From positions 1,200,001 through 1,232,000 of the forward strand of contig NC_013849.1 of NCBI RefSeq assembly GCF_000025505.1: a DNA stretch of 32,000 bases, read 5' to 3'. A program made the position numbers and the translations under genes. A model generated the notes under the pieces. The model did no database searches. It saw only the letters and a list, made by a program, of their open reading frames with translations, and was not told the origin of the DNA. This document shows positions 1-32,000 of the stretch, one piece after another; positions within the stretch are counted from its first letter, which is position 1, and every line of letters begins with the position of its first letter. The DNA comes from Ferroglobus placidus DSM 10642. GTDB taxonomy: Archaea; Halobacteriota; Archaeoglobi; Archaeoglobales; Archaeoglobaceae.

Positions 1-341
1 AACCTGGTCCAGCGAGTCAGGGATTTATAACGAACGTTGAAGGAGTTCTGATGAGGTTCGAAGATGTTGTAGAAATGGCTAAGAGGTGGAACAGCGATGA
101 CGAAGAGAAGGTAAGGATCTGCGAAGAAATCTTAGAAAAACTCAAAGCGGTTAGAGAAGGGGAAGAATCCGTTACGCTGATAGTAGAAGATCCATTCGGC
201 AACAGTACGATAATAAGCGACGAAGTTTTTATGGAAAAGCTCAGTCAGGAGGAGGCTTCAAAGCTCAAAACCGGATTGACAATAGTCGATATCGTTGGAG
301 AAGAAGAGTTGATGAGCTTGAAGGAGAATTTGGAAGAGTAA
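1..341 (+). CDS. ZPR1-type zinc-finger protein, C-terminal part (5' end lies outside the window)
   Basis: Frame 3 is open from base 3 with no stop before the ATG at 51. The translation has ITNVEGVL and LIVEDPFGNSTI, matching the DPxGNS signature of the ZPR1 domain. Confidence 0.6.
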   Translation, partial: PGPASQGFITNVEGVLMRFEDVVEMAKRWNSDDEEKVRICEEILEKLKAVREGEESVTLIVEDPFGNSTIISDEVFMEKLSQEEASKLKTGLTIVDIVGEEELMSLKENLEE

Positions 342-935
342 AAGCTCGGATTTGTGTTGCTTTGAAGCTTCGACATTCCCCTATTTTAACGACTATACTA
401 TTTCGTAAAGGCTATGTAATTAGTCTGGCGTTGGCGTTGTTCCGAAGAGAGCAAATCCAATGGTTTTCTCAAACATATCTAATGCTGCTCCCTCTCTTTG
501 GAAGCCATGATGATGTTTCTGGATTTGAACCAGAAGAAGGAGTACCAGACTGAAAAAGTTATAGAGAAAGGTATGTGCGCCGGTTCGATGATTCTGGTAC
601 AGGTAGAGTTTATAGAAGCTGGGATTGAAGTACAGGCATGAGACTTTTATAAATACGGAGGTGTTATCTTGACGATCCCACTCTCAACGACGCAACTTGA
701 TATAGTTTCGAAAGTTTGGGTAGAGATTCCAAACAGCTGGAAAGAATTTATTGAGAAAGCAATGAAATTACGTGACTAAGAAAAAAGATTGGCTTTTTCG
801 TTTGACAGGGGGTAGGAGCCATGTTGCTATTTTTTGGAGATTGTGCTCCATATTCCTGCGACTGCATTAGAGATCTAATCAGAGAAGATTTGAAAAAGAG
901 GGGTTGCGAGGTTGTTAAAGATGCGTTCTAAGTTG

Positions 936-1298
936 CTATACCTCTTCAAGCTTAATCCTCTCTATTCCCACTTTGTCATAGGAAGAGTCGGAGCTAATTA
1001 TCTTTCCCCCACAGTAGGCAGCATGAAAGGCGTCGAAGACTCCGAGACCGTAGTCTCTGATAAATATTGCCGCCTTAAGCAGTCTTTCATCGTCTATTCC
1101 GCACAGTGTCATGACGCTCGTGAATATTCTCACGACGTCGAGACCGTATCTTTTGGCGATGAGGGCAAGCTCAATAAAAGTGATAGCGGATGTCGTTATC
1201 TGCCCCTCATACTCTTTCAAAAGTCTTTTCGCTCTCTCCTTCAGCCAGTCTTTCTCCTTGAGAAGGGCGAGAAAGAAATCCGTATCGGCGTAGATCAT
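936..1298 (-). CDS. vapC: PIN-domain ribonuclease toxin VapC
   Basis: 120 aa with the PIN acidic residues: N-terminal MIYADTDFF, VFDAFHAAY and IISSD. It overlaps the upstream AbrB antitoxin gene by 4 nt. Confidence 0.85.
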   Translation of the reverse strand: MIYADTDFFLALLKEKDWLKERAKRLLKEYEGQITTSAITFIELALIAKRYGLDVVRIFTSVMTLCGIDDERLLKAAIFIRDYGLGVFDAFHAAYCGGKIISSDSSYDKVGIERIKLEEV

Positions 1299-1522
1299 TC
1301 AATCTCCTCCATCGCTTCCTCTACTATCTCCCTTCTAAGATCCTCAATCGACTTTGATGGTAACTTTTTACCCTCCTTTTCAAGTTCTTTAATTGGATCC
1401 GCAGGCTTCGGTATCAGCAGAATGCCGTCCTTGACCTCAACAACGAAGACCTCTTTGCCTATCCTACTTCTGACACTCTTCGGCAAATACACCCTCCCTC
1501 TTTCATCAACTTTAGCCCACAT
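1295..1522 (-). CDS. vapB: AbrB/SpoVT-fold antitoxin VapB
   Basis: MWAKVDERGRVYLPKSVRSRIGKEVFVVEVKDGILLIP is a typical SpoVT/AbrB swapped-hairpin motif. The ORF is open to 1561, but the ATG at 1522 sits about 25-30 nt downstream of an A/T-rich TATA-like box, which fits a leaderless start. Confidence 0.75.
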   Translation of the reverse strand: MWAKVDERGRVYLPKSVRSRIGKEVFVVEVKDGILLIPKPADPIKELEKEGKKLPSKSIEDLRREIVEEAMEEIE

Positions 1523-2102
1523 AATAATAAATAAATGGGAAGAAAATATAAGTTTTCCCATTCACCTGCGGAGTGTTTCTCAATCTCCTCAAGCATTCCC
1601 AAAACGAACACGATGAGGAGGTTTTTAGGAAAATATCCTGCGAGTCATGAAAATGTTCCTCTTTCCGGAAAGTTCAAGAGGACAGTTATTAACGTCCACA
1701 TTAGAAATTTAGAAAAGAGCGCCGAGAGAAAGCTTCTTCACGAGCTCTAATCCTTTCCATTATGACTTAAACTGAAAAGTCTGCCTTCATGTTTTGCGGG
1801 AATAGTTGTCGAAAACTTTTGCGTAAAGCCGCCCGGCTGGTGGTTCTTTTTGTATAAGTTCGTTGAGGGGGAGTCCCCGAGCATCACGGCAAGTTCATCA
1901 AGTTTTTTTCAGTGATGGTTATTCTCTCCGCCTCGTCGATGTCGAGGTAAACTTCAATAACCTCTTTTTCGCTTTAAAAGACTCATCCCACGTACTTCGT
2001 TTCTTTTGACAATGTAAACCATTGATTGTAAGTATCTCTTTCCGCTAAGTTTTACCCATAACGAAACAGAGCACACTCTCCGGGACGCGAAGCAAAAGAG
2101 AG

Positions 2103-2183
2103 CGCCGGGGGTGGGATTCGAACCCACGCGGGCAGAGCCCAGCGGCTTAGCAGGCCGCCGCCTTACCACTCGGCAACCCCGGC
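2103..2183 (-). tRNA. tRNA-Ser (anticodon GCU)
   Basis: I folded it by hand. Acceptor GCCGGGG/CCCCGGC, 3-bp D stem, anticodon stem GCGGC/GCCGC with loop CTGCTAA. There is a 14-nt variable arm, T arm GTGGG-TTCGAAT-CCCAC and discriminator G. CCA is not encoded. Confidence 0.9.
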
Positions 2184-2208
2184 TTAAAGAAATCTTTTCG
2201 GTATCTGG

Positions 2209-2215
2209 TTTTAAA
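2209..2215 (-). promoter_or_regulatory. Candidate TATA box for tRNA-Ser
   Basis: The minus strand reads TTTAAAA about 25 nt upstream of the mature tRNA 5' end, the usual archaeal TATA spacing. Confidence 0.4.
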
Positions 2216-2297
2216 CGTTTTGTTCATTATTGTCATTTGATAACCTGCAACAAAATGAAAAGACAATAAGTAAATACCGCACACATTTTTTCATTCT

Positions 2298-2816
2298 GTG
2301 AACTTTCCCAAGAAAGTAAAAATTGCAAACGGCGAAGAAATTACGCTCAGATTCCCTAAGAAAGACGATTTGGAGAAGTTGATAAGGATGTACACAACGC
2401 TATCCGAAAATTCACTCCGATTTCTCAGACCTTACGAGTTTTCGAAGGAAGAAGTCAAAAAGATGTTCGAAAGAGTCGATTTCGAAAACGTTTACTCTGT
2501 TGTTGCGGAAAACGAAAAGGGGGAAATCGTGGCTGAAAGCAGACTGATAAAGGTGAGCGAAAATTCCGCTGAGCTGGCTGTCATAGTTCACGACAGCTAC
2601 CAAAACAAAAAGCTCGGACAGACCCTTGCGAGGGAAATGATAGAGTTCGCAAAGAGCAGAGGGTTCAAAAGATTAATAGCGTTCATAAATGAGAGAAATC
2701 GCGCTGCTTTACACATCTTCGAAAAGTTAGGGTTTAAAGTTGAAGCCCGCTCTTACCTTGAGCCGAGCATAATGGGGAAAAGTGGGGCTGCTTTAAAGCT
2801 CGTTCTCCAAATTTAA
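2298..2816 (+). CDS. GNAT family N-acetyltransferase
   Basis: 172 aa with a GTG start. The acetyl-CoA binding motif A is QNKKLGQTLAREMIEFAKSRGFKRL, followed by NERNRAALHIFEKLGF. Confidence 0.8.
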   Translation: MNFPKKVKIANGEEITLRFPKKDDLEKLIRMYTTLSENSLRFLRPYEFSKEEVKKMFERVDFENVYSVVAENEKGEIVAESRLIKVSENSAELAVIVHDSYQNKKLGQTLAREMIEFAKSRGFKRLIAFINERNRAALHIFEKLGFKVEARSYLEPSIMGKSGAALKLVLQI

Positions 2817-3121
2817 TCGTACTCCCTCCAAGTTTTCCCGCACTTCGTGCAGCGGAAAAACCTCACCTCGCTTTCGTCCGCTGCTCTCAATTGCCTTAAC
2901 CACCAGTAAGCTTCCCTGTTTCCGCATGCCGGGCAAATGACGTTCGTCGTTGGCAGAGTTTTTACGTTCTCCTCCTCAATTACCGGTATCTCTTCCTTGT
3001 TCCTCTTCGAAACCGTGATGAACTCTTTTTCTCCGGCATCTTTCTCAAAACCGCACTTTCTGCAGACCGCTTTGTCTCCCTGATATATCATTATGCTCTT
3101 ACACTTTGGACAGAATTCCAC
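2813..3121 (-). CDS. tfs: Transcription factor S (TFIIS-like cleavage factor / RpoM family)
   Basis: 102 aa with an N-terminal zinc ribbon (CPKC...CRKC). The C-terminal ribbon is CPACG...LRAADESEVRFFRCTKCGKTW and retains the acidic DE loop. Confidence 0.85.
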   Translation of the reverse strand: MEFCPKCKSIMIYQGDKAVCRKCGFEKDAGEKEFITVSKRNKEEIPVIEEENVKTLPTTNVICPACGNREAYWWLRQLRAADESEVRFFRCTKCGKTWREYD

Positions 3122-3512
3122 GCAGATACACCTCCGCGTCCTTTATCATTTTTTCGTGATCGAATGCTAATTCCGGAAGTTCTTCGAGTTTAAAAACTTT
3201 CACATCCTCAGCGTCACTTCCGGCTTTAAGTTCTCCGCCTATGGGAGTAAGAATGAAGCAAATCGAAACGAAATGTCCTCTCGGATCTCTGTTCGGATCG
3301 GAGTAAACTCCAACGAGTTTCTCAATTCTACACTTCAATCCCGTTTCCTCCTCAGCTTCTCTTATAACAGCATCCTCAACCTTCTCACCGTACTCAACTA
3401 TTCCTCCGGGCAAAGCGTACTTTCCTTTGAAAGGCTCGTTCTTTCTTCTTACGAGAACTATTCCCCCTCTGTAGGGGATTATCGCATCGACGGTAAGCGT
3501 TATGCACTTCAT
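3099..3512 (-). CDS. Nudix hydrolase
   Basis: Nudix box GGIVEYGEKVEDAVIREAEEETGL (GX5EX7REUXEEXGU). Confidence 0.85.
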   Translation of the reverse strand: MKCITLTVDAIIPYRGGIVLVRRKNEPFKGKYALPGGIVEYGEKVEDAVIREAEEETGLKCRIEKLVGVYSDPNRDPRGHFVSICFILTPIGGELKAGSDAEDVKVFKLEELPELAFDHEKMIKDAEVYLRGILSKV

Positions 3513-4147
3513 AGAATCACATCCAATATTGACTTTCTAAAGTTTTTCTCCGCCTGCTTTTTCGCCCACGAAACGTCTCCTACTCGCTCAACCGAATGCG
3601 CATCGCTCCCTATCGAGTAAATCAACCCCTTTCTCCCAGCCTCTTCAATTACGTCGAGAGGGGGAGCTCTGTGATAGCTGTTAATCTCTATCGCCACGCA
3701 ATTTTCCTTTGCGAGGTCGATAATTTCAAGGTCGTATTCGGGAATTCTACCGTCCAAGCTAACCATTTCTGAATGCAAATGCCCGAGAACGTGAATCTCC
3801 TGAGTCTTTATACACTCCCTCAACCTCCTGTAGTACTCCTCCGGAGTCAAGTAGCTGTGGATCGAAGCGATGACCAAATCGAATTCGAATTCCGGCTTTT
3901 CTACCCTTCCGTTTTCGAGAATTCCGCACTCTATTCCGTTAAGAACTTTAACTCCGTACTTCTGCTCAGCCATCTCAATCTCGATCGATCTTTTTTCAGC
4001 TTTCTTCTTCGTGAGTCCGAGGGGGTGTTCGGAAGAGTGGTCCGCTATGCAGATAATCTTCAGCTTCCTTTCCATGGCTTTCCTAACTATTTCGTCAATT
4101 TTCCCCTTCCCATCAGAGTAAGTGCTGTGTATGTGGAAGTCGAACAC
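3509..4147 (-). CDS. PHP-domain metal-dependent phosphoesterase (histidinol-phosphatase-like)
   Basis: N-terminal FDFHIHSTYSDG motif, later ADH, LGHLH and GSDAH histidine clusters. It overlaps the Nudix gene by 4 nt. Confidence 0.75.
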   Translation of the reverse strand: MFDFHIHSTYSDGKGKIDEIVRKAMERKLKIICIADHSSEHPLGLTKKKAEKRSIEIEMAEQKYGVKVLNGIECGILENGRVEKPEFEFDLVIASIHSYLTPEEYYRRLRECIKTQEIHVLGHLHSEMVSLDGRIPEYDLEIIDLAKENCVAIEINSYHRAPPLDVIEEAGRKGLIYSIGSDAHSVERVGDVSWAKKQAEKNFRKSILDVIL

Positions 4148-4186
4148 AACGAAAACTGTATATTCTCTGCATAAAAACGATTTGCC

Positions 4187-4933
4187 ATGCTACAATTCAT
4201 CTCGACACTCCTAATGTTCATCTACGCACTATCAAAAAACAAATTCGTCGGCTTCGTCTCTTGGACGATCTTCGGAGTTTTCTGGCTGCTAAATTTACCT
4301 TACTACATGAGCATCTCCGACTACTTCAATTCCGTGCTGATGGTTGCAGCCTTTTCTCTCTTCACTCTCCTCGGTTTAACGATTCTGAGAACCAACGATG
4401 ACGTTTTTCCGAGACTGACTTTTATCGCAGCTATCTCCTCTCTCATTTACTTCACCTTCGCCGAAACGATGCTCGGAAAAGAGCTAATAGAGATCGTGGC
4501 TATGCAAACATCAATTTTAGCGAGCTTTCTCGGCTACAAATTCTTAGTCGACGGAGATTTCATTTACTACAACGGCAAAATCGTACAGATAATTCTCGCC
4601 TGTACGGGAATCGAAAGCATTTCGCTTTTCGCCGGTATCTCTTTGGGAGCAGAAGGTAGAGCGGTTAACAAGATAAAAGCATTTTTGGTTTCAGTTCCGG
4701 TAATTTACGTGCTCAACCTCCTAAGAAACACGTTTATAGTTCTCGCTTACGGAGATAGCTGGTTTGGAGAGAACAGTTTCTACATAGCCCACCACGTAAT
4801 CTCCAAGTTTCTTGCGACGGTAGCATTGATAATTATCGCGATGCAGGTCTTCAAGTATCTGCCTAAATTTGCCGATGACGTGTTTAAAGCTAAAGATGCG
4901 GTGGTGAGAACTTGGTTAGAAAAGAGGCGTTGA
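4187..4933 (+). CDS. Archaeosortase family protein (exosortase/archaeosortase superfamily, ArtA-like)
   Basis: 248-aa polytopic membrane protein with the family Cys/Arg/His signature: ILACTGIESISL, LNLLRNTFIV and IAHHVISKF. Confidence 0.75.
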   Translation: MLQFISTLLMFIYALSKNKFVGFVSWTIFGVFWLLNLPYYMSISDYFNSVLMVAAFSLFTLLGLTILRTNDDVFPRLTFIAAISSLIYFTFAETMLGKELIEIVAMQTSILASFLGYKFLVDGDFIYYNGKIVQIILACTGIESISLFAGISLGAEGRAVNKIKAFLVSVPVIYVLNLLRNTFIVLAYGDSWFGENSFYIAHHVISKFLATVALIIIAMQVFKYLPKFADDVFKAKDAVVRTWLEKRR

Positions 4934-5484
4934 AAGTTATTTTAATTCTCGCCCTCTTACTTCCCCTCGGAATTTTCGTAAAATTTCTGATACCTCTCCT
5001 CTCAGCTCTAATAGCCTTTACAATTTTCTTCTTCAGAGATCCGGAAAGGAAAATCGGAGATTGGGTTATCTCTCCTGCAGACGGGAGAATCGATTTCGTC
5101 GAAGATAACAGGCTGGAAATTTTCATGGGGCTATTTGACTGCCACGTCCAGAGGTCTCCGGTGAGTGGAATAGTTAAAAGAATAACTTTCGTCCCCGGAA
5201 AAAAGCGACCGGCGTTTATAAGAGGAGGGAACGAAAGAAAGGTGATAGAAATTGAGAGCGAAGAAGGAACTTTCGTAGTCGAGTTAATAGCAGGAATTTT
5301 TGCGAGGAGAATTTTCTGCTGGGTGAAAGAGGGAGAGAAGGTTGAAAAGGGGCAGAGAATAGGAATGATAGCCTTCGGCTCAAGAGTTGCCTTAGAGGTG
5401 CCCGAAAATTACGTTTTCGTTAAAAAGGTAGGGGAAAAAGTTAAGGCTGGAGAGACGGTTGCCGTGAAATATGAAGCTGGCTGA
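4912..5484 (+). CDS. psd: Archaeal-type phosphatidylserine (archaetidylserine) decarboxylase proenzyme
   Basis: N-terminal TM segment, then FRDPER, SPADG and HVQRSPVSG. The self-cleavage-type motif is IAFGSRV. The start is ambiguous (TTG 4912 or 4930) and overlaps the archaeosortase stop. Confidence 0.8.
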   Translation: MVRKEALKVILILALLLPLGIFVKFLIPLLSALIAFTIFFFRDPERKIGDWVISPADGRIDFVEDNRLEIFMGLFDCHVQRSPVSGIVKRITFVPGKKRPAFIRGGNERKVIEIESEEGTFVVELIAGIFARRIFCWVKEGEKVEKGQRIGMIAFGSRVALEVPENYVFVKKVGEKVKAGETVAVKYEAG

Positions 5485-6025
5485 TGCATTTTCAATACTG
5501 AACGCAACCTTCGGATTTCTTGCCATATATTACCGCGATCCCTCTTTCATATTCCTCGCCGCTTTCGCCGACGGTTTAGACGGATATCTGGCAAGAAAAT
5601 ACGGTTCTGGAGATCTCGGAAAGAACCTCGACACTCTGGCAGATTTTATCTCATTCGGAGTGGCTCCAGCTTACTTCCTCGGAATTTTTGCCTTTCCTTA
5701 CCTTTTAGCCTCAATTTACCGCCTCGCAAGATTTCTTAACGTAAATAAAGAAGATTTCGTCGGATTTCCCGTGACAGCTTCGGCAATGATAGTCGTTCCG
5801 CTACTTTTCTTTTCTAAAAATTTGTCGCTTTTTGCGGCAATAATTCTCTCGTTTTTTATGGTTAGCGAGATAGAGTACAAGAAAGTCAAGGATGCGAAGC
5901 TTTTGAGTGTTGCCGCAATCCTAATTCTTATCGCTTTCATCGATTCAAGACTTTCTGTTGGAATTCTCACCCTTTCAATCCTCTATCTCCTCTCTCCCCT
6001 CGCTAAAAACTTTTATAAACATTAG
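5471..6025 (+). CDS. pssA: CDP-alcohol phosphatidyltransferase (archaetidylserine synthase-like)
   Basis: DGLDGYLARKYGSGDLGKNLDTLADFISFG matches DGx2ARx8Gx3Dx3D. It is a multi-TM protein and overlaps psd by 14 nt. Confidence 0.8.
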   Translation: MKLADAFSILNATFGFLAIYYRDPSFIFLAAFADGLDGYLARKYGSGDLGKNLDTLADFISFGVAPAYFLGIFAFPYLLASIYRLARFLNVNKEDFVGFPVTASAMIVVPLLFFSKNLSLFAAIILSFFMVSEIEYKKVKDAKLLSVAAILILIAFIDSRLSVGILTLSILYLLSPLAKNFYKH

Positions 6026-6041
6026 CGCAGCCTTTCCAACA

Positions 6042-7511
6042 ATGTCAGTGATAATACTCGACACCACACTGAGAGACGGGGAACAAACGCCGGGAGTTTC
6101 CCTCAGCGTTGAGCAGAAATTAATGATTGCCGAAGCTTTGGACAACCTCGGAGTAGACATAATCGAAGCCGGAACAGCCATAGCTTCCGAAGGGGAGTTT
6201 AAAGCTATAAAGGCGATAAGCGAAGCGGGATTGAAAGCAGAAATTTGCAGCTTCGGGAGGATTAAAAAAGAGGACATCGATGCCGCCGCTGACGCTGGAG
6301 CGGATTCAATTTTCATGGTCGCCCCCTCTTCAGATATACACATCAACAGCAAATTTCCGGGGAAAACCCGGGAGGATATAATTCAGATGTCAATTGAAAT
6401 GGTCGAATACGCTAAGGAAAGAGGCTTAATTGTAGAATTCGGAGGAGAGGACGCTTCTCGCGCTGATTTCGAATTCATAAAAAAGTTGTTGAAGGCGGGA
6501 GAAGAAGCCGGAGCAGACAGGTTAACTTTCACAGATACGGTCGGAGTTCTTACTCCGGAAAGAGCTCAGCAAATAATGTCGGAATTGAAGAAGGTCGTGA
6601 AGAAGCCGGTAGCTTTCCACGGGCACGACGACTTTGGATTAGCCACGGCAAACACAATCTTTGCCGTTAAAGGAGGTGCCGACGAGATACACTGCTGCGT
6701 AAACGGGCTTGGAGAAAGAGCCGGAAATGCCGCCTTAGAAGAGGTAGTAATGGCTTTAGAATACCTCTACGGAATAAAAACGAAGATAAACAAGAAAGCG
6801 ATATATCCAACGTCCAAGCTCGTAGAAAAGTTGACGAGAGTTGTCGTTCCGCCGAACAAACCAATCGTCGGAGAGAACGCTTTTACCCACGAAAGCGGAA
6901 TCCACACTTCAGCCGTTTTGAGGGATGCTAAAACTTACGAGCCGATTTCTCCGGAAGTGATAGGGAGGTCGAGGAGCATAGTCCTCGGGAAACACGCCGG
7001 AAAAGCGAGCGTCGAGGCTATAATGAAAGAGCTCGGATACAAAGCTACGAAAGAGCAGATGCAGGAGATATTGAAGAGAGTGAAGGAGATTGGAGACAAA
7101 GGAAAAAGAGTAACCGACGCAGACGTTAGAGCAATAATAGAGACTGTCCTTCAGATAAAGAGGGAAAGAAAAGTAGAACTTGTCGATTTGAACGTCGTGA
7201 GCGGAGCGAATATAATGCCTACAGCAAGCGTGAAGCTCAAGATAAACGGAAAAGAGTACGTGGAGGCAGGGGTTGGAGTTGGTCCGGTGGATGCGGCGAT
7301 AAACGCTATAAAAAGGGCGGTGAAGGAGTACGCAGATATAGAGCTCGTTTCCTACCACGTCGACGCTATAACCGGCGGTACGGATGCTCTCGTAGACGTA
7401 ATAGTGCAGCTGAAGAAAGGAGACAAGATCGTAACTGCAAGGGGAGCGAGAACGGACATAATAATGGCGAGCGTCGAGGCATTTGTGGAAGGACTGAACA
7501 TGCTCCTTTAG
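6042..7511 (+). CDS. 2-isopropylmalate synthase / (R)-citramalate synthase family (LeuA/CimA)
   Basis: MSVIILDTTLRDGEQTPGV, HGHDDFGLATANT and HESGIH motifs, plus a C-terminal LeuA-type regulatory domain. I prefer the ATG at 6042 over the ORF-track start at 5958. LeuA and CimA cannot be told apart by eye. Confidence 0.85.
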   Translation: MSVIILDTTLRDGEQTPGVSLSVEQKLMIAEALDNLGVDIIEAGTAIASEGEFKAIKAISEAGLKAEICSFGRIKKEDIDAAADAGADSIFMVAPSSDIHINSKFPGKTREDIIQMSIEMVEYAKERGLIVEFGGEDASRADFEFIKKLLKAGEEAGADRLTFTDTVGVLTPERAQQIMSELKKVVKKPVAFHGHDDFGLATANTIFAVKGGADEIHCCVNGLGERAGNAALEEVVMALEYLYGIKTKINKKAIYPTSKLVEKLTRVVVPPNKPIVGENAFTHESGIHTSAVLRDAKTYEPISPEVIGRSRSIVLGKHAGKASVEAIMKELGYKATKEQMQEILKRVKEIGDKGKRVTDADVRAIIETVLQIKRERKVELVDLNVVSGANIMPTASVKLKINGKEYVEAGVGVGPVDAAINAIKRAVKEYADIELVSYHVDAITGGTDALVDVIVQLKKGDKIVTARGARTDIIMASVEAFVEGLNMLL

Positions 7512-8482
7512 AGAATCAGAAAGATGTTTCCAATATTTACCCTCTTCAAATACTTTTTCGCAGCCCTGTAACACTCGTAAACCTGCTCCTTCGGCGTTAC
7601 CGGCAGATCTCTGAGTTTATAGTCTGGGTGAAAAACGAGCAAGGAATAGGGAATGTCCTCGCTGAGAGAGGCTAAGAAGGAAGCTATTCCTTCCACCTCC
7701 TCAGCGTCAACGTAGTAAGGGACGAGGAGGGTCGTGGCTGACAAAACTTCGGGATACTTCTCAAAGATCGCTTCGAAGTTCTTTAAAACTTCCTCGTTGC
7801 TTCGTCCAGTTAGAAGCAAATGAAGATTTTCGTTCCAAGCTTTTAAATCGAATTTAACCGTTCCTTTGCTCATTGAACTTATTTCGGCTGCTTTCAAAGC
7901 TTTACTCCTGTTTCCAGCCCCGTTCCACTCCCAGCATATCATCACTCCAAATTTTTTGTAGGCGATCTCGCTGAAGTTTAATGCGAAATCTATCTGAGGT
8001 TCCGGCGAACCGCCGAAGTGGCAGACGCACTTAACCCTTTCGTTAATCATTCCGAGGAGTTCTTCAACGCTGAAAGCTCTCGCCCTTTCAACGAACTTGT
8101 GCTCCCAGTTCTGGCAGTAGAGGCAGTCGAAGTTGCAGCCGTAGTAAAAGACCGCTAAGTTGTATCCTGAAAGCTTGCTCCCCTCGCAGAACCAAGCGTT
8201 GCAGCAGTTAGTTGGGAGGGGATCGTAATAAGCGTGAAGGAGAGCTTTTTCCTTCGAAGATAGGGAAATAACCTTTCCCCCCACTCTTTTCCTTATTTTG
8301 CACAAACCCACATCGTCTATCCTACATTTATTCGAACATAAACCGCAATCTCCTCCGCCGATAACGTCGAGATTCTCGTGGAGTAAGCTAACGAATTCCC
8401 TCGCTCTTTCGCTCTTCGCACATTTAGGGCAGAGAGGTATCGTTTTCGAAGGTCTCTCCCTACCGCAAACTTCGCACTTCAC
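7508..8482 (-). CDS. Radical SAM enzyme (pyruvate formate-lyase-activase-like) with an N-terminal zinc ribbon
   Basis: CNFDCLYCQNW is the CX3CX2C radical SAM cluster motif. The N-terminal CEVCG...CPKC ribbon is followed by further Cys clusters. Confidence 0.75.
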   Translation of the reverse strand: MKCEVCGRERPSKTIPLCPKCAKSERAREFVSLLHENLDVIGGGDCGLCSNKCRIDDVGLCKIRKRVGGKVISLSSKEKALLHAYYDPLPTNCCNAWFCEGSKLSGYNLAVFYYGCNFDCLYCQNWEHKFVERARAFSVEELLGMINERVKCVCHFGGSPEPQIDFALNFSEIAYKKFGVMICWEWNGAGNRSKALKAAEISSMSKGTVKFDLKAWNENLHLLLTGRSNEEVLKNFEAIFEKYPEVLSATTLLVPYYVDAEEVEGIASFLASLSEDIPYSLLVFHPDYKLRDLPVTPKEQVYECYRAAKKYLKRVNIGNIFLIL

Positions 8483-8500
8483 AAAAAATTATAGATCGCA

Positions 8501-9079
8501 TCAGCTCTTAAGCTTTTTAGCAATACTCGCAACCCTCTTTCCTAAAAGCCTGGCAACCTCCAAATCCTCTTCTCTTGGCTTTCCGGTTGAGGTCGCTCCG
8601 TAATAGCTTCCGGCTTTGTAGAGCTCTTTTACTGGAGGAATTCCTACTATAATCATTCCGTGCCCCAAAAGCGGGAGAATCATCGTCAGCAATGTTGCTT
8701 CCTTACCTCCGTGAGGCATTTCGTTCGAAGTGAACACCGCTCCGACTTTCCCCTCGAGTTTTCTGCCCATCCACAACTTTCCTGTCATGTCGATGAACTG
8801 CTTCATCTGAGAAGACATTACGCCAAACCTCGTGGGAGAACCGAAAATTATCGCATCGTACTCTTCAAGCTCTTCGGGATTGGCAACCTCAAAACTTTTA
8901 AGTTCATCCTTTACAGCTCTATATCCGGGATTTTTCTCTAAAATTTCTTCTGGAATCGTTTCCGGCACTCTTTTGACGACCACATCCACCCCTTCTTCTC
9001 TTGCCCCCTCCGCAACCGCTTTAGCGAGCTCCATCGTGTTTCCGGTAATGGAGTGAAAGACTACGAGAATTTTGGTCAT
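8501..9079 (-). CDS. Flavodoxin-fold NAD(P)H:quinone oxidoreductase (WrbA-like)
   Basis: MTKILVVFHSITGNTMELAKAVAEGA flavodoxin-like N-terminus, FGSPTRFG and HGGKEAT motifs. Confidence 0.8.
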   Translation of the reverse strand: MTKILVVFHSITGNTMELAKAVAEGAREEGVDVVVKRVPETIPEEILEKNPGYRAVKDELKSFEVANPEELEEYDAIIFGSPTRFGVMSSQMKQFIDMTGKLWMGRKLEGKVGAVFTSNEMPHGGKEATLLTMILPLLGHGMIIVGIPPVKELYKAGSYYGATSTGKPREEDLEVARLLGKRVASIAKKLKS

Positions 9080-9188
9080 AATTTAGGAGTATCCGTTAAA
9101 CTTCTTAAACTTTTTCGTACAAAATTTGAAATTTGAAGCCGAATTAGAGGGAAAGGGATATTTACTTAAATTTTAAAAACAATAAATT

Positions 9189-9638
9189 ATGATGGAGGAG
9201 ATAAGAAAACTTTACGAGAAGTTTGGCGGAGAGGTTAAGGAGTTTGAGAAGTTCGAGGGAGAAGTTGACGTCGGTTACAAAATCGAGTTCGAGAAGAAAA
9301 TAGAGGACGTGGACGTTCACTTCTTCGGTCTCGCTTCCGGAGATTTGAATCCGATTCACTTCGACGAAGAGGTTGCTTCGAAGACGAAGTTTAAGGGAAG
9401 AGTCGTCCACGGAATGCTCACCACAAGCTTAGTTTCGGCAGCCGTAGCAAGAATGCCGGGGATAGTAGTTCTGCTCGAAGCCTGCTTCAAATATACGAAG
9501 CCGGTGAGGATCGGCGACACCGTTAAAGTTGTTGGAGAAGTTGTTGAAAAAGAGAAGAATAGATACAAACTCGATGTAAAATGCTTCGTAGGTGAAAACG
9601 TCGTGGCTGAGGGTTACGCAAAAGTTTTGCTCTGGTAA
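9189..9638 (+). CDS. MaoC-like (R)-specific enoyl-CoA hydratase (PhaJ-type hot-dog fold)
   Basis: FFGLASGDLNPIHFDEEVASKTKFKGRVVHGMLTTSL aligns with the PhaJ/MaoC active-site segment (D..H..HG). 149 aa. Confidence 0.85.
   Translation: MMEEIRKLYEKFGGEVKEFEKFEGEVDVGYKIEFEKKIEDVDVHFFGLASGDLNPIHFDEEVASKTKFKGRVVHGMLTTSLVSAAVARMPGIVVLLEACFKYTKPVRIGDTVKVVGEVVEKEKNRYKLDVKCFVGENVVAEGYAKVLLW
9276..9637 (+). repeat. Direct repeat copy 1 (3' 362 nt of the maoC gene)
   Basis: By manual base-by-base comparison it is identical to 17951-18312, at an offset of 8675 bp. Confidence 0.9.
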
Positions 9639-9680
9639 ATTATACCGAAAAATATTTATACCAAAACCGTTTAATGCCAA

Positions 9681-9962
9681 TTGATGGTAATGGTTCCGGA
9701 GTACTTCAAGGAGTTCCAGGAGTTCTGGAACGAGATGGTGAAAAACCAGAGGGAGCTCGTAAAGAACTTACTTTCCTCTTTCGAGTTCCTCTCGAAATTC
9801 AACATTCTAAGGAAGGATGTAGCCGTGTTCAGAGCTAAAGTCCAGAGTGGGGGAAGAATTTCGATTCCCGAGGCTGATAGGCAAGCTTTGGGGATAAAGG
9901 AGGGAGATTTGGTAAAGGTAATCGTAATAAAGGAGGAAGGAGGTGATTGGAATGGAATTTAA
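9681..9962 (+). CDS. AbrB/SpoVT-domain DNA-binding protein (PhaR-like regulator candidate)
   Basis: C-terminal GRISIPEADRQALGIKEGDLVKVIVI is an AbrB-type motif. It sits directly upstream of, and overlaps, a phasin-like gene, as in haloarchaeal phaRP. The start may be the ATG at 9684 or 9690. Confidence 0.6.
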   Translation: MMVMVPEYFKEFQEFWNEMVKNQRELVKNLLSSFEFLSKFNILRKDVAVFRAKVQSGGRISIPEADRQALGIKEGDLVKVIVIKEEGGDWNGI

Positions 9963-10263
9963 GGACTTTTTGGAGAACGTGAAGGCTTTCTACAAGATGG
10001 GTTTCGTCGTTAGCAAAACGAGCGTCGATCTCGTGAAGGTTGCGATGGACAGCTACGTAGGTTTGTACGAAGTATATCTAAGACAGATCGTTCCGAGCGA
10101 AATATACGAGAACGTCAAGAAGGCCCTTCAGCTCTACACGGAATCTCAGGCGAAGGTTTTCGAGAACTTCAAGAAGCTTCTCGACCAGCTCGAAAAGCAG
10201 CAGGACGAGATATTTGCGAGAATGGCTGAGCTCGGGAAAGCTGCGACTGGCGAGAAGAAGTAA
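9952..10263 (+). CDS. Small helical phasin-like protein (PhaP candidate)
   Basis: 103 aa, predicted all-helical and amphipathic. GGAGGTGA lies 5 nt upstream of the ATG. The call rests on context (PhaR-like upstream, PhaEC nearby), with no strong motif. Confidence 0.45.
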   Translation: MEFKDFLENVKAFYKMGFVVSKTSVDLVKVAMDSYVGLYEVYLRQIVPSEIYENVKKALQLYTESQAKVFENFKKLLDQLEKQQDEIFARMAELGKAATGEKK

Positions 10264-10274
10264 CTCCAATTTTT

Positions 10275-10844
10275 TTATTTTTTAACGGCTATTAAGTCGA
10301 AGAAAAGAACATTCTTTTCGAAATGAATTACTTCAAAAAAATCTCCAACAAACTTCGCTATCGAGTCCGGTTTTGGAAAGTTCTCAATCGCTCTTTTAAT
10401 TTTCTCGGCGTAGGCTTTACTTATATTCTCCTCAAGACATCTGAGAGTCACGTTTTTCACGATTTCGGGCATTTCCGAATTTAAATCCCTGATTGCCAGA
10501 GCCCCTCCTTCTTTTAAACATCCTCGAGCTTCAAGAATGGTAGGAAGACCGACGTCGTGGAGGGAATAGCTGAAAGTGATTAGGTCGAACGCTTCGCTTT
10601 TAAAAGGCAGCTTTCTCGCATCTCCCAGAACGGCGTTGGACATTTTGCAGAAATCCTTGTTAACGTCTATTCCGTAAATTTCGGCTTTATCGAAAACTCT
10701 TGATAGTTCATCGATAAGAATTCCGCTTCCGCATTCAACGTCCAAAATCTTCTTCGCATCCGCGAGCTTAGCTATTTTCAAAACGAACGCTCTGTAAAGA
10801 AGTCTGAATTTTTCAGCCCACTCGGAATATCTGCAACTTTCCAC
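10275..10844 (-). CDS. Class I SAM-dependent methyltransferase
   Basis: Motif I is ILDVECGSGILIDEL, followed by post-I IYGIDVN and motif II-like FDLITFSYSLHD. Confidence 0.8.
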   Translation of the reverse strand: MESCRYSEWAEKFRLLYRAFVLKIAKLADAKKILDVECGSGILIDELSRVFDKAEIYGIDVNKDFCKMSNAVLGDARKLPFKSEAFDLITFSYSLHDVGLPTILEARGCLKEGGALAIRDLNSEMPEIVKNVTLRCLEENISKAYAEKIKRAIENFPKPDSIAKFVGDFFEVIHFEKNVLFFDLIAVKK

Positions 10845-10879
10845 AAAATTTACATAGTCTTTTTTAAGATATTACAGTT

Positions 10880-11389
10880 ATGGTAGAAGAATTCTGGAGA
10901 ACTTATAAAAAACTCTTCGAGCTGTACGCAAAGCTTTCCGATCCGCGAACGTACTTCGGCGAGCTAACGGAAGAAGAAATTAACGAATCGCTATCCAAAA
11001 TCTTCAACGGCTTCGCAAAGTTGGGCAACCTGAACCTCAACTACTTAATCGAGCTCTACGGAAATGTTTTGAAAGGAAACCCCGAAGAGGTTTTGAAAAC
11101 TAATTTGGATTACCTCGAAAAATTAGAGGACACGATAGCGGAAATTGTCGACAACCCCCTCTATTCGGCTTACATAAACTTCGTGGACAGAGTCTTCCTG
11201 AACTACCTGATAACGCTTCAGAATATCAACAACGCCATCTTCCACAGCATCGGAATTCCGACGAGAAGGGACATCGTGGCTTTATCTGAAGCTTACGTCG
11301 ATCTTAAAGGGGATTTGAAAAAGGAGTTCAGAGCTCTCAAAAAGGAGATCGAGGAGTTGAAAGCGGCAATAGGAGGTGAGAAAAAATGA
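10880..11389 (+). CDS. PHA synthase subunit PhaE-like (short form)
   Basis: 169 aa, overlapping the downstream phaC by 4 nt. The C-terminal IGIPTRRDIVALSEAYVDLKGDLKKEFRALKKEIEELK resembles the PhaE C-terminal P-T-R-x-D plus coiled-coil segment. Confidence 0.55.
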   Translation: MVEEFWRTYKKLFELYAKLSDPRTYFGELTEEEINESLSKIFNGFAKLGNLNLNYLIELYGNVLKGNPEEVLKTNLDYLEKLEDTIAEIVDNPLYSAYINFVDRVFLNYLITLQNINNAIFHSIGIPTRRDIVALSEAYVDLKGDLKKEFRALKKEIEELKAAIGGEKK

Positions 11390-12498
11390 TTTACTACGCT
11401 ATTAGTGAATACTTGAGAAACGTTAGGAGGTTTGCTTCTCTCTACGAGTGGTTCATCGAAAACAGAAATTTCATTCTGCCGGATGAGGACACTCCCTATC
11501 TTATCCCGGACGTCGAAGTGGGAGTTACGCCGAAGGTGGAAATATACAGCGATAACGGAGTTAAGCTTTACAGATACATGCCGAGGACGGAAAAACAGTA
11601 CGAAACTCCTCTTCTCATAGTTTACGCCCTCATCAACAAGCCCTACATTTTAGACCTTCATCCGGAGAGGAGCGTCGTGAGGAAATTCCTCGACGCGGGT
11701 TTCGACGTTTACCTGATAAAGTGGGGGGACGCCACTATAGCTGATCAGTTCGGACTTTCTGGGTACATTGACATCTTCATGTACGACTTCATAGAATACC
11801 TCAAAGATTACGCTGGAGTCGAAAAGATCTCCATCCTCGGCTACTGCATGGGAGGGGGACTTTCGGCAATCTACACCTCGCTATACCCGGAAAACGTTAA
11901 AAACTTGCTGCTGCTTGCCGCGACGCTTTACTTCGATAAAGAAGTAGGAGGACTCGTCACGCTATCCGACAAGAGGTTTTTCGATCCGGAAGAAATTGCG
12001 AAGGTTTACGCGTACATTCCAGCTTGGTTCATGGCTGAGAGGTTCAAACTGCTCAGACCTCTCGAAAACTACTTCACAAAGTACGTTTCCATGTTCCTAA
12101 ACGCCGAAAACAAGGACTTTCTCGATCTGTTCTTCAGAATGGAGAAGTGGATTCACGACGGAGTAAATGTTGCCCCTTACGTTTACGTCGAATACGTAAG
12201 AGAGCTTTATCAGAACAACGCTTTGTGCGAGGGGAAGCTCTTCATAAACGGGAAAAAGGTCGATCCGAAGAGAATAGACATGCCGGTGGCGGCGATAGTA
12301 GGGAAGAGGGATCATTTGGCTCCTCCGAAAAACACCCTCGGATTTCTGGATTACATATCGAGTAAAGATAAAGCGGTATTCGAAGCTGATGCTGGGCACG
12401 TCGGTCTCGTCGTTTCTGGAAAAGCGATGAAAATGTGGGATGAAGTAGTTAAATGGCTTTCGAAGAGAAGCGGTAAAAAAGTTGAGAGAAAAATTTAA
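11386..12498 (+). CDS. phaC: Class III poly(R)-hydroxyalkanoate synthase catalytic subunit PhaC (copy 1)
   Basis: PLLIVYALINKPYILDL, lipase-box-like ILGYCMGGG (catalytic Cys), RMEKWIHD, GKRDHLAPP (Asp) and AGHVGLVVSGKA (His). It is collinear with my recollection of Allochromatium class III PhaC. Confidence 0.85.
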   Translation: MIYYAISEYLRNVRRFASLYEWFIENRNFILPDEDTPYLIPDVEVGVTPKVEIYSDNGVKLYRYMPRTEKQYETPLLIVYALINKPYILDLHPERSVVRKFLDAGFDVYLIKWGDATIADQFGLSGYIDIFMYDFIEYLKDYAGVEKISILGYCMGGGLSAIYTSLYPENVKNLLLLAATLYFDKEVGGLVTLSDKRFFDPEEIAKVYAYIPAWFMAERFKLLRPLENYFTKYVSMFLNAENKDFLDLFFRMEKWIHDGVNVAPYVYVEYVRELYQNNALCEGKLFINGKKVDPKRIDMPVAAIVGKRDHLAPPKNTLGFLDYISSKDKAVFEADAGHVGLVVSGKAMKMWDEVVKWLSKRSGKKVERKI

Positions 12499-12503
12499 TT
12501 TTT

Positions 12504-13490
12504 TTATTTCGACCTCTCGACTATCCACTTAACAGCTTCCGGCCACAGCTTTTTGTGAGCACTTCTGCTTACAGTCAAGCCTATGTGCCCTTTGTCGACC
12601 GTCAGCATCTTTTTGTCCTTCGAGGGGATTTTTTCGAAGAAGGGTATAACGGCTTCTGGAGGAGTTATGTGATCTTTTTCGGCAACTAAAGCCAGCACGG
12701 GCATTGTAATTTTGCTGAAATCAACTTTAACTCCGTTTACATCGTACTCTCCTTTCATGAGTTCGTTTCTGTGATACCATCTCGTGATGTACTCTTCGAA
12801 AACGTCTCCGGGAACTGAGGGAGAATCGAATATCCAGAACTCCATGTAGAAGAAGTCCTTAACGAACTTTTCATCGCTTAGATTATCAAGCAGAGACTGA
12901 TACTTTCCGACAGCCAATCTTACCGGATCAACGAGCAAGAAAGCCAAATTCAAAAAGTCTCCGGTGGCGTTGAATAAAGCTCTCGAAACTTTTTTCGGGT
13001 CTATGTTCTTAGCCCAGATTGCTAAAGTGTTCGACGTGTCGAAGTTTATTGGGGGAGTTTGAATAACGAGATTTCTCACCTTTTCCGGATGAAGGGAAGC
13101 GTAAATCACCGCCAAAGTCGTTCCGAGGCAGTAGCCGTGCAGAGTTACGTTTTCAACCCCCCTCTCTTTCCTTACAAAATCGACGCAGAAGTCGAGAAAG
13201 TCGATGTAGTCGGATATTTTTAAGTGTCTGTCAGCGAAGCTCGGATATCCCCAGTCTATCATCCAAACGTCCAATCCGGCTTCTATCAAAAGTCTTACAA
13301 CGCTGACATCCTTATGTAAATCGAGAATGTACGGACGATTTATGTAAGCGTAGCTTATAATTACCGGCGTTTTCAGCTTGGGCTTCGACTTGAAGTGGAG
13401 CAGCTTGAAAACCCAGTCTTCGTGTGCAACTTCGTACTCGCAGTAACCGGGTTTAGTCCCCTTTATCTTCTCCACCAACATCTCCAACAC
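12504..13490 (-). CDS. phaC: Class III PHA synthase PhaC paralog (copy 2)
   Basis: PVIISYAYINRPYILDL, LHGYCLGTT, YMEFWIFDSP, AEKDHITPP and KGHIGLTVS. It is convergent with copy 1, with 5 bp between the stop codons. Confidence 0.85.
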   Translation of the reverse strand: MLEMLVEKIKGTKPGYCEYEVAHEDWVFKLLHFKSKPKLKTPVIISYAYINRPYILDLHKDVSVVRLLIEAGLDVWMIDWGYPSFADRHLKISDYIDFLDFCVDFVRKERGVENVTLHGYCLGTTLAVIYASLHPEKVRNLVIQTPPINFDTSNTLAIWAKNIDPKKVSRALFNATGDFLNLAFLLVDPVRLAVGKYQSLLDNLSDEKFVKDFFYMEFWIFDSPSVPGDVFEEYITRWYHRNELMKGEYDVNGVKVDFSKITMPVLALVAEKDHITPPEAVIPFFEKIPSKDKKMLTVDKGHIGLTVSRSAHKKLWPEAVKWIVERSK

Positions 13491-14397
13491 CCCCCATTCT
13501 TTCTATTCTCTTCTCCAACTCTCTTATCTTCCTCCTCAGCTCGTAAATCCTTTTAAAAGCTTCATCCATTAGTGAGATGGTAGCAAACGGGTTTAAAGGG
13601 TTGCTCATGGCCAATTCTTCGTAGAAAGATCTCGCGTTGTATATGTAGTCCATCAAACTGTCGAGCATCGCTTTTTGCGTTTTCAGGTAATCCTCACTTC
13701 TCAAAAGCTCGTCGAAAATCCTAGCTTCTTCCTCGAAAAACGCGTTGGCGAATTCGTTGTAGCTATCGAATTTTTTGCTGTTAGCCTTGTCTATAAAAGA
13801 TTGGGCACCCTTAACGTACGAGCTCTTCACGAGCTCCCTGAACTTCCTGAAAGCCGAGCTAAATTCTCTAAGGTTTTCCAAAGCGCTTTCAAACCTCAAA
13901 AATACGCTTTTAGGCAGCAGGAAGGGAAACTCCGTTGACAAATCTATTCTCATGAATTCGCTTCTGAACCTACTCATCCTCTCCCTGTAAATTTCCACGA
14001 ATCTTTCGAGAACGTCCTTTTCAGCCTTCGGAAGCACGTATCCAGCGTACAAGCTTGCCGTCAATCTTACGTGGTCGTAGAGAGATCTAAGAAATTCGGT
14101 GTAGGCGTTTAAAAGCTCCGCCTGAGCTTCAAACAAGCTGATGAATTCTACCCTCGGGAACATGAACTCAAGCTGCCTTCCTCCGTAAACGGCAACCTCG
14201 AGAGGTCTGAAGAAGAACCTGAAGAACTCTTCAAAAATTCTTTCAAACTCCTCTCCGTAACTCAGCTTAATTCCGGCTTCGTGTCTTTTATACAAATCCT
14301 CGAGAATCCTTCTTATTCTGATGTTTCTCAAAAGGAGTTCGAAGGACTCCTTCGGAGCAGTTCTAAATAGCTCCACAAGCTCTTCTTCGCCGATCAT
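13453..14397 (-). CDS. PhaE-like partner subunit (long form) of PhaC copy 2
   Basis: About 314 aa, helical, overlapping the phaC2 start. The C-terminal NPFATISLMDEAFKRIYELRRKIRELEKRIE is PhaE-like. I prefer the ATG at 14397, which has GAGGTGG upstream, over the GTG at 14415. Confidence 0.5.
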   Translation of the reverse strand: MIGEEELVELFRTAPKESFELLLRNIRIRRILEDLYKRHEAGIKLSYGEEFERIFEEFFRFFFRPLEVAVYGGRQLEFMFPRVEFISLFEAQAELLNAYTEFLRSLYDHVRLTASLYAGYVLPKAEKDVLERFVEIYRERMSRFRSEFMRIDLSTEFPFLLPKSVFLRFESALENLREFSSAFRKFRELVKSSYVKGAQSFIDKANSKKFDSYNEFANAFFEEEARIFDELLRSEDYLKTQKAMLDSLMDYIYNARSFYEELAMSNPLNPFATISLMDEAFKRIYELRRKIRELEKRIERMGGVGDVGGEDKGD

Positions 14398-14506
14398 CTT
14401 CCCACCTCTCCACACTATCCATTTTTATTATTAATAATGTAAAAATTTTTTGGTAGGTTTCGGTTTTCGGAAAAACACTTTAAAAGAATCGCGGAGAGAA
14501 TGGGTT

Positions 14507-15535
14507 ATGAAAGTGTCCATTCTTGGAGCTGGAGCGATGGGGTCTGCTTTAACGATTCCACTTGCGGACAACGGGAACGAAATTCTCCTCTGGGGGACGG
14601 AATACGATGTAGATATTCTGAAAAAAATTGAAAAAGGAGAGGAGCATCCGAGAATTGGCGTAAAGCTTCCGGAAGTACAAATTCTTTATCCGAAGGAGCT
14701 GAAAAAAGCACTCGATGCGGACATAATAGTTCTTGCGGTGAGCACCGAAGGAGTGATGAACGTATTTAATAGAATAAAAAACGAAGTATCGGATTCTATT
14801 TTGATAACGATAGCGAAGGGGCTTATAGAGGAGGAAGACCACGTCTACACGATTCCAGAGGCAATATGGAAGGAGAACGTGAAGATGAGGCACAAACTCG
14901 TAGCGATAACCGGACCATCCATAGCCAAAGAAGTGGCAAGAAGAGCTCCTACGAGAGTCGTTTTCAGCAGCAAAAATCTGAAAACAGCTAAGAAGGCTAT
15001 GAAAGCATTCAAAACTAAATACTACGGAATAGAAATCACCGACGACATAATAGGAGCCGAGCTCACCTCAGCTTTAAAAAACGTTTATTCGATAGCTATT
15101 TCCTGGATAAGAGGTTACGAAGAAAGGTTTGAAATGGATTTGAGCAACGCTAAAGGAGTGCTCGCGACGATGGCGATAAACGAAATAGCGATATTCGTCG
15201 AGGACGCTGGAGGCAGGAAAGAGACAGCTTACGGCTTATCCGGATTCGGAGACCTCATAGCAACTTTTAGGGGTGGAAGAAACGGGATGCTCGGAGAACT
15301 GCTCGGAAAAGGTTACACAATAGACGAAGCTTTAAAAGAGCTCGAAATGAGGGGTGTTGGTGTTATAGAGGGATACGTGAACGGAAGAAGAGCTTACGCT
15401 TTACTAAAACAGCTTGAAATGAGAGGAAAAGCTTCAGAAGATGATTTTCCTCTTTTAAAAGCGATATACAGTGTTTTGTACGAAGGTAAAAAAGTGGAAG
15501 ACGTTTTGATGAATTTGCTCATCGAAGGCGGCTAA
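14507..15535 (+). CDS. gpsA: NAD(P)H-dependent glycerol-3-phosphate dehydrogenase (GpsA family)
   Basis: MKVSILGAGAMGSALTIPLA Rossmann motif, with GPSIAKEV and AELTSALKNVYSIA segments typical of GpsA. I prefer the ATG at 14507 over the TTG at 14450. Confidence 0.8.
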   Translation: MKVSILGAGAMGSALTIPLADNGNEILLWGTEYDVDILKKIEKGEEHPRIGVKLPEVQILYPKELKKALDADIIVLAVSTEGVMNVFNRIKNEVSDSILITIAKGLIEEEDHVYTIPEAIWKENVKMRHKLVAITGPSIAKEVARRAPTRVVFSSKNLKTAKKAMKAFKTKYYGIEITDDIIGAELTSALKNVYSIAISWIRGYEERFEMDLSNAKGVLATMAINEIAIFVEDAGGRKETAYGLSGFGDLIATFRGGRNGMLGELLGKGYTIDEALKELEMRGVGVIEGYVNGRRAYALLKQLEMRGKASEDDFPLLKAIYSVLYEGKKVEDVLMNLLIEGG

Positions 15536-17271
15536 ATTTTACTCACAATTTCTTTGTAGTAGTCCAAAGCCTCTTTGACGTAATCTCTGCTCAGCTTTCC
15601 TTGCGGAGTGTCGGCTTCGAAAACTCTTTCCGGAACCTGCAAATCCTCCACGCTGAAACCCATCTTCTTTTTCAGCCTGAGCTTTTCCTCGTAAATCTTC
15701 TTTCCGATTTCCCTAAGCTCGTTCTCGTCTGTTTCAACTCCGAGAGGTTTGAACGCTTTCACGACAATTTCCGGCTTGTAAATGCCTCTTGCGAAGAAGC
15801 AAACTACCAGGCTCGAAAGAATCTGTCTCCACTGCTCCTCCCTTATAAGCTCGTCGACGAGCTCCTTCGGCGAGTAGTCCTTCCACTTCTGATCTATGGA
15901 GTAGCCGGCTCCGTCCAAGTGGCTGTGCCTCAAACCGATTAAGTAGCCTATGTAAGCTCCGTATCCGGTGTTGTAGCCGGGCATTTCATTTCTACCGAAA
16001 GCCATCGCAAACTCCCTCCCTCCGTAAATCCTTGAAGCTTCGTCAACTCCCTTAGCTAAAGCTTTGTAGAAGTCGTTCGGCTGAGAGACGATGTAATCCA
16101 CAGCTTTAATGTAATTCTCGTAATTTCCGAATTCGAGGTCTAAGAGAGTTTCGTTTTTGCTTATCAGTCCCCTCTTGTAAGCTTCGGTAGCCCAAGCCAG
16201 GCAAACTCCGGTGCTTATCGCATCAAGCCCGTAAACCTCAACTCTGTGTATAAGCTTCAGCAATCCTTCTCTGCTTCCTACTCCGAGCATCGAGCCTAAA
16301 GCGTAGATCAGTTCGTAATCGTAGCTTATCATCAGAGTTTTGTAGAAGTACTTTTCAGTTTCGTATTCTTCCCTCAACGCTGCTATGTGAATGCAAGCTA
16401 CCGGACAGTGAGCGCAGGCAATTCTCCTTCCGAGATTGTTTTCAGCTAAAGCCTCACCGCTTATCTCCTCAGCTTTATCGAACCTCTGCTCCGTAAGATT
16501 TTTCGTAGGCAATCCTCCGAACTCGTTTAGAGGAAGGACGTTTACTGCTGTTCCGAGCAGATGGTACTTCTTCATAGCATCGGACTTCACTGCCAAATCG
16601 TATATTTCGTCGTAAACTTTTCTGAAATTCTCTTTATCTTTCGGCTTGAAAGACTTCCTCCCCATAACAACAAGAGCTTTCAAGTTCTTGCTTCCAAAGA
16701 CCGCCCCTAAACCAAGCCTTCCGAAGTGCCTGTAGGTTTCGGTCGTAACGCAGGCGTATCGCACCAAATTCAATCCTCCGCCACCTATTCTCATCACCGT
16801 TCTAATCCCTCTCCCCTTCTCCCTCTCAGCAATAATCCTTCCAGTCACTATCGAGTCCTGAATGCTCCAAATAACCCTTCCATCCCTGAAATGAACTTTA
16901 TCTTCATCTACAACCACGTAAACCGGTTTTCTGCTCCTTCCCTTAATCACAATAGCTCCGTAGCCAGCGTTAGCTATGGCTGCCGCACTCCTACCTCCAG
17001 CGTGAGATTCTCCGAGGTTGCTGGTTAAAGGACTTTTGAACAGGGCGACGGTTTTTGAGGCGAGAGGGTAAGCTGGCGTAAAAGGACCGGTGGAAAAAAC
17101 TATCACGTTCTCTTCACCCAGCGGATCTACCCCTTTAGCGTTTTCAAGTTCCTCCTTTAAAAGCTGAACGGCAACACCAACTCCCCCGATGTACTCCTCG
17201 AAGAGGTCTTTTCTGTCCTCAACCCAATACTTGTACCTCGAAAGGTCTATCGTCAAAACTTTACTCCTCAC
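15532..17271 (-). CDS. aor: Tungsten-containing aldehyde:ferredoxin oxidoreductase family protein
   Basis: 579 aa with an AOR N-terminal domain (IDLS...YIGGVGVAVQLL). It also has the GESHAGG motif and the CAHCPVAC 4Fe-4S ligand cluster. Confidence 0.9.
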   Translation of the reverse strand: MRSKVLTIDLSRYKYWVEDRKDLFEEYIGGVGVAVQLLKEELENAKGVDPLGEENVIVFSTGPFTPAYPLASKTVALFKSPLTSNLGESHAGGRSAAAIANAGYGAIVIKGRSRKPVYVVVDEDKVHFRDGRVIWSIQDSIVTGRIIAEREKGRGIRTVMRIGGGGLNLVRYACVTTETYRHFGRLGLGAVFGSKNLKALVVMGRKSFKPKDKENFRKVYDEIYDLAVKSDAMKKYHLLGTAVNVLPLNEFGGLPTKNLTEQRFDKAEEISGEALAENNLGRRIACAHCPVACIHIAALREEYETEKYFYKTLMISYDYELIYALGSMLGVGSREGLLKLIHRVEVYGLDAISTGVCLAWATEAYKRGLISKNETLLDLEFGNYENYIKAVDYIVSQPNDFYKALAKGVDEASRIYGGREFAMAFGRNEMPGYNTGYGAYIGYLIGLRHSHLDGAGYSIDQKWKDYSPKELVDELIREEQWRQILSSLVVCFFARGIYKPEIVVKAFKPLGVETDENELREIGKKIYEEKLRLKKKMGFSVEDLQVPERVFEADTPQGKLSRDYVKEALDYYKEIVSKI

Positions 17272-17678
17272 GATTTCACCTCCTCGTAAGCTAAAACTCC
17301 GTGGGGGCAGTAATTAGCGCAATATCCGCAGTGAACGCAAACAGCTGGCTTTCCGTTCTCTTGCCTGAAAATAGCTCCGATAGTGCAAGCTTCCATGCAG
17401 TTTCCGCAGGCTATGCACAAATCCTCCTTAAAGAAGACTCCTCCTCCCTTTCTCGGTGTCATTGCTCCCGTCGGACAAACCTGAGCACAAGGCGGCTCGC
17501 TGCAAGCCCTGCAGAATATTATCGTTGCACCCCTTTCAAATCCGCTCAAGCTTACGGCTAAAATTCCCGATTTACTCACTCCAATTTCTGGATCTCTTGC
17601 ATTTCTTCTACTGCACGCGTACATGCAAAGCCCACAACCGACGCACTTTTCCAAGTCTTTTATCACGAGTCTTTTCAT
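17268..17678 (-). CDS. 4Fe-4S polyferredoxin-like protein, upstream partner of AOR
   Basis: Four Cys clusters: CVGCGLCMYAC, CRACSEPPCAQVCP, CIACGNCMEAC and CVHCGYCANYCP. It overlaps aor by 4 nt. Confidence 0.85.
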   Translation of the reverse strand: MKRLVIKDLEKCVGCGLCMYACSRRNARDPEIGVSKSGILAVSLSGFERGATIIFCRACSEPPCAQVCPTGAMTPRKGGGVFFKEDLCIACGNCMEACTIGAIFRQENGKPAVCVHCGYCANYCPHGVLAYEEVKS

Positions 17679-17730
17679 AACGAAATTATAACTTATTCAG
17701 CTCAGATAAATTCGTTTCGATGATAGGTTT

Positions 17731-17779
17731 AAAATCTATCACGATTTGTTACCCACACACCCCTTTGTTTCCTGTGGAA
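17731..17779 (-). repeat. 49-bp element, copy A
   Basis: The minus strand reads ttccacaggaaacaaaggggtgtgtgggtaacaaatcgtgatagatttt. It matches 27968-28016 on the plus strand at 47/49 positions. It lies 52 nt upstream of the ferredoxin/AOR operon start. Confidence 0.85.
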
Positions 17780-17937
17780 GCACACCAGCTTTGCCATGCT
17801 TTAAACCAATCACAAAAAAAAGACGTTAGATGTTTGATTTTTAACTTTCCAGTGAAGAAATTAACAATTTTAGCTTTATCTAACTTTAAATTCGTTTTTA
17901 CTTTCCACCAGAAATTCAATCCGAAAACAGTTATCTA

Positions 17938-18313
17938 CGTTGACATCAGCTACAAAATCGAGTTCGAGAAGAAAATAGAGGACGTGGACGTTCACTTCTT
18001 CGGTCTCGCTTCCGGAGATTTGAATCCGATTCACTTCGACGAAGAGGTTGCTTCGAAGACGAAGTTTAAGGGAAGAGTCGTCCACGGAATGCTCACCACA
18101 AGCTTAGTTTCGGCAGCCGTAGCAAGAATGCCGGGGATAGTAGTTCTGCTCGAAGCCTGCTTCAAATATACGAAGCCGGTGAGGATCGGCGACACCGTTA
18201 AAGTTGTTGGAGAAGTTGTTGAAAAAGAGAAGAATAGATACAAACTCGATGTAAAATGCTTCGTAGGTGAAAACGTCGTGGCTGAGGGTTACGCAAAAGT
18301 TTTGCTCTGGTAG
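17938..18313 (+). pseudogene. 5'-truncated second copy of the MaoC/PhaJ gene
   Basis: Codons for YKIEF...KVLLW are nucleotide-identical to 9276-9637. The native N-terminal ~29 codons and start are missing. The ORF-track 197-aa ORF (17720-18313) extends only through AT-rich non-homologous sequence that contains the 49-bp repeat. Function via an alternative start cannot be excluded. Confidence 0.6.
17951..18312 (+). repeat. Direct repeat copy 2
   Basis: Identical to 9276-9637. Identity stops at the third base of the stop codon (TAA vs TAG). Confidence 0.9.
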
Positions 18314-18401
18314 ATTTAAGGTATTCGTTACCCTCCACCTTCAACGACACTCTTTTTCTCTGAGCAGACAGCTCGCTATTTTACAAATTCGACTGAAAGT
18401 A

Positions 18402-18474
18402 CGCCCCGGCCGGGATTCGAACCCGGGTCGAGGGTTCCGGAGACCCTCAGGATGTCCGCCTACCCCACCGGGGC
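18402..18474 (-). tRNA. tRNA-Arg (anticodon CCG)
   Basis: I folded it by hand. Acceptor GCCCCGG/CCGGGGC, anticodon stem AGGGT/ACCCT with loop CTCCGGA, T arm CCGGG-TTCGAAT-CCCGG and discriminator G. 73 nt, with no encoded CCA. Confidence 0.85.
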
Positions 18475-18622
18475 TGTAGTTATTCCTACCTCCTCATTAT
18501 TTCAGAATTTCTCTGCGAATGATACTTTATGAATTTTTACACAATCACGCGTTTTGAATTGCGTTATTATCTGGAGTTACTTGCAATCCGTGGAGAAAAT
18601 TTTTTATCGAAAACTTTGAAAA

Positions 18623-20878
18623 TTGAAGTTTGTGAAAGAAGACGCTCTCTCCCCGGTCGTCGGATTCATATTAATCATCCAGATCCTGATAATTTTTCTC
18701 ACTCTCGTGCAGACAGTTTTCATACCCGACCATCTCAAAAAAATTGAGGCTGATAATGTTGAAAAGCTAAGAGGAGAGGTCGAAAAGTTTTCAGCCCTTG
18801 CATCGTCCGGAGAAAGGGCTTACATGCTCGTAACTCTTCCAGACTATCCAGAATACCTTTTTCTTTTAACTCCCGAGCCAGCTGGCTCTTCAATTTACGC
18901 CGAGGAATTCAACATAACTCTAAAGTACACCGAGGTTCTTCCGAACGGAACTAAAGTGGACGTTTTGAAAAATTTGAAGAGTAGCAGAATTTACGTTAGG
19001 GTGGAGAACTACTACTATCCCGACGTCACTTTCATCTTCGAAAACGGAGCGATTTTTCAAAAGCAGGACAAGGCGATAGTTGCTGTTGGAGATCAAGCTC
19101 TAATTAACTCTGAAATTAAACTAACGATTCTAAAAGGCAACTTATCTTTAGCCTACAACACACCGAAAGAGATAGCTTTTCAACTGGTTTCCACGGGAGG
19201 ATTCGTTTACGGAGAGAACATTTCGATAACCTTCGAAAGCGTGAACCCAGATTTCTGGAGAAAATACGGAAGCGTGAGCGGAAATATCGTGACGATTAAC
19301 GCTTCGAGCGGAGTGATTAGGATAAACGTTTACGCTTTCGAAGGAGAAAGCGTTAGCAGAAAACCCTACAGACTCCTCAAACTCAATCCCTTCGACGAAT
19401 ATACAGTTGCGAAGGGAGACGTAAAGGAGTTCGGCGTAATTCTTCTGGACAGATTTAACAACCCGGTTGTTGGAGAGACCGTCAATGTTAGCGTTACCGG
19501 AGGAATTGGGACTGTAGACGGTTTACCATCGATAAGCAAGGTAACTGATTCTGCCGGAAGAGTTTACGTGAGTTTCAAAGCTACGAGCTCTGGAGAAGGC
19601 ACTGTTACGTTTGAAGTAGGAAATCTGAGCGCATCTTACTCCATAAAAGTCGTCGCTCCGCAAGTTTCTGGAGCTTCTCTGATCAACGTGGAGTGGTTGA
19701 ACAAAGCGAACCTCGAAAGTCCCTGGGATGCTTATTTGGAGGGAAGAAGAGTTTTAAGCGTAAAAGTTTACGATCAGGACTTACAGCCAATTCCAGACAT
19801 CGATGTAAAATTCGTTGTGACGAACTCTTCTGTCGTAGAATTAAATGCAACTGTTGCGAGAACGAATTCGAGCGGTATTGCAAGTGTAGAGGCTTATCCT
19901 TTAGCCAACGGAACCACCAAGGTTTACGCATTTGCTGGAGACGCTGGAGACGTTCTGAATCTAACAATCATAAACGTAACGAGACCTCCCTGGGTTTACC
20001 CCGGCTGGAAGTACAGAGTCCCAATTTACGTCGAGGAGCTTTCAGGAAACGACCTCATCGATTACCAAATTCTCGTTACGCTCGACGCAAGCTTCAACTG
20101 GAGTCATGCCAAATCTGATGGTTCAGATATTAGGTTTGCTGACAAGAATGGAAATCCAATCCCGTACTGGATTGAAAGCTGGAATTATGGTTCATCCGCA
20201 AAAATCTGGGTGAAGCTGAATATAACTGCTAACGAGAATAAAACAATTTACATGTATTATGGAAATGCAAGTGCCACGAGTGAGAGTGACGGTGATAACG
20301 TTTTTGACTTCTTCGACGATTTTACCACTACAAATTTGAACACCTCTAAATGGACAGTTGTTGACCAAATTCCTAGTATCCAACACTCAATACTCATACT
20401 TACTGGCGGTGACAGTATTGATGCTATTAAAACTCTTAAAAGCTTTAGTCCGCCCATTGCTATTCACTACTATCTAGCTCCATCAGAAACAAGTGGTGAC
20501 TGGGATACTGGAATAGGATTCGGCAAATCTCGAAACAATATGTTAAGATTTACTGATGATACTATAAGTTCTTGGAGAAATTATTTAACAATTCATTACA
20601 AGGGTTGGTGGTCAGACACTATTGAAATACAAACTCCAAGATCTGACTATACAACATTTCACGAGTATCAAGTAATAGTTACAAATAGTGGATCGATATT
20701 TAAGGATCTGACTGATGAAAGGGGGAATCCTTCCCAGTACTCTCTGAACAATGGAAACATTTGGCTCGTTTCAGATAATGATAATTCGGGAAATCAGGGA
20801 TTGTTTGACTGGATCTTTGTTAGAAAATACGTAAATCCAGAACCAAAAGTAACAATCGGTCAAGAAGAGAAATATTAG
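18623..20878 (+). CDS. Large secreted/surface protein with a type IV pilin-like (class III) signal peptide, Ig-like repeats and a DUF2341 + LamG/ConA-like C-terminus
   Basis: N-terminus MKFVKEDALSPVVGFILIIQILIIFLTLV resembles the archaeal Pilin_N signature (xAVSPVIGVILMV). The middle has Big-like segments (VNVSVTGGIGTVDG...VTDSAGRVYVSFKATSSGEGTVTFEV). DUF2341-like: YRVPIYV...DGSDIRFADKNGNPIPYWIESW...AKIWVKLN...IYMYYGN. I count about 18 N-X-S/T sequons. The start is TTG 18623 or GTG 18632. Confidence 0.75.
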   Translation: MKFVKEDALSPVVGFILIIQILIIFLTLVQTVFIPDHLKKIEADNVEKLRGEVEKFSALASSGERAYMLVTLPDYPEYLFLLTPEPAGSSIYAEEFNITLKYTEVLPNGTKVDVLKNLKSSRIYVRVENYYYPDVTFIFENGAIFQKQDKAIVAVGDQALINSEIKLTILKGNLSLAYNTPKEIAFQLVSTGGFVYGENISITFESVNPDFWRKYGSVSGNIVTINASSGVIRINVYAFEGESVSRKPYRLLKLNPFDEYTVAKGDVKEFGVILLDRFNNPVVGETVNVSVTGGIGTVDGLPSISKVTDSAGRVYVSFKATSSGEGTVTFEVGNLSASYSIKVVAPQVSGASLINVEWLNKANLESPWDAYLEGRRVLSVKVYDQDLQPIPDIDVKFVVTNSSVVELNATVARTNSSGIASVEAYPLANGTTKVYAFAGDAGDVLNLTIINVTRPPWVYPGWKYRVPIYVEELSGNDLIDYQILVTLDASFNWSHAKSDGSDIRFADKNGNPIPYWIESWNYGSSAKIWVKLNITANENKTIYMYYGNASATSESDGDNVFDFFDDFTTTNLNTSKWTVVDQIPSIQHSILILTGGDSIDAIKTLKSFSPPIAIHYYLAPSETSGDWDTGIGFGKSRNNMLRFTDDTISSWRNYLTIHYKGWWSDTIEIQTPRSDYTTFHEYQVIVTNSGSIFKDLTDERGNPSQYSLNNGNIWLVSDNDNSGNQGLFDWIFVRKYVNPEPKVTIGQEEKY

Positions 20879-20886
20879 GTGAGAAC

Positions 20887-21243
20887 GTGGAATTTCTAAA
20901 AAAGAATGCGAAGAAGTTTCTGGAAAAAGCTGAGGAAAGCTTTGAAAAGGGAGAATACAATTTCGTAATGTTTTTCGTTGAACAGTTCTTTCAGTTGATT
21001 TTGAAGTTTCTTATTGCTAAAAAGTTTGGTGAATTTCCGAAAACGCACAATTTCAAGATTCTTTTCGAACTAACGGAGGATGAAACCCTAATGAAATTTT
21101 ACCGAGAAAATCTTGATCTGCTGAGGGAGATAGAGTTGTCGTACGTAGCTTCTCGATGTTTCGATGTCGAGTACTCTAAAAACGTAGCCGAAAGGAGTTT
21201 AAACCTTGCAAAAACGTTTTTAAGGGTGATAAAAGTTGATTAA
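20887..21243 (+). CDS. HEPN domain protein (toxin-type component of a HEPN/MNT pair)
   Basis: 118 aa, helical. GEFPKTHNFKILF and YVASRCFDVEY correspond to the conserved HEPN (PF05168-type) segments. GTG start with AGGTGA upstream. Confidence 0.7.
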   Translation: MEFLKKNAKKFLEKAEESFEKGEYNFVMFFVEQFFQLILKFLIAKKFGEFPKTHNFKILFELTEDETLMKFYRENLDLLREIELSYVASRCFDVEYSKNVAERSLNLAKTFLRVIKVD

Positions 21244-21571
21244 AAAGTACTTCGAAGTGCTTAAAAAAAATAGAGAGCTTTTCGAGAAAGCAGATGAAAT
21301 TGCGAGAGAGGTGAAGGAGAGGGCGAAAAAGTTGTTTGATGATTGCGAAGTATACATAGTTGGAAGTTATGCGAAAAAGGAGTTCACGTTGTCTTCCGAT
21401 CTCGACATCCTAATCGTTTCGAGCAAAATTCCCGAAAAGTTCAGCTTCGAATGGTATTCCGAAATTGTAAAGTCCCTTACCGACGACAACCGAATAAATA
21501 TTCATCTCGTTAGCAGGAAAAAGTTCGACAACTTAAAAAGTCTTTACCGACCGAGAATTCCGGTAGATTAA
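21236..21571 (+). CDS. Minimal nucleotidyltransferase (MNT), partner of the HEPN protein
   Basis: VYIVGSYAKKEFTLSSDLDILIVS is the GS...(D/S)DxD pol-beta NTase motif. It overlaps the HEPN gene by 8 nt. Confidence 0.8.
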   Translation: MIKKYFEVLKKNRELFEKADEIAREVKERAKKLFDDCEVYIVGSYAKKEFTLSSDLDILIVSSKIPEKFSFEWYSEIVKSLTDDNRINIHLVSRKKFDNLKSLYRPRIPVD

Positions 21572-21711
21572 AAGAAAGTTTCAGGTTTGTTGGAAATACT
21601 GTCGAGAGCTTAAGTAAATCAAGCCAATTTTTTTACCACGCAAAAATTTGCCAGAGAACTCGTTTTGAAGAAGAAAAACGTTTTAAATTACCTTAACGCT
21701 AACCTAAAAAC

Positions 21712-23409
21712 ATGAGCGAGATCATGGAAATGCTCGTCAGAAGAGGCTTTCTCTGGCAGTCTTTCGAAATCTACGGAGGAATGGCGGGTTTCATCGATTA
21801 CGGTCCTTTAGGAAATGCGGTAAGAAGAAAACTCGAAAACCTTTGGAGAAAGTACTTCGTTATCAACGAAAGGAGCGTTGAAATAGACACGCCGACGATA
21901 GGTGTCGAAGAGGTTTTCATAGCTTCCGGGCATGCAGAAGGTTTTACGGACGTTGCCATCGAATGCGAAAGCTGTGGGAGGGTTTTCCGAGCGGATCACT
22001 ACATAAAGGAGAAGCTGAACATCGAAGTTGATCCGACGATAGAGAGGGTTTGGGACGTTATCGTTGAATTCAACTTGAAGTGCGAGTGCGGTGGAAACTT
22101 CAAAAAACCTTTCCACTTCAACCTAATGTTCGAAACGAAAATTGGTCCCGGAAAAGGTAAAAAAGGTTATCTCCGCCCGGAAACGGCGCAGGGAATTTTC
22201 ATAGCATTCAAAAGACTTTCGAACTACTTTAGAGACAAGTTGCCCTTCGGCGTTGCTCAGATTGGAAGAGCTTACAGAAACGAGATTAGTCCGAGACAAG
22301 GGGTAATAAGGCTGAGAGAGTTCAATCAGGCGGAATTAGAGTTTTTCTGCCATCCGGGAGAGAAAAAACACCCGGAGTTTTACAAGTACGCCAACGATGT
22401 CGTCACTCTCGTGGACAAGTTCGATAAAGAACATAGAGTTACGTTGAAGGAAGCTGTTGAGAGGGGTATAATAGCTCACGAGCTTTTAGCGTACTTTATT
22501 GGAAAAACGAGAAGATTTCTCCTCGAAGCCGGAGTTAAGGACGAGAAGCTCCGCTTCAGACAGCACAAGGATGATGAGAGAGCCCATTATGCCGTAGATT
22601 GCTGGGACGCTGAAGCTTTAACGTCTTACGGCTGGGTTGAAATTGTGGGAATCGCTGACAGAAGCGACTATGACTTAAGTAGACATACGAAGTTCAGCGG
22701 CGAAGATTTGAGCGTTTTCGTTCCGTTTAAGGAGCCAATAAAAGTAAAGAGGAAGAAAGTCGTTCCGAATTTGGCTAAACTCGGACCGGTTTACAAGGAC
22801 AAAGCTAAAAAGATAGCCGAAGAGCTTGAGAAAATAGAAAACGCTGGAGACGAGATCGAAGTTGTAGTTGACGGAGAGAAGATAAAGCTCTCCAAAGAGT
22901 TCTACGAGGTAAAGGAAGTTGAAGAGGAGGTGCACGGAGAGAGGATAATACCGCACGTTGTAGAGCCTTCGTTCGGATTGGACAGAATTACCTACGTCTT
23001 GCTCGAGCACGCCTTCGATAAAGATGTGGTTGACGGAGAGGAGAGGAGAGTGCTGAGACTGAAGAGATGGATGGCTCCGATAGACGTGGCTGTGCTACCC
23101 CTCCTTTCGAGAGAAGAGTTCCAGAAAAAGGCTCTGGAAATCGTGGAAATGCTGAGAGAAAACGGAATTTACACCGAATACGACGATTCCGGAAGTATAG
23201 GAAGGAGGTACAGAAGATTCGACGAAGTAGGAGTTCCTTTCTGCGTTACCGTGGATCATCAAACTTTTGAAGACGATACGGTGACTATAAGGGACAGGGA
23301 CACGACGAAGCAGGTGAGAGTTAAAGTAGAAGAGCTCGTAGGGGTTCTGAAGGAATTGCTTAACAGCGAAAAGAGCATAGAAGAGTTTGGCGAAATTTTC
23401 AAAGCTTAA
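21712..23409 (+). CDS. glyS: Glycine--tRNA ligase (archaeal/eukaryotic dimeric type)
   Basis: 565 aa with FEIYGGMAGFIDYGPLG, YLRPETAQGIF, GRAYRNEISPR and EPSFGLDRI class II motifs. Confidence 0.9.
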   Translation: MSEIMEMLVRRGFLWQSFEIYGGMAGFIDYGPLGNAVRRKLENLWRKYFVINERSVEIDTPTIGVEEVFIASGHAEGFTDVAIECESCGRVFRADHYIKEKLNIEVDPTIERVWDVIVEFNLKCECGGNFKKPFHFNLMFETKIGPGKGKKGYLRPETAQGIFIAFKRLSNYFRDKLPFGVAQIGRAYRNEISPRQGVIRLREFNQAELEFFCHPGEKKHPEFYKYANDVVTLVDKFDKEHRVTLKEAVERGIIAHELLAYFIGKTRRFLLEAGVKDEKLRFRQHKDDERAHYAVDCWDAEALTSYGWVEIVGIADRSDYDLSRHTKFSGEDLSVFVPFKEPIKVKRKKVVPNLAKLGPVYKDKAKKIAEELEKIENAGDEIEVVVDGEKIKLSKEFYEVKEVEEEVHGERIIPHVVEPSFGLDRITYVLLEHAFDKDVVDGEERRVLRLKRWMAPIDVAVLPLLSREEFQKKALEIVEMLRENGIYTEYDDSGSIGRRYRRFDEVGVPFCVTVDHQTFEDDTVTIRDRDTTKQVRVKVEELVGVLKELLNSEKSIEEFGEIFKA

Positions 23410-23813
23410 GAACTTCTCAGCTTTTTTAACCTCTCGCTCAACTCAACAATTTCGTTGAGAATTGAAATGATTTCCTCCATTTCTCTCAAGCTGTCGGCTT
23501 TGACGAGCTTTTCTGAAAGCTTCTTCATAACCTCCGTCAAATTTTCCTCGACGTAATCGAAATTTGCATTAAACCTCGCTTTCGTAGGCACTTCTTCCGC
23601 AATTTTTTCGACGACCTTCTCCGTTTCTTCCTTAATCTCTCCGATTTTTTTCACGTGATTCTCCACGATCTCGTACTCCACTTTACATCCAGGGCAGAAA
23701 GTCTTACCTTCGTGCTTGAACAAAGGCAATCCACAATCTTGGCAGTGAAACTGAAGCATTTTCGCTCCTTTGTAGAGAAGTTCAGCTGCTTCCGAAATTT
23801 TTTTATCCTCCAT
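23406..23813 (-). CDS. UPF0148 / autoantigen-p27-like zinc-ribbon protein
   Basis: MEDKKISEAAELLYKGAKMLQFHCQDCGLPLFKHEGKTFCPGC matches the family N-terminus. I prefer the ATG at 23813 to the ORF-track start at 23912, which would overlap the divergent gene. Confidence 0.7.
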   Translation of the reverse strand: MEDKKISEAAELLYKGAKMLQFHCQDCGLPLFKHEGKTFCPGCKVEYEIVENHVKKIGEIKEETEKVVEKIAEEVPTKARFNANFDYVEENLTEVMKKLSEKLVKADSLREMEEIISILNEIVELSERLKKLRSS

Positions 23814-23861
23814 GGGTTTATTAGCGAACAAAGTGTAAATTTCTTTTTCGGAGGTGATGAT

Positions 23862-24113
23862 ATGAACGAAGCTCTGAAGAATGCGTTGGACATTCTGAAT
23901 AAGATAATCCACGACGATTCCGTTCCGAGGAACGTAAGGAGAGTAGCAAGTGAAATAAAGGAGGAGCTAAGCTCGGGAGAAAACATTGCTGTGAAAGCAG
24001 CAACAGCCATTTCAACTCTTGAGGAACTTTCAGCAGATCCCAACTTACCGATGCACGTAAGAACTATGATATGGAACTTGACGAGCCAGCTTGAGAGGTT
24101 GGCTGTCGAGTAG
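23862..24113 (+). CDS. UPF0147 family small helical protein
   Basis: ILNKIIHDDSVPRNVRRVASEIKEEL...AVKAATAISTLEELSADPNLPMHVRTMIWNL matches my recollection of archaeal UPF0147 proteins. ATG at 23862 with GGAGGTGAT upstream. Confidence 0.7.
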   Translation: MNEALKNALDILNKIIHDDSVPRNVRRVASEIKEELSSGENIAVKAATAISTLEELSADPNLPMHVRTMIWNLTSQLERLAVE

Positions 24114-24158
24114 TTTTTTATCCCGCTTTTTCTCTCCAAGTTTGATAAATTTTCAATT

Positions 24159-24182
24159 ACTTAACTCTTCGAAGAGCTAAGT
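24159..24182. promoter_or_regulatory. 24-bp near-perfect palindrome in the flaI-like upstream region
   Basis: acttaactcttc|gaagagctaagt has one mismatch between its arms. It is followed at 24191-24205 by a 5-bp stem hairpin (agtct-tttta-agact). Confidence 0.35.
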
Positions 24183-24365
24183 TAGTTTACAGTCTTTTTA
24201 AGACTCTGCTCGATTAACGATCGGCGGACACTTCAAACGAGCCTGTTCGGAACTCTTTTAGGCTTTCCCCCTCACGAACATGAAGGAATTTAATCCGATG
24301 GCAATGTTTCTGGACTTGTTCAGGAAACGATAACTTTTTAGTGGTAGCAATAGATTTTTAAATCG

Positions 24366-25904
24366 ATGTTTGTAACGGCAAGGCACTACTACTCACTTCT
24401 TGAGGAGTTGAGAAAAGAACTCGACATCTTAGCGGTGGAAGAAGTTTTGCCTGGCGATGAGGAAGAAATTCTGGAGGAATACTGGATCGTCGAAAATTTT
24501 GCAAAAGTTCAGATAAGGATGAATTCTCGAAACCTTAGAAAACGATATTTCTTAATAGAACCGCAGATATCGAGGGAAGAGGCAAAATTGCTTCACGTAA
24601 TCTACGAGGACGTTAGGAGAAAGCTAATTTACAGCGATGAAGAGAATTTGTTTGACTCTCTAATCAAAGCTTTGAAAAAAGTTTTGAGCGACTATTCGAT
24701 TAAAGTCGAGGACGAACTTTACGTTAAGATGCTGTACTATTTTGTGAGGGATTTTTTGGGAGTTGGTGCTGTTGAACCGATTCTGAACGATGAGAACGTC
24801 GAGGATATAAGTTGTGACGGTTACGACATTCCCGTTTTCGTTTACCACAGGAAGTACGGAAACATGCCGACGAACCTCACGTTCTCTAAAGAAGAACTTG
24901 ACAGCTACGTTCTCTCCCTTGCACAAAAAGCGAACAAGCACCTTTCTTACGCAAATCCCATCGTCGACGCCACTTTGCCTGATGGAAGCAGAATTCAAAT
25001 AACCTACGGAAGCGAAATCTCCACAAGAGGGAGCACGTTTACGATAAGAAAGTTTAGAAGCGACCCTTTTACGCCGATAGACCTTATAAACCTCGGAACG
25101 TTATCTTCTAAAATAACGGCTTACTTCTGGCTCTTGGTGGAGAACAAGAGAAGTTTTATGGTGATAGGTGAGACGGCAAGCGGAAAAACGACGACTCTCA
25201 ACGCTTTGCTCATGTTTATTCCTCCAGACAGTAAAGTTGTGTCGATCGAGGATACGAGAGAAATCCAGCTCTACCACGACAACTGGATTCCTGAAGTTAC
25301 GAGAATAAGCGTTGAAGGAACTGAAATAGATATGTACGATTTGCTAAAAGCGGCTTTAAGGCAACGACCGGATTATATCGTCGTAGGAGAAGTCAGAGGG
25401 AGAGAGGCTCAAACGCTTTTCCAAGCTATGGCAACCGGACACGCTTCATATGCGACATTTCACGCTGGAGATGTAAATCAGCTAATTTACAGACTTGAAG
25501 AAGATCCGTTGAACGTTCCGAGAGTGTTAATTCAGTTTCTCGATGCCGTGATCGTTCAGAGTCTTTGGGTGAAGAGAAACGAAAAAAAGAGGAGAGCAAA
25601 AGAAATTTTTGAAATAATTGGGCTGGATCCGACGACGAAGGAGCTAATAATTAATCCGATTTATCGCTGGGAACCATCTTTAGACAGATTCACCGAAATT
25701 TCCGTTCCAAAAACTCTTGAGAAAATTGCTGAGAGTTCCGGATTAACTATGGGGGAAATTTTCGAGGAAATAGAGGAAAGAAAAACTTTCCTTGAGATGA
25801 TGAGAGAAAAGGGAATAAGGTACTACAAAGACGTTTCGAGACTTATTGCTCTCTACTATTCGAATCCGGAAGTTGCTTTCGAGGAGTTGAGGGGATCGAC
25901 TTGA
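24366..25904 (+). CDS. FlaI/ArlI-like type II/IV secretion family ATPase (type IV pilus/archaellum assembly)
   Basis: Walker A GETASGKTTTLNAL, Walker B-region DYIVVGEVRGREA and His box-like ATFHA. 512 aa. Confidence 0.85.
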   Translation: MFVTARHYYSLLEELRKELDILAVEEVLPGDEEEILEEYWIVENFAKVQIRMNSRNLRKRYFLIEPQISREEAKLLHVIYEDVRRKLIYSDEENLFDSLIKALKKVLSDYSIKVEDELYVKMLYYFVRDFLGVGAVEPILNDENVEDISCDGYDIPVFVYHRKYGNMPTNLTFSKEELDSYVLSLAQKANKHLSYANPIVDATLPDGSRIQITYGSEISTRGSTFTIRKFRSDPFTPIDLINLGTLSSKITAYFWLLVENKRSFMVIGETASGKTTTLNALLMFIPPDSKVVSIEDTREIQLYHDNWIPEVTRISVEGTEIDMYDLLKAALRQRPDYIVVGEVRGREAQTLFQAMATGHASYATFHAGDVNQLIYRLEEDPLNVPRVLIQFLDAVIVQSLWVKRNEKKRRAKEIFEIIGLDPTTKELIINPIYRWEPSLDRFTEISVPKTLEKIAESSGLTMGEIFEEIEERKTFLEMMREKGIRYYKDVSRLIALYYSNPEVAFEELRGST

Positions 25905-27826
25905 TGTACTCTCCCGGATTCCTCAGGAGAATGTATTCGAGAAAGTATTTGAAGAGTAGAGAAAAATACGAGGAAATAGAAAGAGTTCTCACTCAGGCAA
26001 GATTGCCCATAACTGTTTATGAGCTGTTAGCGGCGGCTAAGTTTTACGGAATTATCTCTTTCCTCATCAGCAGTTTTATCGGAATTCTAATTTTCAGAGC
26101 AATTCCGCCTTTCGTTGTTGATTTTTTGATTTCGAAAACAACCTCTTATCTTCCTTTGGAGGTCGTTAATTTTGAATTCCCGAGTTTAGACTTTTACATC
26201 GATGGAGAGAAAATTATCGCTTCGGTAAGAAATTACTACTGGCTTTTTGGGATAGTCTTCGGCTTTTTTGGATATAAGTTAACAAGCTATCTGATTCTCT
26301 CGTATCCGTACTACGTTAAAAACAGAAGAAAGAGCGAGATCGATTTGTATCTACCCCACGCGGTAAACATGATGTACGGAATGGCTGTCGGAGGATTGAA
26401 TCCGATAGATATTTTCAGAGAAATATCGAAGCTTGAACATCTTTTTGGGGAGTTGAGTGTCGAATTCAAAGAGGTCGTTAAAAACTTTGACGTATTCAGG
26501 CAGGACTTTTTCACGAGTTTGAGGATCGTTAGGGATACAACACCGAGTAAAAAGCTTTCTGCATTTTTGGACAGCCTGATTTTGGTTTTACAAGGAGGAG
26601 GGAAGTTTTCAACTTATTTAAAGTCCAAATCCGAAGAGTATGAAGAAGAGCAGGAAATCGTGTTTGGCGAGGTTATGAACTTTATGGAAATCCTATTTGA
26701 AATTTACATATCGATATTCATGCTCTTCCCCCTACTGCTTTTAATAGTGCTCGTCGTCTCTAAAATGGTTTCAAGCGAGATTATGTGGGGTTATTCAAAT
26801 TTGATTTACTTAATTCTACCGATTTCGTCAGCTTTCATAATATATCTCGCAAGATCAACGATCCCTCTACCGAGAGTGGCGATAAAACAATTTTTTGAGG
26901 AAATTCCGTCGATTAAAGTGAACGTCAGTGGAGAAGGGAGGAGGTTTAAAGTACTCAGAATTAAAAAGCTCCTGAAAAAAATAGTCTCATTTACTTTGCA
27001 TCCCTATCGAACAAGCCTAATATTTCTGAATATGAGAATCGTAACGATTCATCTCCTCCTCTACTCAGCTGCGGCGTTTCTGCTTTTGCGAAAGTTTGGA
27101 ATTACGTTGAGCGAACATTACGTTCTCCTGATTTTCCTAATACTCTTCCTTCTCACGTTTATCGTGGAATTAAAAAACAAAATCTTGAGGAAGGCTGAAG
27201 AGAAGCTGCCGGAATTTTTCGAGGAATTGGCAATGCTCAACGAGTCGGGAGTTTCCATTTTCGAGGGAATAAAGCTTGTGGCAAAATCTGAAGCGGGAAT
27301 TCTCTCTAAGGAATTTGAAGGGATAAGTAGGAGTGTAGAGTTGGGTGAGCCGATAACAAAATCTCTTTCAAAACTCGTAGTGAGGATAAAAAGCGATATT
27401 TTTGCCAAAGCCGTACCTATTGCCGTAAAAGCTCTCGAAACGAGCACAAGCATAAAAGATGCTTTTATAACTGTCTCAAGGTACGTTGATTCGGAATTGA
27501 GCTTTAGAAAAAAGTTAAAATCGAATTTGATGCCCTACGTGGCAATAATTTATCTCACCGTCCTCGTGTTCCTGTTTGTGGCGTACTTACTGATTTCCAA
27601 GTTTTTGGTAACGTTTTCCGGAATGAGCGTAAATTTCATGGGAATACAAACTTCTTTCGACGTGAATTTGATAAAAGAGACTTTTATGAGAACGATTTTG
27701 CTCGTTTCAGCTCTTTCCGGAATTATAGCTGGAGCGATAGCGGAAATGAACGTGGGAAGCGGTTTGAAGCACGTACTTGTTTTAACCGCTGTATCTTATG
27801 CGGCGTTTAAATTCTTGATCGTTTGA
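25904..27826 (+). CDS. FlaJ/TadC-like polytopic membrane platform protein (T2SS-F family)
   Basis: About 640 aa with two cytoplasmic helical domains separated by TM blocks. It is translationally coupled to the ATPase gene (TGATG overlap). Confidence 0.75.
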   Translation: MYSPGFLRRMYSRKYLKSREKYEEIERVLTQARLPITVYELLAAAKFYGIISFLISSFIGILIFRAIPPFVVDFLISKTTSYLPLEVVNFEFPSLDFYIDGEKIIASVRNYYWLFGIVFGFFGYKLTSYLILSYPYYVKNRRKSEIDLYLPHAVNMMYGMAVGGLNPIDIFREISKLEHLFGELSVEFKEVVKNFDVFRQDFFTSLRIVRDTTPSKKLSAFLDSLILVLQGGGKFSTYLKSKSEEYEEEQEIVFGEVMNFMEILFEIYISIFMLFPLLLLIVLVVSKMVSSEIMWGYSNLIYLILPISSAFIIYLARSTIPLPRVAIKQFFEEIPSIKVNVSGEGRRFKVLRIKKLLKKIVSFTLHPYRTSLIFLNMRIVTIHLLLYSAAAFLLLRKFGITLSEHYVLLIFLILFLLTFIVELKNKILRKAEEKLPEFFEELAMLNESGVSIFEGIKLVAKSEAGILSKEFEGISRSVELGEPITKSLSKLVVRIKSDIFAKAVPIAVKALETSTSIKDAFITVSRYVDSELSFRKKLKSNLMPYVAIIYLTVLVFLFVAYLLISKFLVTFSGMSVNFMGIQTSFDVNLIKETFMRTILLVSALSGIIAGAIAEMNVGSGLKHVLVLTAVSYAAFKFLIV

Positions 27827-27967
27827 GGAGAAATTTCTCGTGAAGATAAATGAGGAACGATTTACCTCTTTTGCTAAAATTTCTGGATTTTTTCAGAGCA
27901 TGGGTTAAAATCGGGAGAATTCGGAGGAATTGAATGGAAAAATCGAAGAGTGTAATGTAGCGATAAT

Positions 27968-28016
27968 TTCCACAGGAAACAAAGGGGTGGGAGGGTAACA
28001 AATCGTGATAGATTTT
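27968..28016 (+). repeat. 49-bp element, copy B
   Basis: ttccacaggaaacaaaggggtgggagggtaacaaatcgtgatagatttt. It sits immediately upstream of a TTTATAT box and the DUF167 gene. Confidence 0.85.
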
Positions 28017-28022
28017 CTTTAT

Positions 28023-28331
28023 ATGCTGTGGAGTAAATGGACTTCAATGGGGGACTGGCTTGAGGAGGTTGAGGAGGGAGTAATTATTACGGTTCATGTA
28101 ACTCCCAGCTCTAAGAAGAACGAAATCGCGGGATACGATCCTTGGAAAAAGGCTTTAAGCGTTAAAGTGAAGGCTCCACCGGTTGAAGGAAAAGCGAACA
28201 GGGAGTTAGAAAAGTTTCTCAAAGAGTATTTCGGAAAGAATGTGAAGCTCGTTTCGGGGGAGAAGAGCAGAGTAAAAAAAGTTTTAATAGTCGGTTGTAG
28301 CAGGGAAGAAGTTGAAAAGCATGTTGGATAG
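28023..28331 (+). CDS. DUF167 / YggU (UPF0235) family protein
   Basis: VIITVHVTPSSKKNEIAG...LSVKVKAPPVEGKANRELEKFLKEYFGK...VKLVSGEKSRVKKVLI is the family signature. The start is uncertain (ATG 28023 or 28047; the ORF-track GTG at 28005 lies inside the repeat). Confidence 0.75.
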   Translation: MLWSKWTSMGDWLEEVEEGVIITVHVTPSSKKNEIAGYDPWKKALSVKVKAPPVEGKANRELEKFLKEYFGKNVKLVSGEKSRVKKVLIVGCSREEVEKHVG

Positions 28332-28701
28332 GGAATCTTACTTAAGACTGCTTAAACTACTGGACGAGCTGTCTGAAAGAGCTGAAAACGGAGCGGTGAT
28401 ATTGGTTGAAGGTAGAAAAGATAGGGAAGCTTTGAGGAGAATCGGAATCCCCGGAGAAATCGTTGCAATTTCTCAAAAAAGCTTTTCCGAAATTTGCGAT
28501 TCTTTTATGGGGAGGGAGGTGATAATTCTTACAGATTGGGACGAGAACGGAAAAAAGCTTGAAGGAAACTTGAGGGCTATTTTCCACAATGCAGACTTCC
28601 ACATAAGGGAGGAGCTTATAAAAATACTTGGTAAGTGGACGACGAGAGTCGAGGACATTCCAAAGCTTCTTAATTTTTTCGAGAGAAACATTAAAATTTA
28701 A
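28321..28701 (+). CDS. Small Toprim-domain protein (UPF0292-like)
   Basis: ILVEGRKDREALRRIGI (Toprim Glu) and VIILTDWDENGKKL (DxD). It overlaps the DUF167 stop. Confidence 0.75.
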   Translation: MLDRESYLRLLKLLDELSERAENGAVILVEGRKDREALRRIGIPGEIVAISQKSFSEICDSFMGREVIILTDWDENGKKLEGNLRAIFHNADFHIREELIKILGKWTTRVEDIPKLLNFFERNIKI

Positions 28702-28723
28702 AGTTGAAGAAGGAGTATGGTAA

Positions 28724-29413
28724 ATGGAGAGAATTCCTACTGGAATTACAATACTCGATAAGAGACTTGGTGGTGGCTTGCCAGCTGGCACTATGGTCTG
28801 CATTTTTGCCAATCCAATCGCAATGCCCGAAGTTTTCCTTCATCAGTTCGCTTCTGTCTACGCAACTTTCTACTTCACAACGGTTAGACCGGCTAAGTAC
28901 GTTAGAGAGAACATAGAGAGTATGGGGTTTGACGTCGATCACATCGAATTCATAGACGTTTTCGAGAAGTACTACTTAAGCGAAACTGGAGCTTTCGTTG
29001 TTGAGGACATGTACAGAGATAGAAACATCTTCGACTTCGTCGATGCAAAGCTTTCGGAGATATCCACGGAAAAGCACGTGATAATAATTTTCGACAACCT
29101 CTCTTTCTTTTTGAAGCTAAACGTTCCTGTCGGTTTGAAGGAGTGGTTGATAAATAAGATTTACGTAACGACTAAAAACGTGGAGGGAATCTCGTACTGT
29201 TACGTGATAAAGAACATCCATCCGAAAGACTTGGAGAGCCTCGTTATAGATTTATCAGATGCGGTTTTTGACATCGATGTTGAGAGGCACGGAGACAGGA
29301 TAGTGAACAGGCTCGCCATTCCCAAGGTTAGGAACATGCAGCCGATAACTGAGACCTTCCGCTACTACATCAGCGAAGGAGTGCAGATAGACACTTCGAG
29401 GGACATCGCTTAA
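28724..29413 (+). CDS. KaiC/RecA-superfamily (FlaH-like) protein with a degenerate P-loop
   Basis: IPTGITILDKRLGGGLPAGTMVCIF is the canonical KaiC/FlaH N-terminus. The expected GxxGxGK(S/T) is replaced by ANPIAMPE. The Walker B-like strand VIIIFDNLSFF is retained. Confidence 0.65.
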   Translation: MERIPTGITILDKRLGGGLPAGTMVCIFANPIAMPEVFLHQFASVYATFYFTTVRPAKYVRENIESMGFDVDHIEFIDVFEKYYLSETGAFVVEDMYRDRNIFDFVDAKLSEISTEKHVIIIFDNLSFFLKLNVPVGLKEWLINKIYVTTKNVEGISYCYVIKNIHPKDLESLVIDLSDAVFDIDVERHGDRIVNRLAIPKVRNMQPITETFRYYISEGVQIDTSRDIA

Positions 29414-29448
29414 AAAATCTTATAAATCCACTTTTGAACTCTCGTTAG

Positions 29449-29919
29449 ATGCTGAAGCCGAGGAAGTTTTTTCTAACAGCCGGTGTTGGCTTTCACGAGG
29501 ATCCTCTCGTGAGCTTCGAACTCGCTTTGAGGGATGCGAAGATAGAGAAATTCAACTTGGTTCCGGTGAGCAGCATAATTCCACCGGATTGCGTTCGTGT
29601 TAGCTTGGAAGAGGGGTTGAAAGAGCTTTCTGCTGGAGAAATCGTTTTCTGCGTGATGGCAAAACACTCGAGTGGAGAGGAGGGAAAGAAAATTTACGCT
29701 GCCGTTGGCGGAGCTAAACCCATTAGTGGTCACGGGTATTTGGTGGAGTACTCGGGAAACTACTCTGGAGAGGACTTGGATTCGTTTGTTAGAGAGCGAG
29801 CGAGCTATCTCGTGGAAACGAGTCATGGAAAAAAGCCAAATGAGGTTTTTTCGATATCGAAAGTGGCGGAAGTTAAAAAAATAACGACGGTTGTGGCGGC
29901 AGCAGTTTTTGTAATCTAA
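29449..29919 (+). CDS. pdaD: Pyruvoyl-dependent arginine decarboxylase
   Basis: FFLTAGVG...NLVPVSSIIPP contains the Ser-Ser self-cleavage site typical of PdaD. 156 aa. Confidence 0.85.
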   Translation: MLKPRKFFLTAGVGFHEDPLVSFELALRDAKIEKFNLVPVSSIIPPDCVRVSLEEGLKELSAGEIVFCVMAKHSSGEEGKKIYAAVGGAKPISGHGYLVEYSGNYSGEDLDSFVRERASYLVETSHGKKPNEVFSISKVAEVKKITTVVAAAVFVI

Positions 29920-29932
29920 AAAATAAAAATAT

Positions 29933-31135
29933 TTATTCGAGTTCTGGTTTTTCCCACACGTATGGCGCTTCCCACGGAGGCAGTATTTTCACTAAAATCG
30001 CCAGAATTACGAACGGCAAAGCCATTATTGCTAGAGCTATGCTGAGACTTTCTGGACCAAAGACGGGCATTATGTAGTAGGAGTACCCCATGTAGGTCTT
30101 TGAAAGGATCTGTCCCCCAATTACGACGTTCCACCTCATAGCGAATACTCCTATGAGTGTTAGAACTGTAGCGAAGATGTAGAGGTACTTTCTGACGTTG
30201 AACTTGAATATTCCGGTCTTTGCTATTAGCAGGAGAATTATTGGCACGAGAGTTCCGAAGAATATCTGAATTATTACGAACGAAACGAATATTTTGTCGG
30301 AGATTAATGTGACTATTGCGTCAAATCCCTCTTCTTGGGTGTAGAAGATGTGTATGAGCTCCATAGCCTCAAGACCGAGGTCGAGGATGTAGCTGTAGAG
30401 CAGATATCCGGCTAAAGTGTCAGTACAAGCTTTATCAGGCTCTACTCCTCTTATATAACTGCTTGCAATGTAGATCAGAAGGACCAAGGCAATTCCGGAA
30501 ACCATAGCCGAGAAGAGGAAAATTATCGGCATCAGTGGCGAACTCCACCATATGTTTGCTTTTACACTACCAAAGATAAATCCAACGTAACCGTGTAGAA
30601 GCGCTGCCGATGGCAAACCGACTATAGTTACAATATTGACGACCCTTTGATCGGCTTTTAAAGCTTCTTCGCTGTCGTCCCACTCTCCGAGGGTGAGAAC
30701 TCTGTATATGAACCCACGAATTCCCTTGTACTCTTTAGCCCACCTGATGATATCCCTCCTGTAATCGTAGTAGATTTCCGTGAGAAGAACGATTAGTAAA
30801 TACCAGGCGTAAACGAAGCCGAAACCAGCCATCGCTGAAGTTAGGTGCGGTGTAGTCATGATCTCAAAAGCTCTCTCCGGTCGTCCAAGGTGGGCGACGA
30901 GTGGGAGTGGTGCGCAAAGGAGGAATGCTAATGCTGTTAGCAAAGCAAGTCTGTAAGTTGGTTTCACAGCCTCAACTTTGAAAATTCTTTCGAGCGAGGC
31001 GACTATGAAAGCTCCTGCCACCAATCCCGTGATGTAGGGATAGACGGCTATGAGAACACTCCAGTTAATTTCCACCTCGTTGGGATAAATGAATCCTTCA
31101 ACGTGCTTTAACGCCTCCCAAAGAATCTCGCTCAT
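29933..31135 (-). CDS. NrfD/PsrC/DsrP-family integral membrane quinone-interacting subunit
   Basis: 400 aa with about 10 hydrophobic helices. It lies immediately downstream of, and abuts, a Tat-targeted FeS subunit gene. Confidence 0.75.
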   Translation of the reverse strand: MSEILWEALKHVEGFIYPNEVEINWSVLIAVYPYITGLVAGAFIVASLERIFKVEAVKPTYRLALLTALAFLLCAPLPLVAHLGRPERAFEIMTTPHLTSAMAGFGFVYAWYLLIVLLTEIYYDYRRDIIRWAKEYKGIRGFIYRVLTLGEWDDSEEALKADQRVVNIVTIVGLPSAALLHGYVGFIFGSVKANIWWSSPLMPIIFLFSAMVSGIALVLLIYIASSYIRGVEPDKACTDTLAGYLLYSYILDLGLEAMELIHIFYTQEEGFDAIVTLISDKIFVSFVIIQIFFGTLVPIILLLIAKTGIFKFNVRKYLYIFATVLTLIGVFAMRWNVVIGGQILSKTYMGYSYYIMPVFGPESLSIALAIMALPFVILAILVKILPPWEAPYVWEKPELE

Positions 31136-31891
31136 TTATCTCACCTCTGAGTCGAGACCGATGTAAAACACCTTAGGCTTCGTTCCCATTTCAGGCTTTA
31201 AAACCTGAATTCTGTTCTCTTCCAGAATCTTATGGATCTCATCATTGGGATCTTTAAGATCTCCGAACTTTCTTGCTTGAGTCGGACAAACTTCAACACA
31301 TGCTGGCTTATATCCTTTCGTTACTCTGTGGTAGCACCACGTGCATTTGTCAGCAGTTCCCCTTCTGCTCTCTCTCGGACCATCAAAAGGATACAGATAT
31401 CGAGCTCCGTAAGGGCAGGCTTGAATGCAGTATCTGCAGCCTATGCAGTATTTCTCATCAACCAGAATCACACCATCTTTTGTTTTGTACGTCGCTCCAA
31501 CTGGACACACCTGAACGCATGGCGGACGGTCGCAGTGGTTGCAGAGCTTTGGAACGAAGTAGGACTTTGCTATAGCCCTCTCGTCGTAAATTGTCGGAAA
31601 GCCCTCCATACCTCCGTTGGGAGAGTCAACTTTCGGCTCCTTCTCTTCCTTCAACCAAACCCATCTCTCAACCCATGTTCTGAAGTAAAAGGGAAGCATC
31701 GGAACCTCGTTTTCTATTTTACAAGCCCTTACGCACCTTCCACAGCCAATGCACTTCCTCGTATCCACAACGAACGCGTAGTAGTGTGCGTTCCAGTCGT
31801 AGTCTTCGGTTGGTTCCGCAAAAGCTCTCCTTTTTATTCCGAAAATCCCGAATAAAGCTGTGAGAGCGAGCAAGAACTTCCTCCTCTTCAT
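31136..31891 (-). CDS. Tat-exported 4Fe-4S cluster subunit (HybA/NrfC/DsrO-like)
   Basis: Twin-arginine leader MKRRKFLLALTALFGIFGIKRRAFA. Ferredoxin-type clusters: CIGCGRCVRAC, CNHCDRPPCVQVCP, CIGCRYCIQACP and CTWC...CVEVCP. Confidence 0.85.
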   Translation of the reverse strand: MKRRKFLLALTALFGIFGIKRRAFAEPTEDYDWNAHYYAFVVDTRKCIGCGRCVRACKIENEVPMLPFYFRTWVERWVWLKEEKEPKVDSPNGGMEGFPTIYDERAIAKSYFVPKLCNHCDRPPCVQVCPVGATYKTKDGVILVDEKYCIGCRYCIQACPYGARYLYPFDGPRESRRGTADKCTWCYHRVTKGYKPACVEVCPTQARKFGDLKDPNDEIHKILEENRIQVLKPEMGTKPKVFYIGLDSEVR

Positions 31892-32000
31892 TCAGTCACA
31901 CCTCCCTTGAACACCCACGGCGAATGCGGATCGTGACACTCTACGCACATTCTACCGTATCCGTGCTCGTCGGTAAACTTCTGCGGAAAACCGGCTGGAC
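31888..32000 (-). CDS. c-type cytochrome, C-terminal 36 codons (5' part outside the window)
   Basis: My minus-strand translation is ...PAGFPQKFTDEHGYGRMCVECHDPHSPWVFKGGVTE*. It contains a CxxCH haem-binding motif. The stop overlaps the FeS gene start (ATGA). Confidence 0.6.
   Translation of the reverse strand, partial: PAGFPQKFTDEHGYGRMCVECHDPHSPWVFKGGVTE

Follow-up and report, generated by a model that had tools for sequence, protein, structure and literature searches.

A truncated maoC paralogue in Ferroglobus placidus, probably homogenised with its intact partner by recombination beside the PHA genes

Two direct repeats of 362 nt bracket the PHA, gpsA and AOR genes of Ferroglobus placidus DSM 10642 close to a tRNA-Arg gene, and the question raised by this locus is whether they are the scar of an integrative element or have a more ordinary origin. 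An earlier note on the 32,000-nucleotide stretch analysed here (the window) offered three readings without choosing among them: insertion of a circular DNA, gene conversion between two older paralogues, and an assembly artefact. Here we argue that the second is probably correct, and that two old maoC paralogues were most likely homogenised by gene conversion, an ordinary genome event; the diverged 5' flank of the repeat, which the note had cited in favour of this reading, is the key clue, and the other two readings are contradicted by the evidence set out below. Coordinates are collected in Table 1.

Base-by-base comparison and a repeat search both returned the repeat that the note had described, a single exact run at an offset of 8675 nt. 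The homology between the two copies is slightly longer than this run, amounting to 378 nt with four mismatches. Directly ahead of the run 9 of 12 nt match (chance probability of at least 9/12, 4.5e-4), the mismatches (copy 1/copy 2) being G/A at 9270, G/A at 9273 and T/C at 9275. At the opposite edge the third base of the stop codon differs (A at 9638, G at 18313), and past it the copies share three more bases (ATT). Mismatches between the copies are therefore found at 3/12 positions of the 5' edge, 1/4 of the 3' edge and 0/362 in between, and the probability that all four would fall in the 16 edge positions is 2.2e-6, albeit for a small sample. All four are transitions.

The raw data contain the repeat together with four distinct flanks: Logan unitigs of separate sequencing runs match the window at 100% identity, and all of them stop k-1 = 30 nt into the repeat, from whichever side they enter it (L091 and L094 at 9305; L085 spans 17980 to 9608; L097 begins at 18283). 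A mis-join or a duplicated consensus might nonetheless be suspected, since de Bruijn unitigs alone do not prove which left flank joins which right flank and 454 reads averaged 292 nt, less than the length of the repeat (PMC3236036). Against an artefact stand the four junctions, seen at full identity in unitigs of several runs, and the finishing of the genome with a 15.5-kb paired-end library and Dupfinisher (PMC3236036). Furthermore, only the published connectivity keeps both the rSAM...gpsA and the Fdx-e...DUF2341 synteny of relatives, and we see next to no chance that the repeat was created by the assembly.

Table 1. Features of the maoC repeat locus and its surroundings, in window coordinates.
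Feature	Position	Strand	Remarks
Variable 6.0-kb block	8487..14506		wrbA, maoC1, abrB-like, small ORF, methyltransferase, phasin-like, phaC, phaC2, phaE
Possible remnant (tentative)	9124..9171	+	promoter-proximal part of ancestral maoC upstream region; ahead of copy 1
maoC1 (ADC65564)	9189..9638	+	intact 149-aa MaoC/PhaJ-type (R)-hydratase gene; ORF, Pfam PF01575 91 bits
Diverged 5' homology edge, copy 1	9264..9275	+	GTTGACGTCGGT, encodes VDVG
Exact repeat, copy 1	9276..9637	+	codons 30-149 and first two stop-codon bases
phaC/phaC2 stop-codon gap, 5 nt	12499..12503		canonical maoC site in other Archaeoglobi, empty here
gpsA(+), AOR(-), Fdx(-)	14507..17678		conserved core synteny, outside any insertion
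Element e, inverted-repeat left arm	17731..17779	+	49-nt conserved element
Region U	17780..17938	+	ends in GTTATCTAC; orthologous to promoter region of full-length maoC in relatives
Inverted segment, 10.2 kb	17780..27967		maoC2, tRNA-Arg, DUF2341, HEPN/NTase, aminoacyl-tRNA synthetase, T2SSE, T2SSF
maoC2 (ADC65575)	17852..18313	+	153 aa, GTG start; first 25 codons are former promoter DNA
Diverged 5' homology edge, copy 2	17939..17950	+	GTTGACATCAGC, encodes VDIS; directly after ~98-nt deletion junction
Exact repeat, copy 2	17951..18312	+	
tRNA-Arg(CCG)	18402..18474	-	88-89 nt downstream of copy 2; repeat does not reach tRNA
Element e', inverted-repeat right arm	27968..28016	-	96% identical to e; just upstream of PF1765-like gene

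Copy 1 belongs to an intact gene, in agreement with the note. The maoC1 protein matches P0001 at 100% identity, can be aligned end to end with PDB 2b3m (AF1124) and has an AlphaFold model with a mean pLDDT of 97.5; an exact-protein look-up of maoC1 gave no match, and the Logan unitigs break inside maoC. Both copies pass the 27-bit gathering cut-off of PF01575 (MaoC_dehydratas), copy 2 at 89.3 bits, and the SGDxNPxH hydratase-2 motif with its catalytic Asp and His (D52, H57) lies inside the repeat and hence in both. Among 47 homologues G51, D52, P55 and H57 are invariant, as is Gly29, and residues G13, G14 and K21 of the N-terminal extension are at least 90% conserved. This archaeal extension, a helix (residues 2-11) followed by a loop, has pLDDT values of at least 95 in the AlphaFold model and is also found in 2b3m; together with Gly29 it is kept in copy 1 only. 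Copy 2 carries Ser at the position of the invariant glycine, and residues 1-25 are missing.

What lies ahead of copy 2 bears directly on its origin. Copy 2 sits in a 197-codon ORF (17720-18313; PF01575, 89 bits), the entry to which the note had described as AT-rich; this entry is not arbitrary sequence but carries the ancestral maoC promoter region. Three relatives (L001, L078 and L098) have a single, full-length maoC with an upstream region that aligns to 17732-17947. In blastn the U region is 69-70% identical to these over 216-219 nt (E = 8e-17, 1e-14 and 1.6e-19, respectively), and its local alignment scores 93, compared with a null of 24 +/- 4 (z ~16). Since 17731-17938 and the maoC promoter region of the relatives are orthologous, copy 2 is, by this comparison, the maoC locus conserved in the genus, with its own upstream region retained. 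Alignment to the relatives further indicates that F. placidus copy 2 is without ~98 nt between GTTATCTAC and GT(T/G)GAC, a stretch that takes in the last part of the 5' leader and the coding sequence from the start codon to codon 25. The maoC2 copy is probably a decaying copy and presumably non-functional, and the annotated 153-aa 'MaoC' would be better flagged as a probable pseudogene or relic with an N-terminus of translated promoter DNA. The distance to tRNA-Arg is as the note gave it (88 bp). ARAGORN finds no tRNA downstream of maoC in L001, L002, L078, L079 or L095, so the adjacency of maoC and tRNA-Arg is not common to the relatives, and the DNA downstream of maoC in relatives matches neither F. 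placidus flank.

The 49-bp repeat at the entry to copy 2, considered unrelated in the note, is one arm of an inverted repeat (e and e') flanking a 10.2-kb segment that includes copy 2. In relatives the junctions are Fdx-e-T2SSF (L088, L089 and L090) and A-e-U-maoC (L001, L078 and L098); those of F. placidus are the reciprocal pair, Fdx-e-U and T2SSF-e'-A, and both lie within independent unitigs (L085 and L097). Judged from these junctions, the segment is inverted relative to close Ferroglobus relatives. An Rfam search returned two tRNAs only and no match for the 49-nt element, and no invertase gene was seen alongside the inversion. Within the inverted segment, an exact-protein look-up of the DUF2341 ORF from the TTG at 18623 gave no match; the start in L097 is the GTG at 18632 (748 aa).

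Integration by Campbell-type recombination of a circular element carrying a 3' fragment of maoC with the PHA and AOR genes would account for direct repeats that bracket a gene-rich segment near a tRNA gene. The gene content between the copies, confirmed by ORF and Pfam scans, is as the note listed it. However, homology to the window in L088, L089 and L090 halts at 8486 and restarts at 14507, these close relatives having a 484-bp rhodanese region at the site of the variable block. In the same contigs, the closest from Ferroglobus, gpsA-AOR-Fdx is collinear with the window, 88% identical at the nucleotide level and directly adjoins radical-SAM/leuA; the genes also occur in L095 and L096. Since the relatives keep gpsA-AOR-Fdx by the radical-SAM gene and lack only 8487-14506, the bracketed DNA is, on the evidence of synteny, not one unit, and the arrangement that the note had proposed to look for, with the flanks directly joined and the whole segment absent, is not what they display. 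Copy 1 lies within the only variable block, the left end of which falls outside the bracket, the sequence preceding copy 2 corresponds to the ancestral promoter region, and the tRNA is not overlapped by the repeat. Pfam scans covering every ORF between 8501 and 21243 gave no integrase or recombinase, consistent with the note. Nor is the composition, which the note had proposed to compare, atypical of the window: when the bracket or island is correlated with the remainder by tetranucleotides, the value is 0.955-0.958 (0.955 for the bracket; 0.946 +/- 0.010 for random segments), and GC3 is similar to that of the flanks. Integration of such an element is accordingly judged highly improbable.

The account that we prefer is gene conversion between two paralogous maoC loci, the intact maoC1 at the edge of the PHA block and maoC2 (~17939-18313) at the genus-conserved site. 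A recent non-reciprocal homologous recombination would have overwritten one copy with the other, and only the extreme edges of the homology would have escaped homogenisation, keeping their older divergence. That the copies are direct and 8.7 kb apart, rather than inverted and farther apart, would be owed to the orientation of the 10.2-kb segment bearing maoC2. The copies differ from each other at none of the 362 nt, compared with 63-77 differences (17-21%) from the orthologues in L001, L078 and L079. Copy 2 has an older context in other genomes, the orthologous U of L001, L078 and L098; for copy 1 the support is indirect and comes from the maoC> <phaE' order of L079, from a second Ferroglobus lineage, where a remnant of the phaE N-terminus (66% identity over 80 aa, then a stop codon) lies next to maoC in convergent orientation. 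The order in L079 (one short contig) is what a F. placidus-like order would give after an internal deletion, and maoC1 may thus have had its place beside phaE for a long time. The tentative remnant ahead of copy 1 aligns locally to U of L001 with a score of 33, marginally above a shuffle null of 21.3 +/- 3.7 (z ~3), and is ~54% identical to the matching part of U of copy 2 by hand count on alignments; if it is homologous to U, an identity this low speaks against a recent duplication with the promoter as part of it. We infer from these comparisons that the paralogues are old and that they became identical by conversion and not by a fresh copy; the direction of conversion is likewise a matter of inference. 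The 5' and 3' parts of maoC1 were each compared with orthologues, since a mosaic or a direction of conversion might show there, and no sign of either was seen (87% and 82% for L001, 79% and 79% for L079); no second genome carrying both maoC copies was found.

The extent of the identical tract speaks against gene conversion, since it leaves just 12 nt of homology on its 5' side and 1-4 nt on its 3' side. Conversion tracts normally need much more flanking homology than that, and a tract covering almost the whole of the homology is slightly easier to reconcile with copy-and-paste. The 'old divergence', moreover, is read from no more than 16 edge positions, and the four transitions could be junction-associated or later point mutations. 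In a recent one-step partial duplication, a ~366-nt piece of maoC1 (codon 30 to just past the stop) would have been copied into an old truncated maoC2, or the reverse, by illegitimate or microhomology-mediated template switching, and long concerted evolution would not be needed. The boundaries are indeed sharp, identity stopping just short of where the homology itself stops, and the ORF appears to act as a discrete module, homology ending ~3 nt past the stop codon in every Ferroglobus maoC context. However, the 12 nt 5' of the tract are diverged, in-frame maoC, a match beyond what chance would readily supply, so that resident maoC sequence was already there, and its homology-based replacement is gene conversion by definition. 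There is also no evident microhomology junction at 17951, and we regard this partial duplication as rather unlikely.

It is also conceivable that a recent duplication at the U locus placed a second copy of the whole maoC module in the wrbA-abrB spacer and that the original then suffered the 98-nt deletion, the three clustered transitions being ascribed to error-prone repair beside the junction. The three 5' mismatches are indeed no more than 12 nt from the deletion junction, and the canonical PHA-cluster site lacks maoC, meaning that the gene has demonstrably moved in the genus. However, the sequence ahead of copy 1 shares no more with U of copy 2 than the ~54% of the hand count above, L079 suggests that a maoC beside PHA genes predates F. 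placidus, and the stop-codon difference would call for one further point mutation. A whole-module duplication is thus distinctly unlikely.

The movement of maoC within the genus deserves comment in its own right. In most Archaeoglobi maoC lies within a phaE-phaC-maoC operon, the canonical order phaE>phaC2>maoC> <phaC <phaP being found in L009, L011, L012, L080 and L100, and positions 4015-4545 of L100 have no counterpart between 12489 and 12511 of the window. A single inversion was considered as the means by which maoC left the operon and was rejected, neighbouring gene orientations being unchanged. It could be imagined that the Ferroglobus maoC module, from promoter to stop, is a movable cassette, lifted cleanly out of the phaE-phaC2-maoC operon and now in at least four contexts, and that the F. 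placidus copies and e/e' could form a recombination switch. This is a long shot; if true, the switch might delete the PHA/gpsA/AOR block, excise it as an 8.7-kb circle or amplify it, or flip the 10.2-kb segment, and the cells of one population might then differ in carbon storage and aldehyde metabolism. Literature searches returned nothing on these genes or on a rearranged PHA cluster in F. placidus.

Gene conversion and concerted evolution are known between dispersed prokaryotic paralogues, for example copies of tuf or of rRNA operons. As in those cases, the F. placidus maoC copies are identical although their orthologues have diverged by 17-21%, and the tract of identity is set inside a slightly longer diverged homology with unrelated flanks. 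In contrast to those cases, one partner is 5'-truncated and has no native start, so that a probable pseudogene has been kept looking fresh, the tract nearly reaches the ends of the homology, and the event itself is a putative one. Both copies resemble the PhaJ/MaoC proteins of PHA clusters (PDB 1iq6 and 5cpg; AF1124, 2b3m) in having the MaoC_dehydratas domain and the SGDxNPxH motif. Unlike bacterial PhaJ, the archaeal proteins have an N-terminal extension of ~25 aa, which copy 2 lacks, and unlike most Archaeoglobi, Ferroglobus has maoC outside the operon in four different contexts. Direct repeats around several kb near a tRNA gene recall the att repeats of tRNA-associated integrative islands, but here there is no integrase, the 362-bp repeat is internal to a gene and 88 nt from the tRNA, and the bracketed DNA is partly core synteny with a composition typical of the window. 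The 10.2-kb segment likewise resembles other inversions between short inverted repeats, relatives carrying the reciprocal junctions; unlike inversions between IS or rRNA copies, its arms are very short (49 nt, two mismatches) and are apparently promoter-upstream elements of two operons.

On this reading an apparent integrative-island scar beside a tRNA gene is corrected to a pair of paralogues, one of them truncated, that recombination has probably homogenised. The PHA and AOR genes are not a single mobile unit. The comparisons document local genome plasticity in Ferroglobus, with maoC relocated from the PHA operon, a 6-kb PHA block in F. placidus where close relatives have a rhodanese gene instead, and a 10.2-kb inversion across 49-nt repeats. 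Recombination between the 362-bp direct repeats could, as the note remarked, delete 8.7 kb, and it is plausible that the PHA/gpsA/AOR segment is lost or amplified spontaneously in this way in cultures; such repeat-mediated changes, should they occur, would matter to physiological work with this F. placidus strain.

Base-by-base comparison confirmed the exact 362-nt direct repeat described in the earlier note, at an offset of 8675, and the full homology extends beyond it to 378 nt with four mismatches (copy 1/copy 2): G/A at 9270, G/A at 9273, T/C at 9275 and the third base of the stop codon. Copy 1 lies within maoC1, whose 149-aa MaoC product is 100% identical to ADC65564; copy 2 lies within maoC2, and its annotated 153-aa product, ADC65575, is a cluster mate of ADC65564. 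The gene content of the bracketed DNA between the copies also matches the earlier description; starting to its left, the order is wrbA(-), maoC1(+), an AbrB/MazE-like gene, a small ORF, a methyltransferase(-), a phasin-like ORF, phaC(+), phaC2(-), phaE(-), gpsA(+), AOR(-) and Fdx(-), then copy 2 and, 88 nt beyond it, tRNA-Arg(CCG).

Several sequencing runs, assembled independently into Logan unitigs, match the window at 100% identity, and the unitigs end exactly 30 nt (k-1) into the repeat at all four sides, as expected of a genuine exact repeat that has four distinct flanking sequences. The genome is a finished assembly, for which a 15.5-kb paired-end 454 library, Dupfinisher and bridging PCR were used (PMC3236036). 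An assembly artefact, one of three readings offered in the earlier note, is thereby ruled out. Only the published pairing of the flanks, which unitigs alone cannot prove, keeps the rSAM...gpsA and Fdx-e...DUF2341 synteny of relatives, where e is a 49-nt element that has an inverted second copy, e', in the window.

Coordinates of the repeat, associated features and compared contigs
Feature	Sequence	Coordinates	Remark
Exact repeat, copy 1	window	9276-9637	
Exact repeat, copy 2	window	17951-18312	
Full homology	window	9264-9641 and 17939-18316	
Unitigs L091, L094	window	end at 9305	
Unitig L085	window	17980 to 9608	
Unitig L097	window	18283 (start) to 31442	
Unitig L092	window		454 run; reaches 185 nt into repeat from wrbA side
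Variable block	window	8487-14506	6.0 kb
Rhodanese region	L088	6988-7471	484 bp
Element e	window	17731-17779	
Element e'	window	27968-28016	inverted; 96% identity to e
Element e	L088	3682-3730	
Element e	L001	3441-3489	
Element e	L095	2993-3039	
Inverted segment	window	17780-27967	10,188 bp
Open frame across U	L001	3502-3735	
Open frame across U	window	17720-17950	
phaE remnant	L079	4209-4457	minus strand
Spacer between e and DUF2341	L095	2604-2990	~390 nt
HEPN/MNT pair	window	20887-21571	GC 0.35-0.39

In three Ferroglobus contigs (L088, L089 and L090), whose AOR is 97-98% identical to that of the window, the order in the window's orientation is CDP-alcohol transferase, leuA, rSAM(-), rhodanese(-), gpsA(+), AOR(-), Fdx(-), e, T2SSF(-) and T2SSE(-). 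Nucleotide homology to the window ends at 8486 and starts again at 14507, so that gpsA-AOR-Fdx, the right-hand 3.2 kb of the bracketed DNA, is conserved core synteny, and the sole variable block is one that comprises wrbA, maoC1 and seven PHA genes. Relatives thus lack this block and not the whole bracketed segment. At its site these three close relatives have a short rhodanese region. Since the block begins outside the bracketed DNA and contains copy 1, and core synteny lies inside, the bracketed DNA is not a single inserted unit. No repeats are visible at the boundaries of the block, and its composition is typical. The gene that replaces it in relatives encodes a rhodanese lipoprotein; the tail of another contig, L095, resembles a lipoprotein signal peptide rather than phaE. 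The tetranucleotide composition of the bracketed DNA correlates with the rest of the window at 0.955, where random 6-kb segments give 0.946 +/- 0.010; its GC3 is likewise unremarkable. Pfam scans of its ORFs found no integrase domain, as the earlier note had stated, and tRNA-Arg is untouched by the repeat. Integration of a circular element is therefore rejected: the bracketed DNA is not a unit, has ordinary composition and no integrase domain, and the tRNA is not overlapped.

The origin of copy 2 is illuminated by L001 (Ferroglobus sp. S146_96), the near-identical L078 (ENA) and a third, 88%-diverged contig, L098 (JGI). Each carries one full-length maoC, at 91% amino acid identity, in the order A-e-U-maoC, in which A is a PF1765-like operon (85-87% nucleotide identity to window 27965-31456, inverted) and U is the region ahead of maoC (window 17780-17938). 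Window 17732-17947 aligns to e-U of these contigs with 69-70% identity over 216-219 nt (E-values 8e-17, 1e-14 and 1.6e-19 for L001, L078 and L098), and the local alignment scores 93, where the shuffle null gives 24 +/- 4. In a multiple alignment F. placidus is collinear with the relatives as far as GTTATCTAC and then again from GTTGAC; between these points it is without ~98 nt, namely the last 19 nt of the leader, the ATG and the first 25 codons. By this collinearity and the gap, copy 2 is the genus-conserved maoC locus carrying a 5' deletion. The 5' truncation proposed earlier thus stands and the 'AT-rich sequence' ahead of it aligns to the relatives' e-U, but this orthologous upstream DNA rules out the idea that copy 2 is an old 3' end pushed aside when an element inserted.

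The annotated 153-aa protein has a GTG start within former promoter DNA and is without the N-terminal extension that is conserved across at least 40 archaeal homologues (G13, G14 and K21 at least 90%), found in the AF1124 crystal structure entry (2b3m) and modelled with pLDDT of at least 95 as a helix (2-11) plus an ordered loop. It also has Ser at Gly29, a position invariant in 47/47 aligned sequences. Bacterial PhaJ (5cpg and 1iq6) begins to align at residues 24-26, and copy 2 keeps all of this alignable part, with the catalytic motif SGDxNPxH, so that some residual function is conceivable. L001 and F. placidus share a reading frame in which U has no stop codon. In L001 this frame forms an ORF of 77 codons that runs over the maoC start in a different frame, and in F. 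placidus it continues in frame into copy 2; it may be fortuitous or represent a small upstream ORF. A ~100-nt indel upstream of maoC separates L002 (1840/1845) from L079 (2483/2584), contigs otherwise 99.7-100% identical.

Over the same 362 nt, orthologues are 17-21% different from F. placidus, whereas the two copies show no differences. All four mismatches fall in the outer 16 positions of the homology (P = 2.2e-6), and the 12 nt at the 5' edge match maoC in frame, a significant likeness (chance probability 4.5e-4). Judged by this edge, locus 2, the site of maoC2, appears already to have held resident maoC sequence, at roughly interspecies-level divergence, whose interior was overwritten. Mismatches at the edges only are what gene conversion between paralogues should leave behind, since it would homogenise the interior and spare the edges. 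Conversion between old paralogues, the best supported of the three earlier readings given the edge mismatches and diverged orthologues, is on balance our preferred explanation, with confidence modestly above even. Against it, the identical tract runs nearly to both homology ends, which is unusual for conversion, and the edge evidence covers 16 positions only. That the 3' part was copied once, and recently, onto the truncated locus, a mechanism close to conversion, seems rather unlikely.

The age of the paralogues bears on a further alternative, recent duplication of the whole module followed by deletion with junction-associated mutations, which we consider improbable. The DNA ahead of maoC1 bears a weak likeness to promoter-proximal U (z ~3; ~54% identical to the U of copy 2 by hand count on local alignments), and in L079 (S009_18-type lineage) an N-terminal remnant of phaE, with residues 11-90 at 66% identity and then a stop, comes after maoC in convergent orientation; both suggest that the paralogues are old, as conversion between them supposes. 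An F. placidus-like maoC-abrB...phaE order that lost its interior would end up with the L079 layout, and the truncated phaE suggests that the lineage's PHA cluster has been decaying.

In other Archaeoglobi and allied MAGs (L009, L011, L012, L080 and L100) the PHA cluster has the order phaE>phaC2>maoC> <phaC <phaP MT> <small ORF <abrB. F. placidus has the same cluster cleanly minus maoC, with the phaC and phaC2 stop codons 5 nt apart (12499-12503) and no counterpart of L100 4015-4545; L080 10001-10447 is listed with the latter for the canonical maoC position between phaC2 and phaC. Amino acid identity of maoC1 to the L100 maoC is 80.5%, in line with phaC (85%) and phaC2 (82%). This agreement and the empty operon site identify Ferroglobus maoC as a relocated descendant of the operon's phaJ. 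Detectable homology stops ~3 nt past the maoC stop codon in each of four contexts (L001-type, L079-type, and F. placidus locus 1, the site of maoC1, and locus 2). This type of cluster, with two PhaC-like genes and PhaE, is widely conserved in Archaeoglobi and occurs also in bins labelled Hadarchaeota and Desulfobacterales.

Element e is ~81-96% conserved in every Ferroglobus-type contig covering the corresponding region, far above the surrounding spacers. It lies upstream of both the Fdx-AOR and PF1765-like operons, contains a TTCCnnnGGAA palindrome and has no Rfam match; it is a putative shared operator or promoter-upstream element. The junctions in relatives are Fdx-e-T2SSF and A-e-U-maoC, and those in F. 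placidus are the exact reciprocal pair, Fdx-e-U-maoC2 and T2SSF-e'-A, both contained in independent unitigs (L085 and L097). Thus the segment between e and e', which includes maoC2 and tRNA-Arg, is inverted in F. placidus versus its nearest relatives by recombination within e. The more distant L095 (AOR 88% aa), which is without U, maoC and tRNA, has Fdx-YHS-e-DUF2341(+) in the same orientation as F. placidus, an orientation that may be the older one. The alternative orientation would make the two maoC copies inverted repeats, and 'bracketing' is contingent on the inversion.

The L095 spacer between e and DUF2341 has GC-rich, partly self-complementary stretches, for example CGGACGCGACCGCTCGCGAGACC; it yielded no tRNA call and may encode a structured RNA. 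In the window, a HEPN + nucleotidyltransferase (MNT-type) toxin-antitoxin pair occupies a place in the lowest-GC part, with the gene for the DUF2341 surface protein on one side and one for an aminoacyl-tRNA synthetase on the other. As UPF0147 directly follows DUF2341 in L095, F. placidus has these genes as an additional insertion.

The F. placidus case is a new instance of a well-known process, most likely gene conversion, and nothing categorically new; it shows some interesting local genome plasticity and has a useful consequence for annotation, since ADC65575 is probably a relic. Perfect direct repeats of 362 bp suffice for homologous recombination: deletion between the copies would leave wrbA-maoC(intact)-tRNA-Arg without the PHA genes, gpsA, AOR and Fdx, and unequal exchange would amplify these same genes.

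Follow-up and report, generated by a model that had tools for sequence, protein, structure and literature searches.

The 32-kb window (the whole stretch of DNA that was analyzed) comes from the chromosome of Ferroglobus placidus, a heat-loving archaeon with a growth optimum of 85 °C, which bears out the thermophile-like archaeal context read from it earlier. Eight genes form a candidate polyhydroxyalkanoate (PHA) locus, and a ninth lies a short distance away:

9189..9638, + strand: predicted (R)-specific enoyl-CoA hydratase of the MaoC/PhaJ type, 149 aa
9681..9962, + strand: putative PhaR, an AbrB-type regulator; 93 aa if read from TTG, ATG codons also at 9684 and 9690
9943..10263, + strand: small all-helical protein at the place of phaP (phasin), probably starting at ATG 9952
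10275..10844, − strand: predicted class I SAM-dependent methyltransferase, 35 bp from the divergently oriented short-E gene
10880..11389, + strand: short E-like subunit, 169 aa, coupled to phaC1
11386..12498, + strand: PhaC1, predicted catalytic subunit of a class III-type PHA synthase, 370 aa
12504..13481, − strand: PhaC2, predicted catalytic subunit of a class III-type PHA synthase, 325 aa from ATG, with the ORF extending up to GTG 13490
13453..14397, − strand: predicted long PhaE subunit, 314 aa from ATG, with the ORF extending up to GTG 14415
17720..18313, + strand: another MaoC-family hydratase (197 aa), lying 3.3 kb past the cluster

The eight open reading frames, catalytic motifs, ATGA coupling and 5-bp stop gap of the original prediction were all confirmed in the sequence, and its central claim, two pairs of PhaE-PhaC type in a PHA locus of haloarchaeal-like layout, was supported in every test run. 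The stop codon of the short-E gene overlaps the ATG of phaC1 (ATGA), the stop codons of phaC1 and phaC2 are separated by 5 bases (12499-12503), and the end of the long-E gene overlaps the start of phaC2 by 29 nt. The overlap between the AbrB-type gene and the small helical gene is 20 nt long, or 11 nt if the latter starts at ATG 9952, the start used in orthologues; the long-E ATG at 14397 also agrees with orthologue starts. PhaC2 corresponds to RefSeq WP_012965913.1 (N-terminus MLVEKIKG), and PhaC1 is identical to F. placidus WP_012965912.1 across the printed stretch of that record. Both are named "alpha/beta fold hydrolase" in RefSeq. These pha genes are not first reported here, having already been flagged in a preprint: Schroyen et al. 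(bioRxiv 2025) listed both F. placidus PhaCs with their phaE/phaR/phaP neighborhood and found all 12 conserved PhaC residues in both proteins.

The order maoC-phaR-phaP-...-E-C matches that of haloarchaeal clusters (maoC-phaR-phaP-phaE-phaC on H. mediterranei pHM300 and in others; PMC7137286), in which, as here, the AbrB-type phaR overlaps a small gene downstream of it and phaC is coupled to a short E gene. Unlike the haloarchaeal cluster, the F. placidus locus contains a methyltransferase gene between phaP and the E gene and a second complete module, long E-PhaC2. The hosts differ as well: F. placidus is a strictly anaerobic hyperthermophile, whereas haloarchaea are aerobic halophiles.

Catalytic subunits PhaC1 and PhaC2

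PHA synthase was the best family for both PhaCs, with a margin of over 40 orders of magnitude. Against TIGR01836, the NCBIfam class III PhaC model, PhaC1 scored 310 bits (E 1.8e-92) and PhaC2 316 bits (E 2.3e-94); both are under the trusted cut-off of 365.3 bits, which is cleared by PhaC of H. mediterranei (418 bits) and by haloarchaeal, Thermoplasmata and Bathyarchaeota PhaCs. The Cys-Asp-His triad context reported earlier is retained, with the motifs GYCMGG / RDHLAPP / GHVG in PhaC1 and GYCLGT / KDHITPP / GHIG in PhaC2. The corresponding residues are Cys154 (codon 11845-11847), Asp309 and His338 in PhaC1, and Cys118 (codon 13128-13130), Asp270 and His299 in PhaC2. They are invariant in 58 aligned PhaCs, including the C. 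necator catalytic domain 5HZ2, to which PhaC1 aligned with an E-value of 2.6e-27 (GFCVGG, EDH and SGH matched); H. mediterranei PhaC has the same lipase box and triad. The nucleophile is the synthase-like Cys; hydrolases and depolymerases use Ser. By homology, PhaC1 and PhaC2 are class III-type PHA synthases, with enzymatic activity predicted on the same basis.

The two proteins are not equally canonical. In PhaC1, GYCMGG and RMEKWIHDGVN agree with class III motifs, whereas PhaC2 departs from them in GYCLGT and in YMEFWIFDSPS, compared with RMExWIxDxxD. Throughout the PhaC2 clade the R of the latter motif is replaced by Y/F/H/S, its final D is lost, and G gives way to T/A/S as the sixth residue of the lipase box. 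Similar deviations occur in the H. mediterranei PhaC2 paralogue that has no PhaC function (review PMC7137286).

Identity to H. mediterranei PhaC across ~330 residues was 42% for PhaC1 and 41% for PhaC2, and identity to orthologues was 76-84% and 59-82%, respectively. Haloarchaeal PhaCs (453-492 aa) carry a long C-terminal extension, ~100 residues or more, that is required for full activity (PMC7137286); neither F. placidus PhaC (370 and 325 aa) has it.

Bacterial class III PhaE-PhaC systems (Allochromatium vinosum, Synechocystis) were compared through the TIGR01836, TIGR01834 and PF09712 models. Bacterial class III PhaCs likewise do not have the haloarchaeal-type extension, and the F. placidus enzymes resemble them in length (about 325-370 aa), heteromeric organization and the position of the E gene directly upstream of phaC. 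The long E matches bacterial PhaE in size and has its PF09712 match at the C-terminus. The differences are that both F. placidus subunits fall under the curated cut-offs, only the C-terminal ~third of the long E fits the PhaE model, and the regulator is an AbrB-type PhaR, not one of the bacterial type. A small helical partner (~20 kDa in Bacillus) encoded beside a ~40 kDa PhaC also recalls the Bacillus class IV PhaR-PhaC system, but class III gave the F. placidus PhaCs their highest scores.

E subunits and companion genes

The two genes previously called PhaE-like are supported by different kinds of evidence. The long E matched PF09712 over its C-terminal 120 residues with 23.9 bits, under the gathering score of 25.7; however, 18 of its 19 orthologues match this family (best E 8.4e-12), and the G. 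ahangari orthologue also matches TIGR01834 (E 1.8e-12). By this homology the long E is assigned to the PF09712 PhaE family.

The short E matched neither PF09712 nor TIGR01834 in HMMER searches, and its likeness to PhaE was visible only in profile-profile comparison, where hhalign aligned it with haloarchaeal PhaE at 91% probability (E 1e-6, 129 columns). Its size (169 aa) is similar to that of haloarchaeal PhaE (182-184 aa). Weak, non-significant matches were to TIGR02132 (phaR_Bmeg; E 0.056) and TIGR01837 (E 0.095). An HMMER search of 1.84 billion representative proteins with the short-E profile returned nine matches; since all had E <= 5e-21, all are apparently family members, and relatives beyond the family were not found in this search. 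The family comprises 36 clusters, none with a Pfam domain; the named ones all belong to Archaeoglobales/Archaeoglobaceae or Geoglobus ahangari. The AF2 model of the short E is all-helical (pLDDT 86), and in 31 sequences only three positions vary within residues 131-145 (D-x-x-AL-x-EAYVDLKGD).

The AbrB-type protein exceeded the cut-off of the TIGR01439 AbrB domain (31.2 versus 28.3 bits) and was 43% identical (E 2e-20) to a Haloferax AbrB protein encoded upstream of phaP-phaE-phaC; its counterpart on H. mediterranei pHM300, annotated as an AbrB/MazE/SpoVT protein, also overlaps phaP. It is thus a clear homologue of PhaR, the haloarchaeal granule regulator. Of the phaR-phaP-like pair proposed earlier, this half stands, and the other half agrees with haloarchaea in position and not in sequence. 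The small helical gene overlaps the phaR stop codon, as in haloarchaea, and 16 related loci encode a conserved counterpart (50-71% identity) adjoining phaR or the long E, but hhalign gave 1% probability for a match of its product to haloarchaeal PhaP, to which it is unrelated in sequence, and phasin Pfam families were not matched. Its position suggests a phasin role.

The in-cluster MaoC protein matched PF01575 (E 5.6e-26), A. fulgidus AF1124 (PDB 2B3M; E 2.7e-63), the P. aeruginosa (R)-enoyl-CoA hydratase (PDB 5CPG; E 3.3e-23) and A. caviae PhaJ (PDB 1IQ6; E 1.1e-10), and carries the GDLNPIH Asp/His motif. Orthologues (52-78% identity) are present in 14 of 29 related PHA loci. The earlier identification as a MaoC/PhaJ hydratase therefore holds; the supply direction claimed with it was not established, the MaoC/PhaJ of the H. 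mediterranei cluster being used for PHA mobilization and not for monomer supply (PMC7137286). The second MaoC protein (PF01575, E 1.9e-25) is closer than the in-cluster one to the pha-cluster MaoC of H. mediterranei and H. larsenii (43%, tblastn) and is possibly related to the PHA cluster.

The antisense SAM methyltransferase is also as predicted: it matched Methyltransf_11 (E 2.6e-12), and no NCBIfam model exceeded its cut-off. It adjoins short E-PhaC1 in all five double-module loci with a visible flank (F. placidus, L002, L003, L004 and L013) and was found in one of 23 single-module loci (L022).

These neighbors bear on the question of whether the PhaC-like proteins polymerize at all. They could instead be hydrolases, thioesterases or acyltransferases acting on fatty-acid or aromatic CoA esters, with no polyester formed at 85 °C, in which case the RefSeq name would be the safer description. 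That name and the sub-threshold TIGR01836 scores are in line with such a role. Moreover, PHA synthesis is otherwise reported absent from extreme thermophiles, no report of PHA in any member of Archaeoglobales was found in the literature searched, and PHA goes unmentioned in the F. placidus genome paper. We nevertheless consider this role very improbable, given the G-x-C-x-G box with its Cys, an Asp and a His of synthase type that are shared with characterized synthases, the wide lead of PHA synthase over other families, and neighboring genes for a PF09712 PhaE, a PhaR homologue and a PhaJ-like hydratase in haloarchaeal order.

Distribution and ancestry of the two modules

A PhaC2 orthologue with the long E gene directly upstream was present in all 29 Archaeoglobales-type loci examined, which identifies this pair as the core module: long phaE and phaC2, translationally coupled and often accompanied by maoC, phaR and the phaP-position gene. 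The accessory module, consisting of the short haloarchaeal-like E, phaC1 and the divergent SAM methyltransferase gene, belongs to a minority; the short E-PhaC1 pair was found in only six of these loci, always beside the core pair. In Geoglobus ahangari, also of the Archaeoglobaceae, five co-directional genes form maoC-phaR-phaP-phaE(311 aa)-phaC(330 aa), with identities to F. placidus of 78% for MaoC, 60% for PhaR, 71% for the phaP-position protein, 43% for the long PhaE and 69% for PhaC2; unlike in F. placidus, the short E, PhaC1 and the methyltransferase are missing. All eight cluster genes recur in L002, L003 and L013, and L004 shows seven before its contig ends. Gene order and orientation differ among these four loci and the flanking genes are not conserved, so the shared content points to a functional module.

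In a neighbor-joining tree, PhaC1 and PhaC2 fell into separate clades with bootstrap values of 100% and 94%, respectively. The PhaC2 clade joined Bathyarchaeota and Dehalococcoidales PhaCs (about 339-386 aa) at 100%, whereas the link of PhaC1 to haloarchaeal and Thermoplasmata PhaCs had a bootstrap of 22%. A PF09712 gene precedes each of the Bathyarchaeota and Thermoplasmata PhaCs.

A recent local duplication and inversion of one E-C pair, with one E gene diverging fast, might be suspected from the adjacent, convergent pairs 5 bp apart and from their common coupled E-then-C layout. It is effectively refuted: PhaC1 and PhaC2 are 39% identical, less than either is to haloarchaeal PhaC (41-46%), and lie in well-supported separate clades, each including sequences from outside Archaeoglobales; the long-E and short-E families aligned in no consistent register (hhalign 6% and 52%); and the modules are arranged otherwise in other genomes. 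Of the two explanations offered in the original prediction, different substrate or granule specificities or an ancestral plus an acquired set, the second fits better, since long E-PhaC2 is universal, short E-PhaC1 is patchy and the PhaCs belong to different clades.

Several synthase genes per genome have precedents in H. mediterranei (phaC1-3) and in Halomonas and Yangia (two phaC), and the extra copies include cryptic and horizontally acquired ones (PMC7137286). Those copies are lone, scattered phaC genes, whereas the F. placidus modules abut and each PhaC has a dedicated, unrelated-looking E subunit. It is conceivable that one module is the working synthase and the other a silent, conditionally expressed or degenerate paralogue: either the canonical-looking PhaC1 is real and PhaC2 has drifted, or PhaC2 with the long E is real and PhaC1 with the short E is dispensable cargo. 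The three extra phaC paralogues of H. mediterranei, untranscribed during PHBV accumulation and one of them functionless (PMC7137286), are a parallel, as is the deviant class III motif and sixth lipase-box residue of the PhaC2 clade. Dispensability of short E-PhaC1 is indicated by its absence from most Archaeoglobales loci, including close relatives L001 and L045, whose PhaC2 is 81-82% identical to that of F. placidus. On the contrary, across lineages both modules keep their ORFs and triad intact, along with a coupled E gene, which together with the conserved 15-residue block of the short E indicates purifying selection on both. The only visibly disrupted copy was a PhaC2 split by an insertion element in one MAG. 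We therefore regard a single working module as unlikely.

Proposed role in F. placidus

On the directly observed homology, catalytic residues, coupling, conserved gene content, phylogenetic separation and module distribution, the locus is probably the PHA granule gene cluster of F. placidus, with two heteromeric synthase modules of different ancestry. From these features we infer a polymer, enzymatic activity, roles for the phasin-position protein and the methyltransferase, and any division of labor between the synthases. Neither phaA nor phaB was found within the 32-kb window. Related clusters have other CoA-metabolism neighbors: a 4-hydroxybutyryl-CoA-dehydratase-like gene, a crotonase and a CoA-transferase in L045, and a fused 3-hydroxyacyl-CoA dehydrogenase/enoyl-CoA hydratase in A. 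neptunius.

The mechanism proposed here draws on class I and class III enzymes that have been characterized. In it, each PhaC would be an alpha/beta-hydrolase-fold enzyme dependent on its E partner, in which the lipase-box Cys, activated by His, would be acylated by (R)-3-hydroxyacyl-CoA, and the chain would be extended once Asp has activated the incoming monomer at its 3-hydroxyl. A granule, probably coated by the small helical protein, would form from the growing polyester. The AbrB-type PhaR would be granule-bound and, if polymer is absent, would auto-repress phaR-phaP. MaoC would interconvert enoyl-CoA and (R)-3-hydroxyacyl-CoA, working in supply, mobilization or both, and may thereby connect the polymer with beta-oxidation and with the crotonyl-CoA that anaerobic degradation of aromatics yields.

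Organization of the cluster and the two predicted PHA synthases

The original prediction described a polyhydroxyalkanoate (PHA) locus of eight genes with two class III PhaE-PhaC pairs. All eight ORFs were found where it had placed them in the window:

9189–9638, + strand, MaoC
9681–9962, + strand, AbrB-domain protein (PhaR)
9943–10263, + strand, 106-aa helical protein, overlapping the AbrB gene
10275–10844, − strand, SAM methyltransferase, on the strand opposite to short E
10880–11389, + strand, short E (169 aa), stop codon overlapping the phaC1 ATG
11386–12498, + strand, phaC1, preceded by short E
12504–13481, − strand, phaC2, convergent with phaC1
13453–14397, − strand, long E, overlapping the phaC2 start

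A dedicated E gene is located directly upstream of each phaC, and the same pairing occurs in all related loci. Short E and phaC1 (the accessory module) are coupled by an ATGA overlap, and long E and phaC2 (the core module) by a 29-nt overlap. The predicted PhaC motifs and the gap of 5 bases between the phaC1 and phaC2 stop codons were both present.

PhaC1 and PhaC2 matched the NCBIfam class III PhaC model TIGR01836 with E-values of 1.8e-92 and 2.3e-94, respectively, ahead of all non-PHA families by more than 40 orders of magnitude, in agreement with their predicted class. Their bit scores (310.1 and 316.3) were below the curated cut-off of 365.3, which is an annotation threshold and not a biochemical criterion. 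The PhaC of Geoglobus ahangari (340.1 bits) also fell under it, and those of H. mediterranei (418.1), Thermoplasmata (446.5), and Bathyarchaeota (383.3) exceeded it. The first ~28 model positions had no match. The RefSeq name "alpha/beta fold hydrolase" was presumably given to both PhaCs because of these sub-threshold scores.

Both proteins contain the lipase-like box G-x-C-x-G with the nucleophilic Cys (GYCMGG in PhaC1 and GYCLGT in PhaC2), the sixth residue in PhaC2 being T instead of the G of haloarchaeal G-x-C-x-G-G. The catalytic triads are C154/D309/H338 in PhaC1 and C118/D270/H299 in PhaC2, and none of the three positions varies among 58 aligned PhaCs, one of them the C. necator enzyme (5HZ2), whose crystallised catalytic domain aligns with PhaC1 with Cys, Asp, and His in register. 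Each protein is 41–42% identical to the experimentally characterised PhaC of H. mediterranei. The class III motif R-M-E-x-W-I-x-D-x-x-D (PMC7137286) reads RMEKWIHDGVN in PhaC1, where the last D to N is the sole change, and YMEFWIFDSPS in PhaC2, where R is replaced by Y and the last D by S. The entire Archaeoglobales PhaC2 clade lacks the motif Arg and the last Asp and has T, A, or S as the sixth lipase-box residue; the Bathyarchaeota and Dehalococcoidales relatives of PhaC2 retain the Arg. Similar deviations are given in a review for an H. mediterranei paralogue without PhaC function (PMC7137286), and they are a real caveat for the predicted role of PhaC2 as a synthase. The literature searched contained no experimental evidence of PHA or PhaC activity in Archaeoglobales; the one relevant paper in it was a bioinformatic preprint.

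PhaC1 and PhaC2 share 39% identity, lower than that of either to haloarchaeal PhaCs. Neighbour-joining with a class I root placed the PhaC1 clade (bootstrap 100) weakly (22%) with haloarchaeal and Thermoplasmata PhaCs, and the PhaC2 clade (bootstrap 94) at 100% with PhaCs of Bathyarchaeota, Dehalococcoidales, and metagenomes (~339–386 aa). Given this identity and the separate clades, the two proteins are not recent duplicates; since their E subunits are also unrelated, recent tandem duplication of the two E-C pairs was rejected. These comparisons indicate, at the sequence level, a separate ancestry of the two PhaCs.

E subunits, PhaR, the phaP-position protein, and MaoC

The PhaE model PF09712 matched only the C-terminal part of the window's long E, at 23.9 bits (gathering score 25.7; E 3e-5); 18 of 19 long E orthologues matched it at E ≤ 0.01 (best E 8.4e-12), that of G. 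ahangari clearly. With the second PhaE model, TIGR01834, long E scored 20.8 bits against a cut-off of 154.95, and the validated PhaE of H. mediterranei also scored only 29.1. An hhalign comparison of the long E family with an alignment of seven haloarchaeal PhaE sequences gave only 35%. We accept the long E family as predicted PhaE, the window sequence itself being borderline. Sequence searches of PDB with both E profiles found no solved relative.

Short E of the window had no match in Pfam (PF09712 included) or NCBIfam, and one of six members of its family matched PF09712 weakly (E 0.039). A word-indexed search of a 5.8-billion-protein collection assembled 36 clusters of the short E family, in which all organism-named clusters belonged to Archaeoglobales/Archaeoglobaceae or G. 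ahangari. When 1.84 billion representatives were searched exhaustively with a HMMER profile, only nine proteins came back, all with E ≤ 5e-21 and all apparently belonging to the short E family itself. Ordinary searches, Pfam and NCBIfam without a match and the word-indexed and HMMER ones with the family only, failed to link short E to PhaE. A comparison by hhalign with the seven haloarchaeal PhaE sequences, taken from annotated plasmid records with H. mediterranei pHM300 among them, gave 91% probability (E 1e-6, 129 columns), and BLASTP against Haloferax PhaE gave E 4e-4. Short E can probably best be regarded as a highly divergent relative of the short PhaE of haloarchaea, invisible to standard annotation; its position suggests that it works like PhaE, and its membership in PhaE would be remote at best. 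The hhalign probability between short and long E was 6% for 6 sequences and 52% for 31, in inconsistent registers that fail to pair the C-terminal motifs, and we give it no weight as a sign of homology between the two.

Residues 131–145 of short E (D-x-x-AL-x-EAYVDLKGD) are invariant but for three positions. AlphaFold models short E with confidence as an all-helical protein (pLDDT 86), and a Foldseek search of PDB with this model gave no match at E ≤ 0.001; the best matches were ESCRT-III/Vipp1-like long helices with E 0.3 or worse.

The AbrB protein scored 31.2 bits with TIGR01439 (cut-off 28.3) and is 43% identical to Haloferax PhaR (E 2e-20), which makes it a clear homologue of haloarchaeal PhaR. 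Its gene overlaps the downstream gene in F. placidus in the same way as in H. mediterranei pHM300. The proposed likeness to the haloarchaeal phaR-phaP pair held for PhaR and for the overlap. The 106-aa helical protein encoded next to phaR is conserved across Archaeoglobales loci. A single BLASTP comparison of it with haloarchaeal PhaP gave E 0.003, and hhalign of 12 Archaeoglobales sequences of this type against five haloarchaeal PhaP sequences gave 1% probability. Phasin families were absent from the Pfam matches of 12 members of its family. Assignment to phasin or PhaP by sequence was rejected, as only position and helical character agree; we infer the phasin label from position.

The in-cluster MaoC, with a PF01575 score of 91 bits (cut-off 27), the GDLNPIH Asp/His motif, and PDB matches to 5CPG (E 3.3e-23) and 1IQ6 (E 1.1e-10), is a predicted PhaJ-like hydratase. 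The equivalent H. mediterranei gene is dispensable for PHA synthesis and acts in mobilisation (PMC7137286), so the F. placidus enzyme may work towards supply or mobilisation. A close homologue, AF1124 of A. fulgidus (E 2.7e-63), has crystal structures (2B3M and 3K67, deposited as "hypothetical protein / putative dehydratase"), so that a structural template is already there. A second MaoC-family hydratase (17720–18313, + strand, 197 aa) is encoded 3.3 kb past the cluster, after genes for G3P dehydrogenase, aldehyde:ferredoxin oxidoreductase (AOR), and ferredoxin; in tblastn it was closer (43%) than the in-cluster MaoC to the MaoC of the pha clusters of H. mediterranei and H. larsenii.

With these refinements, the prediction of a haloarchaeal-like PHA locus with two E-PhaC pairs is supported by PhaC homology, the catalytic triads, gene coupling, and PhaR homology. 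Judged by its genes, the locus probably belongs to the class III-type PHA systems of archaea and is as yet uncharacterised.

Distribution of the two modules and their neighbourhoods

A scan of one genome per species, complemented by contig look-ups, yielded 29 Archaeoglobales-type loci. Long E was directly upstream of phaC2 in all 29, and within ~8 kb, 16 loci had the phaP-position gene, 10 had phaR, and 14 had maoC. In G. ahangari, the cluster is a plain five-gene operon, maoC-phaR-phaP-phaE-phaC. Short E-phaC1 was found only in the window and in five related loci (L002, L003, L004, L013, and L023), always beside the core pair. Counts of database clusters (~24 PhaC1-type versus ~80 PhaC2-type) agree with this survey. 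The closest PhaC2 relatives of the window protein, from loci L001 and L045 (81–82% identity), had no PhaC1 in the visible sequence around them, which indicates gain or loss of the accessory module on a short time scale.

The SAM methyltransferase accompanies the short E-PhaC1 module. In each of the five double-module loci whose flank is visible (the window, L002, L003, L004, and L013), its gene is transcribed divergently beside short E, the start codons being only 35 bp apart in the window; of the 23 single-module loci, only one (L022) has it. We know of no role for a methyltransferase in PHA synthesis. The gene content of the double-module loci is constant, their order and orientation vary, and the flanking genes are unrelated, which are signs of a functional module. 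None of the genes flanking the cluster in the window (encoding a radical-SAM protein, a flavodoxin-like protein, G3P dehydrogenase, and AOR) recurs beside it elsewhere. Genes phaA, phaB, and phaZ were not found in the rest of the 32-kb window.

Several Archaeoglobales-type PHA clusters were located on contigs binned to unrelated lineages of bacteria and archaea: L017, L018, L019, and L024 in Desulfobacterales, L020 in Hadarchaeales, P0008/P0153 in Nezhaarchaeota, P0159 in Marinimicrobia, and P0199 in Leptospiraceae. They encode PhaC2 with 61–71% identity and the same long E, phaP-position gene product, and MaoC, and reflect either mis-binning or lateral transfer. In L024, a MAG contig, the phaC2 orthologue (1672–3722) is split by an insertion of ~1.1 kb, partly masked with N. 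With coding sequence for a fragment resembling serine recombinases and for a TnpB-like zinc-ribbon protein, the insert looks like an IS607/IS605-type element.

Other genes of the window include a 234-aa ORF (912–1616, + strand) without a Pfam match at E ≤ 0.001 and an exosortase/archaeosortase-family membrane protein of 248 aa followed immediately by phosphatidylserine decarboxylase and CDP-alcohol phosphatidyltransferase (4187–6025, + strand). A 751-aa Big_1 and DUF2341 protein (18623–20878, + strand) is encoded upstream of overlapping genes for HEPN (118 aa) and minimal nucleotidyltransferase (111 aa) proteins (20887–21571, + strand), a typical HEPN-MNT toxin-antitoxin-like pair. Genes for an ATPase of T2SSE type (512 aa) and a membrane protein of T2SSF type (641 aa) at 24366–27826 (+ strand) suggest an assembly locus for an archaeal type IV pilus or an archaellum-like structure.

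Proposed PHA synthesis in Ferroglobus placidus

By analogy with class I and III enzymes and the haloarchaeal system, each E-C heteromer would polymerise (R)-3-hydroxyacyl-CoA via a Cys-bound intermediate. PhaR could auto-regulate phaR-phaP and bind granules, which may be coated by the 106-aa protein. MaoC would tie the polymer to the enoyl-CoA pools of beta-oxidation and anaerobic aromatic degradation; aromatic compounds serve F. placidus as electron donors. The neighbours of the PHA clusters of two close relatives fit such a link: L045 contains genes for a 4-hydroxybutyryl-CoA-dehydratase-like protein (HpaB_N/HpaB), crotonase, and CoA-transferase (9354–13072), and L044 of A. neptunius contains a gene for a fused 3-hydroxyacyl-CoA dehydrogenase/enoyl-CoA hydratase (3617–5569). 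Such enzymes could plausibly supply crotonyl-CoA or 3-hydroxyacyl-CoA.

The F. placidus genes were already flagged in a screen of thermophile genomes (Schroyen et al., bioRxiv 10.1101/2025.05.06.652502), which limits the surprise for specialists. This preprint lists WP_012965912.1 and WP_012965913.1, notes an adjoining phaR and phaP, a possible phaE, and a resemblance to H. mediterranei, and is bioinformatic for these archaea; the two modules, the two E families, and the methyltransferase are not set apart in the text consulted. PhaC1 of the window matches WP_012965912.1 over the stretch printed in its supplement. The module structure, with a universal core (long E/PhaC2) and a patchy accessory part (short E/PhaC1/methyltransferase), the orphan short E family missed by standard annotation, the methyltransferase linkage, and a phasin-position protein without known relatives are added here.

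Extreme thermophiles are considered to be essentially without PHA storage, and the one claimed bacterial case of thermophile PHA, Thermus thermophilus, has lately been refuted. Credible genetic candidates for PHA in extreme thermophiles are limited to the Archaeoglobaceae clusters. One may speculate, although we consider it rather unlikely in full, that F. placidus makes PHA at ~85 °C with two non-redundant heteromeric synthases, an ancestral long-PhaE/PhaC2 enzyme and an Archaeoglobales-specific one in which the orphan short E and PhaC1 work jointly with a dedicated SAM methyltransferase, the accessory module providing, for example, a different monomer range, operation under different conditions, or methylation-controlled assembly. 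If true, they would be the first PHA synthases from a hyperthermophile, together with a methyltransferase-linked variant for which we found no precedent. The interest of the locus is moderate at present and would grow with a demonstration that polymer is synthesised at 85 °C. Active enzymes would offer thermostable PHA synthases for making bioplastic at high temperature; they would also mean that polyester granules are manageable at 85 °C and that carbon storage is linked to anaerobic oxidation of fatty acids and aromatic compounds in iron- and nitrate-respiring archaea.
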